A stretch of 64,000 nucleotides of DNA from an uncultured Candidatus Saccharibacteria bacterium (lineage in GTDB: Bacteria; Patescibacteriota; WWE3; 2-01-FULL-39-13), in assembly GCA_965230915.1 (NCBI GenBank), contig OZ246395.1:858431-922430 (forward strand), read 5' to 3'. Shown here piece by piece: positions 1 to 64,000 of the stretch (positions within the stretch are counted from its first letter, which is position 1; the number at the start of each line of letters is the position of its first letter). Both the position numbers and the translations under genes were made by a program. The notes beneath the pieces were generated by a model that worked only from the letters and a program-made list of their open reading frames with translations, did not search any database and was not told the DNA's origin.

Positions 1-3000
1 AGCAGGATCTGTAATACCAGTTATAGTTCTGGTTGCTTCTGCCCATACATCTGCTGCGGTTAATGTCGACCGACTTGAAACTGCAGCATCCAAGTTATCA
101 CAAACCCTCTTTCCGACAGACCCAGAGGTGTTTAATATCGAACATGCAGAATCCCAAATAGCAGATCTTGAAGCAGAGGTGAGTGCTACTTCACCAGTAA
201 TTGTCCTTGTTCCATATTCCCATACCTGCTGAGCTGTAATATCGTTTAATCCGTCGATATCTGCTTGTGTAGCAAGACTCCCGCTATCTAGATCAGCTGT
301 TGTTAGTGATCTTAATGCATAACTCCAGATATCAGCAGCTGAAGCGCCACCTCCGCCCCCGGTAGAAGACGATGTCGCGGCAAGAATAGCAAATCTGTTA
401 CCATTTGCAGGGGAAAAAGGCAGAGCAGGATCCAAAGTAATTGTTTTACTGGCTCCAGCATAATCAGAAATTCTTCTTACCACTCCCGTATTCTGACCCT
501 CGGTAAAAATTATTACCCCATCATTATAAAAATTGTCGGTAGCCGAAGTTAAATTTGTATTAAATGAAGTTGTTGTAGCAGATGGATCAGATACATTTGC
601 GTAATTTGCAACAAGCGAATCCTGTAATAACTGTCCGAAAGAGCCATCTGTATCGGCAAAATTCGAATATTGTGCAGCCCATACTCCTTCAGCTGTTAGA
701 CCTGTAGATAACCAAGGAGACACAGGCTGACCATCTGCATAAAAGTCGAGCGTTCCAGTATCAACTGACCCCGATAAAATAGATACATCATCTATATAAA
801 CATATGGCGGTTCATATATTACATAATCACCAACAGTGGTCGCTGCAAATGTAGTGCTTCTTAAAAATGGAACAACCGTACCTTTTAAATATAGGATTTG
901 GGATGTATTTCTTACAATATCAAATATTTTTCCATTAGAATCTTTTAATTTATAACCAACCCATTGATTCGGCGTCCAAGATTTATCAACATCTTCGAAC
1001 ATGGGGGGTAGATAGTTTCCGATAGGAAGAGCAATAACTTCGTTTGTTCCAGAGTCGCTGGCAACAAAATTATTTTTAACAGAAATTACTAACTCCGCTA
1101 AAGCCGATTCGGTCGGTGTTCCTGATACAACAAACTGCTGCCATGTACCGGGGTCGTCGCTGGCGGTCCATGTTAAATTATCACCTGTCATCCCAAGTCC
1201 TGATAGTGTAACTGTTGGCAAATTAGAAGAACCATACGCATCATTTACGTAAATATATCCTGTAACAGCGAGTGGCTTTGTTGCAACTCCAACGACTTTA
1301 GCAGTGTAATCCAAAGTAACATCAGCGCTTGTAGGTTCCATTCTCCAGCTATAACCGCCACTCGTTCTTACAGTTGTATCAGATAAGGATTGCCCCGTGG
1401 TTCGCATGTTTCCGAATGTTGTAAAGTTAACAATGTCTTTAGTATTAGTAGAATAAGTACCTCTAATATCAGTCCCGGGGATTGTTGTTCCAAAATAGTG
1501 CTCAGGTATGCGTGACATATTTGTATATCCAGCAGTACCAAATAGCACAGGGCTTAAAAACTGAGTACCAGAACCAGTAAATTGTGCCAACGATTCTGCC
1601 TCAAATGTTGCAGTATTCGGAGATGTATTTATATCTGATTCGTTCCATAATCCGCGACCAAACACGCTGCCGTCATCAGTAATTGCAATCGAAGATGCAG
1701 TCTGAGCAAAACGTATTCCGGACCCATATTCTGAACCGACTGTAACAACATCAGACGATGTGTGCCCGTCAAATACGTTATCTGACATATTAAAGAAAGA
1801 ATTCCCATACAATCTAATACCATAGTTATTTATAGAAAATATATTGTTCGATATAGTTACTTTCGCAACTCCAGAACTAAAGTTTAATGCCCCGCTCGTA
1901 CCGGAACCGGCAACCCCGTTATTGTAAAATTCGCTATTCGAAACAGTATATAGACGACCCGAAAAGAACGCAGCAGCACCATTAGCTGCAGCAGGAGGGA
2001 CTGTAACATAGGCATTACGATTTCCCATAAAAATACTTCCGTCGATTCCAACATTTTGCGATGTACTTGCATTGTATCCGCTACCTATATTCGCAGCGGC
2101 AAAGTTTGTAGTAACAAAGTATGCCCCGACATAATTAGTTCCTTCTGTTTTGCCTGAAACTGTATATGCGCGATCATAAAAGTTATAAAAGACGGAGTTA
2201 GAAACTCGTTGCGTTGGTTTTACAGCCGCTGAAGTATACGGATTTCCGACAATTGAGAAATTGCTGTATTGATTCTCCATAGACACATCCGAAAAATCTA
2301 GCGTGGCTAAACCTGAGAGGCCAACAGCTACAGGCCCAAAACCAAGCCCGGCATTAATAGGTGCACCGGTTGTCGCCCCTGTATAAGAGATATTTTCAGT
2401 CGACCATATATGTGTATTTCTCTTTAAATTCAGGACAGGCGAATAGGTCGGATTATCCTCCGACTCTCTTTTCGCTTTATGATGATATGTGAAATTATTT
2501 GACCAACCTGTAAGTGTGGCGAGCGCAGCATTTTCTAAAAATCCCGACCCAGATTTTATTCTTGCCGATGGAGTATATTTATCACCGGTATTATCGACCC
2601 ATACACGCGTTCTTTGAGGGTATGTAATTACACGAATCCGTTCGTTTCCGGTGTCAGCGCCATTTGTAAAAATTATTGAAGGATTACCAAAAGCATAGTC
2701 GGCCCATACCCATCCCTCGCGAGGGTTCATTGCAGAATCAAAACTCGCCCTAAATATATTTGTCCCCGCAACACCTGAACCCGAGCAAGTGACAGTCTCT
2801 CCGCCTGTCCATGCACTGGATGGTGGAGTAAACGAACCGTAATTACAGCCGGCAGAAGTATCGATATCATCATCAAATATTGCAAATTCATCGATGCTTC
2901 CATCAAACGCGGCATCATATGTATACCTGTTTCCGATAATAACTAACCCTGCATTAGCTCCTCTTGTTCCAACGGTCGAAGCTTGCCCAGTTGTAAATGG

Positions 3001-6000
3001 AGTTCCATCAAGCCATGCACGTTTAGCATTGGCAGTTTCATCCCATGCTAATCTGAAGTGATACCATTGTCCCGCAGTTGGAGAAAAGCTCTGCCTTAAT
3101 AGTGTCCCTTGAGCTGCTGCTGCATAGATCGCAGCCTCTAAATAACCGTCGGGAGTATGTCTTATAAAAAGTCTGTTCGTATCTCCAAGGTTGGCATAGT
3201 CTACAAGGTACGCACCTTTGGGGTTAGAAGGAGAACCTGAATAATTCGCTTTAAACCAGAAATCAATTGTTCCGTTTTGACGTGCACTGGCGGTTCCGCT
3301 CTGACCTTCAATATTATATCTAGTAGCGATACTGCTACTTGTAATTGCATATGTAGGATAAACCAAAACAGCGCTGCCAATACCATTTACACCAGTCCAG
3401 GATCCGTTATTTCTTAAGTAATTATCCTGGAGCAAAAGCATTCTATCCCCGAACTTAGTTGCGGTTGGAGACCCCGATGGAATCCTTAAGCTTATCTCAT
3501 CATCAGGGGAAGTATATGTAGTACCGGGGGTTGCAGTCCCTGAAGATCCGGTTGCACTGCCTGTAACTGTATATTTACTTTGCGTCGGATCCCATTCAAA
3601 ATCCCAAAGTTCATATTTTGTGTCTCCGTTAGAGGTCGTAATTCCCACAGCACTATCTAGTCCCTTATAGCTTCTAATTCCGGTGGAACTTAAATATATT
3701 TTGTCGCCAATTTCCGGAGGAGTTACCCCGTTTCTCCCACCTTTATGCTTAAGGGTGAAGTTGATATAGCTGCTTGTAAAAGGTGTGCCTGGGGTAGCGG
3801 TGCCAATCGAACCTTGAGTTGAACCTACAACATTCCAAGTTCCCGTATCTGTGAATGTGTCCGAAAAGCCTGTGTCTGTTGAAACTGTGTCGAATAAGGC
3901 TTTCATTCCTTGGGACGCAGTTGCAGAACCTGTATAAAGTCCGAATCGGCCTGCGGTATATGTTGCATTTGTTTCAGTTTCATCCCACGAACCCGGCTCA
4001 CCTGAAGAACAATCTGAAGTCGCCCAGAACTTTGCATTAAGAGTTGTTCCACTAACTTGAGCCTTCAAACAGTACCAGGTGTCTTCACTAAAAGCTTTTG
4101 TGGTCGCTGAACCAATTAAAGTCGGAACACCAGCCAAAGTCGTATACCAGCCGATTGTATTAGCCGCATTCGTTTTTGTTATTAAGGCGGCATAACCATT
4201 TCCGTCAAGGTTCTGCCTCATCATTACTCCAACACGTCTAGATGTTGCATCCGCAACCATATCCATTTTTACGAGCGCACTTATTGTGTAATCGGTGCCA
4301 GTTAGCGAACCATTATGCAAAACAAGGTGCTGAACGTTGGTTGCATTAACATTTAATGTTCCACTATCAATATGCCAAATATATGGAGCTGAAGGTAAAG
4401 CCTGAGCACTTGTATATTTTTGGGTTTCTATCCAGCCAGGAGAGTTTCCATATTCAAGAGTCCAAGTTTCATTTGGATCATAAGAAGCTCCCGGAGTGAC
4501 CTCAGATAGTTTTGCCTCTTGTACGCCTGATGAAACAGCAATAGCCCCCGATGATAATCTTTCTATACCGCTCATTCCTATAGGTGTTGTTTGATTAGCC
4601 GGAGAAGTAGTCCACGATGAAAAACTGGAAATTCTTGCTCTGACCCAATACGCATTAACACTGTTAATCGTGGTTTTTGCCGGAGTGCCTGTTAAGTTAG
4701 AAGGCGTCCAGCTAAGTATTTTTCTACCGGTATTCGAACTAAAAACCGATGTGGGATCAACAGAAACCCAATGTCCGCCATTTAATCTTGAGACTCTGGC
4801 GTTCTGAGCCGTTGTATATCCCGATGGAAGCGGCTCCGCAAAAGTCAAAACAGTCGCAGTTGGAGCTGTTGTTCCAAGTCTTCTATATATAGGACTCGAA
4901 TCATCATCGTCAATCATTACGATTTGGTCTAAACCGAAGTTTGCTCCACCTTCAGGGATTGTTATTGTGTAAGAGTTTCTGGTTATATCAGCAGACAACG
5001 GCATCGAGTAATCGGTTCTAGGCTGATATATATACGAATCTCTAGGTGTAAAACTAATCCAGTTAGAACCATTCCAGAATTCCCATACATAACTTGCAGA
5101 TGCAGACATTAATGTTCCAATATTAAATTCCAGCGAATAGAACATACTGTTGCCTTGATCTGCAAAGTACACTGCATCATTTACTTCAGAATTTGCGCTA
5201 TCACCAAAAATCGTCCATGCAGTACTATTCGCATAGTTAGAAGAATAGCTTACAGATCCACCGTTATAGTTGGCATTGTAAATATTTGTTAGAGGAACCG
5301 TACCGATTTCGGAAACCTCCATATTTGGAGCCGGTAAATCATTTTTACCTCCAGCGGTCACACCTCCGGTCCAGAGTGGCATTTGGGCAGCATCATCAAC
5401 GCTTCCCATTTCTAAAGTAGAAATATTATTATCTGGTGGCAGGTTTGTTCCACCGCCGACTGCAATTTCATCTGTGGGCTGCCAGTTTCCAACGACATTG
5501 TCTTCCACATCAACCCAAGTATTGCCTGCATCTGTAAGGTTGTTCCCCAAATAACCGGTATCAATGTTGCCATCGATATCAACGGCCAAATCGCTCTTGC
5601 TTGTTCTAAAATCGCTCGACCCATCTGCATACAAACTAACTCTTCCGGTACGAAAGTTTGTCTGCGTAGAAGCAGCGATAATACCCGTCATTGTAAAAAC
5701 CCCGGCTCTACGATCTGACCCTGTTGGAAGTTCGGTAGTTATGCCTTTTGCGATATAAGCGCCTTGCGCTGTTGTATAACCGGTAACGGCAGCGGCAGTT
5801 AAAGTGATTGATGTCCCGCTTTGAATAGCGGCAATCACACGGGTTATTGCGACAGAATTATTATCATCAAGAATTATAGTATCTCCAACCGCAAACCCTG
5901 TTGTTGATGTAACAGTAAGTGTCGTGGAAGCGGCAGAATCTACAGTAAGAGTAGTCGAAGCTGCCGGGCTTACATTATCAAAATGTATATCCGAATAAGA

Positions 6001-8484
6001 AGAAGCTGGCAAAGCCGCCCCCGGTTTACCGAATGCGACAGAAGCATTAGACTCTACGACAATTTTGCCCGGGATATTTATTCGATAATGTTTGTTGGCT
6101 GAATTATCTATTCCTAGCTGCGAACCGGGGGTAACTAACGCCGAAACCCATCCGCCGTTAGATGTATATGCCGCAAAGTCGGTTCGGCTACCCGCACCAT
6201 CGCCGACCGCACCTGATACATTGCCAGTATATATAAGACCTGCGTCCCAATTACGGTCAATCGTAACAACGTGGCTCTCTTTAGTCGCCCAATTTATATC
6301 ATTTGATAAATTCGAAGAATCATTAGTATCCGGATCGGATTTTCCATTACCAACAATAACCATATCTCCATCTGCGGGCGCAGTAGTATTGGCATCTCCA
6401 TATGCTACAAAGTAAATATGTCTATTAGATAAAAATGGATATCTCGTTGAAGAAGTTGCAACTGCCTCTGATTTGGCATAAGCAAGAACAACACTCGTAG
6501 TACGAGCCAACAAAGTTGAACCTGTAGGGTTTTGAGCGTGATTTATAGAGGTCCACTTTAAAACATTTCCGTTTGAAGGTGTCCCGGTATTAGAAAGGGT
6601 AACCGAAACTTCAGCTATTTTTGCCGATTGATCGGTAGTGTAAGTTCCGTTTCCAGGACTGCTGTTTAATGTTATTGGTTGACCGACACCACAAGAGCCG
6701 GAAAAACTTGAAATCGTTCTAGTTATTATTGGGGAGTTATTATCATAAATGGCTACAGTTCCGCCTGTTGCAAACTTTGTATTGTCCTCGACGCAAATTA
6801 CAGCCGTAGCATCTGTGTTTGCCTGAACAGTCTGATGTGCACCCTGAATTATTCTTTGCTTCCAAATTGATCTAGCCACGCTGGCATTTTTAGAAGTTGT
6901 ATAACCGGTAACCATTGCAGAAGTTGTAACAATGGCAGGGCCGTCCGAACAGCTCGCATGTGATGAAGTCACAGATGCAATAGTTCTTTGTATTGTAGCT
7001 GTATCTGAATCCCAAATATCAATATATTGATTAGCCGCAAAACCGGTAGTAGAAGCTACACAAATTACCGTTGTTGCGGTTGAATTAGCAGTAAGAGTAG
7101 TTAAAGTTGCCCCATCATCAACCCAAGAAGCACCTGTCGCACCGTCAGTAGCGGTTGTCAGTTTTCTTGCTTGAGTTCCTGATACCGAGCCTACAATGGT
7201 CCAATCGCTTGTGGCCGATGAATAGGTCGCGGTCCAGTGCTCATTTTCAGTCCTTCTTGCTGTAGGCAATCCAACTCCCGCGGAAGAATTAGCGACGACC
7301 ATTCCACCTAATAAAGATGCTGAACCGCCAAGCACACTATTTGAAGTCAACGCAGGCGGCATATTCATAGTAGAGGCACTTGTAGCATCAATATCAATTA
7401 CGCCGAGTGTTCTAACAGTTCCATTTACCGAAGCAAAACCATTAGACTGAGGCGATTCGCCCCATACTCCAAGAGCAGTCGTCGCCGGAGCAGTCGCTCC
7501 CATATTTATAATGCGTATTCCATAATGCTTAGTCGTCGAAACGCCCGGATCAACAGCCAAAGGCGGATCAAATCTAAAATCTAGAGTTGCTCTACCAAAA
7601 TTACCCGGCTGGGAATTTTCGCCAGATGTAGCCTGATTAAATTGCCATACAGTTCTTCTTTCGACAACAGTATCCGAAGGGTAAGTATAAGCACCCTGTG
7701 TGCCTGTTACATAATTCGAACACGATGAAGTACAGCTCGCGGATGGAAACCTTAGAAGCTCAACCACAATATCGCTGTTTGAAAGCGAAGTCGATGTAAT
7801 GTTTTCCATGATTATCTGAACACCGGCTATATTGCCGTCATCTGAAGGCGTAAAACCAATAAATTGTGCCGCCGCATAAGTTGCTGTCGCCGCCATAGGA
7901 ACGTATCCGACTGCCAAGCCTCCGGCAGAACCATCGGTCGTACCACCCGGGTGAATTGGGTTAAAGGTTCCCGATTCGGCATCACCGTTAACACCATCGC
8001 CCGAATATGCCATCGCTGTATACCAGTCACCATCAGTAGATAGGGTCGTACTTTGCTTTGATATTTTAACCGCACCTGTAAACGTCGCCGCAAAAGGCTT
8101 TGGCGCAAATAATTTTGACGATACAAATATAAAAATTGCAACAAAAGCTGGAGCTAAAAATACAATCGCCAAGACAAGAGGTAAATGCCTTCGGACATAC
8201 AAAACAATCTTTGCCGGAGTTAGATTTTTTATATCTCTATAAAAATTTTTAATGAGTTTTTTGTAATCGGTAGTTCTGAAAGTTCTGTATAAATTTTTAG
8301 AAAATATAATTATTTCCTTCTTCGAAAACCTGACATTCTTGATTTTTTTAATAAGGAAAATGATTGATGGAATTATTCCCGAAGTCTTTTCTTTTATAGT
8401 TTTAGGTAAGTTCGCTAATAAGGTCTGCCACACAACCATCTTTCGACGGTAAACTGACTTTCGCCTGGGCAGATTAGTTCGCAT
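1..8484 (-). CDS. Giant cell-surface protein, partial (start at 8484, continues past window start; >2820 codons in window). N-terminal TM anchor, parallel beta-helix-like repeats, LamG/concanavalin-like motif, repeated ~65-aa T/S-rich modules
   Basis: Manual translation of the minus strand from ATG (rc of cat at 8482-8484) stays open to position 1 with protein-like composition. The ORF track shows no >=60-aa ORF in this frame and only short ORFs in the other frames, as expected if one frame runs off the edge. TM helix LVLAIVFLAPAFVAIFIFV near the N-terminus; ISNNIFSINNYGIRLYGNSFFNMSDNVF is a PbH1-like beta-helix repeat; GSIDEFAIFDDDID is a LamG-like motif. Confidence 0.85.
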   Translation of the reverse strand, partial: MRTNLPRRKSVYRRKMVVWQTLLANLPKTIKEKTSGIIPSIIFLIKKIKNVRFSKKEIIIFSKNLYRTFRTTDYKKLIKNFYRDIKNLTPAKIVLYVRRHLPLVLAIVFLAPAFVAIFIFVSSKLFAPKPFAATFTGAVKISKQSTTLSTDGDWYTAMAYSGDGVNGDAESGTFNPIHPGGTTDGSAGGLAVGYVPMAATATYAAAQFIGFTPSDDGNIAGVQIIMENITSTSLSNSDIVVELLRFPSASCTSSCSNYVTGTQGAYTYPSDTVVERRTVWQFNQATSGENSQPGNFGRATLDFRFDPPLAVDPGVSTTKHYGIRIINMGATAPATTALGVWGESPQSNGFASVNGTVRTLGVIDIDATSASTMNMPPALTSNSVLGGSASLLGGMVVANSSAGVGLPTARRTENEHWTATYSSATSDWTIVGSVSGTQARKLTTATDGATGASWVDDGATLTTLTANSTATTVICVASTTGFAANQYIDIWDSDTATIQRTIASVTSSHASCSDGPAIVTTSAMVTGYTTSKNASVARSIWKQRIIQGAHQTVQANTDATAVICVEDNTKFATGGTVAIYDNNSPIITRTISSFSGSCGVGQPITLNSSPGNGTYTTDQSAKIAEVSVTLSNTGTPSNGNVLKWTSINHAQNPTGSTLLARTTSVVLAYAKSEAVATSSTRYPFLSNRHIYFVAYGDANTTAPADGDMVIVGNGKSDPDTNDSSNLSNDINWATKESHVVTIDRNWDAGLIYTGNVSGAVGDGAGSRTDFAAYTSNGGWVSALVTPGSQLGIDNSANKHYRINIPGKIVVESNASVAFGKPGAALPASSYSDIHFDNVSPAASTTLTVDSAASTTLTVTSTTGFAVGDTIILDDNNSVAITRVIAAIQSGTSITLTAAAVTGYTTAQGAYIAKGITTELPTGSDRRAGVFTMTGIIAASTQTNFRTGRVSLYADGSSDFRTSKSDLAVDIDGNIDTGYLGNNLTDAGNTWVDVEDNVVGNWQPTDEIAVGGGTNLPPDNNISTLEMGSVDDAAQMPLWTGGVTAGGKNDLPAPNMEVSEIGTVPLTNIYNANYNGGSVSYSSNYANSTAWTIFGDSANSEVNDAVYFADQGNSMFYSLEFNIGTLMSASASYVWEFWNGSNWISFTPRDSYIYQPRTDYSMPLSADITRNSYTITIPEGGANFGLDQIVMIDDDDSSPIYRRLGTTAPTATVLTFAEPLPSGYTTAQNARVSRLNGGHWVSVDPTSVFSSNTGRKILSWTPSNLTGTPAKTTINSVNAYWVRARISSFSSWTTSPANQTTPIGMSGIERLSSGAIAVSSGVQEAKLSEVTPGASYDPNETWTLEYGNSPGWIETQKYTSAQALPSAPYIWHIDSGTLNVNATNVQHLVLHNGSLTGTDYTISALVKMDMVADATSRRVGVMMRQNLDGNGYAALITKTNAANTIGWYTTLAGVPTLIGSATTKAFSEDTWYCLKAQVSGTTLNAKFWATSDCSSGEPGSWDETETNATYTAGRFGLYTGSATASQGMKALFDTVSTDTGFSDTFTDTGTWNVVGSTQGSIGTATPGTPFTSSYINFTLKHKGGRNGVTPPEIGDKIYLSSTGIRSYKGLDSAVGITTSNGDTKYELWDFEWDPTQSKYTVTGSATGSSGTATPGTTYTSPDDEISLRIPSGSPTATKFGDRMLLLQDNYLRNNGSWTGVNGIGSAVLVYPTYAITSSSIATRYNIEGQSGTASARQNGTIDFWFKANYSGSPSNPKGAYLVDYANLGDTNRLFIRHTPDGYLEAAIYAAAAQGTLLRQSFSPTAGQWYHFRLAWDETANAKRAWLDGTPFTTGQASTVGTRGANAGLVIIGNRYTYDAAFDGSIDEFAIFDDDIDTSAGCNYGSFTPPSSAWTGGETVTCSGSGVAGTNIFRASFDSAMNPREGWVWADYAFGNPSIIFTNGADTGNERIRVITYPQRTRVWVDNTGDKYTPSARIKSGSGFLENAALATLTGWSNNFTYHHKAKRESEDNPTYSPVLNLKRNTHIWSTENISYTGATTGAPINAGLGFGPVAVGLSGLATLDFSDVSMENQYSNFSIVGNPYTSAAVKPTQRVSNSVFYNFYDRAYTVSGKTEGTNYVGAYFVTTNFAAANIGSGYNASTSQNVGIDGSIFMGNRNAYVTVPPAAANGAAAFFSGRLYTVSNSEFYNNGVAGSGTSGALNFSSGVAKVTISNNIFSINNYGIRLYGNSFFNMSDNVFDGHTSSDVVTVGSEYGSGIRFAQTASSIAITDDGSVFGRGLWNESDINTSPNTATFEAESLAQFTGSGTQFLSPVLFGTAGYTNMSRIPEHYFGTTIPGTDIRGTYSTNTKDIVNFTTFGNMRTTGQSLSDTTVRTSGGYSWRMEPTSADVTLDYTAKVVGVATKPLAVTGYIYVNDAYGSSNLPTVTLSGLGMTGDNLTWTASDDPGTWQQFVVSGTPTESALAELVISVKNNFVASDSGTNEVIALPIGNYLPPMFEDVDKSWTPNQWVGYKLKDSNGKIFDIVRNTSQILYLKGTVVPFLRSTTFAATTVGDYVIYEPPYVYIDDVSILSGSVDTGTLDFYADGQPVSPWLSTGLTAEGVWAAQYSNFADTDGSFGQLLQDSLVANYANVSDPSATTTSFNTNLTSATDNFYNDGVIIFTEGQNTGVVRRISDYAGASKTITLDPALPFSPANGNRFAILAATSSSTGGGGGASAADIWSYALRSLTTADLDSGSLATQADIDGLNDITAQQVWEYGTRTITGEVALTSASRSAIWDSACSILNTSGSVGKRVCDNLDAAVSSRSTLTAADVWAEATRTITGITDPA

Positions 8485-8525
8485 ATTTTTTGTTGTATTG
8501 CAGGCTTCTTTCTATATTTAACACA

Positions 8526-8553
8526 ATAAAAGAGTTTGGTGGAACTCTTTTAA
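8526..8553 (-). terminator. Rho-independent terminator-like hairpin between the receiver gene and the giant gene
   Basis: AAAAGAGTT-TGGTGG-AACTCTTTT stem-loop. The minus-sense RNA is followed by UUUUAUUGUGUU. Confidence 0.5.
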
Positions 8554-8847
8554 TATATATAAGTTAGACTTAGAAAACAGCCAAATTTAACCTAGAATAG
8601 GTTTTCTCCTGTTAAATATTATCACGTTTAATATCGATTTTGTTGCCTTTTATTACTCTGAAATTTATTGTAACTTGGTGTTTTTTTATCAAATAATTCT
8701 AGTCGGAAACATAGCAAACTGGAGACCAGACCTAATCAATAAAAATATTGGCCACAATAGCTGCCGCGACTTGGACGTAATAAGAATTATGATAACTCGA
8801 TTAATATGAGCTCTCCATAAAAGTGAGACTATGCAGCCCTCACTGTC

Positions 8848-9240
8848 TTAAGGTTGTGCGTTTGAGCGATCCTCTGTCAACAAGTCTTCTATCTTATCAA
8901 GCAATTCCGCGATGGAAATATTGCTCTTAATAAAGTAAAAAGCGGGACGCTCTATTAGAACCGTACTCAAAATGTTTTCATCAGGCTCTAGATTCGTTAG
9001 CATTATAACTTTCGTCTGATTACCGTTTGGCTGCTTTCTCACATCGCCTAAAACGGTAACTCCACTAATGCCTGGTAGCATAATATCTAGAATTATGAGA
9101 TCCGGTTTTTCAAGCTGAGCTAGCTGAAGGCCAATTTCTCCGTCATTTGCTTCAATAACATCGTAACCGGATTCGGTAAGTTTATCTCTAAGTAATCTTG
9201 CATAGGATTTTTCATCCTCGATTATAAGAATTTTTTTCAT
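8848..9240 (-). CDS. Stand-alone response regulator receiver (REC-only, CheY-like)
   Basis: KILIIEDE...DLIILDIMLPGISG receiver motifs and no output domain. Paralog of 12685..13056 (shared C-terminal IMLTNLEP...IE.PA.YF.KS). Followed by hairpin GTGAGGGCTGCATAGTCTCAC + UUUUAU. Confidence 0.85.
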   Translation of the reverse strand: MKKILIIEDEKSYARLLRDKLTESGYDVIEANDGEIGLQLAQLEKPDLIILDIMLPGISGVTVLGDVRKQPNGNQTKVIMLTNLEPDENILSTVLIERPAFYFIKSNISIAELLDKIEDLLTEDRSNAQP

Positions 9241-9244
9241 TTTT

Positions 9245-9628
9245 TTATAAACTATTTGTATACTTTTTTACCTTATTAACAACACTTGAAAGAGATTCAT
9301 CAGATTTTATTATATAGCCGTCTATGCCTATTTTCTGAACCTTTTTAATATCGTCGTCCTGCCCTAAATTTGAAAGCGCTACTACTTTTAAGTCTTTAAA
9401 TTCATTATTTTCTCTGATTTGTTTTAACACTCCGAAGCCATCCATTACCGGCATTATCAAATCAAGTAAAACTAAATCTGGCTTTAGACGCTGCAAACTT
9501 TCTAACAGCTCTGCACCATTACTCACTGATATAATCTTAAATTTTTCCTTTTCCAACGTCGATTGCAAAATTCTCTTATAGGCAACTTCGTCTTCAGCTA
9601 TAAGTATAAGTTTATTACGCATTCTCAC
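9245..9628 (-). CDS. Stand-alone response regulator receiver (REC-only)
   Basis: LILIAEDE...DLVLLDLIMPVMDG; 14-nt overlap with the upstream kinase gene, so operonic. Confidence 0.85.
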   Translation of the reverse strand: MRMRNKLILIAEDEVAYKRILQSTLEKEKFKIISVSNGAELLESLQRLKPDLVLLDLIMPVMDGFGVLKQIRENNEFKDLKVVALSNLGQDDDIKKVQKIGIDGYIIKSDESLSSVVNKVKKYTNSL

Positions 9629-12221
9629 CCTCCTTGCTTATAGGGATAGTAAAAGAAAAGGTCGAACCTTTGCCTTCTACGCTTTCGACACTAATATTCC
9701 CACCCCACGCTTCGATATATGCCTTCGCTACGTATAAACCCAAGCCTGATCCAGTTGTGTTTTGCTTAATTGCTTGTTCAGACCTGTAAAATTTCTTGTA
9801 AATCTTTTTTAAGTCATCAGATGAAATACCAATGCCGTGATCTTTAATGCTAATTTTCAAAAAATTTCCAGATACTTCTGTAAAAAGTTCAACAGTGTTT
9901 GAGGCACTACTATATTGAATAGCATTCATAACAAGATTCTCAATAACTTCTTGTAAGCGCATAGGATCAAGAAAGATTTTTGTATCTGAAATCTCTTTAG
10001 TAACAACAATGTTCATATCAGATTTTTTAGCTATTATGGACAATTGCCCTAATACTGTTTTCATAAATTCTGGCAAATCAACATTCTGAGGAGTGCTTAC
10101 TGCTTTTCCTTGGTCAAGTCGAGAAATTACTAATAAGTCCTTAACGAGCGAAAGCAGCCTATCGTTGCTTTTCTTTATTTCGTTGAAATATTCTTTCCCT
10201 ATTTTTGGTAATTTATTGAAATATTTTTCGGTACTAATAGCTTCTATATACCATTTTGCGATTCCTAAGGGCGTTCTTAATTGATGAGAAGCAAGCGATA
10301 CAAATTCACTTTTTGCACGATCTATCTCTTTTTCACGAGTAACATCATCGAACACACAAATTACAAAAAGTAACTTATTATCCCTACCGAGAACCGGAAC
10401 CCCTATAACGTGTAAATTTAATTTCTTACCTTTAGCATTTCTTACAAAAAGGTCATCTTTTTCTATAGATTTACTTGTATTTAAAACTATATTTACAGGT
10501 AATTCTTCTTCAGGATATTCTTGATCATCCTCACGTATAATTTTGTAGATCTTTGTATAATTGCCGGATTTTGCGGATTCTTTCACCCCTTGGCCAAGAA
10601 GCTCTTCTCCTCTAGGATTTATAATAAGAACTTTGCCCGATGTCCCTTCTACCATAAAGACACCTACAGGCAAATGCTCAAGTAGACCCTCTAGTTTGAA
10701 TTTTTCTTCTTCAATTCTTAACTTAGCTGCTTTTAGATCCTCAACTACTGCAACCATTTCCATACGTGCTTGTTCCTGTTCCTTATTCGACAATTCTAAG
10801 TCTTTTGTTCTTAAAATAAGTTCATCCTGATATTTCTTTCTTTCTGTAACATTTCGAACACTACAGTTAATAATATCCTTCATGCCAACCCTTATAGTGT
10901 TGCATACAACTTCAGTCGTAAGCCTTTGCCCAGATTTTGTTACCAAATGAATATTTTCATAATCGATATGCCCATTTTTGACTAATTTCTCCATTAAATT
11001 CTTTGCCTTTTCTCTATCCTGAAACCAATTGATAGTAATTGGATTCTTGCCAATCAGCTCAGCTTTTGAATATCCAAGCAATTTTTCGAAATACGGATTT
11101 ACATCAATAATTTTGAAATCAGCTGTATCCAAAAGTACTAGTCCGTCCCTAGCCGTTTCGAAAAGACTTTGATATTTTATTTCTGCTTCAGTCACTTTAT
11201 CATCTGATCTTTTAGCCTGAATATATAAGATAAAAAATAATAATAAGCTGAAAATTATACCGCTCGTTAATAATGACGACGATAAAATATCTCCGGAAGC
11301 ATATTCTCCAAATCCATTTGTAGACATATATTTCACGGTCCAAATATGATCCCCGACCCTTAGTGTCTTTATATCAGAGAATTCAGGATTATCACTCACA
11401 CCAACACTGTCTGGCCTATTACTTTCAAAAACAGGCTTAAAATTATGAAGTCCATCTTTATATTCACCATCGTAAACAGCCAATGATAGTCCATTAGCTT
11501 CCGATTGAGATATGATTCCTGTAAGGATATTTTCGGTAAGTAGAACAACATTCACAAATCCACTTACAAATTTAACCCTCTCCTCTGGCTGGGTATCTGA
11601 TACGTCTTTACTATATATAGGGATCGTCATAATAAACCCATCTTTATCATACGGGTGAATATTAATAATATTCGTTGTCGCGGGAATATTATTTTCAGCT
11701 GCTCTTTTTAAGGTTTCTTCTCTATCTTTATCCGTATATAAATCAAACCCATACATCTTCTCTACTTCAGGCGTTTCGGGAACAATATATTTAACCACTG
11801 CCGAAATAGAATTATTAGTATCAGGATATATTTTAAAATCTGGATAGCCACGCCCGTTTATCGAACGATCGTTACGAAACTCATTTGCAAATTGCAATTT
11901 ATTTTGTGCCGGAACGAGTTCGATATAGGAAACAAATTTAATGTCAGGATAGTCTGTGATTTTAGAAATACCGACAAAAGTTCGCCATTCATCTCTATTA
12001 ACTTGTGAACTCGCCTGAAAAAAAGCTTGTGTGGAATATAAAATGTTTTCATAAAACTTAGTCCTATTTTCAAGTGTATATTGAATAATATTTACTTTTG
12101 TATGAAACTCATCCAATCTTCTTTTTGCTGTTATATCAGTAATTTGTAAGTATACAAACAACGTGATACATAGTGAACAAATAAGAACTAAGATGGCAGG
12201 AATTAGTTTTTTGCTTCGCAT
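9615..12221 (-). CDS. Sensor histidine kinase: N-terminal TM, CHASE-like periplasmic sensor, second TM, PAS domains, HisKA, HATPase_c
   Basis: H-box FVSLASHQLRTPL and ATPase G-boxes GSGLGLYVAKAYIEAWGGNISVES...GKGSTFSF. Two hydrophobic segments flank a ~300-aa extracytoplasmic domain. Confidence 0.9.
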   Translation of the reverse strand: MRSKKLIPAILVLICSLCITLFVYLQITDITAKRRLDEFHTKVNIIQYTLENRTKFYENILYSTQAFFQASSQVNRDEWRTFVGISKITDYPDIKFVSYIELVPAQNKLQFANEFRNDRSINGRGYPDFKIYPDTNNSISAVVKYIVPETPEVEKMYGFDLYTDKDREETLKRAAENNIPATTNIINIHPYDKDGFIMTIPIYSKDVSDTQPEERVKFVSGFVNVVLLTENILTGIISQSEANGLSLAVYDGEYKDGLHNFKPVFESNRPDSVGVSDNPEFSDIKTLRVGDHIWTVKYMSTNGFGEYASGDILSSSLLTSGIIFSLLLFFILYIQAKRSDDKVTEAEIKYQSLFETARDGLVLLDTADFKIIDVNPYFEKLLGYSKAELIGKNPITINWFQDREKAKNLMEKLVKNGHIDYENIHLVTKSGQRLTTEVVCNTIRVGMKDIINCSVRNVTERKKYQDELILRTKDLELSNKEQEQARMEMVAVVEDLKAAKLRIEEEKFKLEGLLEHLPVGVFMVEGTSGKVLIINPRGEELLGQGVKESAKSGNYTKIYKIIREDDQEYPEEELPVNIVLNTSKSIEKDDLFVRNAKGKKLNLHVIGVPVLGRDNKLLFVICVFDDVTREKEIDRAKSEFVSLASHQLRTPLGIAKWYIEAISTEKYFNKLPKIGKEYFNEIKKSNDRLLSLVKDLLVISRLDQGKAVSTPQNVDLPEFMKTVLGQLSIIAKKSDMNIVVTKEISDTKIFLDPMRLQEVIENLVMNAIQYSSASNTVELFTEVSGNFLKISIKDHGIGISSDDLKKIYKKFYRSEQAIKQNTTGSGLGLYVAKAYIEAWGGNISVESVEGKGSTFSFTIPISKEGENA

Positions 12222-12313
12222 TTTAAATGTTTCTAATCTGTAACATACCTCCTTTTAAGTATATTGAATCTGCCATCGATGTCAAAATAGTATCTGGTTG
12301 TTAATACTTACTG

Positions 12314-12330
12314 TTGACTCATAGTCAACA
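12314..12330. promoter_or_regulatory. Perfect inverted repeat GTTGACTcatAGTCAAC in the divergent promoter region between the kinase operon and the XRE gene
   Basis: 7-bp arms with a 3-bp spacer, read directly; position fits an XRE-type operator. Confidence 0.45.
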
Positions 12331-12365
12331 TCTTCCTACAATCACACCATACTATTTATCAACTA

Positions 12366-12593
12366 ATGAAATTCGGAGACAGGCTGAAAGCAAAAAGGAA
12401 TAAATTAAATATTACCTCTCAAAATTTGGCAGATCTCTGTGGAATATCACGCAGCTATATAACACTTATCGAAAATAACAAGCGACTCCCCGGAAAAAGT
12501 GTAATTCCAAAACTTGCGAAAGCTTTAGACCTAGAAGTAACTGTAATAATAAATTGGTACCTTGAGACAGTAAGAGAAAGTTTGTCTAAATAA
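12366..12593 (+). CDS. XRE-family helix-turn-helix transcriptional regulator
   Basis: ITSQNLADLCGISRSYITLIENNKRLP is a canonical Cro/C1-type HTH. Confidence 0.8.
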   Translation: MKFGDRLKAKRNKLNITSQNLADLCGISRSYITLIENNKRLPGKSVIPKLAKALDLEVTVIINWYLETVRESLSK

Positions 12594-12684
12594 ATAAACT
12601 GTATTCATTGACTGCCATATAGAATTCCTCTATCTTATAACTTATATAGTTACATATTTGTAACAATATTTATAAACAACCTTT

Positions 12685-13056
12685 ATGACAAAAATTCTTA
12701 TAGTAGAAGATGAATTAGCCTATTTAAAACTACTAGAAAGCCAATTGTCCAAGGCAGGATATAAAATAGTTACTGCCGAGAATGGAAAAGTAGGATTAGA
12801 AAAATTCAAAAAAGAAAATCCCGACTTAGTTTTGCTAGATATAAAAATGCCAATTATGGACGGCATTGCAATGCTCGATGAAGTAAGGAAATTCGAAGGA
12901 ACCACAGACACTAAAGTTATAATGCTTACGAATCTGGAACCAAACGACCAGATAATTTCCGAAATTGTGATAGAACAACCCGCCTATTATTTTGTAAAAA
13001 GCGACATTAATATTTCAGATCTACTTAAAAAAATAAAGGAGCTAACTAAAAGTTAA
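12685..13056 (+). CDS. Stand-alone response regulator receiver (REC-only), paralog of 8848..9240
   Basis: KILIVEDE...DLVLLDIKMPIMDG. Preceded by palindrome GTTACATATTTGTAAC (12641-12656). Confidence 0.85.
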   Translation: MTKILIVEDELAYLKLLESQLSKAGYKIVTAENGKVGLEKFKKENPDLVLLDIKMPIMDGIAMLDEVRKFEGTTDTKVIMLTNLEPNDQIISEIVIEQPAYYFVKSDINISDLLKKIKELTKS

Positions 13057-13121
13057 TTACCTGTTATTTTAATGGGGCTTTTACGCTTAATTAAGGTTAC
13101 ATAACAGTAACATTACTAACG

Positions 13122-16100
13122 ATGGATTATTTTTCGGCAGAACAAACTGCAAAATTATTAGGAATCACAACGGATAAATTGAGCATTTTGGAACGTCAAG
13201 GCATCCTACATCCGTTAAAAACTGCAAACGGTAATATTCAATATCCAAAATCAGACATAGTGCAAATCAAATCTCACAATAGACATTCAATTTCTGAAGA
13301 AGCTGAGTTAATGGGCTCTGTTATACAAAAAGATCTTGTTAAATCAACATCTCTAATGAAGAAATCATTATATGTGGCAGGGAGTTTTATAGCTGTTTAT
13401 ATCTTATTAGTAATAATTTTTATTATTTCATTTAGTAGTAACCCGATCCAAACCGCCAAATGGCTTGGAATAATAAGAAATTCAGAAGCCACATCTACTT
13501 TAGCTCTGAATTCTAACGGCGGCAACGTTCTTGGAGCAAGTACTATAGAGAACGAAAAAGATTCCGTAGTACAAACAATTTTACAGCCAGTAGGCAAAGT
13601 CTCTTTAAAATTAGTCAAAAATATAAAACCCGATGCTTACGCGGAAGTTTCAGAAGTTACAATTCTCGACCCTAATGATGTTTTAAAATTAAATACAGAC
13701 GGGAATATGGTGCCTGAAAAACCAATAGATATCGCCGATAGCTCATTACTAAAAGTTAGAGAAAGCGATCTTGTCGAAAATTTAAACTCACAATATGTTC
13801 AAGGAAGACAACCTGGAACAAACCCCGGCGATTTAGCTATTGTTGGAGATAATAGCCAAGAAGTGGCTGCACCTATTATAGTGCAAGACAATACTTTGGC
13901 AGAAAAAATATCCGAACTCACCAATGATAATTTTTCGGGTAACGCAGCGATCTCGAATAGTAATCTGGCAAACTCAAGTATTACAATAAATACTTCAGGA
14001 CCGATTTCAGGTGGAGATACCATTGCCCTAGGAGGGGCCATAGACATTGACTGCCCTACATGTATAACCGATGATTCCGACTTTGTGACAGAAGGCAGCA
14101 CTAATACCTTCATAAATAAAAGTATAAACGCGACCGACAATACCATAACAGGTCTTAATTCGATTAATCTGGAGGCCGGCGATTATTCAAGTAAAATCAC
14201 AAGCGGAACATATTCAATAAATATAACCGGCACGGTTGATACAGCAATAAATTTTTCAGGACAACTTTTAGGAGACGTAACGGGAACCCAAACCGCAACA
14301 AGTGTAGAAAAAATAAAAGGACAATCCCTCGGGAATGTTTTACCGACATCGGGAAATATTCTTATCGGAAACGGTAGCGAATGGAACTCAGAGCTTTTAA
14401 GCGGAGATGCGACCATCGATGCGTCCGGCGTTATAACTTTAAAAAATACTGGAACCGCTGGCATTTTTGGCTCATCTAATTCAATTCCAATCATCACAAC
14501 CGACGCACAAGGTAGAGTTCTATCTGCATCAACTACATTAATCACAGGTTTAGGTCCATCAAGTCTTTCATCGGGTGATTATTCGTCCGTTATCAATTCA
14601 GGAATTTATAATATAGATATTTCGGGAAACGCTTCAACCGCTACTTCAGCCACTTCTGCAAATACAGCTACAACCGCAAATTCCGCGACTAATTTTACAG
14701 GGAACTTATTGGGCGATGTAACAGGTACACAAAGTTCAACAATCGTCGAAAAAATAAATGGCGAAAATTTAGGAATAGTTACACCTACTTCCGGAAATTT
14801 GTTAATTGGTAGTGGAACCGAATGGGTAACAAAATCTTTAAGCGGAGATGCAACAGTAAACTCTTCCGGTCTAGTTTCATTAGTAAACACAGGCACGGCA
14901 GGAACGTATGGCTCATCTAGCGAAATACCAGTTATTATAACCGATTCAAAAGGAAGAGTTACCGGAGTTGCTAATACATCAATAGCAAACTTAAGCGTTT
15001 CGAATTTTATATCTCAAAACATTTCGCAATGGACAAATGATTCATCTTTTATTACCAACTCATCCATTAATAACTTAACAAATAAAACTATCTCGGGAAT
15101 TACAAATACATTATCTGATATATCAAACTCTTCGCTTTCGAATTCTTCAATAACATTTGCGGGCAATGTCGGTTCTGGCAATATTTCACTTGGAAGCACA
15201 ATAAATATTCTTGGCGGAGGAATAAATTCAACATCTTATTCATCTGGAACGTTAACAATTACCGGCACCGAAGCCGATACTTTAAGTTCTGTTACCGGTC
15301 GTGGATCTTCAACAAACAATACACTCACTTTAAACGGAGGAATTAATACAACTACAACAACAAACTTAAATCTAGATACCGGAACCACAGGTTCAATATT
15401 AATAGGCACAGGTTTTAATTCCAAAAATATAGGAGTCGGAAACACATTCGGATCAACCAGCTTAAATCTTTTTTCAGGTACGGGAAATATAAATTTAGTG
15501 GCAGGTCCGACGAGTTCAAGTGAAAAAGTACAAATCGGGAATAGCGCATCGGCTACTCCCGACATACTTGTATTAGATAATGGAACAGCCGACCCATCAG
15601 GCATAAATGGTGCTATGTACTACAATACTGCTACAAATAAATTTAGGTGCTATCAAAATGGTTGGACTAATTGTATCAGTAATGTTGGAGCTGATATTCA
15701 AAACGCAGTTTCATATGACACCTCACAAGACTTAACAAATATTGGATCCGCACAAGTCACAGTCACGTCGGTAACGGTAACTCCAACGACGGCAACCGGA
15801 GATGTTTATGTTAGAGCAAAAGCTGAAATATTAAGCAGTAATGGAACAGATCAAACTCTAGTACTTTCGATAGAAGATAACGCAACTTGTACGGGATCAA
15901 CACTTACATCAAACCCGATAACAATAACTTCTGCTTCGGGAACAGTTATTGGAGATTTTGAATTGTCTGCAGTCGAAGTCGATGCTGGAACATCGCCGCA
16001 GTCTTATTCTTTATGCGCGTCTACAGCAACAGGAGATACCGACATCAGACTTTATCAAATGTTTGCAACTGTAATTGATACCGGATCGGACTTAGCAGAA

Positions 16101-16787
16101 ATTTACACAACAAAAGATGAAGATTTAGAAACCGGGGATATAGTTTCAATTGACCCTGACTTATCGACAGGTGTAATGAAAAGCTCCAAACCTTACGATA
16201 AAAGTGTTATTGGAATAGTCTCCACAAGTCCCGGAGTCGTAATCGGTTCAGTACAAAAAGAAGGCGTCAAAGCCATGCCTATTGCTTTAAGTGGACGCGT
16301 ACCGACCAAAGTGTCGACAGAAAACGGATCAATATACCCAGGAGACTACCTTACAACTTCATCTATTCCCGGTGTCGCTATGAAATCTACGAAAGCTGGT
16401 CCGATTATTGGAACCGCAATAAATTCATTCGATGACGATAAAGTTGGAAAAATTTTAGTCTTTGTTAAAAATGGATCTTCAAATATAGATTCGGGCGAGA
16501 ATGAATTTGTTAATTCCTTCGGAAAAACCACAGTTAAATCAGGTGAGTCCGAAGCTCAGATTGATTTCTCTGACGAATACAAAAAACAATTAGCAGATAC
16601 AAAAGTAAGTCCATTCATAAATATAAGCCCGAGTCTGAATGATGAAGATGAAATTGAGGACTTACCTCAATATGCCGTATTCGACATCTCTAAAGAAGGT
16701 TTTAAAATAAAAATTTCTAAGACAACAGGGTTTGATATTGATTTTTCGTGGGTCGCTGTTTCACCAAATTCCAAAAACCATGAGTGA
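13122..16787 (+). CDS. 1221-aa membrane-anchored protein: N-terminal MerR-type HTH, single TM, large S/T/N/G-rich extracellular region with a tandem ~135-aa repeat and a conserved C-terminal domain
   Basis: AEQTAKLLGITTDKLSILERQGILHPLKTANGNIQY matches the MerR HTH pattern. TM segment SLYVAGSFIAVYILLVIIFIISF. Internal tandem duplication ~14170-14990. Upstream palindrome GTTACataacaGTAAC at 13091-13106. Confidence 0.8.
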   Translation: MDYFSAEQTAKLLGITTDKLSILERQGILHPLKTANGNIQYPKSDIVQIKSHNRHSISEEAELMGSVIQKDLVKSTSLMKKSLYVAGSFIAVYILLVIIFIISFSSNPIQTAKWLGIIRNSEATSTLALNSNGGNVLGASTIENEKDSVVQTILQPVGKVSLKLVKNIKPDAYAEVSEVTILDPNDVLKLNTDGNMVPEKPIDIADSSLLKVRESDLVENLNSQYVQGRQPGTNPGDLAIVGDNSQEVAAPIIVQDNTLAEKISELTNDNFSGNAAISNSNLANSSITINTSGPISGGDTIALGGAIDIDCPTCITDDSDFVTEGSTNTFINKSINATDNTITGLNSINLEAGDYSSKITSGTYSINITGTVDTAINFSGQLLGDVTGTQTATSVEKIKGQSLGNVLPTSGNILIGNGSEWNSELLSGDATIDASGVITLKNTGTAGIFGSSNSIPIITTDAQGRVLSASTTLITGLGPSSLSSGDYSSVINSGIYNIDISGNASTATSATSANTATTANSATNFTGNLLGDVTGTQSSTIVEKINGENLGIVTPTSGNLLIGSGTEWVTKSLSGDATVNSSGLVSLVNTGTAGTYGSSSEIPVIITDSKGRVTGVANTSIANLSVSNFISQNISQWTNDSSFITNSSINNLTNKTISGITNTLSDISNSSLSNSSITFAGNVGSGNISLGSTINILGGGINSTSYSSGTLTITGTEADTLSSVTGRGSSTNNTLTLNGGINTTTTTNLNLDTGTTGSILIGTGFNSKNIGVGNTFGSTSLNLFSGTGNINLVAGPTSSSEKVQIGNSASATPDILVLDNGTADPSGINGAMYYNTATNKFRCYQNGWTNCISNVGADIQNAVSYDTSQDLTNIGSAQVTVTSVTVTPTTATGDVYVRAKAEILSSNGTDQTLVLSIEDNATCTGSTLTSNPITITSASGTVIGDFELSAVEVDAGTSPQSYSLCASTATGDTDIRLYQMFATVIDTGSDLAEIYTTKDEDLETGDIVSIDPDLSTGVMKSSKPYDKSVIGIVSTSPGVVIGSVQKEGVKAMPIALSGRVPTKVSTENGSIYPGDYLTTSSIPGVAMKSTKAGPIIGTAINSFDDDKVGKILVFVKNGSSNIDSGENEFVNSFGKTTVKSGESEAQIDFSDEYKKQLADTKVSPFINISPSLNDEDEIEDLPQYAVFDISKEGFKIKISKTTGFDIDFSWVAVSPNSKNHE
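14170..14990 (+). repeat. In-frame tandem duplication (~135 aa x2) inside the 1221-aa gene
   Basis: SGDYSSKITSGTYSINITG...GDVTGTQTATSVEKIKGQSLGNV...TGTAGIFGSSNSIPIITTDAQGRV repeats as SGDYSSVINSGIYNIDISG...GDVTGTQSSTIVEKINGENLGIV...TGTAGTYGSSSEIPVIITDSKGRV. Confidence 0.8.
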
Positions 16788-17865
16788 GAATAATTTTTAT
16801 GATGATGGCCCGGACTTCGGCCCAGATTCACTTGTAAATGAAATAAATTCTTTGGCACATAAATATTATCCCGCCGAAAACCCAAGCGAAATTCCTGAAA
16901 ATAACTTCACTCATCTGACTAGAAATATATACATTCAAGCCGGAGTTCCAGTCTTGGCTTTAACTTACTTAATGTTATTTAGCAATTCGCAAAACACGAG
17001 TGCTCAAAGCACTGTTGAAATTCATGTGGAACCCTCAACAATTGCGAATGCTGCGTGCTATCCGGATGAACTAGAATTCCAAATTACAAATGTAAATGAA
17101 GATAATGCTCCCGGAACAATTTGGGTCAGCTGGAACGACGAAACTTTACAAATTGAAATCTTTGCAGTAGATCAAAACGGTACTGCAATATATCACGTTA
17201 CTGATCCCGACTTGCTCGATGGAATATTGGAAGACTCATGGACAGAAATATTTGCACAATGGATAGGACAATTTGTAGTCAAAGGGTGTGCCACTCCAAC
17301 ACCAACATTCACTGCAACCTCAACGGAAACTCCAACACAAACCTATACAGCTACGGCAACTGAAACATCTACCGAGATGGCTACTTCGACTTCCACGTCT
17401 ACATCTACAGCAACGGCTACTTCGACCTCGACCCCAACTTTTACTGAGACACCTAACCCAACAGCGACAGCAACAGATACGTCAACAGCGACCCAAACTC
17501 CTAGCCCAAGTACAACATCAACTCCCAGCACAACCTCAACGCCAATTCCAAGCTCGACTTCTACATCAACGGAGACTCCAACTGTAACTTCTACAAATAC
17601 ACCAAATGCTACGACAACAGAAACTCCAACTCAAACCTTTACCAGTACTCCATCACCGACACAAACACGCACCAATACCCCTACTAATACTCCTGTTGAA
17701 TTGGTAGAAACTAACACTCCTACTTTTACGCCAGATCCATCGCCTACAGCCCCAACCCATACTGGCTCCCCCACACCAACAGATATAACGCCAAAACCTA
17801 CGGCGACAATAGAACCGACAGCTACGAAACCTAAAATATATGCCCCTGAAATCGAAAAAAACTAG
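16780..17865 (+). CDS. Secreted/surface protein with a long Thr/Pro/Ser-rich mucin-like C-terminal linker (start placed at the ATG overlapping the upstream stop in ATGAGTGA)
   Basis: Hydrophobic N-terminal segment VPVLALTYLMLF; ~170-aa TPT/TST low-complexity tract (17290-17800). The track start at 16732 overlaps the upstream gene, and the internal ATG at 16780 gives a 4-8-nt overlap typical of coupled genes. Confidence 0.65.
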   Translation: MSENNFYDDGPDFGPDSLVNEINSLAHKYYPAENPSEIPENNFTHLTRNIYIQAGVPVLALTYLMLFSNSQNTSAQSTVEIHVEPSTIANAACYPDELEFQITNVNEDNAPGTIWVSWNDETLQIEIFAVDQNGTAIYHVTDPDLLDGILEDSWTEIFAQWIGQFVVKGCATPTPTFTATSTETPTQTYTATATETSTEMATSTSTSTSTATATSTSTPTFTETPNPTATATDTSTATQTPSPSTTSTPSTTSTPIPSSTSTSTETPTVTSTNTPNATTTETPTQTFTSTPSPTQTRTNTPTNTPVELVETNTPTFTPDPSPTAPTHTGSPTPTDITPKPTATIEPTATKPKIYAPEIEKN

Positions 17866-17942
17866 TTGAGGGAGAAAAGGTAGTTAATAACGCTTGATAA
17901 AGGATACTGGTTAAAGTGGTTAATCTGTGAAAATTATATGTC

Positions 17943-17982
17943 TCCGCGGGCTGGACGTTATCAGAACTGAGGTTTTAGAATT
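17943..17982. repeat. att-like direct repeat, copy 1: the 14-nt 3' end of tRNA-Asn (TCCGCGGGCTGGAC) plus 26 nt identical to copy 2. Left boundary of the tRNA-Asn island
   Basis: 40/40 identity with 18645-18684. The first 14-15 nt equal the 3' acceptor/T-arm end of the tRNA at 19228-19302. Confidence 0.85.
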
Positions 17983-17984
17983 TA

Positions 17985-18046
17985 TTGAAGTTGTTTCGAC
18001 TTGACCTTCCCAAATCTCATCAGACACTAAGTGTAACAACTTGCAA
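17985..18046 (-). ncRNA. Type III hammerhead ribozyme (HHR-1), immediately 3' of gene 18131..18532
   Basis: Minus-sense 5'-UUGCAAGUUGUU^ACAC-UUA-GUGU-CUGAUGA-GAUUUG-GGAAGGU-CAAGUC-GAAA-CAACUUCAA. Conserved CUGAUGA and GAAA cores. Stem I is 4 bp with a triloop, stem II 6 bp with loop GGAAGGU, stem III 7 bp including A15.1:U16.1. Cleavage triplet GUU. Two paralogs covary. Confidence 0.85.
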
Positions 18047-18130
18047 GAATAAAGTATGACTGAGATTTCGGTATTTGAAACCGATTGAAGTGTAGCGCTA
18101 GGCTAAACTCTATTAATCTCAAGCAATACT

Positions 18131-18532
18131 CTACCCTTGCCTCTTGTGTGCTACTTTAAACTTGACCATACCGGCGCTCGTCATGAGCATCCATGATCCT
18201 GGGATAAACTGCACCCAGCCGTCGATCTCAATCTCATCGCCACCATTCCCTCGGTAAACCGAAGCTATTATGTTCAGGACTTTATCCCTGAACTCATCAG
18301 CAACAGTTTCCACAACCTCGCCAGGATTCGTCTGAATCTCGACATACAAATGTGCCGCATCTGGATCCACACTCAAAATCTCTAATCCAAACGCATTCAC
18401 GATTATATCGTCACTTGGCAAGCCATAATCCGTACCCGCCATAACCTTTACTTCACGGCGAATTTTATCTGTGGAATCAATCAAAAATGTCTTAACTCCA
18501 AGATCCATAGCTAACAGTTTAATCAGTGGCAT
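18131..18532 (-). CDS. Hypothetical 133-aa protein, GC-richer cassette gene P1
   Basis: Own promoter (TTTAAA-17-TATAAT) and SD AAGGAG 9 nt before the ATG; followed by HHR-1. No recognisable domain. Confidence 0.7.
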   Translation of the reverse strand: MPLIKLLAMDLGVKTFLIDSTDKIRREVKVMAGTDYGLPSDDIIVNAFGLEILSVDPDAAHLYVEIQTNPGEVVETVADEFRDKVLNIIASVYRGNGGDEIEIDGWVQFIPGSWMLMTSAGMVKFKVAHKRQG

Positions 18533-18585
18533 GGCTTTCGACTCCTTTTGCCATTTCTAAAACATACCTATTCGGAATTAATAGG

Positions 18586-18623
18586 ATTGTGCATGATTAT
18601 ACTATAAATACAGGTCGATTTAA
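18586..18623 (-). promoter_or_regulatory. Sigma70-type promoter of cassette P1 (TTTAAA-17-TATAAT) with upstream CCCATAGTATTT motif
   Basis: rc of 18586-18591 is TATAAT, rc of 18609-18614 is TTTAAA, spacer 17. Motif CCCCATAGTATTT directly upstream, next to the att repeat. Confidence 0.6.
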
Positions 18624-18644
18624 ATACTATGGGGCATAAATGGG

Positions 18645-18684
18645 TCCGCGGGCTGGACGTTATCAGAACTGAGGTTTTAGAATT
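18645..18684. repeat. att-like direct repeat, copy 2 (identical 40 nt), separating cassettes P1 and P2
   Basis: TCCGCGGGCTGGACGTTATCAGAACTGAGGTTTTAGAATT is identical to 17943-17982, 703 bp away. Confidence 0.85.
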
Positions 18685-18694
18685 AGTTAATTGG

Positions 18695-18760
18695 AAATAA
18701 AAAAACCGCCTCATGATTTTGATTGTCGTAATGACTTTCGCGTCATAAAGCGGGTTAATC
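18695..18760 (-). terminator. Terminator-like structured region 3' of cassette gene P2 (nested hairpins, then UUUUUUUAUUU), where P1 has a hammerhead instead
   Basis: Minus-sense CCGCUUUAUGACGCGAAAGUCAUUACGAC...CAUGAGGCGGUUUUUUUAUUU; the inner AUGAC-GCGAAA-GUCAU hairpin sits inside a longer imperfect stem. Confidence 0.4.
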
Positions 18761-18785
18761 TAAACAGGTTAAGGGTTAGATTCCC

Positions 18786-19139
18786 TTACTTGAGGAGCTT
18801 TAGCTCAGATAGAGGGGGATATGCTGATCCCCAAAAGAAATACTTATCCGAAAATCCAGAACCACTCAATAGTAAGTAGCTAACCGAGGCCATAGGTGTC
18901 GAAGTAAATCGATATTGGTTCCTATCAATTTCCGTCAAGCCAACTCGCCCGTTTCCCCAGACCATAACGCCTGCTAACAGCTGAGGTAAGTATGTTTTCC
19001 GATGTTCTCCTAAATAGGAGTACACTGGGAACATCATTTGGATCAACTCTTCATCCGAGTTGCTAAATACAGGAATCCGCCCCTCTGCTAGAGTCTTTGC
19101 CCAACCACTTACGATAGCATTTAAATCGTCGGTGATCAT
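18786..19139 (-). CDS. Hypothetical 117-aa protein, cassette gene P2, first gene after tRNA-Asn
   Basis: ORF directly downstream of a consensus promoter abutting the tRNA; visibly higher G+C than flanks; no recognisable domain. Confidence 0.65.
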   Translation of the reverse strand: MITDDLNAIVSGWAKTLAEGRIPVFSNSDEELIQMMFPVYSYLGEHRKTYLPQLLAGVMVWGNGRVGLTEIDRNQYRFTSTPMASVSYLLLSGSGFSDKYFFWGSAYPPLSELKLLK

Positions 19140-19186
19140 TATGTCCTCTTTCTTTGTGGATGAACCTTCTAATGAGAATTTGTGAG

Positions 19187-19215
19187 ATTTTAACAGTTTA
19201 CGACAAGCCTGTCAA
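19187..19215 (-). promoter_or_regulatory. Consensus sigma70 promoter (TTGACA-17-TAAAAT) immediately 3' of tRNA-Asn, reading into P2
   Basis: rc of 19210-19215 is TTGACA, rc of 19187-19192 is TAAAAT, spacer 17. Preceded by CCTATAGTG. Confidence 0.65.
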
Positions 19216-19227
19216 CACTATAGGATA

Positions 19228-19302
19228 CGTGGCTCCGCGGGCTGGACTCGAACCAGCAACCTCGAAGTTAACAGCTTCTTGCTCCACCATTGAGCTACCG
19301 CG
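19228..19302 (-). tRNA. tRNA-Asn (anticodon GTT), CCA encoded
   Basis: rc gives TCCGCGG-TA-GCTC-AATGGTG-GAGC-A-AGAAG-CTGTTAA-CTTCG-AGGTT-GCTGG-TTCGAGT-CCAGC-CCGCGGA-G-CCA, a cloverleaf with 7-bp acceptor stem, U33 and anticodon GUU. Confidence 0.9.
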
Positions 19303-19319
19303 GAATATTGGTGCTGCAG

Positions 19320-19348
19320 AGATTTTACTATAGAAACCAGGATTTTCC
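19320..19348 (-). promoter_or_regulatory. Promoter of tRNA-Asn (TTGGAA-17-TAAAAT)
   Basis: Minus-sense CGTTGGAAAATCCTGGTTTCTATAGTAAAATCTCTGCAGC, ending ~15 nt before the tRNA 5' end. Confidence 0.6.
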
Positions 19349-19413
19349 AACGAGAATAAAGCTATTTTGAACATCTTAATGAACAAATCTTCAAATTAAT
19401 ATATCCTTAATTT

Positions 19414-19950
19414 ATGTTCTTTAGACGAACAAAAAATCGAAATACCGGTTCATACATCCGCGACGGCGTATTTGCTGCAAATGACGGCATTATTACCACC
19501 TTTGCAGTTATAGCCGGGTCACAAGGTGCGGGCATTACAGCCGCAGTTGTCATTATTTTAGGCTTTGCAAACCTTTTCGCCGACGGCTTTTCTATGGCCA
19601 GTGGAAACTACCAAGGTATAGAAAGCGAAGAAGCGTACAACAGAGCAAAACACCTCTTTATTCCTCGCGAATCAGAGCCGGCACTTTTGCTACACCCGAT
19701 AATTACCTTCTTATCTTTTATAGTAGCCGGGCTAGCACCACTTTTGCCATATATTTTAGGGCTAGAAAATGAATTCGAGCTTTCTATGGCACTTGTCGCA
19801 GTTTCACTTTTTGCAGTCGGATGTGTTCGAGGATACTATTCAAACAAGGCATTTTTCAGATGCGGATTAGAAAGCCTGGCCATCGGAGGAATTGCAGCAG
19901 CAACTGCTTATTTCATAGGTTACTTTATAGAAACCTACGTTATTAAATAA
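19414..19950 (+). CDS. VIT1/CCC1-family (DUF125) membrane protein, putative Fe/Mn transporter
   Basis: ANDGIITTFAVIAGSQGAG signature plus multiple TM segments. Confidence 0.75.
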   Translation: MFFRRTKNRNTGSYIRDGVFAANDGIITTFAVIAGSQGAGITAAVVIILGFANLFADGFSMASGNYQGIESEEAYNRAKHLFIPRESEPALLLHPIITFLSFIVAGLAPLLPYILGLENEFELSMALVAVSLFAVGCVRGYYSNKAFFRCGLESLAIGGIAAATAYFIGYFIETYVIK

Positions 19951-19955
19951 TCAAA

Positions 19956-20330
19956 TTACCAAGATTTTAAAAAACTTTCTTTAGAATAATCAGTCTTAGA
20001 ATCTTCAAAATAACTATCTTTATTGTTTGCTAAAAAATTGTCCACAGCGCTTTTGTTAAAAACTCTAAATAAAATTGCAATCGGAGTTAGGAACACATAA
20101 AAAACTATAGACAGAATAACTTTCGACATTACCTTGCCCATTGCTTCAGAAAATTGCAGCCAGTAGGTCGAAATTACTCGATTTAATTTAAAATAAATTA
20201 TGTCGTTAATTAAAAGCCAAGCAGCGACTAATATAAAAATTTTGTTTTCTGTAAAGTAAAATAAAACCAAAAAAAATAGTAGAAGCGCATTTATTGTTTT
20301 ATAAACCTCTGAGTCAGAAAGTTTTTTCAT
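19956..20330 (-). CDS. Small polytopic membrane protein (SxtJ-like partner of the carbamoyltransferase). Start moved to the internal ATG MKKLSD...
   Basis: The track ORF starts at a TTG that overlaps the DUF5989 gene; the internal ATG at 20328-20330 sits 2 nt after the DUF5989 stop. 3-4 hydrophobic helices. Confidence 0.6.
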   Translation of the reverse strand: MKKLSDSEVYKTINALLLFFLVLFYFTENKIFILVAAWLLINDIIYFKLNRVISTYWLQFSEAMGKVMSKVILSIVFYVFLTPIAILFRVFNKSAVDNFLANNKDSYFEDSKTDYSKESFLKSW

Positions 20331-20331
20331 T

Positions 20332-20484
20332 TTAAAACAATGTATAAATAAATGGCGAAAGTGCGGTGCCTGAAGTTGACACAATTAACAACCCAACTAT
20401 TAATAAAATAATAATGATTGGCAACAACCACCATTTTTTATTTTGTATTAAAAAGTCGAATAAATCTTTTAAAGTTTCTAGCAT
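20332..20484 (-). CDS. DUF5989-family (SxtK-like) 50-aa membrane mini-protein; absent from the ORF track because it is <60 aa
   Basis: Manual translation gives MLETLKDLFDFLIQNKKWWLLPIIIILLIVGLLIVSTSGTALSPFIYTLF*. The KKWWLLPI...PFIYTLF pattern is typical of small proteins found next to NodU/CmcH carbamoyltransferases. 2-nt gap to the upstream stop. Confidence 0.7.
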   Translation of the reverse strand: MLETLKDLFDFLIQNKKWWLLPIIIILLIVGLLIVSTSGTALSPFIYTLF

Positions 20485-20485
20485 A

Positions 20486-22351
20486 TTAATCAGTTCCTGC
20501 CCTACTAATCATATCGTATTTTTCGACAAATTCTGGCTGCGAATTTTTGTCGAAAAAAAAGTTTCCCATCACTAAATAGTCCATATCAGTTTTCATAAAG
20601 CACAAATATGCTTCATGTGGAGAACAAACGATAGGCTCTCCCCGAACGTTAAAACTTGTATTTACGATTACTCCATAGCCGGTCTTCTCTTTAAATGCAC
20701 TTATTAGCTCCCAATATTTTGGATTTGTATCTTTATTTACCGTTTGTAAACGAGCCGAATAATCTAAATGCGTAATTGCCGGTAAATTCGACCTTTGAAA
20801 ATATAATTTCGGTTGAACATCTAATGCATGATAATTTTGGGGCAACGGTTTGCGAAGTTCTTTGACAATATCAGCGACCAACAGCATATATGGCGATGTA
20901 ATATTTATATCAAAATATTTTTGCGTATCCTCTTGCAGAACCGACGGAGCAAATGGACGAAACCCTTCGCGAAATTTTATTTTTAAGTTTAGCTTTTTTT
21001 GCATTTCAGGATTTCTGGCATCACCTAAAATGCTGCGATTGCCAAGTGCACGAGGTCCCCATTCCATTCTGCCTTGAAACCAACCAACGACATTTCCTTC
21101 AGATAAAAGCTCGGCTGCTTTTTTGGTTAAATCATTAAAATTTTCATAGTATTTAAATTGAGCGTTAAAATTTTTTGCAACGCTTTTAATTTGTGAATCA
21201 CTAAATTCCGGGCCCAAATAACTGCCTTGCATCGAATCATTTTCATTTACTTTTCTATTGCCACCAAAATATAGATAGTATGCTGCGAGCGCGGCGCCTA
21301 AAGCTCCTCCAGCGTCGCCGGCGGCGGGTTGAATCCAGATATTTTTAAATAATTTTTCTTTTACAATTTTGCTGGTAGAAACACAATTTAGGGCGACGCC
21401 TCCCGCTAAACATAAATTTTCTGAACCGGTTAAAGCTTTTGTAGTACGTGCCATTTTTACAACGACTTCATCTGTAATTTGCTGAATAGCCAGAGCTAAA
21501 TTACAATGGCACTGTTCCAAATTTTGTTCAGGATCACGAGTTTTAAATCCAAATAATTTCTGCCATTTATCTTCGTTTATCATTCGTTCACCAATACAAT
21601 AATCAAAATATTCTTGATTTAAGTATATTGATCCATCACTCTTTATATCTACAATTTCTTGTTTAATAATTTCTTTATACTTTTTGATATCGGGCGATTG
21701 AGGATTTCCATATGGAGCCAAACCCATTAATTTATATTCACCCGAATTTACTTTGAATCCAAGAAAATATGTGAATGACGAATATAAAAACCCTAAAGAA
21801 TTTGGGAAATTCATTTCCTTTATATTTGTTATCTTATTGCTGACACCGTGTGAAATAGAAGCCGTTGCCCATTCACCAACGCCATCAATTGTTAAAATTG
21901 CAGCTTCTTCAAAAGGTGATGGATAAAATGCACTCGCAGCGTGCGACAGGTGATGGTCAGAAAATAAAATTTTATTTAACTTTGCGTCACTATCAATTTT
22001 TTTCAGTTCCTTTTTTATTTCTTCTTTTAAAAATAATTTTTCTTTAATCCAAACCGGAATTGCATTTAAAAATGAAACTAATCCACGCGGGGCAAAAATA
22101 TAATATGTTTCAATTAATCTTTCGAATTTTTTGAATGGCTTATCATAAAAAACAACGTTATCTATTTCGTTTAAACTAATATCGGCAAATTCCAAACAAA
22201 ATTTAATTGCATTAGTAGGAAATAATGCGTCTTGTTTTTTTCGTGTAAATCTTTCTTCTTGTGCCGCCGCAATAATTTCCCCATTTTTTATAAGTGCCGC
22301 TGCTGAATCGTGGTAAAAGGCTGAAATTCCAAGTATATATTTATCGTTCAT
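20486..22351 (-). CDS. Carbamoyltransferase, NodU/CmcH family (621 aa)
   Basis: YILGISAFYHDSAAALIKNGEIIAAAQEERFTRKK N-terminus and HHLSHAASAF motif. Confidence 0.85.
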   Translation of the reverse strand: MNDKYILGISAFYHDSAAALIKNGEIIAAAQEERFTRKKQDALFPTNAIKFCLEFADISLNEIDNVVFYDKPFKKFERLIETYYIFAPRGLVSFLNAIPVWIKEKLFLKEEIKKELKKIDSDAKLNKILFSDHHLSHAASAFYPSPFEEAAILTIDGVGEWATASISHGVSNKITNIKEMNFPNSLGFLYSSFTYFLGFKVNSGEYKLMGLAPYGNPQSPDIKKYKEIIKQEIVDIKSDGSIYLNQEYFDYCIGERMINEDKWQKLFGFKTRDPEQNLEQCHCNLALAIQQITDEVVVKMARTTKALTGSENLCLAGGVALNCVSTSKIVKEKLFKNIWIQPAAGDAGGALGAALAAYYLYFGGNRKVNENDSMQGSYLGPEFSDSQIKSVAKNFNAQFKYYENFNDLTKKAAELLSEGNVVGWFQGRMEWGPRALGNRSILGDARNPEMQKKLNLKIKFREGFRPFAPSVLQEDTQKYFDINITSPYMLLVADIVKELRKPLPQNYHALDVQPKLYFQRSNLPAITHLDYSARLQTVNKDTNPKYWELISAFKEKTGYGVIVNTSFNVRGEPIVCSPHEAYLCFMKTDMDYLVMGNFFFDKNSQPEFVEKYDMISRAGTD

Positions 22352-22395
22352 TACAAAGTATTTATATAGTGAAGAAGTTTTTTGAGCAATAGAAT

Positions 22396-23607
22396 CTATT
22401 TAGAAAATACTTTGTTTTGTATTATCTTTGAAACAAATTCGTGGCCAAGTTTATTCCAATGCGCATCTTTTATATAATAAAATTTTTGCCAATCACTTTC
22501 ATTCATGAAATCTTCGGACAAATTTATAATATGACTTTCTTCATAACCTGCAGAAATAATTGCGTTTTTGAAAGTATTAAGTGGGAGGTCTCCATCAATA
22601 TCTGAACCTTCATAAGGCGCTTTATAACTATCTTCTTTTATTTTTAAATTTAACCTAGAAGGAATCACCACAAAATACATATCGATACCTTTTTCATCTG
22701 AAATCTTTTTTGCTTCAATTAAAACCTGCTTTAATTTTTCGTATACTGCATCGCGGTCCGGCTGAAAAGTTTTATTTACATCATCAAAACTTGTGTATTT
22801 ATTATTTGAAATATTTTTATCGTACAAAATTATTTCCTTAGTCTCATAACAGTTTTTATATACACGTACACCTTTATTGTCTGACTCAACTCGGACTACG
22901 TTTGCTCGCGCTTTTAAATAAGTCCCAAAAGAAGAATGTTCTATAAGTGGAACAACCGTACTTTCTACTAGTGGCCTTAATAAACTAGAGATAGGGGAAT
23001 TATCTGAGAAATAACTTTTATCACCCGGACAATTTTTAGACCATTCGCCAGGCATCATAGTTACAATATGCGACGGATAAAAACTCCATACAACTTTTTT
23101 TGGACTTAGCAATTCTACGTCTCGTTTAAAAGCTGCTAATTGTACATCGAAAGGACCACCCCAAATTCCAGCATTATTCATATTTAAAAGTGCAGGAAAA
23201 CTTTCATTATCATTTACCCCAAACCCAAATGTAAATGAATCACCAACAGCTAAAGGTCTACCAACTTCTGAGTCTATAGAGGTTTTACGCAAACCGTATT
23301 GATCAATATGATAAATATATTCCCATTCGGGGCCGCAATGAACCACATAACTATTCTGAGGATAACTATTATAGACAAGTGAATAACCGAATGAAGAGAT
23401 CAGAGTATTCTGTTCTACATCGCCACATTTTTCTTTCATTAAATTATCTTTTGTTGCGTTTATATTGTAGAAAATGGTTTCTGAAATAAACCAAGTCACT
23501 AAAATAGTAATAATTAAAATTGAAATTTTTCCAAAAATTGATTTTGAGGAAGATTTTTTAGGATTCTCGGAATTTATAAATTGAGCATTTTCTTGATCGA
23601 ATTCCAC
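22396..23607 (-). CDS. Membrane-anchored SGNH/GDSL-family hydrolase-like protein (AlgX/AlgJ-like, possible polysaccharide O-acetylation or esterase role)
   Basis: N-terminal TM; block I AVGDSFTFGFG; block V DAHWNKLGH (DxxH). Confidence 0.6.
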   Translation of the reverse strand: MEFDQENAQFINSENPKKSSSKSIFGKISILIITILVTWFISETIFYNINATKDNLMKEKCGDVEQNTLISSFGYSLVYNSYPQNSYVVHCGPEWEYIYHIDQYGLRKTSIDSEVGRPLAVGDSFTFGFGVNDNESFPALLNMNNAGIWGGPFDVQLAAFKRDVELLSPKKVVWSFYPSHIVTMMPGEWSKNCPGDKSYFSDNSPISSLLRPLVESTVVPLIEHSSFGTYLKARANVVRVESDNKGVRVYKNCYETKEIILYDKNISNNKYTSFDDVNKTFQPDRDAVYEKLKQVLIEAKKISDEKGIDMYFVVIPSRLNLKIKEDSYKAPYEGSDIDGDLPLNTFKNAIISAGYEESHIINLSEDFMNESDWQKFYYIKDAHWNKLGHEFVSKIIQNKVFSK

Positions 23608-23623
23608 TTTTCAAGTCTAGATT

Positions 23624-23935
23624 TTAGAAAGCATATTTGCAAACACCCATTTGGTCGGGATAAGTCGGTTCGGGATAAACACATTTTTGTCCAATCGGAC
23701 AACTTTTACCTGTGAAACCTCCACATTTAATTTCTGATGGCATTAGCACATTTTTATCTGCAAAATTTAGCTGATAGAAAAAAATAACGATAATTCCGAG
23801 GGTCATCAATATTCCTAATAACAACAAAAAGGATTGTGTAGCGTTGTAGGTTTCTTTAGCCATATTATAGGATTCCCAATGAATAATTTGTTCGCGTCTA
23901 TATTTATTGTATAGCGGTATTAATATAAGCGTCAA
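23624..23935 (-). CDS. Small membrane protein with Cys-rich C-terminus (likely starts at internal MAKETY..., ~80 aa)
   Basis: One TM helix (LLLLGILMTLGIIVIFF) then CGGFTGKSCPIGQKCVYPEPTYPDQMGVC with 5 Cys. Confidence 0.45.
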   Translation of the reverse strand: MTLILIPLYNKYRREQIIHWESYNMAKETYNATQSFLLLLGILMTLGIIVIFFYQLNFADKNVLMPSEIKCGGFTGKSCPIGQKCVYPEPTYPDQMGVCKYAF

Positions 23936-23948
23936 TAAAACAGAAAAA

Positions 23949-23973
23949 GGCGGAGTTAATCTCCGCCTTTTTT
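23949..23973 (-). terminator. rpoD terminator (GGCGGAG-TTAAT-CTCCGCC flanked by A/T tracts, bidirectional type)
   Basis: Hairpin directly after the rpoD stop; minus-sense U-tract UUUUUCUGUUUUAUU. Confidence 0.75.
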
Positions 23974-23976
23974 AGA

Positions 23977-25260
23977 TTAGTTTAAGTAATCTCTTAGCTT
24001 TCTACTTCGAGATGGATGTCTTAGCTTTCTTAAGGCCTTCGCTTCGATCTGTCTGATACGTTCGCGTGTAACACCAAATACTTTTCCGACTTCTTCTAAG
24101 GTTCTTGGCTTATGATCTTTTAGACCAAAGCGCAATTCTAAAACTTTGCGTTCGCGTTCACTTAAAGTATCTAAAACACCTTCAATATGGCCTTTTAGTA
24201 ATTCATATGAAGCCATATCTTCTGGAGTTTCAGCATCTTCATCGTGAATGAATTCAGCAAGTTCCGTATCTCCTTCTGTACCAACTTTAGCTTGCAAGCT
24301 TGATGGTTCTTGAGAAATTTTTAGAATTTCTTCGACTTTTGCAGGTTCAATTTTTAGAACACGACCAATTTCTTTCGCGGTTGGCTCTCTTTCGTATTTT
24401 TGCTCAAGTTCACGTTGTACACGTTTTAACTTATTGATTGTTTCAATCATATGAACAGGAATACGAATTGTTCTAGCCTGATCAGCAATTGCGCGTGTAA
24501 TGGCTTGTCGAATCCACCATGTTGCATATGTTGAGAATTTAAATCCTCTTCTCCAATCAAACTTGTCGACAGCACGCATTAAACCGATATTCCCTTCTTG
24601 AATTAAATCAGAGAAAGTTAACCCACGATTCATATAACGTTTTGCGATAGAAACAACAAGTCTCAAGTTTGAATTGATCAACTTTTCGCGAGCTTTTTTC
24701 ATTTTGAAAGTCTTGCCGTTTTTTGTGAAATCTTCTAATTGCTGTTTCGCTTCTTCGACTCTATCTTTTTGCTGCTTATCGGTCATTTCGTTTTCGATCA
24801 TTAACTTCGCAATGTGTTTATAAGTTGGATGTTTTAATCCCTGCTTAGTTAATGTTTCCATGGCTTCTTTGTAACCTATGGCTTCGATCATTTTTGCAAG
24901 TTCGATTTCTTCTTTACCTGTTAACAAAGTTTCGCGTCCAATTTCTCGTAAATACATGCGAACTGGATCTCCAGTTATTGCGCGGTCTAATGTTGACTGT
25001 AAAGTCGTATCGTTTAATTCTTTTTCTAAATCAGCTAGTTCTTGATCAGAAACAAGTTCTACTTGCTCGACATCAGTAACTTCGATTTTTTCGTCGGCAA
25101 AAGTTGAATATAATGCATCAAGCAAATCAACATCTTCTTCAGCCTCTGGAACTGCGGCCATAACTTCTTTATAGGTTACATAACCTTTACTTCGACCTTT
25201 GGTCACAAGGTTTTTGATTTTTGGATTGCCTTCTAGGCGTTTCTGAATTTCTTCTGACAT
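23977..25260 (-). CDS. rpoD: RNA polymerase sigma-70 factor RpoD
   Basis: Regions 2-4 conserved: [37 protein letters not shown]...[25 protein letters not shown]; C-terminal HTH. Confidence 0.95.
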
Positions 25261-25266
25261 GAATTA

Positions 25267-27111
25267 TTATGAAGATAGCTCTGCAAGTTCGTGAGTATAT
25301 ACTTTGACCTGATCCTGGTAAGCATCTAGCTTACTATTGTCGGACATGGCTTCTGCTTGTTTAATGGCTTTTGATAGTTCTTTAAGCTTTCGTTTTAGAA
25401 AGTCCACTTTTAGCCTACGTATAACAGAAGCGATTTCAGCGTCAAAATCCTCACTTTCCTCCAGATCATCTTCGGAATCAATTAAACGATTCTCGCCCAA
25501 TCTCGCATCGGCGAGGTAAATCTTTTCAAATAAGCTGTGTAGTTCGGGCTGATTATCCGATAGTTTATCATAAAAAGCCTTGATATCAACGCTTTTTTTA
25601 CTATCAGCAGCCTTTTTCAGGTCTACAAAGAGTGCCTTTGTATGATCATTAGTAAACAGCTCATCTTCTATAGAATTTGTATAAAATGGCAGGTTGGTCT
25701 TATTCCCTTTTAATAATAGGGAAAGTAAATATACCTCTAGTTGAGGATATTCAGATAGGCCAATTATGTTCTTATTAACGAGGCTATCCCCTTTTTCGTC
25801 ACGTTTTTGCTCAAATTGCTCAAAACTGGTGGCTTTTACCTTTTGTAACTGGGTTTTAACCTCATTTTCGTCCATATCAAAAGCATCGACAAATTTCTTG
25901 ATATATTCGGATTTAACCACCTCATCATCGATTCCTTTTATCATTTGTAAAAGAAATTGCCCCGCGTCTTTCTTGCCGAAAATATCTTCCATATTGTATT
26001 TCTTACTAGCATATATAAAGTAGTAATCCCATAAAGGAACGGCGTCCTTTACTATTTTTTTGAGGGCCTTCGGATCTTTTTTAATAAGCTCATCAGGATC
26101 TTTTACATCGGCTGGCATTATCGCAATTTTTAGATTAAGACCAGCGTTTTTGATAATGTCTATTCCGCGAATTGATGCGTCGGCGCCAGCGACATCATTA
26201 TCAAAAATTAAAATAGCAGCTGGCGCATAGCGTTTTAGTAAATCAATTTGGCCTAAAGTTAATGCTGTTCCTTTTGACGCAACTATATTTTGATAACCAG
26301 CCTGATATGGAGAAATCATATCGAATTCACCTTCGACAATAATTGCTTCCTTTTCTGAGCGGATATGTGCTTTTGCATGATTTAACCCAAACAAAAATTT
26401 TTCTTTATGAAATAGTGGAGTCTCAGGCGTATTTATATATTTCGGTTCCTGATCCGGAAAAAGTGCACGACCTGCAAAACCGACGACGCGGTCCATATGG
26501 TCATAAAGCGGAAACATTAATCTTCCACGAAACATATCGTAAGCATCAGTTCCACTTTTACGTTTTTTACCAAGTCCAGCTCTCTCAATTTCATCGGCTG
26601 TATAACCTGACTTTATTAAAAAATTCGATAAACTATCCCAAGAATTTGGAGCATAACCTAAGCTGAATTCTTTTGCGGTTTCTTTTTTAATTCCGCGCTT
26701 TTTAAGATATTCCCGCGCAGCTTCACCGAATTTATGTTCCATTAAAAGTTTCGAATAAAATTTTTCTGCGATTTTATTCATTTCTAAAATTTTCTCGTTG
26801 AGACCTTTTTCTTTCTTATCAAATTTCGATAGGTCCAATTTCACCCCAGCTTTATCAGCAAGAATTTTTAAAGCTTCGTTAAAATCGACGCCTTCATAAT
26901 CCATAATAAAGTTAAAAATGTCTCCACTTTTAGCACAGCCGAAACATCGGTATCTTTGAATATCTTCTGAAACTATAAATGAGGGAGTTTTTTCGTTATG
27001 AAATGGGCATCTACCTTTGTGATTCTTTCCAGCCTTTTTAAGTGGTACATACTGGCCAATCAGATCTACAATATTCAATTTTTCTTTTATCTGGGTGACT
27101 GCGTCGGACAT
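25267..27111 (-). CDS. dnaG: DNA primase DnaG
   Basis: Zinc-ribbon CPFHNEKTPSF...CFGC, TOPRIM region; upstream of rpoD as in the classic operon. Confidence 0.95.
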   Translation of the reverse strand: MSDAVTQIKEKLNIVDLIGQYVPLKKAGKNHKGRCPFHNEKTPSFIVSEDIQRYRCFGCAKSGDIFNFIMDYEGVDFNEALKILADKAGVKLDLSKFDKKEKGLNEKILEMNKIAEKFYSKLLMEHKFGEAAREYLKKRGIKKETAKEFSLGYAPNSWDSLSNFLIKSGYTADEIERAGLGKKRKSGTDAYDMFRGRLMFPLYDHMDRVVGFAGRALFPDQEPKYINTPETPLFHKEKFLFGLNHAKAHIRSEKEAIIVEGEFDMISPYQAGYQNIVASKGTALTLGQIDLLKRYAPAAILIFDNDVAGADASIRGIDIIKNAGLNLKIAIMPADVKDPDELIKKDPKALKKIVKDAVPLWDYYFIYASKKYNMEDIFGKKDAGQFLLQMIKGIDDEVVKSEYIKKFVDAFDMDENEVKTQLQKVKATSFEQFEQKRDEKGDSLVNKNIIGLSEYPQLEVYLLSLLLKGNKTNLPFYTNSIEDELFTNDHTKALFVDLKKAADSKKSVDIKAFYDKLSDNQPELHSLFEKIYLADARLGENRLIDSEDDLEESEDFDAEIASVIRRLKVDFLKRKLKELSKAIKQAEAMSDNSKLDAYQDQVKVYTHELAELSS

Positions 27112-27180
27112 ATTAAAAATTCAAAATGAAAATATTAGTTTCACTATAGCAGAATATTTTATTTATAAATTTAATACTGT

Positions 27181-27230
27181 GCTTAGCAACCATTAGTTTA
27201 TCCAATTTGGATTCTTTATGGTTGCTAAGC
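27181..27230. repeat. Perfect 13-bp inverted repeat (GCTTAGCAACCAT...ATGGTTGCTAAGC) between islet gene A and dnaG; insulating hairpin/terminator
   Basis: Read directly; 24-nt loop; no strong U-tract. Confidence 0.5.
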
Positions 27231-27253
27231 AACGCAATGTTCGATAACTTTTC

Positions 27254-27871
27254 TTACCGAATAATAAAACCGCCGAAATCAGTGTACCTGAGTGGCTGGC
27301 TTTCCTCACTACCAGCGGGAACCATTACGCGACAGTGGCGTAATCGAGTAAGTACAAGAACTTCTCCCCAGAAGGTTTGTAAATACAGCATTTCCTCGGT
27401 ATGGCGATAAAGCACATGTCTTCCAGTAGTCATGTCTAGCATACTGCAAACTTCAATCTGTCCCGATAGACTGTCTGAATAGGTTATGGTCGCCCCCATT
27501 GTTTCTTCTTTGCCATACCATTTTTCTGGTTTCTCTATCGCTTCGTTTATTGCAAACTCAGAAATATGGTCAGACTGCTCATTCCAGAGTGGCAGGCCGC
27601 GAGACTCATCTGGAATTGTCTCGTATCTGACTAATTGCCCCTTGAGGTCTGTGACTTCACGCACAACTCTGAAGTAAGGCTGAACTCGACCAGTTAGGAT
27701 TTCCTGCATGTTCCTGCCATAAGACTTCACGTACGGCGACATCTCTAAAACAAACTGATCCCGGTCAGAGTTTAATTTCCGGCTTATGGTTACTTCTGTT
27801 CCATCGTTTGTCTGTCCAACCAAGAACCCGTTAGACATCCTAAGTGCTACGGAAAGTAACAAAGGATACAT
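27254..27871 (-). CDS. Hypothetical protein, GC-richer islet gene A (start at internal ATG MYPLLL...)
   Basis: Extended -10 TGGTATAAT (rc of 27924-27932) places the transcript start downstream of the track TTG start at 27922. N-terminal hydrophobic segment; no recognisable domain. Confidence 0.6.
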   Translation of the reverse strand: MYPLLLSVALRMSNGFLVGQTNDGTEVTISRKLNSDRDQFVLEMSPYVKSYGRNMQEILTGRVQPYFRVVREVTDLKGQLVRYETIPDESRGLPLWNEQSDHISEFAINEAIEKPEKWYGKEETMGATITYSDSLSGQIEVCSMLDMTTGRHVLYRHTEEMLYLQTFWGEVLVLTRLRHCRVMVPAGSEESQPLRYTDFGGFIIR

Positions 27872-28022
27872 AAAAACCCGTCTCTTTCTTCTATTGAACA
27901 CTGTGCAGCAATTCTGCGGCAATATTATACCACCCCATAGTATCTACTGCCCTTTTAATAACCTATCTAGTGCTTTTTTATATTTTCACCGGACAATAAA
28001 ACTGTTACCATTAAATTACAAA

Positions 28023-28721
28023 ATGAAAAAAAGAAATTTAATACTAACCATAGTACTTTTCATTCTCTTTCTTATCGGAACCTATTCCAGTCAATTCTTA
28101 TATAAAAATTTTTCTAACCAAGCTGCATTAGATATAGATGGATTAACCGGAGAATATGACCCTCTTCATACAACAGCCATTTTTAATAATGAAATGGTTT
28201 TCGTACCATCGCAACAATTTGCAGACGCGCATGTATTGGGCGATGACGACTCAGAAGATATAGAAGATCCAGATTATAAACGCATTGAAGTCGATTTAAC
28301 TAATCAAAAATTATATGCATTCGAAGGCGATAAAAAAGTTATGGAATTTTTAGTATCAACAGGAAAATGGGGAAAAACTCCAACGGGTGAATTTAGAATT
28401 TGGACAAAACTTCGCTACACAAGAATGTCAGGAGGAAGCAAAGAGCTACGAACCTATTACAATTTACCGAATGTTCCATTTACAATGTTTTTTTCTAATG
28501 CTGAAATTCCTGCATCTCGCGGATTTGGAATTCACGGAACTTATTGGCACGATAACTTCGGACACCCTATGAGTCACGGATGTGTAAATATGAAAACCGA
28601 AGAAGTTGAACAATTATACTATTGGGCAAACCCTGAACTTGGGGAAGAAAAATCTATTCGGGCAACGAAAGATAATCCTGGAACAAAAATTATTATCTAC
28701 GGAAAAGCTCCCAATTATTAA
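28023..28721 (+). CDS. L,D-transpeptidase (YkuD domain) with N-terminal signal/TM
   Basis: GIHGTYWHDNFGHPMSHGCVNM catalytic His/Cys motif. Start placed at MKKRNLILTIVLFILFLIG because the upstream track start overlaps the convergent gene. Confidence 0.8.
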   Translation: MKKRNLILTIVLFILFLIGTYSSQFLYKNFSNQAALDIDGLTGEYDPLHTTAIFNNEMVFVPSQQFADAHVLGDDDSEDIEDPDYKRIEVDLTNQKLYAFEGDKKVMEFLVSTGKWGKTPTGEFRIWTKLRYTRMSGGSKELRTYYNLPNVPFTMFFSNAEIPASRGFGIHGTYWHDNFGHPMSHGCVNMKTEEVEQLYYWANPELGEEKSIRATKDNPGTKIIIYGKAPNY

Positions 28722-28791
28722 AAATTTGAAGGTATAGCAGAAGACAAACTTAACATTGTATGCACAATGAAAGCTCGCCTTCTGCGTCAAC

Positions 28792-29613
28792 CTAGTTACT
28801 AAACAAGTATGGAATCAACAACTGTCGTTGTGGCGCGGGTTCATCCAAAAATCGGATTACTTTGGAGTTTCCAATTTTCAGAGAATAGATGTCGACTGCT
28901 TTATCGATCGTCATAGGAATACTTACAGCAGTCGCACCGCCGTCGGCGTTAAGCGCGAAGCCACTGATCAGATTTCCATTCTGCTCGATGCTCCAGCCGG
29001 AAACTTCTTGCGCAGTGAAATCTATTTCACCTGAGACCTTGAGTTCAAATGAAGTAAAAACTTTCGAATCTACGATCTCGATGAAATCACGATCGCCAAA
29101 ATACTGAGCGGTTGGCAGAATTCTGAATTCGCCGTCCTGCAGTTGAAAGTTAGGCTCTTTGCCTTTCCCAAACGAGAAATGGTTGAGGTCAATAAGGCCA
29201 ATCTGACCGGCTTCGCCTGTTACAGTGTATTGAACCGCAAACAAAATACGCGTTCCTTGGGCCGTAATGGTATAAGGATTATCGAACCTCAAATCAATCT
29301 GTGATGTACGCAGATTTTGATCGATAGACCCACCCGCAAATCCGAGTATAGATGCTGCAGTCATTGTTATATTACTGAACTGCAAAATCTTAGGATCTGC
29401 TCTCAAACCGACCTCAATATTAGTGACTTCGTAATCACTTATATCGGATGCGTAAATGGGAATGGTAACAAGCGTGCCTGGAGCACCCTTGAACGGACTA
29501 ACCGTGACGACAACGTCTGAAAGTTGGGCATTAACAATTGACCAACCTACAAGCATCGCAACTACTGCCAAAAGTAGCGGAATTACAAGCATAATCCAGC
29601 GGCGGATATACAT
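28792..29613 (-). CDS. Secreted hypothetical protein (signal peptide, beta-rich), islet gene B
   Basis: MYIRRWIMLVIPLLLAVVAMLVGWSIVNAQ signal; strong SD GGAGGA 7 nt before the ATG; upstream CCCATAGTTAT motif. Confidence 0.65.
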   Translation of the reverse strand: MYIRRWIMLVIPLLLAVVAMLVGWSIVNAQLSDVVVTVSPFKGAPGTLVTIPIYASDISDYEVTNIEVGLRADPKILQFSNITMTAASILGFAGGSIDQNLRTSQIDLRFDNPYTITAQGTRILFAVQYTVTGEAGQIGLIDLNHFSFGKGKEPNFQLQDGEFRILPTAQYFGDRDFIEIVDSKVFTSFELKVSGEIDFTAQEVSGWSIEQNGNLISGFALNADGGATAVSIPMTIDKAVDIYSLKIGNSKVIRFLDEPAPQRQLLIPYLFSN

Positions 29614-29854
29614 CGGGTTCCTCCATATATAAACAAAACCATCTCGGGGTAACTAGGTTATCAATGTTCTAACGAACAAGATAATTCTACATTTTTATAA
29701 GCGCTTTGGCTATAACTATGGGTTTCGTATTTAATTTTGATAATTGGGAAAAATTGAATTTTCCAGGACGTCACTAATTGTTTCTTTAAAGGCTTTTGGC
29801 CCTTCATTGCAATTGCAATGAGAAACATTTAGTGACGCCTGGTCTTGCACGAAC

Positions 29855-30478
29855 TTAGAGAGCTAACGTGACAAAGTCGTAGTTGGTTTTGCCAGCCTCA
29901 GAATATCCACTTTGGATATCTTTGGTGCCGGCTTTGACCACAAGGCGCTTCACAACATCGAACTCGACGACAGAGTCGCGAGTTTCGGTCTCGAGCGGAA
30001 GCTCGATCGTCACGATCTCACCGACCATGATGCGGCCGGAATAGGCGACTTGCTTCATGAACTTGCGCTGGCTTTCCTTCAGCAAGTAATACTTGCTGCC
30101 GCCATCGTCACGGTACTCTGACCATTCGGAATCCGGAATTAACGCTATTACACCTAGCTGAGTCTTCAAACGAGCGTCTTCCCAGCGGGCAGAACCGCCT
30201 TTCGGGAAATCAGCAAACACATGCCCAACGGGGCGCTGCGGCTTTACGTTATCCGGGTCGGCAACGATAATACCGACGCGCGTAAACGCTAGGTCGTAAG
30301 TCAAATCCCCCGTCGGAATATAGCACGGCAACATTTCGATGCGCCGGCGGCGATCTGCCTCCTCGTACATCTTAATTGTGACCGGCATAAGTTTCGGCTC
30401 GCCAGCTTTCACAGGCACAGTCAATTCGACGCCGACCAACAACTCTTCCTCAGTGTACATACGCATAAGACCTGTCAT
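29855..30478 (-). CDS. Hypothetical protein, GC-rich islet gene C (start at internal ATG MTGLMRMY)
   Basis: Promoter TTGGAA-16-TATAAT (-10 is rc of 30534-30539) lies inside the longer track ORF, so M20 is used with purine-rich RBS AGAAAGAGAGAC. Visibly GC-rich. Confidence 0.6.
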   Translation of the reverse strand: MTGLMRMYTEEELLVGVELTVPVKAGEPKLMPVTIKMYEEADRRRRIEMLPCYIPTGDLTYDLAFTRVGIIVADPDNVKPQRPVGHVFADFPKGGSARWEDARLKTQLGVIALIPDSEWSEYRDDGGSKYYLLKESQRKFMKQVAYSGRIMVGEIVTIELPLETETRDSVVEFDVVKRLVVKAGTKDIQSGYSEAGKTNYDFVTLAL

Positions 30479-30533
30479 TTTTGTCTCTCTTTCTATAGTG
30501 TGCAATATATCCTGCCTTTGCAAGAATGGCTGC

Positions 30534-30576
30534 ATTATACCTCATTTTAGGGGATTTTCCAAATACTATGGGATGG
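30534..30576 (-). promoter_or_regulatory. Promoter of islet gene C: CCATCCCATAGTATT-TTGGAAAATCC-...-TATAAT-GCAGCC, sharing TTGGAAAATCC and GCAGC with the tRNA-Asn promoter
   Basis: Direct comparison with 19320-19348 (minus sense). Confidence 0.55.
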
Positions 30577-30652
30577 AACCAGGGGAATATTAGCCTGTAA
30601 CAGCGCAATTGCTGCACCATCGGCTCCAGGCATATGTTGTAATAAAAATTAT

Positions 30653-31855
30653 CTACAAATCCTCAATAGCTGAAACCTCGATATTTAAACCCCTAGAGGC
30701 GACCATACTTTTTGCTTCATCAATTCTATCTTTTGGTACAAAAATAATTCGAATCCCTTCGATCGGAACACCATCTTTTAAACAAATCTCAGATTTATAG
30801 TCACTCTGTGGAATAATAACTTCAGAGGTAATTCCAGAATATTCTCCGGTAGTTTTATCTTGCTGTCTCCAGCTAACATCGCTGCCTGTCTGGATATCAG
30901 CCCCCACAAAATATAAAACAGGAAAGCTTTCTCTGATAAGCTGTTCGTGTTCTTTTTCTTTGTCATTTTTATCCGGTTTTTGTAAAAAAGCTAAGGTGTC
31001 TTGTAAATCTCTGATTTTTATTTGTATCGACTCGTAAAAAACATTTTCTTCACCCATTTTTTGTGCGCGTTCAGTAAACTCTCTTAAATCCCTTCTAATT
31101 GATTCTTCTGAAACACCCCCGTCACCTCTTTTAGCATATCCTACTGCATCTTTATAGTCATTCAACTTAGCTAAACTTATGTATTTATTATTTAAATTTG
31201 CACTCCCAAAAACGCCTTCCCCGGAAGCGATCGGCATTTTGTCACGAAGAAATTCTTGAGGCCTTAAACCATGATCAAGAACACCTTGTAATGATGCGCT
31301 GGTTGAACCATGCGCGCCAAAAACCCCATTTTCAAAGATGGATAAAGCTAAGTCTGGGTTATCAGCATACAACTCTGCATATAGCTGGCGATCTTCAAGA
31401 AAATCTGTATAGTTCCATTTACCTAATCTTTCTTCAGGGCTTACAGAACGGCCCAATAATTCGCCATCAAAGACAATTTTATTTATAGCTTCCAGTCTTC
31501 TTCTTTTCTCTTCTTCATTAATCGGTAAATATTCAAGTTTAGCCAAACAACTTTGATAAGAATTAAATAAATTTTGATAACCCCAACCAGCAATGAACTG
31601 GTCAACTTCTGAAAGATTGCTCATAAACTCATCTTTTAGGCCTTCTTCGTCTGGCTGTTCTGTTGATTGTGGAACTTCTTGAGGTTGTGGCTTTTGCTCT
31701 TGGGTTATCGAATAGATACCACTATGGGTATTAATTAGGTTTGGATTAATACTAAAATAGCCCTTTTCATCGCCGGCTTGATCGGACAATTTAAATTCTT
31801 CAGGTGTAGGATCATTTATGCCTTCTATAGCATAAATCGAGTCTGAGCTTGGCAT
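30653..31855 (-). CDS. Hypothetical 400-aa protein abutting the left att repeat of the tRNA-Arg island
   Basis: Long ORF, AT-rich like the host; no recognisable motifs; ATG 27 nt downstream (minus sense) of the att fragment, with no SD. Confidence 0.65.
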   Translation of the reverse strand: MPSSDSIYAIEGINDPTPEEFKLSDQAGDEKGYFSINPNLINTHSGIYSITQEQKPQPQEVPQSTEQPDEEGLKDEFMSNLSEVDQFIAGWGYQNLFNSYQSCLAKLEYLPINEEEKRRRLEAINKIVFDGELLGRSVSPEERLGKWNYTDFLEDRQLYAELYADNPDLALSIFENGVFGAHGSTSASLQGVLDHGLRPQEFLRDKMPIASGEGVFGSANLNNKYISLAKLNDYKDAVGYAKRGDGGVSEESIRRDLREFTERAQKMGEENVFYESIQIKIRDLQDTLAFLQKPDKNDKEKEHEQLIRESFPVLYFVGADIQTGSDVSWRQQDKTTGEYSGITSEVIIPQSDYKSEICLKDGVPIEGIRIIFVPKDRIDEAKSMVASRGLNIEVSAIEDL

Positions 31856-31881
31856 TACTTAAATAATATCATTAGAAGTTA

Positions 31882-31894
31882 TGGTGCACCCAAG
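31882..31894. repeat. att-like direct repeat: 13-nt copy of the tRNA-Arg 3' end (TGGTGCACCCAAG); left boundary of the tRNA-Arg island
   Basis: Identical to 34142-34154 (the 3' end of the tRNA at 34142-34218). Confidence 0.7.
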
Positions 31895-31944
31895 TGATGT
31901 TAATTGGAATCGGGTTTTTGAATTTATATTGAAATTTTAGGAAA

Positions 31945-31998
31945 GTAGTTTCGACTTGATCTTCCCAAGTCTCATCAGGGACTATGTCCGACTAGAAC
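31945..31998 (-). ncRNA. Type III hammerhead ribozyme (HHR-2), 3' of gene 32105..32845
   Basis: Minus-sense 5'-GUUCUAGUC^GGAC-AUA-GUCC-CUGAUGA-GACUUG-GGAAGAU-CAAGUC-GAAA-CUACU. Canonical GUC cleavage triplet. Stem I and II covary with HHR-1 and HHR-3. Confidence 0.85.
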
Positions 31999-32104
31999 AC
32001 CGGAAAGAGAGGTTGAAGAAAAAATTGCAACGATTACTCGCGCAGCTTCAACATCTTCCGATGTTCGGTTGATCTACAAAATTCAAAATGAAATTCGCCG
32101 AAAA

Positions 32105-32845
32105 CTAGGCAGACTTCTCAATCCTCTTGAGTGCCAAAGCCTTCTGGCCAAATGGATTGACTTCCAACTGCTCATTATACTTGGGCAAGGCGTTTATTAG
32201 AGGCAAATGCTGATCCTCCATATATCCAAGCCCTATAAAACGATCCGCCAAAGCCTCATCGCGAAGATACATTCCCCGAGAATGAATCGCCTGCCTAAAC
32301 AGGGCAATATCATCATGACTGAGAGCTTCAACATCTGAATTCTCGAGGAGAAATCCCCACTTTTTAGCGAAACCTTGAAGGCCTTTTGCATCCATAGACG
32401 AAATCGCCTGATGTGAGTATTTAACTCTTAGGCCGGCCACGAAATCAGCGAATGGCATGTACCAAAACTCTTCAGTTCGTAAACGAACTTCTTCTGGTTC
32501 CCATTCATAACCTGTGGCAAAAATACCTAGAGCCACAACTCGATCATTCAGTTCTTCAGTCCACCCGCGGTGGCGGATAGTTTCGCGAAGATAAGGCGTG
32601 TCCTCGATCCCCGAAATATCTTCCTCCGTCACATCAAAGAGCCAACCCTGCAGGTACTGCAATAGGCTGACCTCCGTTGTTCCGAACATCATTAATCCGG
32701 TCAGCCCACCATTGGCAGAGTGCGCCTTGTTCGTTGGCCGAGCAGGTATACTGGGAACTGCTTCCTGTGCGACTTGCTCTTCGACCTTTGAAAAAGGAAA
32801 CAAATTAACAACAAACGATACGAAGGTGTTGATAATGTTTTGCAT
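32105..32845 (-). CDS. Hypothetical 246-aa protein, GC-rich cassette gene P3
   Basis: SD AGGAGA 10 nt before the ATG; followed by HHR-2. Confidence 0.7.
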   Translation of the reverse strand: MQNIINTFVSFVVNLFPFSKVEEQVAQEAVPSIPARPTNKAHSANGGLTGLMMFGTTEVSLLQYLQGWLFDVTEEDISGIEDTPYLRETIRHRGWTEELNDRVVALGIFATGYEWEPEEVRLRTEEFWYMPFADFVAGLRVKYSHQAISSMDAKGLQGFAKKWGFLLENSDVEALSHDDIALFRQAIHSRGMYLRDEALADRFIGLGYMEDQHLPLINALPKYNEQLEVNPFGQKALALKRIEKSA

Positions 32846-32881
32846 GGTAGAAGTTTCTCCTGCTTACTGAAAGTTTTTATA

Positions 32882-32925
32882 TTGCTCGAAGTAACTTTCG
32901 ATTACTCAAAAACTAATTCGAGCAA
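32882..32925. repeat. Inverted repeat TTGCTCGAA-(26 nt)-TTCGAGCAA between cassettes P4 and P3
   Basis: Perfect 9-bp arms read directly; lies between HHR-3 and the P3 start. Confidence 0.45.
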
Positions 32926-32953
32926 TATATTTGTAGATCAATTTTTAATGTAC

Positions 32954-33010
32954 AAAACTGTTTTCGATCTGAGCTTCCCAGATCTCATCAGGCGCTATGC
33001 GCGAACAGCG
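32954..33010 (-). ncRNA. Type III hammerhead ribozyme (HHR-3), ~270 nt 3' of gene 33281..33838
   Basis: Minus-sense 5'-CGCUGUUC^GCGC-AUA-GCGC-CUGAUGA-GAUCUG-GGAAGCU-CAGAUC-GAAA-ACAGUUUU. Stem I GCGC/GCGC and stem II GAUCUG/CAGAUC; both covary against the paralogs. Confidence 0.85.
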
Positions 33011-33280
33011 GGCAAAAGTGAAGCGGAAAGCAAAAGATTAGATAATGATCGAAATGATCATCAAATTCTCATGCTTTAAAAACATGCTTCACTGCCCGTC
33101 TGGCAAACTTTGAAACGAATCCAATGTAGAATTCCCTGAGCTAGTATTTGACACTTTAAGCTATTCCTAGGTAAGTATCTTTCGATCTTACACACTATCA
33201 ATAGCGCCGTACCTTGCGGTCTTGGCAGTCTTGAGCTTTTCATCGGGCTCGTGTTGGATTTACAAACTTCTTACTACCAC

Positions 33281-33838
33281 CTACTTGGGTTCGTATATCC
33301 ACTCGATGTGGTCGAATACGAATGGGCGCGGCGCTTCAACAGAGACGATGGCTTTTAGGCCAGCCTCTTCGATTTTCGCCTTTGGATTGGCGAAGGAGAT
33401 GATCTCCTGCAAAGCGCTTTCCCTCGTCCCATCACGGCCTTCCTGGTGATACCAGACAGGAATTTCCTTCGTCTGAGGACCACTCGGCATAGCCGAAGGA
33501 ACAGAAACCACGACACCCATCCGCGGAAGCGGAACTAGATCTCTCGCGAAATCAGCGGAGGTAAAACCTTCCCATGGAAGTCGTACTAAATCCTTCACAC
33601 CTTCCTGCCAAACCACTACTTTCAGTAGTGCCGATGCCAACGGCGCCGGTACATTCTGAAACAACAAAACTGCATCCTTCTCGACAGCCTTTTTTGCCAA
33701 ATCCAAAAGGACTGGCTTTGTCTCCTCGCCCGTTGCGGGGAAGGTGACATTGATGGTTTCGACAACCTCAACTTGGAGTGTGCCGAAGTCTGGGGCGTGC
33801 CGACCAATAACAATAGCGCGAATCGTTGCATTTTGCAT
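33281..33838 (-). CDS. Hypothetical 185-aa protein, GC-rich cassette gene P4
   Basis: RBS GAAAGGG; ~250-nt leader from a consensus promoter next to tRNA-Arg; followed by HHR-3. Confidence 0.7.
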   Translation of the reverse strand: MQNATIRAIVIGRHAPDFGTLQVEVVETINVTFPATGEETKPVLLDLAKKAVEKDAVLLFQNVPAPLASALLKVVVWQEGVKDLVRLPWEGFTSADFARDLVPLPRMGVVVSVPSAMPSGPQTKEIPVWYHQEGRDGTRESALQEIISFANPKAKIEEAGLKAIVSVEAPRPFVFDHIEWIYEPK

Positions 33839-34095
33839 GGTGCTTTCAACCCTTTCAAGATTGAAACTTACATCAGTTTCTAAGCTCCCATTGGAGTTAG
33901 CTTCAGATCACCTGAAGAAACAACCTACGTTTTTCCATCGTAAGCTGATTCCTCAGGCAATCTTCAATTAGTTTGCCAAATTTTTAATGTACTTTTTGAG
34001 ACTTTTTGTGGGGTATAGCCTTTAGGGCCTTGCCGTTAAAAAAGCTCAGAAATCAATGGACTTTTTGATATCCGAACCTTTCAACTTAATGGCTA

Positions 34096-34124
34096 CATTA
34101 TATTACGAAAAGGCTAGCCTGTCA
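34096..34124 (-). promoter_or_regulatory. Perfect consensus sigma70 promoter (TTGACA-17-TATAAT) immediately 3' of tRNA-Arg, reading into the island
   Basis: rc of 34119-34124 is TTGACA, rc of 34096-34101 is TATAAT; preceded by CCTATAGTA. Confidence 0.7.
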
Positions 34125-34141
34125 ATACTATAGGCTAGTGT

Positions 34142-34218
34142 GGTGCACCCAAGAGGATTCGAACCTCTGGCCTCAACTTCCGCAAAGTTGCGCTCTATCC
34201 AGCTGAGCTATGGGTGCT
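34142..34218 (-). tRNA. tRNA-Arg (anticodon GCG), CCA encoded
   Basis: rc gives GCACCCA-TA-GCTC-AGCTGGATA-GAGC-G-CAACT-TTGCGGA-AGTTG-AGGCC-AGAGG-TTCGAAT-CCTCT-TGGGTGC-A-CCA. Arg-type D and T arms; anticodon loop UUGCGGA. Confidence 0.85.
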
Positions 34219-34288
34219 TAATGGTAGCGGGAATACAAAACATCAATATTATATACAAAAACCGCGCTATTTGCTTAAATTAATCTAT

Positions 34289-34780
34289 ATGAGAAAAGTA
34301 GTTCTAGCGGTAATCGGTATAATCCTCTTTGCAATTTTGCTATTTGTCGGCCAGGTAGTCTGGGGATTTTACACAGCTGTTCAAGATTACAATTCACCTG
34401 TAAACCCCCAAACTACTACTGAAACTGATCCTGACAAATTATTAGAAGAAGCAAGCCCTCAACAAAGATCAAAATATGCGACTATTAAATCTCAAATTTC
34501 TTCGATTTCTCGCATGATGGCGATTTATTATGTCGAGCATCAAACTTATCCGCCATGCGACGCTACTGCAATCGACATAGCGGGATTAAGTGCAAAAACA
34601 AATGCTAGTGGGCAATGTATTTTGACAGATCAATTGGGCACCGAATATATCTATTCAAATAAAGGTGAGTGCGCAAAATTATCCACAAAATCTAACCTAA
34701 GCGACAATATGTATATAAATGAAAATGTGGCTAAACCAATAGGCAATAAAGATTTTGCGAATATGGATCTTTGTGAATAG
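34289..34780 (+). CDS. Secreted/membrane-anchored hypothetical protein with several Cys (start at MRKVVLAV... since the track start overlaps the tRNA)
   Basis: N-terminal hydrophobic helix VLAVIGIILFAILLFVGQVVWGF; Cys in C-terminal half. Confidence 0.55.
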   Translation: MRKVVLAVIGIILFAILLFVGQVVWGFYTAVQDYNSPVNPQTTTETDPDKLLEEASPQQRSKYATIKSQISSISRMMAIYYVEHQTYPPCDATAIDIAGLSAKTNASGQCILTDQLGTEYIYSNKGECAKLSTKSNLSDNMYINENVAKPIGNKDFANMDLCE

Positions 34781-34781
34781 T

Positions 34782-36203
34782 TTAGTTTTCTACCCTTTGA
34801 AAAAGTATTCTTGAAGGTTTAACTTCGACATTATCAAAAGTTGATCTGATTTCTTGCGCTGCTTCTGGAATAATTGGCCCAGCCAAAACAGCAATCGTCA
34901 AAATTCTATTAATAACATCTCGTAAAATAATATCCTTGTCTTCTCCTGTTTTTTTCCATGGTTCCTGCGCACTTAAATATTCGTTTGCTTCGACGACTAG
35001 TCTATGTATTTCAGCAATTACATCTTGAAGTCTGAAATTTTCGTAAGCATCTTTTAACTCGGCGTATTGAGCTATCAAATCTTTGAATGGAACATCGAAT
35101 AAAGCATTTTCAAAAGTTCTACCTTCAGCTAATTTTGAAACTCTTGATACAAGATTTCCGAGTCCATTTGCTAAATCAGCATTATATTTTTCTGTAAACC
35201 ATTTAAAGCTGACATCACTGTCATCACTGTATGGCATGCTGGCTGCAATTAAATAACGTGTACCGTCGATTCCATATTTATCCATTAATTCTTGTGGTGA
35301 AATCACATTTCCCAAAGATTTACCCATTTTCTTGCCTTCAACATTGTAATGACCATGAACGTAAACTTTTTTTGGAAGCGGCAAATCGAGCGCCAACAAC
35401 AATGATGGCCAAATTACCGTGTGAAACCAATTGATTCCCTTTCCAACAAAATGAACATCTGCCGGCCAGAAATCTTCTTTATCCCAAATTTTTGTAGCCG
35501 AGTAGTAGTTCATTAAGGCTTCGGTCCAAACATAAGTTGTGTGTGATGGATCCCAAGGCAATGGAATTCCCCACGCAATATTTTTTCGAGAAATTGATAA
35601 GTTGCGAACTTCGTCTTGTAAACGAGCCAGCATTTCGTTTTTCTTATTTTCAGGAACAACCGGAAATTCCCCGCTTTCGATTAATCTCTTAACCTCTGGA
35701 ATATATTTTGAAATATTAAAGAAATAACTTTCTTCTTCTCGATAAACGATCTGATCTGGTCGGTGCTCAGGACATTTTCCGTCTACTAAATCTTTATCTG
35801 CTTTGAATTCTTCGCAGCCAATACAGTACATACCTTTATATAAGTCTTTATATATATCCCCTTTGTCGTAAAGTTTTTCCAAAAGTTCTGAAGCTACTTT
35901 TTTGTGACCATCAGAAGAAGTTCGCATAAATTGATCGTTTGATATATTTAATTTTTCCCAGTATTCCTGCCATTTTTTAGCTAAATCATCAACAAAAACC
36001 TGCGGGGTTAAACCTGCTTTTTCTGCTGATAAGGCAACTTTTTCACCATGTTCGTCGGTTCCGGTTAGAAAAAACACATCACGTCCTAAGGCCCTTTGGT
36101 ATCTGGCGACAATGTCTGCAAAGACAGTCGTTCCCGTATGCCCAATATGGGGAACATCATTTGCGTAATAAATTGGAGTTGTTATGTAAAATTTGGTTGC
36201 CAT
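34782..36203 (-). CDS. metG: Methionyl-tRNA synthetase (short form)
   Basis: FYITTPIYYANDVPHIGH (HIGH) and KMGKSLGNV (KMSKS) motifs; length fits minimal MetRS. Confidence 0.85.
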   Translation of the reverse strand: MATKFYITTPIYYANDVPHIGHTGTTVFADIVARYQRALGRDVFFLTGTDEHGEKVALSAEKAGLTPQVFVDDLAKKWQEYWEKLNISNDQFMRTSSDGHKKVASELLEKLYDKGDIYKDLYKGMYCIGCEEFKADKDLVDGKCPEHRPDQIVYREEESYFFNISKYIPEVKRLIESGEFPVVPENKKNEMLARLQDEVRNLSISRKNIAWGIPLPWDPSHTTYVWTEALMNYYSATKIWDKEDFWPADVHFVGKGINWFHTVIWPSLLLALDLPLPKKVYVHGHYNVEGKKMGKSLGNVISPQELMDKYGIDGTRYLIAASMPYSDDSDVSFKWFTEKYNADLANGLGNLVSRVSKLAEGRTFENALFDVPFKDLIAQYAELKDAYENFRLQDVIAEIHRLVVEANEYLSAQEPWKKTGEDKDIILRDVINRILTIAVLAGPIIPEAAQEIRSTFDNVEVKPSRILFQRVEN

Positions 36204-36262
36204 TGCGCTAATTATACGCTATCGACTATTTTTTTCAAAAAGACATATACAGTAAAGAAAAT

Positions 36263-36958
36263 CTACTGCTGCGGCATTTGTGGGTTCTGAGGCATCTGAC
36301 TTGGATCAGCAAAAGGGTTAACCCCCAATTGTGTGTTGTACCCAGGATTAACTCCAGGCCTTAATGCATTAGGATAATTAATATCAGTTTTTACATTCAT
36401 AGAAGACTGCTTTAAATTCTTAAATACTTCATAAGGATCTTTTACACTATCTAATTCGTAAGGCTTGGCATATGTGCCACCTTTAGAAGTAGTTCCATAA
36501 GTGCCTGCCGTAGAAATCAAAATTGATCCCGTACCTTGAGCAAAAATCATATCAAAAAAGTCGATGTTTACTGATGCATTTGAAATTTGGTCGAAATCTA
36601 CCATATTAAAATCACGACCTATTAATCCTTGCTGAATCAGAACCCTTTTATCAGTTATTGCGTAATGGGTGTGACGGTGAACAAGTAACCTGTAGATAGG
36701 ACCCGAAAACATCATTAAAGGGCCGATATAAATATGCGGTATAAAAAGCACATACCAGAAGCTTGATATATCGGTGGTTTGCCAGTCTACGGAACCTACA
36801 AAAGCCCCTCCGAATGCACCAAATATTATAACTGACCAAAAAAGTCCAAAAATAAAAGTACCGCACCCGGCTAAGTTAAATACAAAGGGTAAAAATGCTG
36901 GTCGGCCTTCCCACAATACTTTTTCATTTGGATCTATTACTTTTGCTAATTCGTTCAT
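36263..36958 (-). CDS. Membrane protein with bacterial PH (bPH_2/YdbS-like) domain and Pro/Gln-rich C-terminus
   Basis: Two TM helices, then YAITDKRVLIQQGLIGRDFNMVDFDQISNASV typical of bPH_2. Confidence 0.6.
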   Translation of the reverse strand: MNELAKVIDPNEKVLWEGRPAFLPFVFNLAGCGTFIFGLFWSVIIFGAFGGAFVGSVDWQTTDISSFWYVLFIPHIYIGPLMMFSGPIYRLLVHRHTHYAITDKRVLIQQGLIGRDFNMVDFDQISNASVNIDFFDMIFAQGTGSILISTAGTYGTTSKGGTYAKPYELDSVKDPYEVFKNLKQSSMNVKTDINYPNALRPGVNPGYNTQLGVNPFADPSQMPQNPQMPQQ

Positions 36959-36968
36959 TGTGTAAATT

Positions 36969-37265
36969 TTATATTAAATTGAAGAATTTCTGTATTAGCA
37001 AAATAACAACAGCTAAAAGGCCAATAATAATAGATTTCTTAAATTGCCTTCTATACATATCTCGCGGAGTTTCAAAACTTCGCAACTTTGAAAAGCTGTA
37101 AAAAACGATTGAAGCAATTAGGGTCGCAATTATTCCGATTAAAACGATCATTAGTACGACCCAAAAAATGTTTGGCTCTATATTTAAAAGCAAATATAAA
37201 GTTGCTGTAAGCAAAGCTAAAGTTATCGCAATGATTGTAATAATAAAATTACCTCGTGAGGTCAT
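36969..37265 (-). CDS. Small 2-TM membrane protein
   Basis: 98-aa ORF with two long hydrophobic helices. Confidence 0.5.
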   Translation of the reverse strand: MTSRGNFIITIIAITLALLTATLYLLLNIEPNIFWVVLMIVLIGIIATLIASIVFYSFSKLRSFETPRDMYRRQFKKSIIIGLLAVVILLIQKFFNLI

Positions 37266-37337
37266 AAGAGAATTTTAGCATTCTGCCGGAATCGTATCCT
37301 CTAGACATTTTCGGGTTTTTGAGGGATATTACCGTCT

Positions 37338-38471
37338 ATGGATCCTACCCTATTATTCATACTCTCAATATTCGTCACTGTCGCCCTATTCGGGTTTTTG
37401 ATCTATTTCATCAGCACTCAATTTAAAAAGCTTTCTGAAAAAGAAGTAGATAGCAAAAAAGATGAGATGCTAAACGAATTCTTGCGAGGCATGCAAACTA
37501 ATTTGAACGACCGTTTGCAAGGCGTTCAAGGCACAATGGACGAACGTTTGAAACATGTTACAGACCAACTTTATACAACCACAGATGTGTTAAATAAACG
37601 TGTCGATGAATCCTCAAGAAATATGAATGATAGGCTAGATAATGCAGCTAGAGTAATTCAAGGCGTACAAAAAGAGCTTGGATCAATGAGTGAAATTGGA
37701 CGTGGCATGAAAGATTTACAGGACTTCTTAAAATCTCCTAAATTACGTGGAAATATTGGTGAAGAAGTTCTAAAAGATATTCTGCAACAAATGTTACCCG
37801 CAGAAAATTTTGCACTTCAACATACGTTTAGAACTGGCGATCGTGTTGATGCCATATTAAAGGTTCATGAAGGTCTAATTTGTGTAGACTCAAAATTTCC
37901 ATTAGAAAATTTTAATGCGATGATTCAATCTGAAACCGCAGAAGAGCGCGAGTCTTCAAGAAAAGAATTTACAAAAAATGTAAAAAAACATATCGATGAT
38001 ATTTCCAAAAAATATATTTTGCCGGACGAAGGCACCGTCGATTTTGCTTTAATGTATATTCCGAGCGAAGCAATTTATTATGAAGTTGTTGTTAACAATG
38101 ATGAACTCGGAAAACACGCTCGTAATAAACGAGTCATTCCAGTTTCCCCGAATGTTATTTATTCTTATTTTAAAGCGATATTAATTGGACTTGAAGGTAA
38201 AAAAATTGAATCACGCGCAAAAGAAATTTTGTCGACTCTTCGAAGTATTAAAGAGGATTCAAATAGATTTAGCGAATCGTTACGCGTTATGTCTAAGCAT
38301 TTAACAAATGCAAAAAATTCCGCAGACGAAGTTAATAAAACATTTGAGAAATTAGATAATCGTATCGGATCACTAAACAAAATTGGTGAACTTGCTGCCG
38401 ATGTTAAAGAATCGTCAGAAATTATTTCTGATGTTGCCGAATCAGATGATGGCGTTCAAAGATTAATCTGA
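37338..38471 (+). CDS. rmuC: DNA recombination protein RmuC
   Basis: N-terminal TM plus coiled coil; conserved RmuC core GEEVLKDILQQMLP...RTGDRVDAILKVHEGLICVDSKFPLENF. Confidence 0.8.
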   Translation: MDPTLLFILSIFVTVALFGFLIYFISTQFKKLSEKEVDSKKDEMLNEFLRGMQTNLNDRLQGVQGTMDERLKHVTDQLYTTTDVLNKRVDESSRNMNDRLDNAARVIQGVQKELGSMSEIGRGMKDLQDFLKSPKLRGNIGEEVLKDILQQMLPAENFALQHTFRTGDRVDAILKVHEGLICVDSKFPLENFNAMIQSETAEERESSRKEFTKNVKKHIDDISKKYILPDEGTVDFALMYIPSEAIYYEVVVNNDELGKHARNKRVIPVSPNVIYSYFKAILIGLEGKKIESRAKEILSTLRSIKEDSNRFSESLRVMSKHLTNAKNSADEVNKTFEKLDNRIGSLNKIGELAADVKESSEIISDVAESDDGVQRLI

Positions 38472-38566
38472 GATGCCTTCGCATAGCTACGGCTACCTTT
38501 TTAAAACAATTGATGATATAGATATATAAAGTTCAATTGTTTTAAAAAGTAGATTAAACTATTCAT

Positions 38567-39397
38567 ATGGATATTTCAAAATTACAAAATAAAAATGGCT
38601 TTATAAAAATTGCAGCCATGGACCACCGCGATTCTCTTAAAAAATTAATTCCCGAAGAAAAATTACCAGATTTTAAAGAACTATTAACCAAAACATTTGC
38701 TCCATACAGTACTGCTATTTTAGTTGACCCGGAATATGGAATACCAGCAATTAGAGCAGCCGAAGAAGCAAAAATTGCGGTAATGTTAACACGCGAGAAA
38801 ACCGGATATGTTGATAACCCAGATGGACGCGTTACAGAATTATATACAGATTATGATTCGAAAATTTTAAAAGAAATGGGAGCCGATGCAGTTAAAATTC
38901 TCTTATACTACAGCTCGAAATCCCCGAATAAGAGTGCACAACTTGATGTTATAAAAAAAGTCAGGGAAGAAACTATTGCTGAAAATTTGCCATTTTTGAT
39001 CGAACCAATTACGTACGAGGTAAAAGGCCAGTCATACAATAAAGCTGACGAAACAATTAATGCTGTGAAAGATTTAACAGGCTTTTGCGATATTTTGAAA
39101 TTAGAATTTCCTATCGAGGTCGCAGAAGACGGATCAAATATAGAAGAAGCCAAAGAAATATTACAAAAAATTAAAGATACGACTACAGTTCCTTGGGTTT
39201 TATTAAGTCGGGGAATGAAATACGAAAATTACAAAAAAGCGCTAGAACTATGCAAAGAATATGGATGCGTCGGTTTTGCCGTAGGGCGAGCGGTATGGCA
39301 AGAAGTTAATGATCAACCAAACTGGGTTGCTATCGAAAATTTTGTAAAAACAACAGCAACCGAACGTATGAAAGAGTTAAGCGGAATTTATTCATGA
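38567..39397 (+). CDS. Class I aldolase (LacD/DhnA-like fructose/tagatose-bisphosphate aldolase family)
   Basis: IAAMDHRDSLKKL resembles the LacD/DhnA N-terminal motif; TIM-barrel size; adjacent to pgk. Confidence 0.55.
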   Translation: MDISKLQNKNGFIKIAAMDHRDSLKKLIPEEKLPDFKELLTKTFAPYSTAILVDPEYGIPAIRAAEEAKIAVMLTREKTGYVDNPDGRVTELYTDYDSKILKEMGADAVKILLYYSSKSPNKSAQLDVIKKVREETIAENLPFLIEPITYEVKGQSYNKADETINAVKDLTGFCDILKLEFPIEVAEDGSNIEEAKEILQKIKDTTTVPWVLLSRGMKYENYKKALELCKEYGCVGFAVGRAVWQEVNDQPNWVAIENFVKTTATERMKELSGIYS

Positions 39398-40599
39398 TAC
39401 TAACACATAAAAAACAACTCAGACAATTAAAAGATTTTGATATTAACGGCAAAACAATTTTGTACCGTTCTCCATATGACATTGGGGCGAAAGAAGTTGA
39501 TGGAGAATTTGTAATAAAAGATGATTCGCGAATTGTCGCAACACTTCCAACTTTAAATTATTTGCTTGAACAAAACTGTAAAATTGTAATTATTACTTAT
39601 GTTAAAAGACCTGAAGGGTATGATCCATCAATGTCGACTGCTCCACACGCAATTGCGCTATCAAAATTATTAGATCATCCAGTAAAACACATTTCAGATT
39701 GTATCGGAGAAAAACGCAAAGAAGCAATCTCTAAAATGCAGCCAAAAGATATTTTAATGTTAGAAAATGTTCGTTTTTATGCTGAAGAAGATGAAGCCGA
39801 TGTTGATTTTGCTAAAAGATTAACAGAAGATTGTGACTTTATTGTATTTGACGGATTTCCACAAGCCCATCGCGTAAATGCTTCTACAACTGGAATTTTA
39901 GAATACTTGCCATCGTGCGCAGGGTTTTATTTTGAATCAGAATATACCGCGCTGCATAATTTATTAGACAAATATAAACATCCATTCACTTTAGTGATTG
40001 GCGGAGCGAAAGTCTCAGATAAAACCGAAGCGATTTATAACTTATATTCTAGTGTCGATGAAATCTTAGTCGGAGGAGGACCAGCAAATGTTTTTTTAAG
40101 CGCACGGGGGATTGATATGTCCGCTTCATTAACTGAGAATTTTCAAATAGATGAAACAAAAATCGAAAAAATAAAAGTTCCAGATGATTTAGTTATCGGA
40201 AACGGCCTAGAAAATCCGACCGAATCAGAAATATTTTCTACGCAAAGTTCAATTGTTCCAAGCGGATGGGCTGCTTTAGATATCGGACCGGAAACCGCAA
40301 ATGAATATGCTGAAATAATAAAAAAATCAAAAACTGTTTTTTGGGCAGGCCCAATGGGAATGTTCGAAAACGATTTATTTGCAGGAGGGTCTAAGGTAAT
40401 CGCACAAGCAATGTGTGAGACTTCAGCTCAAACAATAGTTGGCGGGGGCGACACAATCGAAGCACTAAATAAATTTGGAGACACATCAAAAATTGATCAT
40501 GTAAGCTTAGCAGGTGGAGCAACCCTAGATTTTCTTGCAGGCAAAACCCTTGCAGTTATAGAATTACTACAAGGCGATAATAAAATCGCCTCACAATAA
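39394..40599 (+). CDS. pgk: Phosphoglycerate kinase
   Basis: LVIGGAKVSDKTEAIYNL and VGGGDTIEALNKFG PGK signatures. Confidence 0.9.
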   Translation: MILTHKKQLRQLKDFDINGKTILYRSPYDIGAKEVDGEFVIKDDSRIVATLPTLNYLLEQNCKIVIITYVKRPEGYDPSMSTAPHAIALSKLLDHPVKHISDCIGEKRKEAISKMQPKDILMLENVRFYAEEDEADVDFAKRLTEDCDFIVFDGFPQAHRVNASTTGILEYLPSCAGFYFESEYTALHNLLDKYKHPFTLVIGGAKVSDKTEAIYNLYSSVDEILVGGGPANVFLSARGIDMSASLTENFQIDETKIEKIKVPDDLVIGNGLENPTESEIFSTQSSIVPSGWAALDIGPETANEYAEIIKKSKTVFWAGPMGMFENDLFAGGSKVIAQAMCETSAQTIVGGGDTIEALNKFGDTSKIDHVSLAGGATLDFLAGKTLAVIELLQGDNKIASQ

Positions 40600-40600
40600 T

Positions 40601-41422
40601 ATGAACATAGTAATCGATATGGGTGGCACAAATACAAGAATAGGTTTTACAAAAGATTCGGTTGAATTCGAAGCGATTGAACGTTTCCCTACGCCACAAA
40701 CTCAAGAAGATACTCACGCAAAAATTACGCAAACGCTTAATAAAATCGATGAAAATATAAATTCCGTAATACTAGGCGTCGCTGGAGTTGTAGATTATAC
40801 GAGCAACAGAATTGTGAACGCGACAAACATTGCTTGGATCGAAAACATGACCCCCGAAGAAGTAACCGGAATCAAAAATGTGAGGGTCACTCCATTTAAT
40901 GACGCTGAACTTGCCGGGCTTGCCGAATCGTATCAACCTTACGCCACAAATTATCGACATGTTGTTTATATAACACTCAGCACCGGAGTCGGTGGCACTC
41001 TTATAAAAGGCAAAAAGCCTGCTCGCGCAAATTTCACCTATGAGCCAGGTCATATGATCATAGATAAATCTTTTATTATTGATAATCCGCCAGATAAAAT
41101 TCAAGGATCATTCGAAAACTTATGTTCGGGAACTGCATTCATGAAACGATATAACCTACCGCCGGAAAGCTGTAACAAACAAGATATTTGGAACGAATAT
41201 GGAACAAATGTTGCATGCGGATTACACAATCTAATTCTGCTTTGGCAACCTGATGCAATCGTTATTGGCGGAAGCATGACCAAACAATGGGACAAATTCT
41301 ATAATGCACTTATACAAAAATTAAATTCATTCCCAACCTATGCTATGCGACCAAAAATTATTAGGTCAGAGCTTGATGATACTAATGGTTTACAAGGTGG
41401 ATTGAAAATTTTAAATGGATAA
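40601..41422 (+). CDS. ROK-family sugar kinase (glucokinase-like)
   Basis: N-terminal IDMGGTNTRIG ATPase motif; ~270 aa. Confidence 0.55.
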   Translation: MNIVIDMGGTNTRIGFTKDSVEFEAIERFPTPQTQEDTHAKITQTLNKIDENINSVILGVAGVVDYTSNRIVNATNIAWIENMTPEEVTGIKNVRVTPFNDAELAGLAESYQPYATNYRHVVYITLSTGVGGTLIKGKKPARANFTYEPGHMIIDKSFIIDNPPDKIQGSFENLCSGTAFMKRYNLPPESCNKQDIWNEYGTNVACGLHNLILLWQPDAIVIGGSMTKQWDKFYNALIQKLNSFPTYAMRPKIIRSELDDTNGLQGGLKILNG

Positions 41423-41915
41423 TCTACATGCAAAATACAATTTACCTTTTACAATCTGCTTCTGCACAAATGGCAATAAAGTTTTGATGTTATATAGAAA
41501 TAAAAGGCCAAACGCAAATAAATGGAATGGCGTAGGGGGAAAACTAGACGAAGGTGAAAGCCCCGAAGAATGCATAATTAGAGAAGTTGAAGAAGAAACT
41601 GGTATAAAACTATTAACAAATGAAGTCTCGTTTCGAGGAATAGTCACATTCTCAAATGGTGGAGGGATGTATGCATACGTTGCAGATCTGAATAGCGATG
41701 GATCTGTATTTGAAGATCAATTAGAAACCCGTGAAGGTCAACTCGAATGGAAAGATATCGAATGGGCACGTGATTTAGAAAATACTGAAGTTGTTTCCAA
41801 TATACCCTACTTCTTACCACTGATGCTAAACCAAACTGTAGCTGAATATAAATGCGTTTATGATGAAGATGGTAAGTTAGAAGATTTTACAGTTTCAGAA
41901 TTAGATTTTAGATAA
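41415..41915 (+). CDS. NUDIX hydrolase
   Basis: Nudix box GGKLDEGESPEECIIREVEEETGI. Confidence 0.85.
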   Translation: MDNLHAKYNLPFTICFCTNGNKVLMLYRNKRPNANKWNGVGGKLDEGESPEECIIREVEEETGIKLLTNEVSFRGIVTFSNGGGMYAYVADLNSDGSVFEDQLETREGQLEWKDIEWARDLENTEVVSNIPYFLPLMLNQTVAEYKCVYDEDGKLEDFTVSELDFR

Positions 41916-41916
41916 T

Positions 41917-43020
41917 TTAATTATCGGCTGAAGTCTCGTACAATGCTCTCGCCGTATCCCAGAAATATGGATTATTGTTGTGTTCTTTTTCCCATAACCA
42001 CCATTCAGCTCCCCATAAATACAAACGCTTAAAACCGGCACTTTGCGCATAACTTAATGTGGCATAAAAATCAGACTTCGACATTGTTTTGTTTTTTTCT
42101 TCTTCAGATAAAACAGAGTTTATACCAGGTCCCCATGGTTCAGCTTGAAGTTCAGTCACAAAAACTTTTTCATATGGAATTCCAAGTGTTGCAGCTTTTA
42201 TTTTGTAAGACCAGAAAGGTAGTGGATATTGAAAGTAAATAAATTTACCGCCAAAAATTCCCCAGAAGTCGTACCAGATTCGACGATACATCGAAATTGA
42301 AAGGTAGTCACCGGTGTGATAGCTCGGATACCAAAGTCCGCCTTCTCCACTATCTTGAATAAGAATTGGTCGCGAATCTAAGTTTCTAACAATTTGTACC
42401 TCATGGTCGACTTCGGCTTTCTGAATATCTTTTTGGCATTCTCCAAATGGAAAATATGGCTCATTTTCAACCTGCCAAATTTCGATATTATCGTACTGCT
42501 TTAATTCGGTCACAGTTTGCTCAATGTATTCATACAGCTCTAATTGGCGAGTTTCACGATCAGGAATATCTTTCCACCATTGAGGTTCAAAACACTCTGG
42601 CCAGCGCGGAGCTTTACGCCCAAATGCCAAAATAACTTTAGCGTTACGTTTCTGCGCTTCTTCGACCTGCCATTTAATCATTGAGTAATCGTATTTATCT
42701 CGGCTCGGCTCGACTTCGTCCCAATAAGCAGTTAAGCGCAAATTTCGGACCTTTAAGTCATCTAACATCTTTATATAGGTATCGCGCCAGTCCATACCTA
42801 GTTCTTCGGCATATTTATTGCTAAAGGTTGTTCCATATTTAATATCAGTTTGTACTTTTGGAAAGAAAAAGAAAAGAAAAATAGTGGGGATAATAGCCAG
42901 GATCAAGATTACACCTATTATGATCTTAACTATACCTAGGCTTAGAATTTGTTTAATTAAATTCCACAGATTTCTAAACTGATCAGAAACAGTGGCAGGT
43001 TTTTTTCTAAAGAATTTCAT
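41917..43020 (-). CDS. Membrane-anchored TIM-barrel glycoside hydrolase (GH5-like)
   Basis: N-terminal TM; WQVENEPY (NEP acid/base motif); Trp/Tyr-rich barrel. Confidence 0.55.
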   Translation of the reverse strand: MKFFRKKPATVSDQFRNLWNLIKQILSLGIVKIIIGVILILAIIPTIFLFFFFPKVQTDIKYGTTFSNKYAEELGMDWRDTYIKMLDDLKVRNLRLTAYWDEVEPSRDKYDYSMIKWQVEEAQKRNAKVILAFGRKAPRWPECFEPQWWKDIPDRETRQLELYEYIEQTVTELKQYDNIEIWQVENEPYFPFGECQKDIQKAEVDHEVQIVRNLDSRPILIQDSGEGGLWYPSYHTGDYLSISMYRRIWYDFWGIFGGKFIYFQYPLPFWSYKIKAATLGIPYEKVFVTELQAEPWGPGINSVLSEEEKNKTMSKSDFYATLSYAQSAGFKRLYLWGAEWWLWEKEHNNNPYFWDTARALYETSADN

Positions 43021-43065
43021 GTGCTTAAAACATTATATTGGCTTTTTGAGAAACTTAAAAGCGGG

Positions 43066-44277
43066 CTAACTCGCATCGGCTACAGCGTTTTCTTTGCAAA
43101 TCTCGCCATAGTAATAACCTGATGGTCTTATTTCTCTGTCGAGGTTATGGTGACGTTTAATATGAACCAACCCAAATCTTGGCCAGAAACCGTGGTGCCA
43201 CTCATAATTATCAATAAGTGACCAATAGAAATATCCTTTTAATGGAACACCTTTCTCTATCGCTCTATGTGCTGCTGTTAACATATCCCTTAAAAATTCT
43301 TCTCTTAAAGCATCTTTGGAATCGGCGATTCCATTTTCAGTTATATATATGGGAACTTTATACTTTCTTAAAGTTAACAAAACGTCTTCCAGCCCAAGGG
43401 CATTAACCCACCATGTCAGGTCGCTTAATTTATCATTTGGATTATCTACTTTTAGATGCTTTAACCTATTGGTGAAATAATAATTTAATCCGATAAAATC
43501 ATTTTTCTTACCCAATGGCCATAAGAAAAATTCATTATTTAGGAAATATAAAATCCTACATGCAATTTTGTCGATCCAATGAAATTTATGTGTTCTAGAT
43601 TCATACCAAGCAATGTGCTTCACAATTCCGACTTTATATTTTTTATTTACTGATTTAATCGCATCATAAGCTTTACGATGAGAAAGCATCATTATTATTT
43701 GTGCAAAGAATGAATAGAATGGGTTAGTTTTATTCGGAGGCCACATTCCGCGCACATATGATTGCAAAACTAAAACCTGCGGTTCATTGATGGTCATATA
43801 AAAATCGATAGAATCTCCAAATTCTTTAGCACATTTTTTTGCGTATTTTGCAAAATAGTCAGGAGCCATTGGACTTATCCAACCGCCCTTTTTTGCAAAC
43901 CACAATGGATTTGTAAAATGATGTAATGTTACAAAAGTTTTTAAACCACGATCACGCGCAGCTTGAATCATTTTTTTATAGTGCTCGATTTCTTTTTCGT
44001 CGAACTTTCCTTCTTCTGGTTCGATACGTGCCCACTCTACAGAAAATCGTGTTGCGTTGTTATTTAGTTGTTTTGCAATATCAAAATCCTCTTCATAACG
44101 ATTATATGAATCGCAAGCTAAACCTGATGGCTCAAGTGGATATTCACGATTGTTAGTTTCATAGTCTTTACTGTATTCCCATTCCCACCAGTCTGAATTT
44201 TTGTTATTTCCTTCTATTTGATGTGCAGATGTTGCAGCTCCCCAGAAAAATCCCTCTGGAAATGTTAATTTTGGCAT
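43066..44277 (-). CDS. Glycoside hydrolase family 1 (beta-glucosidase / 6-phospho-beta-glucosidase)
   Basis: FPEGFFWGAATSAHQIEG, TINEP and YITENG signatures. Confidence 0.9.
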   Translation of the reverse strand: MPKLTFPEGFFWGAATSAHQIEGNNKNSDWWEWEYSKDYETNNREYPLEPSGLACDSYNRYEEDFDIAKQLNNNATRFSVEWARIEPEEGKFDEKEIEHYKKMIQAARDRGLKTFVTLHHFTNPLWFAKKGGWISPMAPDYFAKYAKKCAKEFGDSIDFYMTINEPQVLVLQSYVRGMWPPNKTNPFYSFFAQIIMMLSHRKAYDAIKSVNKKYKVGIVKHIAWYESRTHKFHWIDKIACRILYFLNNEFFLWPLGKKNDFIGLNYYFTNRLKHLKVDNPNDKLSDLTWWVNALGLEDVLLTLRKYKVPIYITENGIADSKDALREEFLRDMLTAAHRAIEKGVPLKGYFYWSLIDNYEWHHGFWPRFGLVHIKRHHNLDREIRPSGYYYGEICKENAVADAS

Positions 44278-45467
44278 TAGATTTCTTTTAATACTTCTTT
44301 ATAAACTTCTTCGACCTGCTGGGCTTTTGTGCTCCAACTATATAGGTCTTTTATGATAACTTTAGTAGATTCATAGTTAGATGGCCTTTTGTTAACCTCG
44401 ACTATTTTTTCTGCAATTGAATCGGCGCTTATTTTATCTAGAAAAACTAAGTTTGGCATTTCGTGTGCAACCTCAAAACCACTTGCGATAACTTTGCATC
44501 CTGATGATAAAGCTTCTAAAACAACTTTTGGCAAACCTTCATATGAAGATGGCAATGCAAAAATTCCGGCAGATCTGAAATATTTATCTATATCAAAATA
44601 AGAAACCTTCCCTATATATTTAATACGATCTTCTAGTGCATATTTTTTTATCATTTCTTCTACCTTATGCTTAAAATTAGGATCCCATTCTCCACACAAC
44701 ACTAATTTATATTCGGTTGGTAACTTTGCAATCGCCTCGACTAAGACATCTATATTCTTTCGTTTACTTAGCCTTCCGATATTTAACGTGACAACTGAAT
44801 CTGCGCTAAACCCAAAGTCTACCTTTTCACCGTGATCAGTAAAACGTTCGGCATCAACACCACTTTCTACAACATGAATATATTTGCTGTTTATATTATA
44901 AAATTCTTCTAATTCTTCAGCCAAACCTTTGCTTACTACAATAATTTCCTTGCAAACTTTTGTCATTAAATAATCAGAAAATTTATGGATCGGATATTCT
45001 ACAAATTTTGTTAAGAATGAAATTCTCGTATTTTGTTCTTTTATTGCGCGCTCTCTACCTTTTGCAACAATATGAAAATGACCGACTACAGGAGTTTTAT
45101 CAATAAATCCAAAAATATATTTATATAATAAAAACCAAACTCCTAAATGTCCATGATTATGAACAATATCAATTTTATTTTTTAGTTTTAGATAGAAATA
45201 ATATGGAACAACAAAAAGTGATGTTGTAAAAAAGGGGCCAATTCCACCAATCGCCCGTGGAAGATTAAACACTTCTATAAAATGTTCTTTTATGAAAATT
45301 CTTAACCGACCTGCTTTTAAGTTTTTGCCGTTTAAATTTCCGCACAAAACAAAAACAAAATGTCCGAGTTTAGTTTGTGCCTTCGAAAGCTCAAAAGGAG
45401 CCGGCGCCAAACCTTCAGTTATAACATTTTGATCGGGCCAATCATAAACAATTCTTAATATATTCAT
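44277..45467 (-). CDS. Glycosyltransferase family 4 (GT-B)
   Basis: C-terminal EGLPKVVLEALSSGCKVIAS (E-x7-E region). Confidence 0.8.
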   Translation of the reverse strand: MNILRIVYDWPDQNVITEGLAPAPFELSKAQTKLGHFVFVLCGNLNGKNLKAGRLRIFIKEHFIEVFNLPRAIGGIGPFFTTSLFVVPYYFYLKLKNKIDIVHNHGHLGVWFLLYKYIFGFIDKTPVVGHFHIVAKGRERAIKEQNTRISFLTKFVEYPIHKFSDYLMTKVCKEIIVVSKGLAEELEEFYNINSKYIHVVESGVDAERFTDHGEKVDFGFSADSVVTLNIGRLSKRKNIDVLVEAIAKLPTEYKLVLCGEWDPNFKHKVEEMIKKYALEDRIKYIGKVSYFDIDKYFRSAGIFALPSSYEGLPKVVLEALSSGCKVIASGFEVAHEMPNLVFLDKISADSIAEKIVEVNKRPSNYESTKVIIKDLYSWSTKAQQVEEVYKEVLKEI

Positions 45468-46402
45468 TTTTGGTTAACCTCATCCTCTGGAATATTAAAC
45501 ATAATCAAAAATCCGCCAATCAAGCTCATAAGCAGCCTTACTACATGAAGCATAACAGAAACAACTATAGAAAATTCCGGGGTTACTCCAGCGTTTTGGA
45601 ATAAAAATGCAAAAACTGTTTCTTGGGTTCCGAATCCATTAAAAGATGGTATTAACGCAGATAATGATGCGATCGGCATAAATGCGATTACACTCCATAA
45701 AGGTAATTCAATATCTATTCCTAAAAATAAAAGATATACACCCAAAAACGAAATTGCCTGAACTACAAAAGATAAGACAACAATTTGAATAGCTTCTTTT
45801 TTATTTTGTAAAAGCAATGTTGTTGCTTCTTCGAACTTCTGAAAGAATTTTATTTTTTTAGAAAGCAATCTTAATACCGGAAAATACAAAAAGAATCCTA
45901 CAAACAAAAGTACGATCGCAGCTATTACCCAAAGTGGACCAAATAAAGAAGCAATTCCAAAAAAACCTAAAATTAATAAGGCGATTAATCCGCCGAATCG
46001 ATCCATAAAAACACTAAAAAAACCTATCGATTTATCTTGGATAATGGACCCCACTGCGATTGCTTTATAAACATCTCCACCCATTTGTGTCGGCAAAAAA
46101 TTATTGTAAAAATATCCTTTTATATAGATATAAAAAAGTTTAAATCGGCTAACATCTTTGCCCGAAGTTTTTAATATTAAACCCCATCTTAGCGCCGAGA
46201 CATAAGTACCAAGAATCGAAGCCGCCAATGCAGATACTAAAAACCACAAATCAAATTGCTTCAAGTTCTCAATTATTAAAGGAATATCTTGTGTACTTAC
46301 TAAATACCAGATTAATAGTGCGCTAATTAATACTCGCACACCAATTTTTATATATTTATTGGAATTATAAATTTCTTTACCTCGAGAAATTACCTGTTTC
46401 AT
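45464..46402 (-). CDS. Flippase-like polytopic membrane protein (UPF0104 / LPG-synthase TM family)
   Basis: ~8 TM helices; WFLVSALAASILGTYVSALRWGLIL pattern; operonic with GT2. Confidence 0.55.
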   Translation of the reverse strand: MKQVISRGKEIYNSNKYIKIGVRVLISALLIWYLVSTQDIPLIIENLKQFDLWFLVSALAASILGTYVSALRWGLILKTSGKDVSRFKLFYIYIKGYFYNNFLPTQMGGDVYKAIAVGSIIQDKSIGFFSVFMDRFGGLIALLILGFFGIASLFGPLWVIAAIVLLFVGFFLYFPVLRLLSKKIKFFQKFEEATTLLLQNKKEAIQIVVLSFVVQAISFLGVYLLFLGIDIELPLWSVIAFMPIASLSALIPSFNGFGTQETVFAFLFQNAGVTPEFSIVVSVMLHVVRLLMSLIGGFLIMFNIPEDEVNQK

Positions 46403-47385
46403 GAAATCTTTTCAGATATAATGTATGCCTTGCGTCCGCTTGATTCGAAGTAAATGCGCATTAACAATTCACCTAGAAGTCCGGTCATGATTAATTGAAT
46501 CCCAACAATTACAAAGATTAATCCGGTCATAAAAAGAGGGCGATTTCCAATATCTTCATTTGAAAATATTTTTAAAAGGAGCATGTATATAACGATTGTA
46601 TCGCCAATTAAGAATGTAATTATTCCGGTTGTTCCGAAAATTCTTCCCGGCATCATAGTGAAAGGTTTTGTTGCAAATGACAACATAAATTTCATCGACA
46701 ATAGATCCAAGAAAACAGTGAAAGTTCGCATTAATGATCCATATGCTGGGGTTCCATAAGTTCTTTCTTGATACTTAACTGGAATCTCTTTTATTTTCTT
46801 TGTGTATAAACTTGAATATGCAGGTAAAAATCTGTGCATATCTCCGTAAATTTTTAAATTTTCGATTACAAACCTTCGGAAGCCTTTTAATCCAGAACCT
46901 GTGTCTTTAACTGCAACCCCAGAAATTTTTTCGATCATTCCATTTGCAATATTTGAAGGGACTCTTCGAATCAAAGAACCTTTTAATGATTCTTTCCAAC
47001 GACCTTCGCGGTATGTATTTACTAAATCAGCTCCTTTATCGAGTTCAGCAACAACATCTAAAATAGACTCTGCTGGAATTTCTAAATCAGATGAAAATGT
47101 AATTACATATTTTCCTTTTGATTCGTCAAATCCGCTTTGGTAAGCGCCGCCCATTCCATAATTTCTTGAATGTTTAATGGCTTTAAATTCTTTGAACTTC
47201 ATTGCCATTTGTTGCAAAACTTCCCATGTTCTATCTTTTGTAGACCCGTCATCGATAGCAATAACTTCATAAGATCTTCCACTTTTATCAAGAACAGCTA
47301 ACAATTCGGTCGGAAACCTTTCAATATTTTTTTCTTCGTTATAGCAGGGGATAATTACGGAAATTTCTGGATGTTCTTCTGGCAT
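46399..47385 (-). CDS. Glycosyltransferase family 2 with C-terminal TM helices (polyprenyl-phosphate sugar transferase-like; start at MPEEHPEIS)
   Basis: ISVIIPCYNEEKNI and AIDDGSTKD motifs; the track start overlaps the upstream gene, and the internal ATG abuts it. Confidence 0.8.
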   Translation of the reverse strand: MPEEHPEISVIIPCYNEEKNIERFPTELLAVLDKSGRSYEVIAIDDGSTKDRTWEVLQQMAMKFKEFKAIKHSRNYGMGGAYQSGFDESKGKYVITFSSDLEIPAESILDVVAELDKGADLVNTYREGRWKESLKGSLIRRVPSNIANGMIEKISGVAVKDTGSGLKGFRRFVIENLKIYGDMHRFLPAYSSLYTKKIKEIPVKYQERTYGTPAYGSLMRTFTVFLDLLSMKFMLSFATKPFTMMPGRIFGTTGIITFLIGDTIVIYMLLLKIFSNEDIGNRPLFMTGLIFVIVGIQLIMTGLLGELLMRIYFESSGRKAYIISEKIS

Positions 47386-47387
47386 AA

Positions 47388-48359
47388 TTAGTACTCTCCT
47401 TTGCGGTACCATTCGGGCTGAGATAAAAACCAACTATAGTAGATTTTAACCATTTCATCTAATTTTGTCGACGGATTGTAGCCTAATAAATCGCGTGCTT
47501 TCGATATATCTGCGAACGTAATATCCATTTGGCCAGCTCGTGGCTCTTCTACTGTTTTTATTTTTTTACCTGTAACTTTTTCGAATGTATCAATCATTTC
47601 AACGATTGAAACCGGGTTGGCGTTACCTAAATTAATAATTTCATACTTAAATGGCTTTTTTATCGCAGCTTCGATTGCTTCCATCATATTACCTATATAA
47701 GTGTAGTCACGCTTTGATGATTCAGGGTTTTGATAAATGCCAAAATCAGTTCCATATTCTGCCGCGCGTGCTAGTTTTGGAAACGCCATATCAGGTCGCA
47801 ACTTTGGACCAATTGGATTAAAAAATCTCAAAACTGTTACGCCCATGTTTGTATTTAGCGAATATGTATAAAGCAAAACCTCTCCGCCTTTTTTACTTGC
47901 GGGATAAGGTGCAGCTGGATAACTTGTATCCATATCTTCTTTGAATGGAGTTTTGTTGTTGTTTCCATAGACTGAAGAAGTTGAAGCGAAAATAAAATTT
48001 TTCACATTATTTTGCGAAGCAAACTCGGCTAAGTTATTTGTTCCCACATAATTTGCTTCAGCATAAATTGAAGGGCGTTTTACAGACGGGGTAACCCCAG
48101 CCCAAGCTGCTAAATGTACAACCGATTCAATGGCTTCAGTTTTAAATAACTCTTCGATAATATTTCTATCTGTGATATCTGCTCTATACAATTTAAATTT
48201 GGGATTATTGGCAAAACTTTCGATATTAAATTCTTTAATCTTTGGGGAATAATAATCGTTAAAATTATCGAGGCCAACAACCTCATAGCCTTTTTGCAAC
48301 AGATACTCACACAAATTCGAACCAATAAAACCCGCTGCACCCGTGACTAGAATTTTCAT
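47388..48359 (-). CDS. NAD-dependent epimerase/dehydratase (SDR; UDP-sugar 4-epimerase-like)
   Basis: MKILVTGAAGFIGSNL Rossmann motif; YxxxK region. Confidence 0.8.
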   Translation of the reverse strand: MKILVTGAAGFIGSNLCEYLLQKGYEVVGLDNFNDYYSPKIKEFNIESFANNPKFKLYRADITDRNIIEELFKTEAIESVVHLAAWAGVTPSVKRPSIYAEANYVGTNNLAEFASQNNVKNFIFASTSSVYGNNNKTPFKEDMDTSYPAAPYPASKKGGEVLLYTYSLNTNMGVTVLRFFNPIGPKLRPDMAFPKLARAAEYGTDFGIYQNPESSKRDYTYIGNMMEAIEAAIKKPFKYEIINLGNANPVSIVEMIDTFEKVTGKKIKTVEEPRAGQMDITFADISKARDLLGYNPSTKLDEMVKIYYSWFLSQPEWYRKGEY

Positions 48360-48424
48360 ATATCAATATATATACCAAATTTGGTTTAAGCACTAGTGCT
48401 AGTGTTAGCGTATAATCCAGCTAT

Positions 48425-49174
48425 ATGGCTGAAATCAAAATAAATGATTCCTTTGACGAAATATTCAAAGATAAAAATAATATTTTAGTTGTAACAGCAC
48501 ATCCTGATGACAACGAAATAATATGTGGAGGATTAGTCGCAAGGCTTATCGATAAAGGCAAAAAAATTCGTTTAATTGTAACAACCACTGGCGGAAAAGG
48601 ATTCCAAAATAGAACTGACATAACCGAAGATGAATTCGCAAAGTTAAGATTTACAGAACAAATAAATGCTGGCTTAGAATTGGGAATTTCTAAAGATCAA
48701 AACTTCAACCTAGGTATTCCAGATGGCGAAATGGAAAATTCTCTTTCTAACATAGAAAAGCTAGTAAAACATATAAGAGAATTTAAACCAGACATAATCA
48801 TTACACATAACCCACAAGATATGATTAATAGTTTCTCTGAGGATATTAAATGGGTAAATCACCGCGACCATAGGAACACAGCCATGACAGTTTTAGATGC
48901 TGCTTATCCGTATTCTCGCGACAGAGGCTTTTTCCCAGAACATTTTTCAAAACATGGACTAACACCGCATCAAGTCGGAACATTCTTATTCTCGGATTAC
49001 TTTATGAATCCAAAAGTAAGTTATTTCGATATCACCAATTATAGGTCTCAAAAAGAAGCTTCGCTGCGCAGTCATAAAAATGCATTAGGTGACGAAATTG
49101 ATGCTTTTATGGAAGAAGGTATAATGGGTGACGGTAAAACATACGAGCGTTTATTATTAGTTAAAACAGATTAA
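48425..49174 (+). CDS. PIG-L/LmbE-family N-acetylglucosaminyl deacetylase
   Basis: VVTAHPDDNEIICGG motif. Confidence 0.8.
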   Translation: MAEIKINDSFDEIFKDKNNILVVTAHPDDNEIICGGLVARLIDKGKKIRLIVTTTGGKGFQNRTDITEDEFAKLRFTEQINAGLELGISKDQNFNLGIPDGEMENSLSNIEKLVKHIREFKPDIIITHNPQDMINSFSEDIKWVNHRDHRNTAMTVLDAAYPYSRDRGFFPEHFSKHGLTPHQVGTFLFSDYFMNPKVSYFDITNYRSQKEASLRSHKNALGDEIDAFMEEGIMGDGKTYERLLLVKTD

Positions 49175-49179
49175 TTTAT

Positions 49180-49845
49180 ATGGCAAATTTGGAAGAAGCA
49201 AAAGTATTATTAGAAGAAGGTTGGAAAGCCCGAGAAAACTTAGATTTACCTACGGCTAGAGTTAAACTTCAAGAATCTCAACGAGTTTTCGAAGAGGCTG
49301 GGGAATTTAGACTTGTAACTGAATCACTAAATCATCAGGCCTATACAGAAAAATTAGACGCAACTCAGCATGCAGCTTTGGCATTGGAACTAGCTATGGA
49401 ATCGGAACAGGTCGCCCTAGAAAATGGCACCGAGCTAGTTTTAATTTACCGCGCAGTAATGTCATGTGCAGAAACCGCAGGACTATATGAAATCGGGTTA
49501 CAATACGCAAATAAAATGCTCCCACTTTTAGAAAAACCCGTATTACAAGGAGATTTATACTCACATATCGCAACATTTGAAATGCGAACCGGTAATTTAG
49601 AACAAGCCAAGCAAACAATCGAAAAAGGCTTGGCGCTTCTTCAGGAAGGCTGGGAAACCGAGCGCGAACCACACAGAACTATTTGGCTTCTTCGCGCACA
49701 CATGGCAAAAGCCCTTATCACTTACAATAGCGGAAACCGCGACGAGGCAGTTAGCATACTGCAAAAAGCAAAAGAAAGCGTTAAAGACCGCGAAGATCTT
49801 AAGCCAAGAGTGCAGCAAATCGAAATGCTTTTGAAATACTTATAA
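49180..49845 (+). CDS. Hypothetical all-helical (TPR-like) protein
   Basis: 221-aa ORF, helix-forming composition, no catalytic motif seen. Confidence 0.5.
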   Translation: MANLEEAKVLLEEGWKARENLDLPTARVKLQESQRVFEEAGEFRLVTESLNHQAYTEKLDATQHAALALELAMESEQVALENGTELVLIYRAVMSCAETAGLYEIGLQYANKMLPLLEKPVLQGDLYSHIATFEMRTGNLEQAKQTIEKGLALLQEGWETEREPHRTIWLLRAHMAKALITYNSGNRDEAVSILQKAKESVKDREDLKPRVQQIEMLLKYL

Positions 49846-49886
49846 GCCACTATTTTCATGGATTTAAAAGTGCTAATATTTTTATA

Positions 49887-50831
49887 ATGAATCTTATTGA
49901 GTGGGTTAAAAATAATAAATTTACAACTGTATTACTTTTAATTGTTTTATACTTCGTATTTCTCAGAAATAACATCAACTTACCTAGAATGATAGTGAAC
50001 CAAGAAGGTGTGGATACATTTAGTTATTCAACAATGCCTTCTCCTGCTATTAATATGCAGATGGGCAAAATGGCTGTGCCAACAATGGGAATGCCGGCTC
50101 AAGATATGTACTATGGAGAAAGCGTTACAACTGGATCTACAAGAATGGTTGTTACAGAAAACTTCGTTTCTCTTCAGGTTGCTGATGTTCCAGCTTCAAT
50201 CGATGGCATAAATTCACAAGTCGAAAAACTAGGCGGGTTTATGGTTTCTTCAAATGTTTCAAGACCAGAAGAATCGGCAAGCGGATCAATAACTGTTAGA
50301 GTTCCAAAAGATAAATCTGAAATGTTCTTAACTTCTATTAGAACTAACGCAATTAAAGTAGTAACCGAAAGCATTCAAGGCCGAGATGTTACAGATCAAT
50401 ATAAAGATATTGAAAGCCGCTTAAATACACTCCAGTCAAATAAATCCAGATTAGAAACCATAATGGCCGAAGCTAACACGGCTGAAGAACTATTAAAAGT
50501 TCAGAACTACATATTTCAATTACAGGATCAGATTGATTCATTGGTCGGCCAGCGTGACTACTTAAAGAGCACTACAGATACTGTAAAAATCACCGTTTAT
50601 TTAGCAACTGACGAATTCGCCTTGCCATACGTTCCGAGTACAAGCTGGAGACCCGATGTTGTCTTTAAACAAGCCGTAAGATCATTAATAATGGATATTC
50701 GCGGCTTAGCAAATAAAATAATATGGTTAGCCGTTTATGCTGTAATCTGGATCCCTGCTCTATTATTGGTTCTCTGGGGGATAAAAACCTGGAAACACCG
50801 AAAAGCTAAATCCGCTGTCAGAAAAAAATAG
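49887..50831 (+). CDS. DUF4349-like membrane-anchored protein (N- and C-terminal TM, central coiled coil)
   Basis: Architecture and LNTLQSNKSRLETIMAEANTAEELLKVQNYIFQLQDQIDSL coiled coil. Confidence 0.5.
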   Translation: MNLIEWVKNNKFTTVLLLIVLYFVFLRNNINLPRMIVNQEGVDTFSYSTMPSPAINMQMGKMAVPTMGMPAQDMYYGESVTTGSTRMVVTENFVSLQVADVPASIDGINSQVEKLGGFMVSSNVSRPEESASGSITVRVPKDKSEMFLTSIRTNAIKVVTESIQGRDVTDQYKDIESRLNTLQSNKSRLETIMAEANTAEELLKVQNYIFQLQDQIDSLVGQRDYLKSTTDTVKITVYLATDEFALPYVPSTSWRPDVVFKQAVRSLIMDIRGLANKIIWLAVYAVIWIPALLLVLWGIKTWKHRKAKSAVRKK

Positions 50832-50919
50832 CCAATAGAAATTTCCAATAAGTCATTTATAATTACGCCAAGCTAGGTACAAGTTTTGCTTTTACTTCTA
50901 AAGAAAGGAGGAAACGCCT

Positions 50920-51141
50920 TTGAGACTGACAGCGGTGCGCAATCCAATAGATCAAACGGCGAAGTTTGATCGAGTAGTTTTGCCAATCCGTCCAGGCCAA
51001 ATCGGCATTGGGCGAGATCGTTGGTTTCTTGACCCAGAGACCGGAGAGTATGTTTTTATCTCTGGGGAAGAGCTTCCAACGGTTACTGCAATTCCTGAAG
51101 TAACACCGTTCACTCCAGGTTATATTGTTCGTGTGTTTTAA
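50920..51141 (+). CDS. Small (73-aa) GC-rich hypothetical protein with TTG start and perfect SD
   Basis: AAAGGAGG 9 nt upstream of the TTG; G+C visibly above flanks; followed by hairpin 51247-51289. Confidence 0.55.
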   Translation: MRLTAVRNPIDQTAKFDRVVLPIRPGQIGIGRDRWFLDPETGEYVFISGEELPTVTAIPEVTPFTPGYIVRVF

Positions 51142-51246
51142 ATTAGCTGGGCTACGACGACCTTAGCAAAAAGGACTAGTCGAGCCTAATCTGGAAACGA
51201 GTTTGAAGTGTGAAGACTTTGTGTTGTACCTATTACCTAGCCAACA

Positions 51247-51289
51247 GGGCTGGAATTTATTGATGATTTTTATCAAGAAATTCCAGCCC
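51247..51289. terminator. Perfect 12-bp inverted repeat GGGCTGGAATTT...AAATTCCAGCCC between convergent genes (bidirectional terminator-like)
   Basis: Read directly; no clear U-tract on either strand. Confidence 0.45.
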
Positions 51290-51298
51290 GAGATTTAC

Positions 51299-51718
51299 CT
51301 ACGATTGTTCTTCCCACCATCTTTTTATAATTAACCCAGCAGCAATTGCATGATCGGCTTTTCTGGATTTTTGGGAAATCCCAGCATCAATTGCAATATC
51401 TAAACTTTCTTTTGAAGTTGAAGATTCGTCTACAAATTGAATTTTTACAGTATCAAAAATATTTTGTCGGAGTTTTTGAGCAAAATGACGAATTTGTTTG
51501 GAGTGCCCTGCTTCTTTTCCATCTCGGTAAGGCATTCCGATTACAACCAGATCAACACCTTCGATATCAACAATTTTTGCAATTTCTTTTATCGCATCAT
51601 CTTCAACTTTATGATTTGGAATATTCGGAAGTATTTTTAAAGGCTGTACAGTCGAGGCAATTCCCAATGCAAGGCCAATATTGTGTTGACCATAGTCGAC
51701 ACCTAAAATTCTACTCAT
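51299..51718 (-). CDS. ruvX: Holliday-junction resolvase-like YqgF/RuvX (pre-16S rRNA nuclease)
   Basis: MSRILGVDYGQHNIGLALG N-terminal motif; ~139 aa. Confidence 0.85.
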   Translation of the reverse strand: MSRILGVDYGQHNIGLALGIASTVQPLKILPNIPNHKVEDDAIKEIAKIVDIEGVDLVVIGMPYRDGKEAGHSKQIRHFAQKLRQNIFDTVKIQFVDESSTSKESLDIAIDAGISQKSRKADHAIAAGLIIKRWWEEQS

Positions 51719-51742
51719 TGGCAGATTATACTCAAAACTAAG

Positions 51743-52336
51743 TTAAAATATCTCGACGTTTTTTGAATAAAAATCAGAAGTTATTATATATAAAACTCCA
51801 TCTTTATTTATTATGACCTCGTCAATATTATCAGGAAGTGGAGCGGTCTTGCCTTCTTTAATAGTCCCTTTAACTCTTAAACCTTTCACATCTGAAATCG
51901 TGTATTCTTCGGTCGTGTAGTTATAATAATCTCGAACCAATGAATTTACAATTTCAGTAGGCGTTTTTAATTGGCTATTATCATAATTTTTCTTAATCAC
52001 ATTAATTTCTTCAAGAGAACCGCCACTATCACAGCTTATGCCACTTGATTCACCTTTTATAATTACATATACACTAGCAGCATCAGTATTTTCGTTTTTG
52101 TTTTCACATAAGATAGCTTCCTCTTGTGAATCTAATTTAAAAGAAAATCCATACTCTTCATTTACATATCTGTTTTCATCTTTTTTGCTAGACATCATAG
52201 CCAGTTCATCCATCTTTGGTTTTAAATACATGAAGAAAAAAGAAGTAGCAACGACACCAACGATCAAGAAAACTAAAGGAAGCAATATGTTTTTTGTATT
52301 CATAAAGTTAATTAAATAACTACTTGTTAACTTCAA
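51743..52336 (-). CDS. Membrane-anchored hypothetical protein
   Basis: TM near N-terminus; no motifs. Confidence 0.5.
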   Translation of the reverse strand: MKLTSSYLINFMNTKNILLPLVFLIVGVVATSFFFMYLKPKMDELAMMSSKKDENRYVNEEYGFSFKLDSQEEAILCENKNENTDAASVYVIIKGESSGISCDSGGSLEEINVIKKNYDNSQLKTPTEIVNSLVRDYYNYTTEEYTISDVKGLRVKGTIKEGKTAPLPDNIDEVIINKDGVLYIITSDFYSKNVEIF

Positions 52337-53930
52337 TATATATATTTTCCGGTCTTTGAGGCATTCGCAAAAAGACTCCTGGTAAATTTGGGGAAACCGA
52401 AATTTCGAATCCGGTCACATCATTTAGATTATCCAAATAACTTTGTGCTTGATCAATCGACATTCCAGATAAATCATCTTTAATTTTTGCTTCGTCTAAA
52501 CGTGGAGTAATCGAGCTGTTTAATTTAACCTGCAGGTTCACATCTGTTCCGTTACTTACACTTGTAGCTGCGACTTCATATTCTGGCGCATCGTCGTTTA
52601 GGTTAAACGATTCTGGCACAACTGTTTTTACAACTTCTTTCATTAGTGAATCTAGAGAAGCATCATCATAAGCTAAAACTTTTCCTGACATTGTCATGTT
52701 TAATGTGACTTCTTCGGCTTCTTCATCTATTTGATTTGAATAAGTTGCATTTGTTGTAGCAAATTCGATCGACGATTCTTGCATGACCTGCCCGGCAACA
52801 AGCTTTTGAGATAAAGCTCGTTTAACCTTATCTTTCATGAAATCTTCTGTTGTGCGTTTTAAGGAATCTAAATCTGCTTGAGCAACTACCTGCACTTCTT
52901 TTGAAGATCCACCAGTAATATCTTCGTCTTTATTTTCTGCAACGACTTCGTCTGTATCGTAGTCATCAACTTCAAAAGTTTCATCGTCATCTAGGTTGTA
53001 ATCGTCACCGTATGTGGAAGCTTCGATTTCGACTGTTTTGCTATTGAACTTTTTCTCATTAGTTCCGCTATCAACCGAATATCCATCAATTTCGACTTTG
53101 TCTGTTGTTACGTAAATTAAATTATCTTTGTCTGATGAAATCAATTTAAGCTGCTTTCCTTTGTTTACAGTTACTTTTTTATCTGTCTTGTTTGTAATAG
53201 TTACTTTTCCGCTAGCTTTGTCTCCCACTTCTTTTTTCCCTGTTGTAGCGATTTTTTGTGAATCTGTTTCGGATGTTTCTACCGAAAAAGCAGGAATCGC
53301 TTTTGCGTCTACCGATATTTCCGACTGATTTGTTGAAGCTTTAACATCTACTAATTTAATTAGACCTTTTGTATCAACATTAATTTTTACGGTAGCAGTT
53401 GGAACATAATAAAAAAACGCCCAAACAGTTGTACCAAGTAAACCCAAAACTAAAGCTGCAATAATTCCAAACTTAACCATTTTATTTTTCTTTGTAACTG
53501 GCTTTGTATCGTCGTCATCATAAATCGAAGTACTTTCTACTTCAACAGGTTCATCACCTTCTTCTATTGATGTGTAGGTAGATTTATCGGCCGGTTTAAA
53601 TTTATTAAAAAATCCCATTACTCCACCAAGAGCTGAAGCTTTTGCAATATTTTGATTCGAGCTTTCTAGGTTAACTTCTTCGTCGTTGTATTCTAAATAA
53701 TCTCCATTTACAGCTTCTATGTAATCTTTGTGTTTTGGATTTTCCACTTCGAACTTGAGTGTTTTGCCTTTATCTTCGGCTAATTTTTTTAAAGTCTTTA
53801 GGTTAAGTGAATTTTTGTAAACTTCGGACTCAGGGGAAAACTTCAATACAAGATCTTTAGATTCATCGGAATCAATAAGTCTCATTAAAGAATATAAATT
53901 TTGATTTGAATTAATGGTATATTTACTCAT
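52320..53930 (-). CDS. 536-aa single-pass membrane hypothetical protein (acidic N-terminal region, Lys/Thr-rich extracellular region)
   Basis: TM VKFGIIAALVLGLLGTTVWAFFYYV; overlaps the FtsA/PilM-like gene by 8 nt, so operonic. Confidence 0.6.
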   Translation of the reverse strand: MSKYTINSNQNLYSLMRLIDSDESKDLVLKFSPESEVYKNSLNLKTLKKLAEDKGKTLKFEVENPKHKDYIEAVNGDYLEYNDEEVNLESSNQNIAKASALGGVMGFFNKFKPADKSTYTSIEEGDEPVEVESTSIYDDDDTKPVTKKNKMVKFGIIAALVLGLLGTTVWAFFYYVPTATVKINVDTKGLIKLVDVKASTNQSEISVDAKAIPAFSVETSETDSQKIATTGKKEVGDKASGKVTITNKTDKKVTVNKGKQLKLISSDKDNLIYVTTDKVEIDGYSVDSGTNEKKFNSKTVEIEASTYGDDYNLDDDETFEVDDYDTDEVVAENKDEDITGGSSKEVQVVAQADLDSLKRTTEDFMKDKVKRALSQKLVAGQVMQESSIEFATTNATYSNQIDEEAEEVTLNMTMSGKVLAYDDASLDSLMKEVVKTVVPESFNLNDDAPEYEVAATSVSNGTDVNLQVKLNSSITPRLDEAKIKDDLSGMSIDQAQSYLDNLNDVTGFEISVSPNLPGVFLRMPQRPENIYIEVNK

Positions 53931-55107
53931 CTTCCGATTCCAATTCTAACTTTATAACTGCCAAACTTGCCGGTGGAAACATTCTCGGACCATTTAGTGC
54001 TCCTAAATCGTCTGACAAATAATTACCCCAAGATTCTTTCGAAGTTGTATGAACTTCTAATTCTCCTGCAAACGGTAAGGCTTTTTTCCAGTCATCTTCA
54101 TACAAAAGTTCTTGAATAACCGGCATTGCTGCGCTTCCACCTGTTAAATAAATTGATTTTGGAAAACTTTTAATTCCTGATATCGAAGACAGTGCAGTAA
54201 TTAATGCTGTTCTCCAATCCTTTCCGGCTTCGTAAATATAGTCGCTAATTTTGTCGACTTCCTCATCAGAAAGTTTTCCGGCAGAATAGTCTTCCTTTTT
54301 ATCGTTTGCATGACTGCGATCTAGACGAGCGCTATCAATTAAATGTTCAGTAAAGTATGATCCTCCCAAATCAAATGATCTTGTTTGAATAATATTTTTT
54401 CCGAATATCACAGCAACATCGGTGTGATCTTTTCCGATATCAATTAACAAAAAGTTTTTATCTTTTTCTGCGAGTAACTTCGACTGCGAATAAACCGTCG
54501 TTGTTACCGTTACGGTTGAAAATTTTAACTCATCTAAATTTTTTGTCACCCACTTATAATATTCGCGTTCGGCGTATGAACAATAAACAGTAATTTGAAT
54601 TTGCCGACCGGTTAAGCCTTCTGCGGCATCGACTTGGCTGTCATCAACATGAATTGAAGTTATAACAACATCTAGTGGTTCAAAATCTACGGATTCGGCA
54701 AAAAACATTTCCCATCTTTGTTTAGCTTGGGCATACGCGCTGTCTCGAATTTTTTCATACAGTTGATTCATTTCTTTTTCAGAAATTACTTCATGTGGAT
54801 TATCCCGCTCTGATTTTGCAATTAGTATAAAGCCCATAACTTTAGGCCCGCTGAGACCAATTATTACTTCATCGGCTTCGAGTCCGGTTTGGTCAAAACA
54901 CTCTGTAACTACAGATTTTAGAGCTTCACTTCGAAGTGGAGCATTATGGCTATCACGAGTAGAAATACCTTTAACTTTTAATTCTTCTTGTGTTTTTTTG
55001 ACGAGTAAAGCTTTTGCTGAAGTAGCGGTTAAATCTAGAACTACAAAGTTATCCGAATTCTGAGGGGAAGATTTAGGTTTTTTTGCAAAGAAGTTGGGCA
55101 GTTTCAC
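53923..55107 (-). CDS. FtsA/PilM-family actin-like ATPase
   Basis: NFVVLDLTATSAKALLV phosphate-1 region and SIYLTGGSAAMPVI adenosine motif. Confidence 0.65.
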   Translation of the reverse strand: MKLPNFFAKKPKSSPQNSDNFVVLDLTATSAKALLVKKTQEELKVKGISTRDSHNAPLRSEALKSVVTECFDQTGLEADEVIIGLSGPKVMGFILIAKSERDNPHEVISEKEMNQLYEKIRDSAYAQAKQRWEMFFAESVDFEPLDVVITSIHVDDSQVDAAEGLTGRQIQITVYCSYAEREYYKWVTKNLDELKFSTVTVTTTVYSQSKLLAEKDKNFLLIDIGKDHTDVAVIFGKNIIQTRSFDLGGSYFTEHLIDSARLDRSHANDKKEDYSAGKLSDEEVDKISDYIYEAGKDWRTALITALSSISGIKSFPKSIYLTGGSAAMPVIQELLYEDDWKKALPFAGELEVHTTSKESWGNYLSDDLGALNGPRMFPPASLAVIKLELESEDE

Positions 55108-55116
55108 ATCCCGATT

Positions 55117-55602
55117 TTACCATATTACAAACATGGCCCATATAAACATTATTATGGTGATCATAAGTTTTGCCAGCAAGCCTATAAAATATCCCAGAGT
55201 CGTTCCTACCCCTGATTTTAATGCAATCTTTAAATCAGGATTCACTATTAACTCTAAAGCAATTGCTCCAGCTATCGGGCCAATAATAATTCCAATTGGG
55301 CCAAAGAAAAGGCCGACTATTCCGCCGATTGCTGCGCCGAACATTCCCCATTTTGTTCCGCCATATTTTTTTGCACCCAAGATCATCGCTAGGTTATCGA
55401 TCCAAAGTGAAAGAAAGGCTATTACACCAGCAATTATTAATGCGGTTGTTGAAGGATCAGTAAACCCCGTTGACCAGGCATACATGAAAACTGCAACGAA
55501 AACTAAAATTACGCCGGGAAAATTTAGGAATGAGATTCCGATTCCGGCAACTGCGAGTATTGTTAAGAAAATTTTGAGTAGATCAGGGTCCAATTCAGAC
55601 AT
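55117..55602 (-). CDS. DUF456-family membrane protein
   Basis: Gly-rich repeats AKKYGGTKWGMFGAAIGGIVGLFFGPIGIIIGPIAGAI. Confidence 0.65.
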   Translation of the reverse strand: MSELDPDLLKIFLTILAVAGIGISFLNFPGVILVFVAVFMYAWSTGFTDPSTTALIIAGVIAFLSLWIDNLAMILGAKKYGGTKWGMFGAAIGGIVGLFFGPIGIIIGPIAGAIALELIVNPDLKIALKSGVGTTLGYFIGLLAKLMITIIMFIWAMFVIW

Positions 55603-55645
55603 AAACTTATCATACTAACAATAAAAATTAATGTAAAATTAATAC

Positions 55646-55864
55646 ATGATAGAAAACCTCGAAATGGTCTTAATAGGCTTTTTATTTCTGACTATAGGAA
55701 TTGGTCTTTCATTTAGCACATGGTTCGCAACACTAATTTTAGATCTAACTATGGGTAGTTCTATATATTGGCCAGAATCCTTGAAGTTTAAAAGAACAAA
55801 AAAGTTGAGGATAATAGGTATTGCGGTATTTTTAGCTGGAATATATTTAATATACAAAAGCTAA
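55646..55864 (+). CDS. Small 2-TM membrane protein
   Basis: 72-aa ORF with two hydrophobic helices in an otherwise gene-free gap. Confidence 0.4.
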   Translation: MIENLEMVLIGFLFLTIGIGLSFSTWFATLILDLTMGSSIYWPESLKFKRTKKLRIIGIAVFLAGIYLIYKS

Positions 55865-55871
55865 ATTAGAA

Positions 55872-57704
55872 TTACTCCAATACAGCCTTAATTCTTCTAA
55901 CACCTTTACCGACAGCTTCCTCTTTTTGAATCTTAAAGTGGCCGAGTTCGCTGGTATTTTCAACATGTGGGCCTCCACAAAATTCTTTTGACCAGGCGTT
56001 TTCTAAAGTCTCGCCCACAAAATAAATTTTTACCATATCAGGATATTTTTCTTTAAAAAAGTGTAATGCTCCACTTTGCTCTGCTTCTGTTTTGGGCAAA
56101 GTTACATTTTGAACTGGTAAACTTTCAGAAATTTTTTCGTTAACAATGTCTTCGACGCGCTGAACTTGTTCAGCCGTTAATTTATCATCGTGAGAAAAAT
56201 CAAAACGTAATCTTTCCGGTGTGATATTACTTCCCATTTGTTGAACGTGTGATCCCAATATTTCGCGCAAGGCTTTGTGCAATAAATGTGTTGCAGTATG
56301 CAAACGTGTCGTTTCTTCTGAATGGTCGCCTAATCCGCCTTTGAATTTTTGCCCTGCGCCTGCTCGTGACAATTCTTGGTGAGCTTTAACGTGTTCTTCA
56401 AAATTTGTAAAATCGACTTCTAAATTTTGTTCTTCTGCAATTGATGCAATTAAATCTTGGCTTGCTCCGGTTGATTGGTAAATATCAAACGGACTATTAA
56501 TTTTTGTTTCGCCTTTTTTAACGTAATTTTGTGTTATGAATTTTCGGGCATTGTCTGAAATTTGTTTCCAAAGATCGTGTTCAGCCGTAAACATTTCCTG
56601 AACTTTTGAAGCCTCGCCCATTTCAGGATAAACATCTTTATACATTTCAAAAACTTCCGGAATTGCTTCAACTACTCGTTTTGAATCGATGCTTAATTTC
56701 CAAACACAATCATTTAATGCAGTTCGAACAAGTCTGCGAACGACATAGCCCTGGTCTTTGTTTGCAGGGTAAACTCCTTCAGACATTAACATTGTCGAAG
56801 ATTTAATGTGCTCAGCAGCTCGGCGCAATGCAAATTTTTGTTCGTCGTCGTTAGTGTCGATTTTTCCGTTTGAAAAACTTATTAATTTATTAATTATCGG
56901 CAAAAACAAATCGGTTTCATAAACAGAATCGACTTTATTTAAAACAACGGTAAATCTTTCAAGACCGGCTCCGGTATCAACACTCAAAAATGGGAGTTCA
57001 TGCAATTGGCCTTCGTTATCGCGGTTGTATTGCATAAAAACGCCGGCGTTCCAAATCTCTAAATATCTTGGGTTATCTGTTAAACCCGGGGTTTCTTCTT
57101 CGGGACCAAAATCAGGGCCACGATCATATAAAACTTCAGTACAAGGTCCGCATGGGCCAGGGCCGCTTAAACCTGCGGGTGCCCACCAGTTTTCGCTAGC
57201 AGGTAAACGAGAAATTCTAGATTCTGGAATTCCCATTTTTTGCCAAGCCATAAAAGTTTCTGTGTCTTCAGGTGCTTCGTCGTTTCCGCCAAAGATAGTC
57301 GGGATTAATTTTTCGGCTTTTAACCCAAATCCGTATTCTTCGTTTGTTAATAAATCGAAAGCAAATTCGACAGCTTTGGTTTTTCCGTAATCGCCGATCG
57401 ACCAGCTTCCAAGCATCTCAAAAAATACTAAATGGTATTTGGATTTCCCGACGATATCTAAATCTCCGGTACGAATACATTTCTGTACCGAACACAACCT
57501 TTTTGATCCGAAATCAGTTTGTGGGCTTTTCTCCCCCAAAAAGTATGGAGTAAACTGCACCATCCCTGAATTTGTAAAAAGTAATGTCGGGTGTCTTTCC
57601 GGAACTAAATTGCTTGAATGAACTTCTACATGTGCTTCGTTTCGTTCAGCCAATTTTGTTGTGAAGTAATTTATAAACCTGCTTCGTATTTCGCTTGAAT
57701 TCAT
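55872..57704 (-). CDS. alaS: Alanyl-tRNA synthetase, short form (catalytic + editing domains, no C-Ala/DHHA1 domain)
   Basis: N-terminal IRSRFINYF...HPTLLFTNSGMVQF; editing HTATHLLHKALREILGSHVQQMGSNI and CGGPHV. 610 aa against ~870 in typical bacteria. Confidence 0.85.
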   Translation of the reverse strand: MNSSEIRSRFINYFTTKLAERNEAHVEVHSSNLVPERHPTLLFTNSGMVQFTPYFLGEKSPQTDFGSKRLCSVQKCIRTGDLDIVGKSKYHLVFFEMLGSWSIGDYGKTKAVEFAFDLLTNEEYGFGLKAEKLIPTIFGGNDEAPEDTETFMAWQKMGIPESRISRLPASENWWAPAGLSGPGPCGPCTEVLYDRGPDFGPEEETPGLTDNPRYLEIWNAGVFMQYNRDNEGQLHELPFLSVDTGAGLERFTVVLNKVDSVYETDLFLPIINKLISFSNGKIDTNDDEQKFALRRAAEHIKSSTMLMSEGVYPANKDQGYVVRRLVRTALNDCVWKLSIDSKRVVEAIPEVFEMYKDVYPEMGEASKVQEMFTAEHDLWKQISDNARKFITQNYVKKGETKINSPFDIYQSTGASQDLIASIAEEQNLEVDFTNFEEHVKAHQELSRAGAGQKFKGGLGDHSEETTRLHTATHLLHKALREILGSHVQQMGSNITPERLRFDFSHDDKLTAEQVQRVEDIVNEKISESLPVQNVTLPKTEAEQSGALHFFKEKYPDMVKIYFVGETLENAWSKEFCGGPHVENTSELGHFKIQKEEAVGKGVRRIKAVLE

Positions 57705-57939
57705 GGGGTTATTTTACGATAAATTTGTTTATCTGACCAGAAATCAAGTAAAATTAAAAAATATGGATCGTTACACAATTGGAAGAATTATAGCTTTGGG
57801 AATTGCCATAGCTTCAATCATTATGGGATTTGTTGCGCGCCGTAAAGGTGAAAATACAACGTTTCCACCCCCAAGTTTTATGATTGGGACGGGCACCATA
57901 ATAGCAGCTAACCTTATATACTTAATGCTTACAGATTAA
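57703..57939 (+). CDS. Small membrane protein (hypothetical)
   Basis: 78-aa ORF with two hydrophobic helices; 2-nt overlap with the alaS start. Confidence 0.35.
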   Translation: MGLFYDKFVYLTRNQVKLKNMDRYTIGRIIALGIAIASIIMGFVARRKGENTTFPPPSFMIGTGTIIAANLIYLMLTD

Positions 57940-57988
57940 CAGCTATAGCGATTGGCTATTCAAAGGGATTCACATCAAAAGTTAAATT

Positions 57989-58528
57989 TTATGTAAGAGT
58001 GCGTACTTCGTCGATCGATTTATTATATTTTTCAGAATATAAGACGGTTATACCTTTTAGCGATCGTTCTTCCCAATTAAGGCCAAGTTCTTGAACCAGA
58101 TTTTTTATGTCTTCTTCCGATTCAGATTTAGATTCGACCTCGACATAAGTTTCCATAAAAGGGCGAGTATCAATCATTATATAGACATTTCCTTTTTGCC
58201 AAGTTTCACGTAACGATTCTTGAGTTGAAGTTAAATTTAATCCGGAGTTTTTTAAGATATTTACTGTGTCGTCAAAATTACTGACTTCGACCTCGGTTTC
58301 GTCAGGAAAACCATCTGCATTTGGAACGCCCTTGTGAGTCAACATTATCTTTCCAAATTCCTTTCGAACACGTGTATTTCGACCTTTCATTTGAGGATTG
58401 GTACTTTGGTGAAAAACACAGCGTACCATTTTGAATTCTTCATGAACTAATTCAGCTCCAATTTCTTTTAGCTTTTCGCGGATTTCATCTTTATTTATAT
58501 TTAGGAATTTGTATTCGACTTCAATCAT
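57989..58528 (-). CDS. CYTH-domain protein (CyaB/thiamine triphosphatase-like)
   Basis: N-terminal EVEYKF motif and size. Confidence 0.7.
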   Translation of the reverse strand: MIEVEYKFLNINKDEIREKLKEIGAELVHEEFKMVRCVFHQSTNPQMKGRNTRVRKEFGKIMLTHKGVPNADGFPDETEVEVSNFDDTVNILKNSGLNLTSTQESLRETWQKGNVYIMIDTRPFMETYVEVESKSESEEDIKNLVQELGLNWEERSLKGITVLYSEKYNKSIDEVRTLT

Positions 58529-58638
58529 GGCTCGATTTTATATTAAATATTAATGTAATAAAGGTGTTAAAGTTTAAGGATTTATTAAGATAAATTTTTT
58601 CAACGGTTGTAATCAAAGTCTCTCATCGTTCTAAAATA

Positions 58639-59562
58639 CTAAACACCTGCTGCGTCTAGCATAAATTGTGGAATCTCCCTAGATTTATTTGTTGCTTTAG
58701 AATACTCGTCAATCCAATTTATACCGTCATCGTCTCGGGGATCAAATTTATTTTCAGATTTTTTATATACACCACTTTTGACATTATCTTCTATAATAAA
58801 TGGCAACGACTCAAGCTCTCTTCCTAACTTTTCATCGTAAGAATAAGGCTGAGAATAAAAATAGATTAGTAATGCGGTTGCTAAGTCACATCGGGGATCC
58901 TTTACAATATACTCAAGGTTTTCTAAACCGTCATCCCAATTGTATTTTTTTGCATAATTAAATAAGACCTTATGGTCATCTAGTTTTTTATCTAGTGTTT
59001 TATTTACCTTTTGTGGGATTTTATCTGCTAATTCTTTTAAGTACTTAACGTAATTTGAAAGCCACTCTTCAAAACTTTCGGCAATTTTAACCGGAGGAAT
59101 TTTTGCGGTGCCAGGATTTCCACGAATGTAATCTTTCATATAAAATACTTTTCCAGATGTTAGATTTAACAATAGATATTTATCCTGACGTGTACCGGTA
59201 TTTTCATCTACGACACACATAGCAAAAAGCACATAATCGTTTTTCTGAATCCAATCTATATCTTTATTCTCACGCTTGAGAATTTTTGAGTGAAGTAATG
59301 AAAAATGAGCGTCCAGAAAGCCAAACCATTCCGCTCTTTCAAAAACAGGGCCTTGTGGAATATTTAGGCCGTGTAGATACCTAACCGTACCCCATTCCAT
59401 AAAACTTTTAATTTCGTCCAGAATTTCAACATCCAAACTTGCCCATAATTCATCAAGATCTGAGAGCTTTTCGACTCTCAAATTCGCATTATTTTCTCTA
59501 TAGTATTTATTTAGTTTACTAAATAATTTATCAAGCTGGGAAGTGTAAATTGATGTATCCAT
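58639..59562 (-). CDS. Hypothetical 307-aa protein
   Basis: Clean ORF, no motifs recognised. Confidence 0.55.
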   Translation of the reverse strand: MDTSIYTSQLDKLFSKLNKYYRENNANLRVEKLSDLDELWASLDVEILDEIKSFMEWGTVRYLHGLNIPQGPVFERAEWFGFLDAHFSLLHSKILKRENKDIDWIQKNDYVLFAMCVVDENTGTRQDKYLLLNLTSGKVFYMKDYIRGNPGTAKIPPVKIAESFEEWLSNYVKYLKELADKIPQKVNKTLDKKLDDHKVLFNYAKKYNWDDGLENLEYIVKDPRCDLATALLIYFYSQPYSYDEKLGRELESLPFIIEDNVKSGVYKKSENKFDPRDDDGINWIDEYSKATNKSREIPQFMLDAAGV

Positions 59563-59576
59563 AATCGGATTATATA

Positions 59577-60668
59577 TTAATTATGAAGTTCTATCATGGT
59601 TGACTTATCCTTAATATCTTGTGGAACCATATTAATATCAGCGGTAGTAATAAGAGTTTGTCGGTTTTCTAAAATCGTCTTGACCGCCGCACGATACTCT
59701 TCATCTAACTCAGAAAAAATATCGTCTAGTAATAATATAGGATTTTCGCCCGACTCTTCTTGAATATATTGAATTTCTAAAATTTTTAGCGCCAAAACTC
59801 CTGTGCGTTGCTGACCACGCGAACCGTATCCTTTTAAATCATAGTGATGTTTATTGTTCATAATAAAATCGTAATCATCGCGGTGCGGACCAATCTGGGT
59901 TGTTCCATAAAACAGTTCGCGCTGCTTTATGCCTCGTAATCGTCCTTCGTTTAGTTCACTTTTTAAATATATAAGTGACAGAAAAGCATCTTTATATAAT
60001 TGACTGCTTATTTTTTCTAAATGTGTCTCGGCAAAAGCGAAAAATTTGTTACGGTAATTTTGTACAACCTGACCTGAATCTAATAATTGTGTGTCCCAAA
60101 TATCAAATTGAGCTTGGTGCAATTCTTTTAAAATCTGCCCTTTAATACTTTCAAGAAATTTGTTGCGTTGCTTTAGAACACGATTGTATTTACTCAAACT
60201 AACACGATATTCACGATGAACCTGCGATAATATTCGGTCTAAATAATCGCGCCGGCGCGACGGAGACCCGGCAACTAAACGAATATCTTCAGGTGCAAAC
60301 ATTACGCTTTTAATTCGGCCAACAAAATCAGTTGAAGTTTTTTGAGCGTTATTAATTCTATAAATTTTTTGAACACGTCGGCTTTCAGATTTGCGCGCAA
60401 TAACCACTTCCAATTTATCGTTTTCGTCGGTGTATCCAATTACTCTGGCGATTTGAGAATCTAAGTTTATTAACTCTTGTTCTAAACTTGCGCGCGGAGA
60501 TTTTCCGGTACTCAAAACCATTACCGATTCTAAAATATTGGTTTTGCCTACTCCATTTGACCCAACAATCACAGTCGTCCCATTTGGAAATTCAAAACTG
60601 GCATTTGGATAATTTCTAAAATTGGCGAATTCAACTTTTGAGATTTGCATATAGTAAGTCTTTTTCAT
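59577..60668 (-). CDS. recF: DNA replication/repair protein RecF (true start possibly MQISK at ~60650)
   Basis: Walker A GSNGVGKTNILES; conserved SMC-like C-terminal LLLDDIFSELD. Confidence 0.9.
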   Translation of the reverse strand: MKKTYYMQISKVEFANFRNYPNASFEFPNGTTVIVGSNGVGKTNILESVMVLSTGKSPRASLEQELINLDSQIARVIGYTDENDKLEVVIARKSESRRVQKIYRINNAQKTSTDFVGRIKSVMFAPEDIRLVAGSPSRRRDYLDRILSQVHREYRVSLSKYNRVLKQRNKFLESIKGQILKELHQAQFDIWDTQLLDSGQVVQNYRNKFFAFAETHLEKISSQLYKDAFLSLIYLKSELNEGRLRGIKQRELFYGTTQIGPHRDDYDFIMNNKHHYDLKGYGSRGQQRTGVLALKILEIQYIQEESGENPILLLDDIFSELDEEYRAAVKTILENRQTLITTADINMVPQDIKDKSTMIELHN

Positions 60669-60727
60669 ATTAAGGCTTTAAATTAGAAAAAACTACTGAG
60701 CATTTTTATCTTTTTAGATCTATAATA

Positions 60728-61051
60728 ATGGCAAGAATCGTTTTGTATCAAACCATTAGAATAAGAGGCAAACGTATGTTACCAGTAGATCTATCCGTAG
60801 AAGATATAACCATACGGGTATTATCAGGACAAACAAAGTTGATCCATTTCGGACGCACCACGCACGAAGGCGAGGCAGCGATACTTTTAACTTTCTGCCC
60901 TGAGAGCAAATATGAGAAGAGCAGTTTTATTGTGCAAGGGACGAAAGTCTTCAACCTAAGCGGTAAAAAACCTGGGTTTGTAATGGGGTTTCTCACAAAA
61001 ACAGGTTCCCATGTAACAATAGAACCAGCAAAAGCTCCAAACATAAATTAG
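60728..61051 (+). CDS. Small hypothetical protein (107 aa), first gene of GC-richer islet; probably leaderless
   Basis: TATAAT at 60716-60721 lies only 6 nt before the ATG. The overlapping antisense ORF 60748..61044 cannot be excluded. Confidence 0.4.
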   Translation: MARIVLYQTIRIRGKRMLPVDLSVEDITIRVLSGQTKLIHFGRTTHEGEAAILLTFCPESKYEKSSFIVQGTKVFNLSGKKPGFVMGFLTKTGSHVTIEPAKAPNIN

Positions 61052-61223
61052 CCTTTGGCAATTGCCGCAGGCTAAGGTTTTATAACTCCGACGGGAACGT
61101 GGAAGCTAGAATGGCTCGCCATTCTACCCTGAAATCTTGCTTCCACAGTTTTACCCACTTTTACCTATAGTTATTGTATAATTTTGCCACGCTAAGATTC
61201 GCACACTGAAAGGAGCCTTTATA

Positions 61224-61529
61224 ATGATCCTAAGACTTGAGGTTGAACTGCTCGTTGTTGAATTCAATCCAGATAAAATTGGCCTACCTCGAATATGGTC
61301 CGGATACCGTCCAGATATCTGGACAAGCAACCAAAATCCAAGTGCCGCCAGGCTATCTTGGCGCTGGGGACACAAAGACAGATGGGGAGCGATTGTTGAG
61401 ATTGCAAACGACAGGGTCCTTTTCATAGACCAAAGTCACAGACGCATAAGAATACTGACTAAAGACAATGTCGACATCACTCCTCCAAGTACACCCGCAG
61501 AAAAACGGGCTCGCCAACAAGGCCCATAG
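61224..61529 (+). CDS. Small hypothetical protein (101 aa), GC-rich islet
   Basis: Promoter CCTATAGTTATTGTATAAT (TGnTATAAT-like) and SD GAAAGGAG 9 nt before the ATG. Confidence 0.6.
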   Translation: MILRLEVELLVVEFNPDKIGLPRIWSGYRPDIWTSNQNPSAARLSWRWGHKDRWGAIVEIANDRVLFIDQSHRRIRILTKDNVDITPPSTPAEKRARQQGP

Positions 61530-61618
61530 TGTATTGACCCGCTTAATATAATGTTGTATATTAACGCCAAGTTTTAGGCAGTTAATCGAGTTTTTAGGCT
61601 TAGAAAGGCGATTTAGCC

Positions 61619-61837
61619 ATGTTTGGTAAAAAGAATAGTAAGGGAACCACAAGTTCCCATGTGGAGAAGAACAGCATTTGTCCAAAAAACCCTGGGAATC
61701 CCCAAGGAAGCCATATCTTTGGCGACGGCGTACCAGAGACTCATGACAACACCGCGGTCTATGTGTTCACCTGCGAAAACTGCGGGGGAACGTACACGGA
61801 ACACGCACAGGTTCGGCCTGATCCGAATACGGTATAG
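61619..61837 (+). CDS. Small hypothetical protein (72 aa) with CxxC pair, GC-rich islet
   Basis: ...FTCENCGG...; terminator hairpin immediately downstream favours this frame over the overlapping 61623..61922. Confidence 0.5.
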   Translation: MFGKKNSKGTTSSHVEKNSICPKNPGNPQGSHIFGDGVPETHDNTAVYVFTCENCGGTYTEHAQVRPDPNTV

Positions 61838-61858
61838 AGTTTATCTCTGTACCAAAAG

Positions 61859-61896
61859 CCGGAGTGCTAATCTCAAAAAGATTCAGCACTCCGGCC
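61859..61896 (+). terminator. Long hairpin terminator after the 72-aa gene
   Basis: GCCGGAGTGCTAATC-tcaaaaa-GATTCAGCACTCCGGC, ~15-bp stem with one bulge, then CTAACTTTAAATTCTT. Confidence 0.55.
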
Positions 61897-61984
61897 TAAC
61901 TTTAAATTCTTCGAATTTATAATATAATACTGCAAGGTTATAGGTCTTATTGAGCGAAATGCATTTAGAAAGGGTAGGCTTACA

Positions 61985-62329
61985 GTGCAAAATACAAACA
62001 AACCGTTGTTGAGCATGCGTATTGGCAGAAACTTCGTAATCGTATGGGAAGCTGCCATGGGGCAACCTACCATATGGCCCATGGTTGCACAGTACGAAGA
62101 CGGAACTGTAAAATCTGCTATAAATTTTGTCTGGTCGGTAGACCTAGAGGCCGCCAGTATCAACTTAGCATCTGTTACGTTTCACGAAGACGAAATCGTC
62201 TCGTTCGATGAAGAAGGGATCGGTCGTATCTGGATATATACCGAAGAAATCGAGGATGTAACTCCTACGACCCAGATTCGTTCCTATTCTGACCTCAAAG
62301 GCCAGGATTTCTCGTATCTTTCGTCGTAA
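61985..62329 (+). CDS. Small hypothetical protein (114 aa, GTG start), GC-rich islet
   Basis: RBS AAGGG ~10 nt before the GTG; canonical terminator follows. Confidence 0.55.
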   Translation: MQNTNKPLLSMRIGRNFVIVWEAAMGQPTIWPMVAQYEDGTVKSAINFVWSVDLEAASINLASVTFHEDEIVSFDEEGIGRIWIYTEEIEDVTPTTQIRSYSDLKGQDFSYLSS

Positions 62330-62351
62330 CAAAGGAAAGGTTAAGACCCTT

Positions 62352-62396
62352 GGAAGTCTGAATGGTTAACGCCACAAATTCAGACTTCCGTTTTTT
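62352..62396 (+). terminator. Canonical rho-independent terminator
   Basis: GGAAGTCTGAAT-(14 nt)-ATTCAGACTTCC followed by GTTTTTT. Confidence 0.8.
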
Positions 62397-62434
62397 AAAA
62401 CTCATAACTTAAATCTTCTGTTAAAATCAAAATA

Positions 62435-63091
62435 ATGATAACCAGAGACGAAAAGTCTGCGGCACTTGAAAAAATCGCAGCACAGGTTAGAATATGTGAG
62501 AAATGCAGGTTATGTAAGACCGCTACTAATGGAGTCCCCGGAGAAGGAAATCCCTATTCAGAGATTATATTTGTTGGAGAAGCACCAGGTGCCAACGAAG
62601 ACCAACAGGGTAGACCATTCGTAGGAAGAGCAGGAATGCTGTTAGAATTCATGCTCAATCAAATTGGATATAAAAGAGAAGACGTTTGGATAGGGAATAT
62701 TGTTAAGCATCGTCCACCAGAAAACAGAGATCCCCTTCCCGATGAAATCGAGGCTTGTAAGCCTTATCTGACAAATCAGATAGAAATAATTTCTCCTAAA
62801 TTAATCGTTACTCTAGGTAGATTTTCGATGAATTATTTTTTGCCAGACGCCAAAATCACACAGGCACATGGTCAACCTTACAATCTTGGGAACTTCTATA
62901 TTTATCCCGTTTATCACCCTGCAGCAGGACTTAGAAATCCGCAAATGAAGACTACTTTAATTGCCGATTTTCTAAAAATACCTGAAGTCTTAAAAGAAAT
63001 TAGTCTTAAAAAAACTCATTTGGCGGAAGAAAAGATTGCGCAGAATATTCCACCAAAGAATGAAAAAGACACACAAGTAAAATTAATTTAG
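62435..63091 (+). CDS. Uracil-DNA glycosylase, family 4
   Basis: [23 protein letters not shown] motif A and C-terminal HPAAGLRN region. Confidence 0.85.
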
Positions 63092-63124
63092 AAACTGGAG
63101 AACAGGAGTTCTCCAAAAAATATA

Positions 63125-64000
63125 ATGAACGAAGAAAACAATAATGATAAACCAGTAATTGAAATTACCCGACCAGGAGGTTGGTTTTTTAATCGCCAGG
63201 ATAAGTCAAGCAAAAAACAAAGTAAAACAAATGAATTAGCTACAAAAAAGCCCGAGCCAAAAGCCGAGGATTTTATGAAGCAAAATGAAAATAAAGAAAA
63301 CAGAAAAGGCCAGCCAAATAGAAATAGAGGCCGAGGTGAAAACAGAAATCGCAGACCACAGCGAGATAATTCTCAAAATAGAAATCAAAATGCAAATACA
63401 AGCATGGCACCATTAAAGCCACTTCAATTGCCACCTTTTAATAAAGAAGGTATGGCTCCTCTTAAAATAATTCCAATTGGAGGAACAACCACCGTACAAA
63501 AAAATATGTACGTTTACGAATGTGGTAATGACATCATAGTTATGGATTGCGGAGTCGGATTCCCGGATATATTCACACCAGGGGTCGACGTCATCATTCC
63601 AGACTTTACATACGTCTTAGAAAACCGCGAAAGAGTTCGAGGAGTTGTTATAACTCACGGTCATGACGACCACCGAAGCTCTCTTCCATATTTGCTAAAG
63701 GAATATGCATTTGATGTATACGCTATGCCTTTTGTTAAAGCATTAATTGAAAATGCATTAGAAGAACATACAAATTTAAAGACACACACAATTCATGCAA
63801 TGGATCCTGATAAATCTTTGCAGCTTGGAGTTTTTAAATTGACCCCATTCAGAGTTAATCACTCAATCCCGGACACAATGGGATTTGCGATCGACACTCC
63901 ACAGGGACGTGTATTTCATAATGCAGACTATAAATTCGATTGGACTCCGGTTATGGATAAACCATTCGATGTACAAAAAGCTGCTAGATTAGCGAGCGAA
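63125..64000 (+). CDS. rnj: Ribonuclease J (metallo-beta-lactamase/beta-CASP), 5' partial; continues past window end
   Basis: Manual translation from the ATG at 63125 is open to the window end. Lys/Arg/Asn-rich N-terminal extension, then GVVITHGHDDH beta-lactamase motif, VNHSIPDTMGFAI and HNADYKFDWTP, as in RNase J. Absent from the track because it has no stop in the window. Confidence 0.75.
   Translation, partial: MNEENNNDKPVIEITRPGGWFFNRQDKSSKKQSKTNELATKKPEPKAEDFMKQNENKENRKGQPNRNRGRGENRNRRPQRDNSQNRNQNANTSMAPLKPLQLPPFNKEGMAPLKIIPIGGTTTVQKNMYVYECGNDIIVMDCGVGFPDIFTPGVDVIIPDFTYVLENRERVRGVVITHGHDDHRSSLPYLLKEYAFDVYAMPFVKALIENALEEHTNLKTHTIHAMDPDKSLQLGVFKLTPFRVNHSIPDTMGFAIDTPQGRVFHNADYKFDWTPVMDKPFDVQKAARLASE

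Follow-up and report, generated by a model that had tools for sequence, protein, structure and literature searches.

A candidate integrase-less islet at tRNA-Arg(GCG) with two genes, each followed by a hammerhead ribozyme motif, in a WWE3-like Patescibacteria genome

The locus lies in a 64-kb stretch of DNA, referred to below as the window. The sequence-only reading of this DNA had described a tRNA-Arg(GCG) gene, a promoter, two open reading frames (ORFs), two hammerhead motifs and a 13-nt repeat of the tRNA end, and all of these were found again at the same positions. The features, in minus-strand order, are as follows.

34141–34217, minus strand: tRNA-Arg(GCG) (ARAGORN; Rfam, 68.6 bits)
34141–34153, minus strand: last 13 nt of tRNA-Arg(GCG), CTTGGGTGCACCA, the attL-side copy of the direct repeat
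34097–34134, minus strand: left-end promoter module, with the 19-mer CCTATAGTATTGACAGGCT at 34116–34134
34120–34125, minus strand: −35 element TTGACA of the islet promoter, 17-nt spacer to the −10 element
34097–34102, minus strand: −10 element TATAAT of the islet promoter (12/12 consensus match for the promoter)
33839–34090, minus strand: 5' leader of P4, about 250 nt, predicted to be structured and conserved with the cassette of contig L036
33979–33992, minus strand: first copy of GTACATTAAAAATT, inside the P4 leader
33281–33838, minus strand: P4, 185 aa, ORF confirmed
33009–33280, minus strand: 3' UTR of P4, about 272 nt, fold z-score −2.05
32958–33008, minus strand: HHR-3, type III hammerhead, core 32962–32991, 74.7 bits with model R1
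32940–32953, minus strand: second copy of GTACATTAAAAATT, about 4 nt past stem III of HHR-3 and 8 nt past the GAAA core
32878–32929, minus strand: inverted repeat in the 5' UTR of P3, 24-nt arms, 83% complementary
32105–32845, minus strand: P3, 246 aa, ORF confirmed, Shine–Dalgarno sequence present
31945–31995, minus strand: HHR-2, type III hammerhead, core 31949–31978, 70.8 bits with model R1
31895–31944, minus strand: right arm, from HHR-2 to the repeat, with motifs AAATTCAAAAACC and TTCCAATTAAC
31882–31894, minus strand: attR-side 13-nt copy of the tRNA-Arg 3' end

The left-end module begins 6 nt past the CCA of the tRNA. The 64 kb contain two exact copies of the 13-mer CTTGGGTGCACCA and no more, at the two positions listed; with up to one mismatch allowed, the chance expectation of the repeat is 0.04. 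The long inverted repeat described upstream of P3 is present, and AGGAG and then the ATG of P3 come after it. No promoter match was found in the stretch upstream of P3, and the terminator scan of the intergenic stretches of the islet gave no match. The string GTACATTAAAAATT, earlier given as 15 nt long, does recur, but the exact match is 14 nt; a repeat of this kind is estimated to have about a 3% chance of arising in 2.3 kb, which is weak by statistics alone.

The composition of the islet is foreign, in agreement with the earlier claim. Its GC content is 44–47% against about 35% around it, and GC3 is 0.54 in P4 and 0.47 in P3 (0.47–0.54 for P1–P4, including the proteins of the tRNA-Asn site described below) versus 0.27–0.30 in the host genes for MetRS, DnaG and the 400-aa neighbour. 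The 13-mer of the tRNA end is located exactly at the end of the GC3 shift.

In L037, a syntenic relative, the islet is missing next to the orthologous tRNA-Arg; MetRS of L037 is 85% identical, and tblastx gives matches of 83% for DnaG and 94% for sigma-70. The same tRNA-Arg is present there, followed 114 nt further on by a homologue of the window gene 29855–30535, with a single copy of the 13-mer and without a hammerhead. L037 is not a clean empty site, because two more genes are missing from it, the host-like 400-aa gene beyond the repeat and the pilin-like gene on the opposite flank of the tRNA; since L037 is a different species, the absence of the islet could represent a deletion. Scanning of JGI metagenomes for this tRNA-Arg, as empty sites or with other cargo, gave 0 matches. 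A possible decayed att copy past the 400-aa gene (about 30600, 9/13 match) was rejected as not significant by estimate.

A sister array is located at tRNA-Asn.

17943–19304, minus strand: the whole sister array at tRNA-Asn
19230–19304, minus strand: tRNA-Asn
19206–19224, minus strand: promoter module at tRNA-Asn
18786–19139, minus strand: P1
18645–18684, minus strand: 40-nt repeat of the Asn array
18131–18532, minus strand: P2
17990–18040, minus strand: HHR-1, core 17994–18023
17943–17982, minus strand: 40-nt repeat of the Asn array

The last 14 nt of the 40-nt repeats are the 3' end of tRNA-Asn, and the unit sizes are 589 nt, 702 nt and 2.26 kb. The islets at tRNA-Arg and tRNA-Asn were found to be alike at both ends, which upholds the proposed relationship between the two sites. 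The left modules match at 18 of 19 positions, at equal offset from the CCA, and the sole occurrences of the 19-mer module are 34116–34134 and 19206–19224. Alignment of the right arms gave a score of 27 versus 14.5 ± 2.8 in shuffles, a value reached by 3 of 2000, and the motifs AAATTCAAAAACC and TTCCAATTAAC of the Arg right arm are also present on the ends of the Asn islets. The promoter module described as shared by the two sites stood in part: CCTATAGTRTTGACAGGCT is found only beside the two tRNAs, whereas a part of the module, YATAGTRTTKAC / CCYATAG, also occurs upstream of ordinary genes of this DNA and of a relative.

A third set of GC-rich promoter-plus-ORF units, without a tRNA and without a repeat, is present at 61.0–62.4 kb. 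A strict terminator scan of the sister cassettes called none; a possible interchange of terminators and hammerheads as cassette ends is suggested solely by a reading of the hairpins at 61850–61898 and 62352–62395. Exact look-up of P4, P3 and P1 returned matches only in contigs identical to this genome, one of which ends at the 40-nt Asn repeat, as is expected of a repeat; exact look-up of P2 returned no record.

The insert directly follows a tRNA 3' end and is closed at the far side by a direct repeat of that end; its composition is atypical, and it is absent from the same site in a different species. All of these are properties of a tRNA island. The integrase gene that islands of the tyrosine-integrase type carry inside them is lacking. 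No integrase, excisionase or other recombinase family was detected among the 30 window ORFs scanned, islet included, and no parent element for the islet was found within the 64-kb window. An apparently ORF-free stretch of 7.8 kb at the window start is a listing artefact; it is covered by a single giant ORF on the minus strand that extends beyond the window edge. With attL and attR kept and genes for integration and transfer missing, the islet has the properties of a CIME. The att-like repeats suggest that the islet family targets tRNA 3' ends; because no integrase was found, this claim of the sequence-only reading is retained at that strength.

The hammerheads, as proposed, are genuine motifs of the type III hammerhead family (Rfam RF00008, clan CL00010), with an invariant core, covariation and three helices. 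In HHR-3, stem III is CUGUU/AACAG, stem I is GCGC-AUA-GCGC and stem II is GAUCUG/CAGAUC, and the MFE fold is the hammerhead fold. Cleavage is predicted after C33003 in HHR-3 and after C31990 in HHR-2, 1013 nt downstream. The hammerhead set, drawn from Patescibacteria (CPR) genomes and from metagenomes, comprised 48 copies with 40 distinct sequences. The core columns (CUGAUGA ... GAAA) are invariant in 23 aligned copies, all three window copies included, with C or U at H17 throughout, and the pair U16.1–A15.1 is present in 40/40 distinct sequences. Standard pairs account for 96–98% at the pair positions, and compensatory changes were found in 12 of the 15 pairs; in the control, with partners slid by 1–3 columns, pairing falls to 28–44%. 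For the 40 distinct sequences the corresponding values are 98% and 28–41%. Stems I and II are closed by loops, while stem III is open, as in type III. Window copies score 70–75 bits with model R1, and chance matches to the search pattern at most 24 bits.

At its gathering thresholds, Rfam reported only the two tRNAs and missed all three window hammerheads. HHR-2 scores 28.3 bits with Hammerhead_3, for which the gathering threshold is 48.5, and HHR-1 and HHR-3 are unreported even at E ≤ 10; no twister, pistol or hatchet ribozyme was found at this cutoff. Since Rfam scores only HHR-2, and below threshold, the ribozyme assignment is based on core identity and covariation; the sub-threshold score reflects the seed model, not the definition of the ribozyme. 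The form is compact, with a 4-bp stem I carrying an NUA loop and a GGAAGNU loop on stem II. Minimal hammerheads can be slow at physiological Mg2+, and slow cleavage can be envisaged here, given the 4-bp stem I and 3-nt loop; the conserved loops suggest a tertiary contact in the compact hammerhead.

The three window copies had been called paralogous. Similarity among them is confined to about 59 nt (71–80% identity), they are no more similar to each other than to the copies of other lineages, and stem II and its loop in HHR-3 are identical to those of the Saccharibacteria copy L023, so that paralogy is indistinguishable from class-level conservation.

Among the genome matches of the class, 17 of 18 carry Patescibacteria labels, and an IMG/VR search with the hammerhead pattern gave two chance matches only. 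A sense-strand ORF ends upstream in 40 of 45 scorable copies, at a median distance of 120 nt, and a co-directional ORF starts downstream in 28 of 41 copies (median 71 nt). Most members are single copies after ordinary genes. No flanking repeat of any kind of at least 12 nt was found at the 18 other hammerhead genome loci, and no tRNA-derived repeat of at least 12 nt at the metagenome hammerhead loci with an upstream tRNA. The use of the hammerhead as a hallmark of tRNA islands is therefore not borne out: the class follows many unrelated genes and is almost never near tRNAs or direct repeats. It is Patescibacteria-associated, not island-specific, and usually has no tRNA or flanking repeat nearby. 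Because the class elsewhere has no link to tRNAs or repeats, the ribozyme is uninformative on mobility.

The cargo proteins P1–P4 have no match in Pfam, PHROG or PADLOC, consistent with the earlier remark that P3 and P4 have no recognisable domains. The 'MQN-' starts pointed out for P3, P4 and the 61985 gene are trivial; the P4 homologue of contig L036 begins with MQK and the 61985 gene begins with GTG. P4 is protein-coding and under purifying selection, and it belongs to a rare family whose distant members occur in two viral contigs and also in metagenome contigs that are phage-like. The L036 cassette has the same promoter, leader and UTR, yet no adjoining tRNA. In the P4 leader, RNAalifold predicts 68 pairs, 10 of them with changes on both sides, from two sequences only; the part of the P4 3' UTR comparable with L036 surpasses the coding sequence in conservation (alignment columns 915–975 are nearly identical). 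Neither a hammerhead nor a tRNA was found in the contexts of the P4 homologues, and the association of the ribozyme with P4 is accordingly not conserved; L036, the closest of these contigs, stops 88 nt past the stop codon and could not show a following hammerhead. For P3, two very large protein searches gave no homologue, only P3 itself among 1.84 billion cluster representatives, and P3 is an ORFan; its single-sequence AF2 model (pLDDT 35) is unusable.

We consider it fairly probable that the locus is an integrase-less, CIME-like islet forming a single transcription unit, in which the hammerheads part the cassette mRNAs and set their ends. The islet of about 2.26 kb would have entered the 3' end of tRNA-Arg(GCG) in a WWE3-like Patescibacteria genome by site-specific recombination, would be related to the two still smaller islets stacked at tRNA-Asn, and may be mobilised by a recombinase supplied in trans. 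The consensus sigma-70 promoter at the left edge would drive the whole unit, giving a transcript with, in order, the structured leader, P4, the long 3' UTR, HHR-3, the hairpin with the Shine–Dalgarno sequence, P3 and HHR-2; because there is no intrinsic terminator, transcription may continue into the 400-aa host gene. Self-cleavage after C33003 and C31990 would yield separate mRNAs for P4 (about 1.09 kb) and P3 (1.01 kb), and in this way the hammerheads probably cut the shared transcript into separate messages. Upstream pieces would end with a 2',3'-cyclic phosphate, and downstream pieces would start with a 5'-OH and a folded ribozyme. The ribozymes may serve as cassette boundaries that replace terminators, providing 3'-end formation and insulating neighbouring messages from each other.

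The very small size of the units, the tandem stacking, with 40-nt repeats, at tRNA-Asn, the sharing of left modules and right-arm motifs between two different tRNAs, the make-up of every unit (a single ORF, a promoter of its own and a defined element at the 3' end) and the third GC-rich group at 61.0–62.4 kb could also be explained by a cassette-capture system of Patescibacteria. In such a system, tRNA 3' ends would act like the integron attI and the recombinase would be encoded elsewhere; sub-kb promoter-plus-ORF cassettes would be stacked, with hammerheads as RNA insulators or 3'-end formers at the boundaries, and the islets would be products of an organised system and not decayed larger elements. 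This explanation is unlikely, however, as the 30 ORFs scanned in the 64 kb include no recombinase, the arrangement is found in one genome only, the units at 61 kb have no tRNA or repeat, and the other hammerhead loci lack the flanking repeats described above. Tandem accretion of decayed elements at tRNAs gives the same picture (PMC5704250; bioRxiv 10.1101/2020.12.28.424599).

Among the observations that run against the islet reading are the repeat of only 13 nt, the missing integrase and the L036 P4 cassette located away from a tRNA. Together with the further differences of L037, in the 400-aa gene and the pilin-like gene beyond the repeat, they would fit a locus with no mobile element, with P4 and P3 as lineage-specific genes that arrived by some unspecified route and a 13-nt match that arose by coincidence. 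We regard this as more doubtful still: an exact 13-mer of the tRNA end stands right at the end of the GC3 shift, its chance expectation is low even with one mismatch, the same architecture with longer, 40-nt repeats is present at tRNA-Asn, and the end sequences at both tRNAs are similar.

The position of one ORF between two same-strand hammerheads, and the suggestion that clustered hammerheads of bacteria might give circular products (Perreault et al. 2011, PMC3088659), would allow the 1013-nt RNA between the cleavage sites to be ligated into a circular P3-encoding RNA, possibly the propagating form of an element resembling a retrozyme or viroid-like RNA, but this is highly improbable, since the similarity of the copies is limited to about 59 nt without retrozyme-like long terminal repeats, no reverse transcriptase or ligase was found in the window ORFs scanned (about half), class members are mostly single and behind ordinary genes, Perreault et al. 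detected no circles (PMC3088659), and att repeats at the DNA level suffice to account for the insertion.

The CIME-like islet with ribozyme-bounded messages has several known counterparts. In vitro, prophage hammerheads flanking single genes cleave polycistronic transcripts of 2 kb (Perreault et al. 2011, PMC3088659). In those clusters, located in prophages or integrase-linked regions, same-strand hammerheads likewise bracket single unknown or accessory genes in acquired DNA, and the proposed role is the processing of a long transcript into gene-length mRNAs; here, in contrast, the host belongs to Patescibacteria, there is no prophage or integrase, the type III form is compact and below Rfam thresholds, and the cassettes are tiny and autonomous, with their own consensus promoter. 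CIMEs and tandem accretion (PMC5704250) share with the present loci attL/attR-type repeats of tRNA 3' ends bounding DNA without integration or transfer genes, and a tandem array at a single tRNA, here the Asn site. CIMEs have been described as decayed ICEs or IMEs of Firmicutes, usually kilobases long (PMC5704250), whereas the units here are 0.6–2.3 kb and without a known parent element, their mobilisation in trans being putative. Similar to the tycheposons of Prochlorococcus (bioRxiv 10.1101/2020.12.28.424599), flexible genes of a streamlined genome are heaped at few tRNAs, with partial tRNA copies as flanks and newer insertions pushing older ones inward; tycheposons contain a tyrosine recombinase and often replication genes, neither of which was seen in the ORFs scanned here, and a search of the preprint text showed no mention of ribozymes in them.

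Integron cassettes are also small single-ORF units behind one strong promoter, each with a structured end of about 55 nt. The present units differ in that no IntI was found in the ORFs scanned, a hammerhead catalytic core stands in place of the attC R/L boxes, the first unit brings a promoter of its own and a tRNA 3' end serves as the site; IntI and attI with attC-ended cassettes were not found, attC being judged from the hammerhead core of the cassette ends. Phage morons (Hendrix and colleagues) are promoter-gene-3' end units inside prophages, ended by terminators. They too are self-contained and foreign in composition, and the P4 family is present in viral contigs, while the units here are bounded by a ribozyme on the 3' side and lie at a tRNA gene. 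RiboJ is an engineered hammerhead-type insulator derived from satellite RNA, which makes downstream expression independent of upstream sequence. It resembles the present case in the position of a hammerhead-type ribozyme between transcript segments, except that the arrangement here is natural and its insulating effect putative.

Neither a new kind of mobile element nor a new ribozyme class is revealed. The locus is a record of integrase-less islets of very small size at tRNA sites of a CPR genome, and the mobile elements of CPR bacteria are poorly described; the capture system, if true, would be a functional analogue of integrons made of tRNA att sites and ribozymes. The role of bacterial hammerheads has been an open matter since their bulk discovery in 2011. 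The compact type III subtype is common in Patescibacteria, is missed by Rfam thresholds and has one consistent position, about 120 nt after an ORF and often about 70 nt ahead of the next one, and the window provides its cleanest setting, autonomous promoter-gene-ribozyme units without a terminator. RNA ends at the two named phosphodiester bonds are a direct prediction, and metatranscriptomes could address ribozymes as transcript-boundary elements in minimal-genome bacteria.

The insert at tRNA-Arg(GCG), the Arg islet, is represented by the features listed below. Every element named in the sequence-only reading (tRNA, promoter, P4, P3, hammerheads and 13-nt repeat) was found in the window.

Features of the Arg islet, in minus-strand order, and the third hammerhead of the window
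34217-34141, minus: tRNA-Arg(GCG) (ARAGORN; Rfam 68.6 bits)
6 nt past the tRNA end, minus: left-end module CCTATAGTATTGACAGGCT, containing the sigma-70 promoter
-10 ending at 34097, minus: sigma-70 promoter TTGACA-17 nt-TATAAT, 12/12 match
~250 nt, minus: P4 leader
33838-33281, minus: P4 gene, 185 aa
272 nt, minus: P4 3' UTR
33008-32958, minus: HHR-3 hammerhead motif
Between HHR-3 and P3, minus: inverted repeat with 24-nt arms, then AGGAG
32845-32105, minus: P3 gene, 246 aa
31995-31945, minus: HHR-2, second hammerhead
Between HHR-2 and the 13-nt repeat, minus: right arm, 50 nt
31894-31882, minus: 13-mer CTTGGGTGCACCA, equal to the last 13 nt of tRNA-Arg
17994-18023, tRNA-Asn region: core of the third hammerhead (predicted cleavage after U18035)

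The 13-mer occurs exactly twice in the window, with a chance expectation of 0.04 even with one mismatch. The junction expected for the empty Arg site (attB) is ...GGTTCGAATCCTCTTGGGTGCACCATAACTTCTAATGATATT, and that for the excised circle (attP) is ...TTCCAATTAACATCACTTGGGTGCACCACACTAGCCTATAGTATTGACAGG; islet-associated sequences besides the tRNA repeats are CCTATAGTRTTGACAGGCT, AATTCWAAAACC and TTCCAATTAAC. The AU-rich string described as a 15-nt recurrence does recur, but its exact length is 14 nt, and as evidence it is weak alone; ~0.03 such repeats are estimated per 2.3 kb. No match to an intrinsic terminator was found in the intergenic stretches of the Arg islet, and no promoter match was found ahead of P3.

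GC3 is 0.54 in P4 and 0.47 in P3, similar to P1 (0.46) and P2 (0.48) at the Asn site, while MetRS, DnaG and the 400-aa gene just past the repeat have values of 0.27-0.30; accordingly, P4 and P3 are foreign by composition. The islets and the 30 window ORFs scanned yielded no integrase.

The MetRS homologues put the host close to candidate division WWE3. Among them is a contig with the same gene order, L037, whose MetRS is 85% identical to that of the window, with DnaG at 83% and sigma-70 at 94% (tblastx). In L037, 114 nt lie between tRNA-Arg(GCG) and the homologue of window gene 29855-30535, with the homologue of 28792-29613 coming next; the distance from the tRNA to gene 29855-30535 in the window is 3.6 kb. 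The 13-mer is present once in L037, and no hammerhead was found there. Absence of the island from a related genome had been set beforehand as a test, and L037, which belongs to a different species, indeed carries no islet at its tRNA-Arg. Two further genes are also absent from L037, namely the pilin-like gene across the tRNA from the islet and, beyond the repeat, the host-like 400-aa gene, and therefore it is not a clean empty site; the tRNA-Arg neighbourhood is thus variable beyond the repeat-bounded islet. The pilin-like gene (34290-34780, plus) has a weak T2SSG match (E 3e-4), and the 400-aa gene (30653-31855, minus) combines host-like GC3 with no known domains.

The Asn site is represented by a tandem pair of units of 589 and 702 nt, each terminating in the same 40-nt repeat, the last 14 nt of which match the tRNA-Asn 3' end. 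A 19-nt left module, confined in the window to the Arg and Asn sites, lies 5-6 nt past each CCA with 18/19 identity. The right arms, from hammerhead to tRNA-derived repeat, align between the two sites with a score of 27, against 14.5+-2.8 for shuffled sequences (3/2000 shuffles reach 27), and have AATTC(T/A)AAAACC and TTCCAATTAAC in common. The shared ends and tandem Asn units fit successive site-specific insertions, which would involve recombinases that are related but use different tRNA cores. A 377-aa ORF (16732-17865, plus) runs convergently towards the Asn islets; it contains degenerate Thr/Pro-rich repeats (10 copies, ~56-nt unit), and no Pfam match was found for it.

The proposal that the islets share a promoter module holds for the 19-nt module, present at both tRNAs only; its CCYATAG/YATAGTRTTKAC part is not restricted to the islets and was also found ahead of ordinary genes in the window and in L037. 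The motif CC(C/T)ATAG(T) lies directly upstream of the -35 region, or overlaps it, in promoters of islet and ordinary genes (window 30540-30600, 34116-34134, 19206-19224 and 18615-18632; L037 11592-11610), and may represent either a promoter element typical of the lineage or the site of a regulator. Window 61040-62400 (plus) is a third GC-rich stretch (43-45%) with three small ORFs (~61225, ~61620 and 61985-62329), each of which has a separate promoter-like site with CTATAGT/CATAGTGTATTGAC ahead of it; by manual reading these ORFs are followed by long hairpins (61850-61898; 62352-62395 with a T-run), not by hammerheads, and no tRNA or repeat was found nearby. Window 1-8200 (minus) looks non-coding because ORF listers skip its single giant ORF of more than 2,733 codons, which runs off the window start and probably encodes a giant surface protein.

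Compared with a 75%-identical homologue, P4 shows 36/28/95 differences by codon position, a pattern indicating a real gene. Only five P4 homologues were found in 5.8 billion clusters. The closest, in the cassette of contig L036, has promoter, leader and 3' UTR in common with P4 and is not located beside a tRNA; the more distant ones belong to dense phage-like contigs of small genes and to two IMG/VR viral contigs. Between the two cassettes, which are 75% identical at the protein level, the P4 leader (33839-34090, minus) and the start of the 3' UTR (33200-33280, minus) are conserved at least as well as the coding region (L036 912-1828). In the leader, RNAalifold predicted 68 pairs, of which 10 have both partners changed (two sequences only), and no Rfam match was found for the conserved stretches, which may represent an undescribed cis-regulatory RNA. 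For P3, two very large protein searches revealed no relative, and structure prediction gave no usable model.

None of the three window hammerheads is called by Rfam; only HHR-2 is listed, its 28.3 bits falling short of the gathering score (48.5). A search of GTDB species-representative genomes with the common pattern CTGATGAG-N4-GGGAAG-N7-CGAAA yielded 25 loci, 18 of them with the full hammerhead architecture: 17 in MAGs labelled Saccharibacteria, WWE3, CPR3 or Patescibacteria, and one in a MAG labelled Pseudomonadales in the database. The covariance model of the class, R1, gives true copies 56-79 bits and the seven other pattern matches at most 24 bits. A stricter pattern yielded 24 further copies in metagenomes. 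The consensus describes a type III hammerhead of compact form, with an open stem III of 4-6 bp; a stem I of 4 bp with an N-U-A loop, followed by the CUGAUGA core; and a stem II of 6 bp with a GGAAGNU loop, followed by GAAA. H17 is C or U in every aligned copy. In the 40 distinct sequences, standard pairs occupy 98% of pair cells, 12/15 pairs show changes on both sides with a covariation score matched by no shuffle, and pairing falls to 28-41% when partners are slid by 1-3 columns; separate analysis of the first 23 copies agrees in both pairing and covariation. The invariant loops suggest a tertiary contact between stems I and II. The window copies score 70-75 bits with R1, and the minimum-energy structure of HHR-3 has the hammerhead shape. 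By these sequence criteria, the window copies are genuine motifs of the hammerhead type, predicted to self-cleave, and represent a subtype missed by standard annotation. The papers searched contained no relevant mention of hammerheads together with Patescibacteria, Saccharibacteria or CPR.

A sense-strand ORF lies upstream in 40/45 scorable copies, ending at a median of 120 nt before the hammerhead, and a co-directional ORF lies downstream in 28/41, starting at a median of 71 nt. The upstream genes are mutually unrelated and include those for an IS-type DDE transposase, SAICAR synthetase, AAA ATPase, SPFH protein, an RpoA-CTD-like protein and many small hypothetical membrane proteins, while tRNAs and flanking repeats are almost never found nearby. 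Accordingly, the ribozyme serves these bacteria generally as an element of 3' UTRs or intercistronic regions, and the class hammerhead is not a signature of islets. A single look-alike of the window islets was found, L040 1905-2781 (minus): directly after tRNA-Glu come a promoter-like site, an ORF of 142 aa and a hammerhead, but no tRNA-derived repeat was found after the latter.

Four metagenome contigs contain hammerheads with an identical model score of 73.3 bits (L052 2267-2324, L054 12128-12185, L055 2161-2218 and L059 1209-1266). L052 and L055 include the upstream region, and in both a gene for a DDE transposase (Pfam DDE_Tnp_1_4, E 5e-51) ends 149 nt before the hammerhead; thus the ribozyme travels inside an insertion sequence as well. 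A hypothetical membrane protein family with the C-terminus ...VC(K/R)PFA(R/S) directly precedes the hammerhead in three unrelated contigs (L022, L025 and L060); the L060 protein, the sole member scanned, has no Pfam match. In the Saccharibacteria contig L013, two promoter-ORF-hammerhead cassettes are immediately preceded by several TTATCCACA-type DnaA-box-like motifs (1262-1480), which suggests that the cassettes adjoin a replication origin.

In the simplest mechanism, the Arg islet would be read as a single transcript from the left-edge promoter, starting near 34090, and cut by the hammerheads at two points, after C33003 and after C31990. Cutting would leave P4 on a message of ~1.09 kb and P3 on one of 1.01 kb, whose 5' end holds the ribozyme body and the long hairpin; the remaining downstream piece may include the 400-aa gene. 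This agrees with hammerheads flanking prophage genes, for which processing was proposed, with an in vitro result in agreement (Perreault et al. 2011, PMC3088659). For the Arg islet, we infer cleavage, co-transcription and mobility.

At the DNA level, the Arg islet corresponds to a cis-mobilizable element, operationally defined by att repeats without integration genes (PMC5704250), and is similar to Prochlorococcus islands, in which elements accrete at tRNA genes (bioRxiv 10.1101/2020.12.28.424599). It differs from a standard island or tycheposon in lacking an integrase, from an integron in lacking IntI/attC, and from retrozymes in lacking long terminal repeats. Integron-like cassette capture using tRNA att sites and ribozyme boundaries is improbable. 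The observation made in the sequence-only reading is therefore confirmed, and its interpretation is supported in part. At the RNA level, the Arg islet adds a new variant, typical of its lineage, to the clustered bacterial hammerheads described by Perreault et al.; new are the host lineage, the very small integrase-less cassettes, the compact hammerhead subtype and its post-ORF position, consistent over 48 copies.

Follow-up and report, generated by a model that had tools for sequence, protein, structure and literature searches.

The 64-kb stretch of DNA analysed here, referred to as the window, contains two tRNA genes, and at both tRNA-Arg and tRNA-Asn an insert is found that has direct repeats of the 3' end of the tRNA as its boundaries (Table 1). 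Read in the minus sense, the tRNA-Arg island consists of the tRNA-Arg itself, the left arm CCTATAGTATTGACAGGCT, an ORF of 185 aa, hammerhead copy 3, an ORF of 246 aa, hammerhead copy 2, the right arm and the repeat. Copy 2, on which this report centres, was given the limits 31998 and 31945 in a preliminary description of this DNA. By these limits it starts 107 nt after the stop of the 246-aa ORF at 32105 and ends 51 nt before the 13-nt repeat; the distances had been estimated there as about 105 and about 50 nt. The terminal att repeat proposed in that description exactly equals the 3' end of tRNA-Arg (34141-34153), and the two additional hammerheads it mentioned, copies 1 and 3, were located as well.

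At the tRNA-Asn locus two units stand in tandem, in which a 14-nt core from the tRNA 3' end occurs three times and a right end of 48 nt is repeated. The left and right arms are homologous between the tRNA-Arg and tRNA-Asn loci, and the att cores are unrelated. The pattern of the right arm was found at three sites in the window, versus 0 expected by chance. Cassette 1 of the tRNA-Asn locus contains no ribozyme, and a long hairpin followed by U7 lies in the corresponding place. The cassettes carry their own promoters.

Table 1. Positions of hammerhead copy 2, its structural parts and the surrounding cassette features in the window.
Feature	Position	Strand	Basis or remark
tRNA-Arg(GCG)	34141..34217	-	last 13 nt repeated at 31882-31894
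Left arm CCTATAGTATTGACAGGCT with 12/12 sigma-70 consensus promoter	34097..34134	-	7 nt past the tRNA-Arg 3' end
Cassette ORF, 185 aa	33281..33838	-	no Pfam match
Hammerhead copy 3, separating the ORFs of 185 and 246 aa	32957..33009	-	motif, R1, R2 (72.5 bits); predicted cleavage after C33003
Cassette ORF, 246 aa, upstream of copy 2; ORFan	32105..32845	-	no Pfam, PHROG or PADLOC match
Hammerhead copy 2 (type III), stem III 5' to 3' strand	31946..31994	-	sequence; RF00008; models R1 and R2
Predicted self-cleavage site of copy 2, 3' of C17 (31990) / 5' of G1.1 (31989), triplet GUC	31989..31990	-	alignment column 13
Stem I hairpin GGAC-AUA-GUCC	31979..31989	-	31989-31986 pairs with 31982-31979; loop AUA
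Catalytic core strand CUGAUGA (C3-A9)	31972..31978	-	sequence and alignment
Stem II, 6 bp, heptaloop GGAAGAU	31953..31971	-	31971-31966 GACUUG pairs with 31958-31953 CAAGUC
G12-A13-A14, A15.1 and stem III 3' strand (GAAACUA)	31946..31952	-	GAAA = 31952-31949
Right arm AAATTCAAAAACC-N10-TAACATC	31896..31925	-	tRNA-Asn elements have homologous right arms
Direct repeat (CTTGGGTGCACCA) of the 3' end of tRNA-Arg; bounds the 2.26-kb element on the right	31882..31894	-	13 nt, exact
tRNA-Asn island	17943..19304	-	tRNA-Asn 19230-19304 and two tandem cassettes
tRNA-Asn cassette 1	promoter, ORF 18786-19139, hairpin + U7 18699-18753, right arm + core 18645-18685	-	
tRNA-Asn cassette 2	promoter, ORF 18131-18532, copy 1, right arm + core 17943-17983	-	
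Hammerhead copy 1, behind the ORFan of 133 aa (18131-18532); cut expected at about 18035	17988..18042	-	motif, R1, R2

Pfam domains were searched in 44 ORFs across the 64-kb window, and no integrase, recombinase, transposase, reverse transcriptase, RtcB or RNase J was found among them. The cassette proteins gave no match to PADLOC defence models, PHROGs or Pfam. When 5.8 billion clusters were searched, the 246-aa protein and the 133-aa protein matched only themselves, and an exhaustive HMMER search of 1.84 billion representatives again returned the 246-aa protein as its own sole match; the AlphaFold prediction for this ORFan had a pLDDT of 35 and was unusable. For the 185-aa protein five homologues were detected, some of them on phage-like contigs, with neither a ribozyme nor a tRNA adjoining. 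The tRNA was the only match when the island and the 185-aa protein were compared by BLAST with phage genomes, and scans of viral contigs with the left arm and with the right arm gave no match. The island itself recurs in Logan run SRR14271372. Matches to the left arm in metagenomes (n=4) were rejected; they occurred without tRNA or ribozyme, mostly at a different GC content, and look like chance.

The sequence that had been quoted for copy 2 was found on the minus strand as given and reads 5'-UUCUAGUC/GGAC-AUA-GUCC-CUGAUGA-GACUUG-GGAAGAU-CAAGUC-GAAA-CUAC-3', with the slash at the predicted cut. By the position ruler the cut had been placed correctly between 31990 and 31989 (C17 = 31990, G1.1 = 31989). 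The hammerhead core strand C3 U4 G5 A6 N7 G8 A9 is complete, the base of stem II is the pair G10.1:C11.1, and nucleotide 17 is C31990, which fits the rule that this position of the cleavage site is H and not G. Stem III is formed by UAGU (31994-31991) with ACUA (31949-31946) and comprises 4 bp including A15.1:U16.1 (A31949 with U31991), in agreement with the short stem of 3 bp plus A:U described before. Both ends of the RNA lie in stem III and loops cap stems I and II, which is the topology of type III.

At the gathering threshold Rfam detected only the two tRNAs in the window. In a permissive local scan RF00008 (Hammerhead_3) was the best match of copy 2 among the Rfam and clan models, with 28.3 bits and E=2.7e-4, which is below the gathering score of 48.5. 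The same model gave 20.6 bits for copy 3, also below 48.5, and no match to copy 1 at E<=0.1. The core motif CTGATGAG-N(8-30)-CGAAA occurred three times in the 64-kb window, all on the minus strand, versus 0.05 expected from shuffles. The family model R1 scored copy 2 at 67.7 bits. R2, a covariance model built from 26 non-window copies with the window sequences excluded, returned exactly three matches in the window, at 72.5 bits (copy 3), 70.0 bits and 62.9 bits (copy 2, E about 2e-17), and the next match in the window reached 14.8 bits. Taken together, the three motifs versus 0.05 expected, the E-value with RF00008 and the score with R2 exclude chance for copy 2.

Public collections were scanned with the pattern CTGATGAG-N4-6-GGAAGNT-N4-6-CGAAA, in which only the core and loop II are fixed and all three stems are free. 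About 26 further copies of the window design were recovered from public genomes. The genome matches fell into two separate groups: a chance group with 0-3 of the five possible stem II pairs and no stem I, and a window-like group with a stem I of 4 bp and an NUA triloop, a stem II of 6 bp and an open stem III. The window-like group comprised 24 loci, 21 of which were labelled Saccharibacteria, Patescibacteria, WWE3 or CPR3. When 17 related loci were searched with Rfam at the gathering threshold, no hammerhead match was obtained. Two copies that were found by the model alone carry CUGACGAG, with C at core position 7, and retain the loop GGAAGUU. Position 7 is the one free position of the hammerhead core, and apart from it (N7 is U or C) the core strand was invariant across the family. 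The U and A of loop I, which the search pattern left free, were invariant too; loop II is invariant in the alignment because that pattern fixed it.

For the analysis of covariation 27 sequences were aligned without gaps and scored against the hammerhead structure. Standard pairs occupied 93.2% of the cells, a percentage that is inflated by members having been picked partly for their ability to form stems, versus 69.0% with partners shuffled; 0 of 500 shuffles reached 93.2%. Pairing fell to 32-40% when the partners were slid by 1-3 columns, and to 33-40% when they were slid by one. Since members were partly picked for pairing, we regard this slide control and the independent model R2 as the fair tests, and the slide control together with the bimodal split from the chance matches argues against circularity. 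Double changes, affecting both sides of a pair, were present at 14 of the 17 pairs in the 27 sequences, and the covariation figures were the same when the window copies were left out. In stem I all four pairs showed such changes, and in stem II four of the six did so, G10.1:C11.1 (columns 32-50) being invariant. The preliminary description had named non-compensatory changes in homologues as the observation that would speak against its proposal. This check did not go against it, as in stems I and II 100% of the cells were paired and a single position showed up to four types of pair. The inner five pairs of stem III were nearly always paired and used all four Watson-Crick types. Position 16.1 was U and the 15.1:16.1 pair was intact in 27 of 27 sequences, and position 17 was only C or U. 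The family stems contain G:U wobbles, and the structure is therefore read on the minus-strand sense, as RNA. For the tertiary contact of loop I, or a stem I bulge, with loop II, by which hammerheads cleave fast at physiological Mg2+, the alignment was read for covariation between the variable positions of the two loops; none was seen, and a pseudoknot partner was not found either.

Among the three window copies, full covariation of stem I had been claimed. It held for three of the four pairs but not for the loop-closing C:G, which is identical in all three copies and is altered once in the wider family, to U:A in L097. The more general claim of a type III hammerhead with compensatory covariation was borne out by about 26 homologues with compensatory stems. 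We concluded that copy 2 is almost certainly a genuine type III hammerhead ribozyme, for which cleavage is predicted. Judged from sequence, the CPR-restricted copies with their compact stem I and conserved heptaloop, which lie below the Rfam gathering score, represent a real new subfamily. In a literature search we found no paper tying hammerheads to Saccharibacteria, Patescibacteria, CPR or TM7.

The hairpins could alternatively act as DNA, either as a folded single-strand recombination site resembling attC or as a recombinase binding site, so that the likeness to a hammerhead would be incidental. Such a function would suit the position of the motif, which lies about 50 nt from the right arm and the att repeat in all three window copies. 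It is nevertheless barely credible, because the invariant positions are those of the hammerhead catalytic core, with U16.1 and H17-not-G obeyed throughout the 27 sequences, and because the G:U wobbles of the stems would be A-C mismatches on the other strand. Furthermore, the motifs of other genomes occur without flanking direct repeats or tRNA, and tRNA-Asn cassette 1 has the same arms without the motif.

The weakest part of copy 2 is stem III. In the family this stem is 4-8 bp long with a median of 6, and copy 2 is at the minimum of 4 bp. The MFE fold of the isolated 59-mer of copy 2 had stems I and II formed and stem III open, and in a context of 141 nt the upstream UCUUUCCGG was predicted to compete by pairing with the loop II region. 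Thermodynamic z-scores of single sequences were not significant and were kept out of the evidence. With its 4-bp stem III and the competing fold, copy 2 could be slower than its siblings and in the worst case inactive. It might then be what is left of a formerly active ribozyme, in decay and without catalysis, and retained only because the insertion is recent; the shortest stem III in the family, an MFE fold without this stem, the alternative pairing in context and the lowest model score among the three window copies all fit that description. We consider a relic rather improbable, since none of the catalytic nucleotides is altered and stems I and II pair perfectly though their sequences differ from those of the other copies, which argues for continued selection on copy 2, and for pairing in particular. 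A stem III of 4 bp is also present in another family member (L069a), and activity in vitro is established for minimal hammerheads whose helix III has 4 bp.

The surroundings of the ribozyme in other genomes were also analysed. In every copy examined, a co-oriented ORF ends roughly 45-430 nt upstream of the ribozyme, usually at about 100 nt. These upstream ORFs are mostly orphans; of the 20 that were scanned, four gave a match in Pfam, one of them below its cut-off, and 16 gave none. The downstream ORFs are often housekeeping genes, including RadC, Sua5/TsaE, class-V aminotransferase, NUDIX and RecR. At four loci (L061, L069, L101, L050) the next ORF starts about 8-25 nt past the ribozyme and can thus only be transcribed through it. 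The next gene is convergent at copy 1, L056b, L091 and L097. Most copies are single. The L056 locus contains two successive units of promoter, small ORF, spacer of 130-150 nt and ribozyme, of which the second faces convergent genes, and the order within the units matches that of the window cassettes. An all-against-all BLAST of the flanking ORFs revealed no protein family common to the loci. Two candidates for general family properties were rejected. One was tRNA linkage, as a co-oriented upstream tRNA was present at one of 24 other loci (L107); the other was flanking direct repeats, none of which exceeded the positional control except at L055, where a block of the 5'-UTR is duplicated. The tRNA/att cassette setting is specific to this genome and not a family trait.

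Our main reading, to which we assign a probability of roughly 0.7, is that the type III hammerhead is transcribed within the cassette mRNA and most likely serves intercistronic or 3'-UTR processing. That the RNA is really cleaved, what becomes of the two products and how the element profits are inferred, as follows. The RNA of copy 2 would fold while it is being transcribed and cut itself behind C31990. Upstream of the cut this would leave the mRNA of the 246-aa ORF with a 2',3'-cyclic phosphate end, and downstream an RNA whose 5'-OH lies right at the base of the stem I hairpin. By this cut the mRNA of the acquired orphan gene would be uncoupled from read-through RNA, the partner being the next cassette gene at copy 3, and the right arm, the att repeat and the chromosomal 400-aa ORF at copy 2. 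No promoter-like site was found between copy 3 and the 246-aa ORF, nor between copy 2 and this next chromosomal ORF, and the tRNA-Arg island is therefore probably one transcript that is cut twice. A processing role is supported by tRNA-Asn cassette 1, in which the hairpin and U7 sit where other cassettes have the ribozyme. As some downstream genes depend on read-through, the ribozyme would act as an insulator rather than a terminator, and with a natural insulator a cassette could insert without polar effects on the genes behind it. We lean, with some reserve, towards a processing or insulator element of acquired cassettes as its role. Against a unique insulator role stand the copies with a convergent next gene (copy 1, L056b, L091, L097), where there is nothing downstream to insulate.

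Alternatively, the ribozyme may substitute for a terminator, as may be the case at those same convergent sites: the exposed 5'-OH would allow RNase J to degrade the nascent RNA 5'-3' and to dislodge the polymerase, and read-through would be silenced. The cassettes with a ribozyme have no intrinsic terminator after them and the ribozyme-less cassette 1 has a hairpin and U7, which speaks for such a substitution. A precedent is the glmS ribozyme, for which the 3' product of cleavage is degraded by RNase J1, an enzyme that can remove stalled polymerase (PMC10810187). Overall we hold termination to be unlikely, since in L061, L069a, L101 and L050 the ORF 8-25 nt downstream must be expressed from the cleaved RNA. 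The new 5' end would in addition be buried in the stem I hairpin, which is expected to hinder 5'-end-dependent decay, and no RNase J gene was seen in the 64-kb window.

The two co-oriented hammerheads of the tRNA-Arg island bracket one ORF and could also work as a pair. Copies 3 and 2 would then release an RNA of 1013 nt (33002-31990) with the 246-aa ORF, and this RNA might be circularised by an RtcB-type ligase or be a mobile or replicative intermediate, as in retrozymes and viroid-like RNAs. The same geometry is present in L056 (713 nt apart), L069 (681 nt) and L066/L098, and the predicted 5'-OH and 2',3'-cyclic phosphate ends are the substrates of RtcB ligase. Circular products were raised as a possibility by Perreault et al. 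in 2011, who sought circular or spliced products but did not detect them (PMC3088659). Because most copies are single and no such products were found in that study, we rate circularisation as very unlikely. Cassette 2 of tRNA-Asn has one ribozyme only, neither a reverse transcriptase nor RtcB was found in the window, and the boundaries of the element are repeats and arms at the DNA level, beyond the stretch of RNA that the two cuts would release, all of which speak against a unit-length RNA.

Processing of the cassette mRNA, which we prefer, concerns the ribozyme; a more speculative picture concerns the elements that carry it. The ribozymes may, tentatively, be integral parts of undescribed miniature gene-capture elements in CPR, each with a single ORFan, 0.6-2.3 kb in size and inserted without integrase at different tRNA 3' ends, singly or in tandem. 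It is conceivable, if doubtful, that such elements consist of a conserved left arm with the consensus promoter, a right arm of the form AAATTCWAAAACC-N10-TAACRTC and a hammerhead that replaces the terminator. With similar caution we suggest that the insertion might be non-polar, the cargo mRNA being cut away while transcription continues into the gene that formerly followed the tRNA. If this picture is true, the same arms with unrelated cores would imply a free-core recombinase or a target-site duplication by another mechanism. A class of ribozyme-terminated mini-cassettes that target tRNA genes is a possibility based on one genome.

Hammerheads are common in bacteria, and their biological role there is still unproven. 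The subfamily presented here offers a clean natural test case, as a compact ribozyme is consistently found after small, newly acquired orphan genes in tiny genomes, and in some cases an essential-looking gene, which has to be expressed from the cleaved RNA, follows it by as little as 8-25 nt. Since the Rfam gathering thresholds miss the subfamily, it is absent from annotations of CPR genomes; the alignment of 27 sequences with its structure could seed a model. The association of a ribozyme with mini-cassettes at two tRNAs, integrase-less within 64 kb, is new. If confirmed, the mini-cassettes with shared arms and different cores bear on how ultra-small genomes gain and express genes.

Among known hammerheads, RF00008 (clan CL00010), which includes ribozymes of viroids, plant satellite RNAs and bacteria or prophages, shares with the subfamily the core CUGANGA...GAAA, the pairs G10.1:C11.1 and A15.1:U16.1, the NUH triplet, and closed stems I and II with an open stem III. 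The subfamily differs in its low scores with this model (0 to 28 bits versus the gathering score of 48.5), in its compact stem I of 4 bp with the NUA triloop and its 6-bp stem II with the GGAAGNU heptaloop, and in its distribution, which is almost exclusively in Saccharibacteria and other Patescibacteria. Abundant relatives by loop II, GGAAG(A/C)U, are the gut-phage hammerheads with CUGAUGAGUCUUGGAAGAUUAAGACGAAA (IMG/VR L001-L033) and the viral type III hammerheads L024/L025. Type III topology was seen in L003, L017, L023, L024, L089 and L099 of this group, and the family model scored the group at 36-47 bits. However, their stem II has 4 bp and their stem I 5-6 bp with loops of 4 nt or longer, or the topology is another one; they are a sister group and not the same subfamily.

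With tRNA-targeted islands and integrase-less cis-mobilisable elements the cassettes have in common that the insert lies between repeats of the 3' end of the tRNA, and that a tandem array with an internal att copy occurs at tRNA-Asn. They differ from these in the size of single genes, in that no integrase was found in the window, and in the same arms being combined with two unrelated cores, in contrast to the usual pattern of one integrase and one site. From integron cassettes they are set apart by their own promoters, by boundaries that are tRNA-derived repeats instead of attC, and by the lack of an integrase in the window. Of the traits of a retrozyme or viroid-like circular RNA, two flanking hammerheads are present at the 246-aa ORF; no reverse transcriptase was found in the window, though, single copies prevail and the element is bounded by DNA repeats that the RNA to be excised does not contain. 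RiboJ is an engineered insulator derived from the sTRSV hammerhead and placed in the 5' UTR, where cleavage leaves a hairpin at the new 5' end. By analogy the proposed logic would be alike, in that self-cleavage would remove the upstream RNA context and a hairpin would head the downstream message; in the present natural case, with a role proposed from sequence, the constant neighbour is the upstream ORF.

The closest parallel is found in the work of Perreault et al., in which hundreds of bacterial hammerheads were described, many of them near integrases or prophages (PMC3088659). Several copies often flanked individual genes of varying identity, cleavage took place in vivo as well as in vitro, and the role suggested, though unproven, was that transcripts are processed into gene-length mRNAs (PMC3088659). 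In the clusters of Clostridium scindens, Azorhizobium caulinodans and Agrobacterium tumefaciens (ardA), co-oriented hammerheads bracket mostly unknown genes in acquired DNA (PMC3088659), as they do here. The cassettes of the window differ from these clusters in being tiny units of 0.6-2.3 kb with their own promoters in a host that is presumably a CPR bacterium, judging from the distribution of the ribozyme family and the contig size of 945 kb, without integrase or phage genes within 64 kb, and located directly at tRNA 3' ends between att-like repeats. With these distinctions, the present case fits the picture drawn by Perreault et al. (PMC3088659).

Two stretches, 17943-19304 at tRNA-Asn and 31882-34217 at tRNA-Arg, carry mini-elements of approx. 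0.59, 0.70 and 2.26 kb without an integrase. Two of these mini-elements are arranged in tandem at tRNA-Asn. Between the tRNA-Asn and tRNA-Arg sites the left arms were found to be homologous, consisting of CCYATAGTRTT and a promoter, and so were the right arms, which follow the pattern AAATTCWAAAACC-N10-TAACRTC. The att cores of the two sites are unrelated to each other, each being copied from the 3' end of its own tRNA.

No hammerhead was present in cassette 1 of the tRNA-Asn island. The position held by the ribozyme in the other cassettes is occupied there by a long hairpin followed by a U-tract, which was overlooked in a simple terminator scan because its loop is large.

Coordinates of the hairpin in tRNA-Asn cassette 1 and of the direct repeat around copy 3.
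Feature	Position	Strand	Location
Long hairpin CCGCUUUAUGA...UCAUGAGGCGG, U7 directly after	18699-18753	minus	tRNA-Asn cassette 1
14-nt exact direct repeat GTACATTAAAAATT	32940-32953 and 33979-33992		

In the tRNA-Arg island, one copy of the direct repeat lies 3 nt past the hammerhead ribozyme HH3 (copy 3) and the other within the leader that precedes the 185-aa ORF on its 5' side. The repeat could mark the nested insertion of a unit containing this ORF and HH3, but positional controls in the same AT-rich DNA also yielded repeats of 13-14 nt. For copy 2, the second hammerhead of this island, a 141-nt fold predicted that UCUUUCCGG... (31996-32008, minus strand), located just upstream of the ribozyme, pairs with CUUGGGAAGA (31960-31969), in the region of copy 2 that forms stem II and its loop. 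Such a predicted alternative structure could delay or modulate the folding of copy 2.

In the tRNA-Asn island a near-miss hammerhead-like match was detected inside the 133-aa ORF (18256-18314, minus strand; approx. 15 bits, E approx. 0.04). It contained CUGAUGAG and a good stem II, but stem I and GAAA were absent, and the match probably arose by chance. Three copies of a sequence of approx. 44 nt, spaced by 24 nt and 61-75% identical, were found at 17561-17652. They fall within a long plus-strand ORF (16732-17865) convergent on the tRNA-Asn island, suggesting a repetitive, low-complexity protein segment.

Among the relatives in other bacterial genomes, one locus in a Saccharibacteria MAG (L055) contained a duplicated block of 104 nt (2775-2878 and 6026-6129), reaching from within the 3' part of the hammerhead to the next start codon; the second copy was located 3.25 kb upstream and preceded another ORF. 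A 68-nt hairpin-containing element was also present twice (4211-4278 and 6450-6517). These duplications suggest that paralogous cassette units exist in that genome too. Two further family members (L051 and L067) were found on contigs whose MAGs are labelled 'uncultured Pseudomonadales'. The GC content of 43% resembled that of the Saccharibacteria loci, and these contigs may come from CPR bacteria and have been binned wrongly.

On IMG/VR viral contigs (L001-L033), hammerheads were abundant that have the segment CUGAUGAGUCUUGGAAGAUUAAGACGAAA in nearly identical form. The GGAAGAU loop motif is common to these viral hammerheads and the CPR subfamily, whereas the viral ones differ in having a stem II of 4 bp and a differently arranged stem I.

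What the first reader, a model, noticed from the sequence alone, without database searches (positions are those of the whole stretch)
32954..33010. Hammerhead ribozyme copy 3, inside the tRNA-Arg island between cassette genes P4 and P3
Minus sense: 5'-CGCUGUUC^GCGC-AUA-GCGC-CUGAUGA-GAUCUG-GGAAGCU-CAGAUC-GAAA-ACAGUUUU-3'. Stem II is GAUCUG/CAGAUC, where two base pairs differ compensatorily from the copy 1 and 2 stem II strands (GAUUUG and GACUUG, each pairing with CAAGUC). Stem III is 5-6 bp. The cleavage triplet is UUC, cutting between 33003 and 33002. This copy is not followed by an att repeat. It is followed by a 9-bp inverted repeat (32882-32925) and the next cassette gene, so the ribozyme can separate two cassette transcripts within one array, acting as a transcript insulator.
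Basis: seen in the sequence. Interest (0 to 1): 0.8.

Follow-up and report, generated by a model that had tools for sequence, protein, structure and literature searches.

The report
Self-cleaving hammerhead ribozyme between two genes
This is very probably a genuine hammerhead self-cutting RNA, one of three in this window and part of a previously unannotated subfamily found almost only in the tiny "candidate phyla radiation" bacteria, where it most likely trims the end of one gene's message and separates it from the next, a role already proposed for bacterial hammerheads.

Summary
Window 33010-32954 (minus strand) encodes a complete type III hammerhead. Every catalytic-core nucleotide is present and cleavage is predicted after C33003. 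A generic hammerhead descriptor finds 3 sites in the window and none in 300 shuffles. A genome scan found 19 relatives, almost all in Patescibacteria/CPR MAGs, and covariation supports all three stems. Rfam's type III model scores it far below its gathering threshold (20.6 against 48.5 bits), so the subfamily goes unannotated.

Copy 3 lies in the spacer between a 185-aa and a 246-aa orphan gene. Both sit inside a 2.26-kb island bounded by tRNA-Arg and a 13-nt repeat of its 3' end. The island has one consensus promoter, and no promoter or terminator was found between the two genes. A ~100-nt hairpin ends 3-6 nt before the cut. A 23-bp hairpin and a Shine-Dalgarno sequence follow the ribozyme.

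Family-wide, the ribozyme always follows a co-oriented gene. It is best read as a hairpin-plus-ribozyme 3'-end and intercistronic processing module. The insulator idea is plausible but untested, and it matches a role proposed in 2011. "Two cassettes" is not shown. Verdict: new member of a known kind, moderate interest.

The parts
32954..33010 (-). Hammerhead ribozyme copy 3 (type III). The cut is predicted between C33003 and G33002.
   Evidence: Sequence; Rfam RF00008 end-to-end alignment at 20.6 bits; model R1 at 73.2 bits; MFE fold equals the hammerhead junction; descriptor 3 hits against 0 in 300 shuffles.
33006..33102 (-). Long imperfect hairpin in the 3' UTR of the 185-aa gene. It ends 3-6 nt before the scissile bond, and its basal CAG/CUG pairs overlap stem III.
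   Evidence: Fold of the 110 nt upstream of the cut: -39 kcal/mol, z -6.06, 0 of 200 shuffles. Competition with stem III appears in the 163-nt fold.
32878..32929 (-). 23-bp hairpin between the ribozyme and the ribosome binding site of the 246-aa gene.
   Evidence: the repeat finder I3; fold -23.5 kcal/mol, z -7.28.
32857..32861 (-). AGGAG Shine-Dalgarno sequence, 11 nt before the AUG of the 246-aa gene.
   Evidence: Sequence.
32940..32953 (-). 14-mer GTACATTAAAAATT directly after the ribozyme. A second copy lies in the leader of the 185-aa gene.
   Evidence: Two exact copies in the window against 0.16 expected; first seen.
33979..33992 (-). Second copy of the 14-mer GTACATTAAAAATT, in the leader of the 185-aa gene. 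This block is conserved in L027.
33281..33838 (-). Upstream gene (185 aa, no Pfam match, five homologues).
32105..32845 (-). Downstream gene (246 aa, orphan).
34097..34125 (-). Island promoter TTGACA-N17-TATAAT (12/12). It marks the left edge of the portable unit.
   Evidence: Homology with L027 begins here.
34141..34217 (-). tRNA-Arg (GCG), the integration target.
31943..31997 (-). Hammerhead copy 2 (cut after C31990), the terminal element of the island.
   Evidence: Rfam 28.3 bits; R1 67.6 bits; architecture.
31882..31894 (-). 13-nt direct repeat of the tRNA-Arg 3' end (CTTGGGTGCACCA), the right boundary of the island.
17986..18046 (-). Hammerhead copy 1 (cut after U18035), at the end of the second tRNA-Asn cassette.
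17935..17982 (-). 48-nt att-type repeat (arm plus tRNA-Asn 3' end) after copy 1. Its twin lies at 18637-18684.
   Evidence: the repeat finder D3 and D4; sequence.
18695..18752 (-). Hairpin followed by U7 (terminator-like) at the end of the first tRNA-Asn cassette, in the position where the second cassette has the ribozyme.
   Evidence: Fold -15.1 kcal/mol, z -3.6; sequence.

Best explanation
Copy 3 is an active type III hammerhead in the 435-nt spacer of a two-gene transcript. That transcript starts at the consensus promoter next to tRNA-Arg.

As RNA polymerase passes, the RNA folds and cuts itself after C33003. The upstream message (185-aa gene) is released with a 2',3'-cyclic phosphate just 3-6 nt beyond a ~100-nt hairpin. 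This 3' end resembles one made by a terminator. The downstream message (246-aa gene) starts with a 5'-OH buried in stem I, followed by the ribozyme body, a 23-bp hairpin and its Shine-Dalgarno sequence.

The hairpin-plus-hammerhead unit is a gene-terminal 3'-end and intercistronic processing module. It recurs in Patescibacteria/CPR genomes. In this window it closes small promoter-led gene units inserted at tRNA genes.

Shown: motif, core, covariation, family distribution, genomic anatomy. Inferred: co-transcription of the two genes, cleavage itself, and the effects on RNA stability and translation.
For: - Core and helices are complete.
- A generic descriptor finds 3 sites in the window and 0 in 300 shuffles.
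- The genome scan gave 18 loci where about one chance match was expected, 17 of them with real hammerheads. Sixteen of the 18 titles name Patescibacteria-group taxa. 19 of the 20 matches have the full architecture.
- Covariation over 20 sequences: stems I and II are 100% paired, 89 cells changed on both sides against 29 in shuffles, and slid controls are 31-39% paired.
- Exactly three copies in the window score 67-73 bits.
- The scan found no same-strand promoter or terminator between the two genes.
- All 24 copies have a co-oriented ORF ending upstream, usually within 0-150 nt. What lies downstream varies: a gene, a promoter plus gene, a terminator, or a convergent gene.
- Strongly structured RNA ends 3-8 nt before each window cut site: z -6.1, -4.2, -6.3.
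- The pre-ribozyme hairpin is conserved, with compensatory changes, in high-GC relatives.
- The ribozyme-less cassette at tRNA-Asn has a hairpin plus U7 in the same position.
- Clustered bacterial hammerheads have been shown to process polycistronic RNAs in vitro and in vivo (PMC3088659).
Against: - There are no expression or cleavage data for this organism.
- Rfam's curated threshold is not reached.
- In the thermodynamic fold of copy 3 with its upstream hairpin, stem III is not formed, because three of its nucleotides pair with the hairpin base. Cleavage could therefore be slow or conditional.
- Stem I is only 4 bp with a 3-nt loop, and I could not identify a loop-loop tertiary contact.
- Covariation sequences were collected with a pattern that fixed loop II and the outer stem II pairs, and several loci are close homologues. 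The independent sample is smaller than 20.
- Weak promoters below the scan threshold cannot be excluded.
Confidence: 0.7

Rival explanations
1. The selected function is maturation of the downstream message. The ribozyme removes the upstream RNA, so the 246-aa gene always has the same structured 5' leader (stem I, ribozyme body, 23-bp hairpin, exposed SD). This would be a natural counterpart of the RiboJ insulator, and it is the first reader's reading.
For: The ribozyme, 23-bp hairpin, AGGAG and AUG layout matches the RiboJ design of a hammerhead plus a 23-nt hairpin ahead of the RBS (PMC6206723). In several other genomes the ribozyme lies 12-73 nt upstream of housekeeping genes.
Against: In at least five copies nothing co-oriented follows the ribozyme without its own promoter. 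What follows is a convergent gene (L003, L013, window copy 1), a new promoter (L008a, L012) or a terminator (L006). A downstream-gene function therefore cannot be the common denominator. The conserved partner structure lies upstream of the cut, not downstream.
Confidence: 0.3
2. Copy 3 marks a fossil cassette boundary. The 185-aa unit (promoter, gene, hairpin, ribozyme) was once an independent tRNA-targeting cassette like those at tRNA-Asn. Its att arm and core have since decayed or been deleted. The position of the ribozyme is then historical rather than selected for insulating two genes.
For: Copies 1 and 2 lie 6-45 nt before an att arm plus tRNA-end repeat. The 185-aa unit occurs in another genome with a different upstream flank, with homology starting at the promoter. 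The 246-aa gene is an orphan with no relatives. There is faint similarity between the sequences after the three copies.
Against: No tRNA-like repeat follows copy 3. The 246-aa gene has no recognisable promoter of its own, unlike the other units. The L027 contig ends before the ribozyme position, so the right edge of the portable unit is unknown.
Confidence: 0.3
3. Cleavage is conditional. The upstream hairpin competes with stem III, so the fraction cut depends on folding kinetics, translation of the upstream gene, or a bound factor. This would tune the ratio or stability of the two messages.
For: The MFE of the 163-nt RNA pairs C-U-G of stem III with the hairpin base and leaves stem III open. 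Copy 2 has only a 4-bp stem III. A 14-mer is repeated in both leaders of the island and could be a binding site.
Against: In copy 1 the hairpin and an intact hammerhead coexist in the MFE. Nearest-neighbour folding ignores hammerhead tertiary stabilisation. No ligand- or protein-binding element was identified.
Confidence: 0.15
4. The two same-strand ribozymes (copies 3 and 2, 1013 nt apart) excise the 246-aa gene RNA as a unit with 5'-OH and cyclic-phosphate ends. This unit is then ligated into a circular RNA, as in retrozymes and viroid-like agents.
For: Same-strand pairs 0.7-1.8 kb apart occur in four loci. The end chemistry would suit an RtcB-type ligase (general knowledge).
Against: The two ends cannot re-form a hammerhead stem III in the window, L010 or L011; only the near-identical L008 pair could. 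The portable DNA unit includes the non-transcribed promoter, which argues against an RNA intermediate. No reverse transcriptase or ligase gene is nearby. Circular or spliced products were looked for and not found for clustered bacterial hammerheads (PMC3088659).
Confidence: 0.05
5. The motif is a chance or decayed hammerhead look-alike with no catalytic activity.
For: It scores below the Rfam gathering threshold. Stem I is very short.
Against: 0 of 300 shuffles contain any complete descriptor match. The core is intact in all copies, with compensatory changes in all three stems across CPR genomes.
Confidence: 0.04

Closest known systems
Type III hammerhead ribozymes (Rfam RF00008, clan CL00010)
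   Same: Identical catalytic core (CUGAUGA, GAA, A15.1-U16.1, C17). Three helices around the core, with stems I and II capped and stem III open. The Rfam consensus also has a short stem I capped by a uUa triloop.
   Different: Stem I is only 4 bp. Stem II is 6 bp with a GGAAGNU loop. It scores 20-28 bits against a gathering score of 48.5, and Rfam misses every member in eight related loci at E <= 0.5. Its distribution is almost exclusively Patescibacteria/CPR MAGs.
Clustered hammerheads flanking single genes in prophages and integrated elements (Perreault et al. 2011, PMC3088659)
   Same: Several same-strand ribozymes bracket individual genes whose identity varies. They are associated with integrated foreign DNA. 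The proposed role is cutting long transcripts into single-gene mRNAs.
   Different: Here the elements are 0.6-2.3 kb, carry no integrase or phage genes and are bounded by tRNA 3'-end repeats. The ribozymes are type III; that paper reports the first natural type II hammerheads among its bacterial examples. Each is coupled to a large upstream hairpin. The same subfamily also occurs between housekeeping genes.
RiboJ synthetic insulator (sTRSV hammerhead plus 23-nt hairpin; PMC6206723)
   Same: A hammerhead that cuts at its own 5' edge, followed by a hairpin and then the ribosome binding site, giving the downstream gene a fixed 5' end.
   Different: This one is natural rather than engineered. The hairpin has 23 bp (52 nt), not 23 nt. 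It is placed between two genes rather than after a promoter. Family context favours a role at the 3' end of the upstream gene.
Intrinsic (Rho-independent) terminators
   Same: It occupies the same place at the end of a transcription unit, and the sister cassette uses a hairpin plus U7 there. It leaves the upstream RNA ending just after a stable hairpin.
   Different: The 3' end would be made by RNA self-cleavage, not by polymerase release. Transcription continues, so a downstream gene can still be expressed. There is no U-tract requirement.
Integron gene cassettes and other integrase-less cargo units at tRNA genes
   Same: Small single-gene units stacked head to tail at a fixed site and bounded by short recombination-site repeats, with no recombinase of their own.
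   Different: No attC-type site or IntI was found. The units carry their own consensus promoters. The repeats are tRNA 3' ends plus a ~26-nt arm. Mobility is inferred from repeats and from one relocated homologue, not demonstrated.

Membership tests
Hammerhead ribozyme, type III | Core C3-U4-G5-A6-N7-G8-A9 between stems I and II | tested here: met
   CUGAUGA at 32991-32985. Invariant in all 20 aligned relatives. One further relative, L010b, has the allowed N7 = C.
Hammerhead ribozyme, type III | G12-A13-A14 between stems II and III | tested here: met
   GAA at 32965-32963. Invariant in alignment A2.
Hammerhead ribozyme, type III | A15.1-U16.1 pair and a non-G nucleotide (H17) at the cleavage site | tested here: met
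   A32962 pairs with U33004, and C33003 is position 17. The U-A pair is found in 20 of 20 relatives.
Hammerhead ribozyme, type III | [quoted passage not shown] | tested here: met
   G33002-C32992 and G32984-C32966. Criteria quoted.
Hammerhead ribozyme, type III | Three helices supported by covariation | tested here: met
   Stems I and II are 100% paired, and the four inner pairs of stem III (12-56, 11-57, 10-58, 9-59) are 97.5% paired (78 of 80 cells). Twelve pairs carry changes on both sides. Covariation score is 0.658 against 0.207 in shuffles, and the slid controls are 31-39% paired. Caveat: the outer stem II pairs and loop II were fixed by the search pattern.
Hammerhead ribozyme, type III | Type III topology (stems I and II closed by loops, stem III open) | tested here: met
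Hammerhead ribozyme, type III | Score at or above the Rfam RF00008 gathering threshold (48.5 bits) | tested here: not met
   20.6 bits for copy 3 and 28.3 bits for copy 2; copy 1 was not reported. The shortfall comes from stem and loop lengths, not from the core.
Hammerhead ribozyme, type III | Loop I - loop II tertiary contact that gives fast cleavage at physiological Mg2+ | tested here: inconclusive
   Loop I is N-U-A with U, A and the closing C-G invariant, although the genome scan did not constrain them. No Watson-Crick complementarity or covariation with loop II was seen on inspection of A2.
Hammerhead ribozyme, type III | Site-specific self-cleavage giving 2',3'-cyclic phosphate and 5'-OH ends | not testable with these tools
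   Needs in-vitro transcription or end-specific RNA-seq.
Clustered hammerheads of integrated elements (Perreault 2011) | Several same-strand ribozymes flanking single genes of varying identity | tested here: met
   Copies 3 and 2 flank the 246-aa gene. Pairs also occur in L008, L010 and L011. Flanking proteins are unrelated between loci.
Clustered hammerheads of integrated elements (Perreault 2011) | Proximity to integrase or prophage genes | tested here: not met
   No integrase or phage-core Pfam family was found in 40 window ORFs. The only phage-related match was a marginal Baseplate_J hit about 19 kb away. tRNA-end direct repeats do indicate site-specific integration.
RiboJ-type ribozyme insulator | The ribozyme cuts at its 5' edge, and a hairpin separates it from the RBS | tested here: met
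   The type III cut lies 5' of the ribozyme body, followed by the 23-bp hairpin at 32929-32878 and then AGGAG.
RiboJ-type ribozyme insulator | Expression of the downstream gene becomes independent of upstream sequence | not testable with these tools
   Needs reporter assays.
Retrozyme / viroid-like circular RNA | The two ribozyme-generated ends re-form a hammerhead helix and can be ligated. The unit propagates through RNA. | tested here: not met
   The stem III strands of copies 3 and 2 are not complementary. The portable unit includes the promoter.
Integron cassette | attC recombination site and an IntI integrase platform | tested here: not met
   The boundaries are tRNA 3'-end repeats with a shared arm. 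No integrase was found in the window.

The most novel reading that the evidence does not exclude
The hairpin-plus-hammerhead unit is a self-cleaving substitute for an intrinsic terminator. It defines the RNA 3' end of promoter-led, recombinase-less, single-gene cassettes. These cassettes are captured head to tail at tRNA genes in CPR bacteria. That would make an integron-like gene-capture platform whose units carry their own promoter and a ribozyme-made transcript end. Orphan genes could then be inserted next to host genes without fusing their transcripts.
Probability: 0.25. Interest if true: 0.7.

Novelty: new member of a known kind. Interest (0 to 1): 0.45.

Why it matters
The biological purpose of most bacterial hammerheads is still open (PMC6765202). 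This locus offers an unusually clean natural comparison. Sister cassettes at one tRNA end either in a hairpin plus U-tract or in a hairpin plus ribozyme. A third ribozyme sits between two genes with a RiboJ-like leader. Testing these would show whether self-cleavage serves as 3'-end formation, as insulation, or as both.

It also extends hammerheads to the CPR/Patescibacteria. It shows that the curated Rfam model misses this subfamily. It points to very small, integrase-less gene units at tRNA genes in organisms whose mobile elements are poorly known.

Tried and rejected
1. Metagenome scan. I mis-specified the pattern, with one N too many between TAG and CTGATGAG. Its single hit (L028, a 5-bp stem I variant) says nothing about abundance.
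2. Viral contigs. The core pattern gave 0 hits. A relaxed-loop pattern gave 2 chance hits without stems. The att-arm pattern gave 0. No phage or parent element was found.
3. Strain variation and an empty site. Exact-protein look-ups returned only the same strain. The 246-aa and 400-aa proteins are orphans or nearly so. Contexts of the 185-aa homologues lack the ribozyme or are truncated.
4. Organism identity. Cluster look-up gave no names. CPR origin is inferred from the distribution of relatives and from a 945-kb longest contig.
5. RBS masking by the purine-rich stem III 3' strand. This fits L011a but not most loci, where start codons lie 28-160 nt away, so I dropped it as a general mechanism.
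6. Hammerhead plus U-tract acting as a terminator. T counts after stem III vary from 1 to 7 of 10, so this is not general.
7. Loop I - loop II Watson-Crick pseudoknot. There is no complementarity or covariation (alignment A2).
8. Circular RNA from ribozyme pairs. The ends are incompatible in three of four loci.
9. Integron-type attC. Not present.
10. A shared protein family next to the ribozyme. None was found.

Full report
**1. The observation**

The minus strand of window 33010-32954 reads CGCUGUUC/GCGC-AUA-GCGC-CUGAUGA-GAUCUG-GGAAGCU-CAGAUC-GAA-AACAGUUUU. Every position that defines a hammerhead is present:
- C3-A9 is CUGAUGA (32991-32985).
- G12-A14 is GAA (32965-32963).
- A15.1 (32962) pairs with U16.1 (33004).
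- C17 is C33003.
- The pairs next to the core are G33002-C32992 and G32984-C32966.

The isolated 59-nt RNA folds by minimum free energy into exactly this three-way junction.

Rfam's type III model aligns it end to end, but at only 20.6 bits against a gathering score of 48.5. The default scan reports no ribozyme at all.

Two further copies lie on the same strand, at about 18046-17986 and 31997-31943. A generic type III descriptor (core, at least 4 bp in each stem, non-G at position 17) finds these three sites and nothing else. It finds nothing in 300 dinucleotide-preserving shuffles of the window.

One correction: the inverted repeat after copy 3 is not 9 bp. It is a 23-bp hairpin at 32929-32878.

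**2. Relatives and covariation**

I scanned one genome per species with the pattern CTGATGAG-N4-GGGAAG-N2-C-N4-CGAAA. It returned 18 loci where roughly one chance match was expected. Sixteen of the 18 record titles name Patescibacteria-group taxa (Saccharibacteria, Saccharimonadia, WWE3, CPR3 or "Patescibacteria group"). The other two are labelled Pseudomonadales (L007) and Chloroflexia (L014).

Of the 20 matches, 19 have the full architecture. This includes stems I and III, which the pattern did not constrain. The Chloroflexia hit is a chance match.

In a 20-sequence alignment:
- Stems I and II are 100% paired, and the four inner pairs of stem III are 97.5% paired.
- 89 cells carry changes on both sides, against 29 in shuffles.
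- The covariation score is 0.658 against 0.207.
- Sliding the partners by 1-3 columns drops pairing to 31-39%.

A covariance model built from this alignment finds exactly three copies in the window (67-73 bits). It also finds an extra copy in L010, which the pattern missed because N7 is C.

Limits of this evidence:
- Loop II and the outer stem II pairs were fixed by the pattern.
- Several loci are close homologues.
- The metagenome scan was mis-specified by me and is uninformative.
- The viral collection holds no member.
- Rfam's model misses all members in eight of these loci at E <= 0.5.
- I found no paper linking hammerheads to CPR, Patescibacteria or Saccharibacteria in the searchable library.

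**3. Anatomy of the window loci**

All three copies lie in small islands directly downstream of tRNA genes and on the tRNA strand.

tRNA-Asn (19304-19233) is followed by two units:
- Unit A has a TTGACA-N17-TAAAAT promoter, a 117-aa gene, a hairpin plus U7, and then a 48-nt repeat made of a ~26-nt arm and the last 15 nt of the tRNA.
- Unit B has a promoter, a 133-aa gene, a long hairpin, hammerhead copy 1, and the same 48-nt repeat.

tRNA-Arg (34217-34141) is followed by, in order:
- a perfect TTGACA-N17-TATAAT promoter;
- a ~240-nt leader;
- the 185-aa gene;
- a 270-nt 3' UTR;
- copy 3;
- the 23-bp hairpin, AGGAG and the 246-aa gene;
- copy 2;
- a related arm and a 13-nt repeat of the tRNA-Arg 3' end at 31894-31882.

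The cassette proteins have no Pfam match. The 246-aa protein matches only itself among 5.8 billion sequences. No integrase was found in any of the 40 window ORFs tested.

A 75%-identical homologue of the 185-aa gene sits in another assembly (L027). Homology there starts exactly at the promoter and runs through the leader, gene and 3' UTR. The sequence upstream of the promoter is unrelated and has no tRNA. The promoter-led unit therefore appears to be portable at the DNA level.

**4. What copy 3 most likely does**

The consensus scan finds no promoter (9/12 or better) and no terminator on the ribozyme strand between the 185-aa stop codon and the 246-aa start codon. The simplest reading is a single transcript with copy 3 in the spacer.

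Across all 24 copies, the constant neighbour is a co-oriented ORF ending upstream, usually within 0-150 nt. What follows varies:
- a co-oriented gene, including housekeeping genes such as TsaC-TsaE, Cmk, a class-V aminotransferase, RadC and a NUDIX protein;
- a new near-consensus promoter (L008a, L012);
- an intrinsic terminator (L006);
- a convergent gene (L003, L013, window copy 1).

The 110 nt upstream of each window cut site are unusually structured: z = -6.1, -4.2 and -6.3, with 0 of 200 shuffles in each case. A long hairpin ends 3-8 nt before the scissile bond.

High-GC Saccharibacteria loci share a conserved pre-ribozyme hairpin with four compensatory pairs. This rests on only six sequences.

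Unit A, which lacks a ribozyme, has a hairpin plus U7 at the same position.

Together these observations favour a hairpin-plus-hammerhead 3'-end module. Cleavage would leave the upstream message ending just past a protective stem-loop with a cyclic phosphate. Polymerase would continue, so a downstream gene can still be expressed. For copy 3, the downstream product would start with a 5'-OH base-paired in stem I, followed by the ribozyme body, the 23-bp hairpin and the SD. This closely resembles the engineered RiboJ insulator.

Cleavage, co-transcription and any effect on stability are inferences.

One complication is that the base of the upstream hairpin competes with three nucleotides of stem III in the thermodynamic fold. 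Cleavage of copy 3 could therefore be slow or conditional. In copy 1 the two structures coexist.

**5. Comparison with what is known**

Perreault et al. 2011 reported hundreds of bacterial hammerheads, many near integrase and prophage genes. Several often flank single genes of varying identity. The authors proposed that long transcripts are processed into single-gene mRNAs and showed cleavage in vitro and in vivo (PMC3088659). A 2019 review still lists this as a suggestion needing more work (PMC6765202).

The following points are new here:
- the host lineage (CPR);
- a subfamily that the curated model misses;
- the tight coupling to an upstream hairpin;
- the setting in 0.6-2.3-kb integrase-less units bounded by tRNA-end repeats.

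Membership in the hammerhead class is met on every structural criterion I could test. It fails only the Rfam score threshold, and catalysis itself cannot be tested here.

Circular-RNA, integron and chance explanations were examined and are unlikely.

**6. Verdict**

Copy 3 is very probably a genuine type III hammerhead and a new member of a known kind. Interest is moderate (0.45): the class and the proposed role are known, but the locus is a good test bed for the open question of what bacterial hammerheads are for. It also hints at a small-cassette capture system in CPR bacteria (probability about 0.25).

Noticed in passing
window 32940-32953 and 33979-33992 (minus strand): The 14-mer GTACATTAAAAATT occurs exactly twice in 64 kb (0.16 expected), both times in the tRNA-Arg island. 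One copy abuts hammerhead copy 3. The other lies in the leader of the 185-aa gene, where the block is conserved in L027. It could be a binding or processing site, or a remnant of an att arm.
   Followed up: partly
window 19206-19227 and 34116-34137: Both tRNAs are followed at once by a shared ~20-nt motif, CCTATAGTrTTGACAGGCT, which contains the -35 box of near-perfect sigma-70 promoters. A CCCATAGT variant starts the second tRNA-Asn cassette. It also appears about 130 nt upstream of the ribozyme in high-GC Saccharibacteria loci (L011, L015, L017, L018).
   Followed up: partly
window 33839-34096 (minus strand) compared with L027 880-1182: The ~240-nt leader of the 185-aa gene is conserved between two genomes. 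It includes a hairpin (CUUCAG...CUGAAG) whose loop differs. No Rfam family matches it. It may be a structured regulatory leader.
   Followed up: no
window 33076-33243 (minus strand): A 55-aa ORF lies in the 3' UTR of the 185-aa gene. All five differences from L027 in its first 21 codons are non-synonymous, so it is probably not coding.
   Followed up: partly
window 18615-18642 and 31813-31840: The left end of the second tRNA-Asn cassette (CATTTATGCC..CATAGT..AAATCGA) recurs in inverted orientation inside the first codons of the 400-aa gene, just beyond the tRNA-Arg repeat. This is unexplained.
   Followed up: no
window 30653-31855 (minus strand): The 400-aa gene starts about 25 nt after the tRNA-Arg end repeat. 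It has no Pfam match and a single distant homologue, so the variable region may extend beyond the recognised island boundary.
   Followed up: partly
window 1-8511 (minus strand): An open frame of at least 2837 codons runs off the start of the window. It is a giant protein of the kind common in small-genome episymbiotic bacteria.
   Followed up: no
window 17293-17678 (plus strand): Degenerate tandem coding repeats rich in Thr and Pro lie in a 377-aa ORF. This ORF converges on the tRNA-Asn island.
   Followed up: no
L016 3306-3364 (plus strand): L016 carries a second type III hammerhead of a different subtype (6-bp stem I, G-U at 10.1-11.1; Rfam 26.3 bits). It lies 3.3 kb upstream of the subfamily member on the same strand, and together they bracket three genes.
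   Followed up: partly
L011, L015, L005 (one MAG), plus L017, L018, L010: In high-GC Saccharibacteria the hammerhead is the 3' end of a ~190-nt conserved non-coding unit. The unit is repeated at several places in one genome, with up to 98% identity over 65 nt, like a dispersed intergenic repeat.
   Followed up: partly
L008 1300-1440: Four TACCCAC repeats and two perfect DnaA boxes (TTATCCACA) lie just upstream of the two promoter-ORF-hammerhead units. The array may sit next to a replication origin.
   Followed up: no
L006 5780-5805 (minus strand): A canonical intrinsic terminator (GACCCAUAAAGGGUC followed by U7) lies 15 nt after the hammerhead. In that locus, cleavage would remove the terminator hairpin from the upstream message.
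   Followed up: no
window 23911-23973: The best non-tRNA Rfam hits (STnc40, STnc390, MicC, L20 leader, all below threshold) all fall on a single terminator hairpin downstream of the sigma-70 gene. They are not sRNA genes.
   Followed up: no
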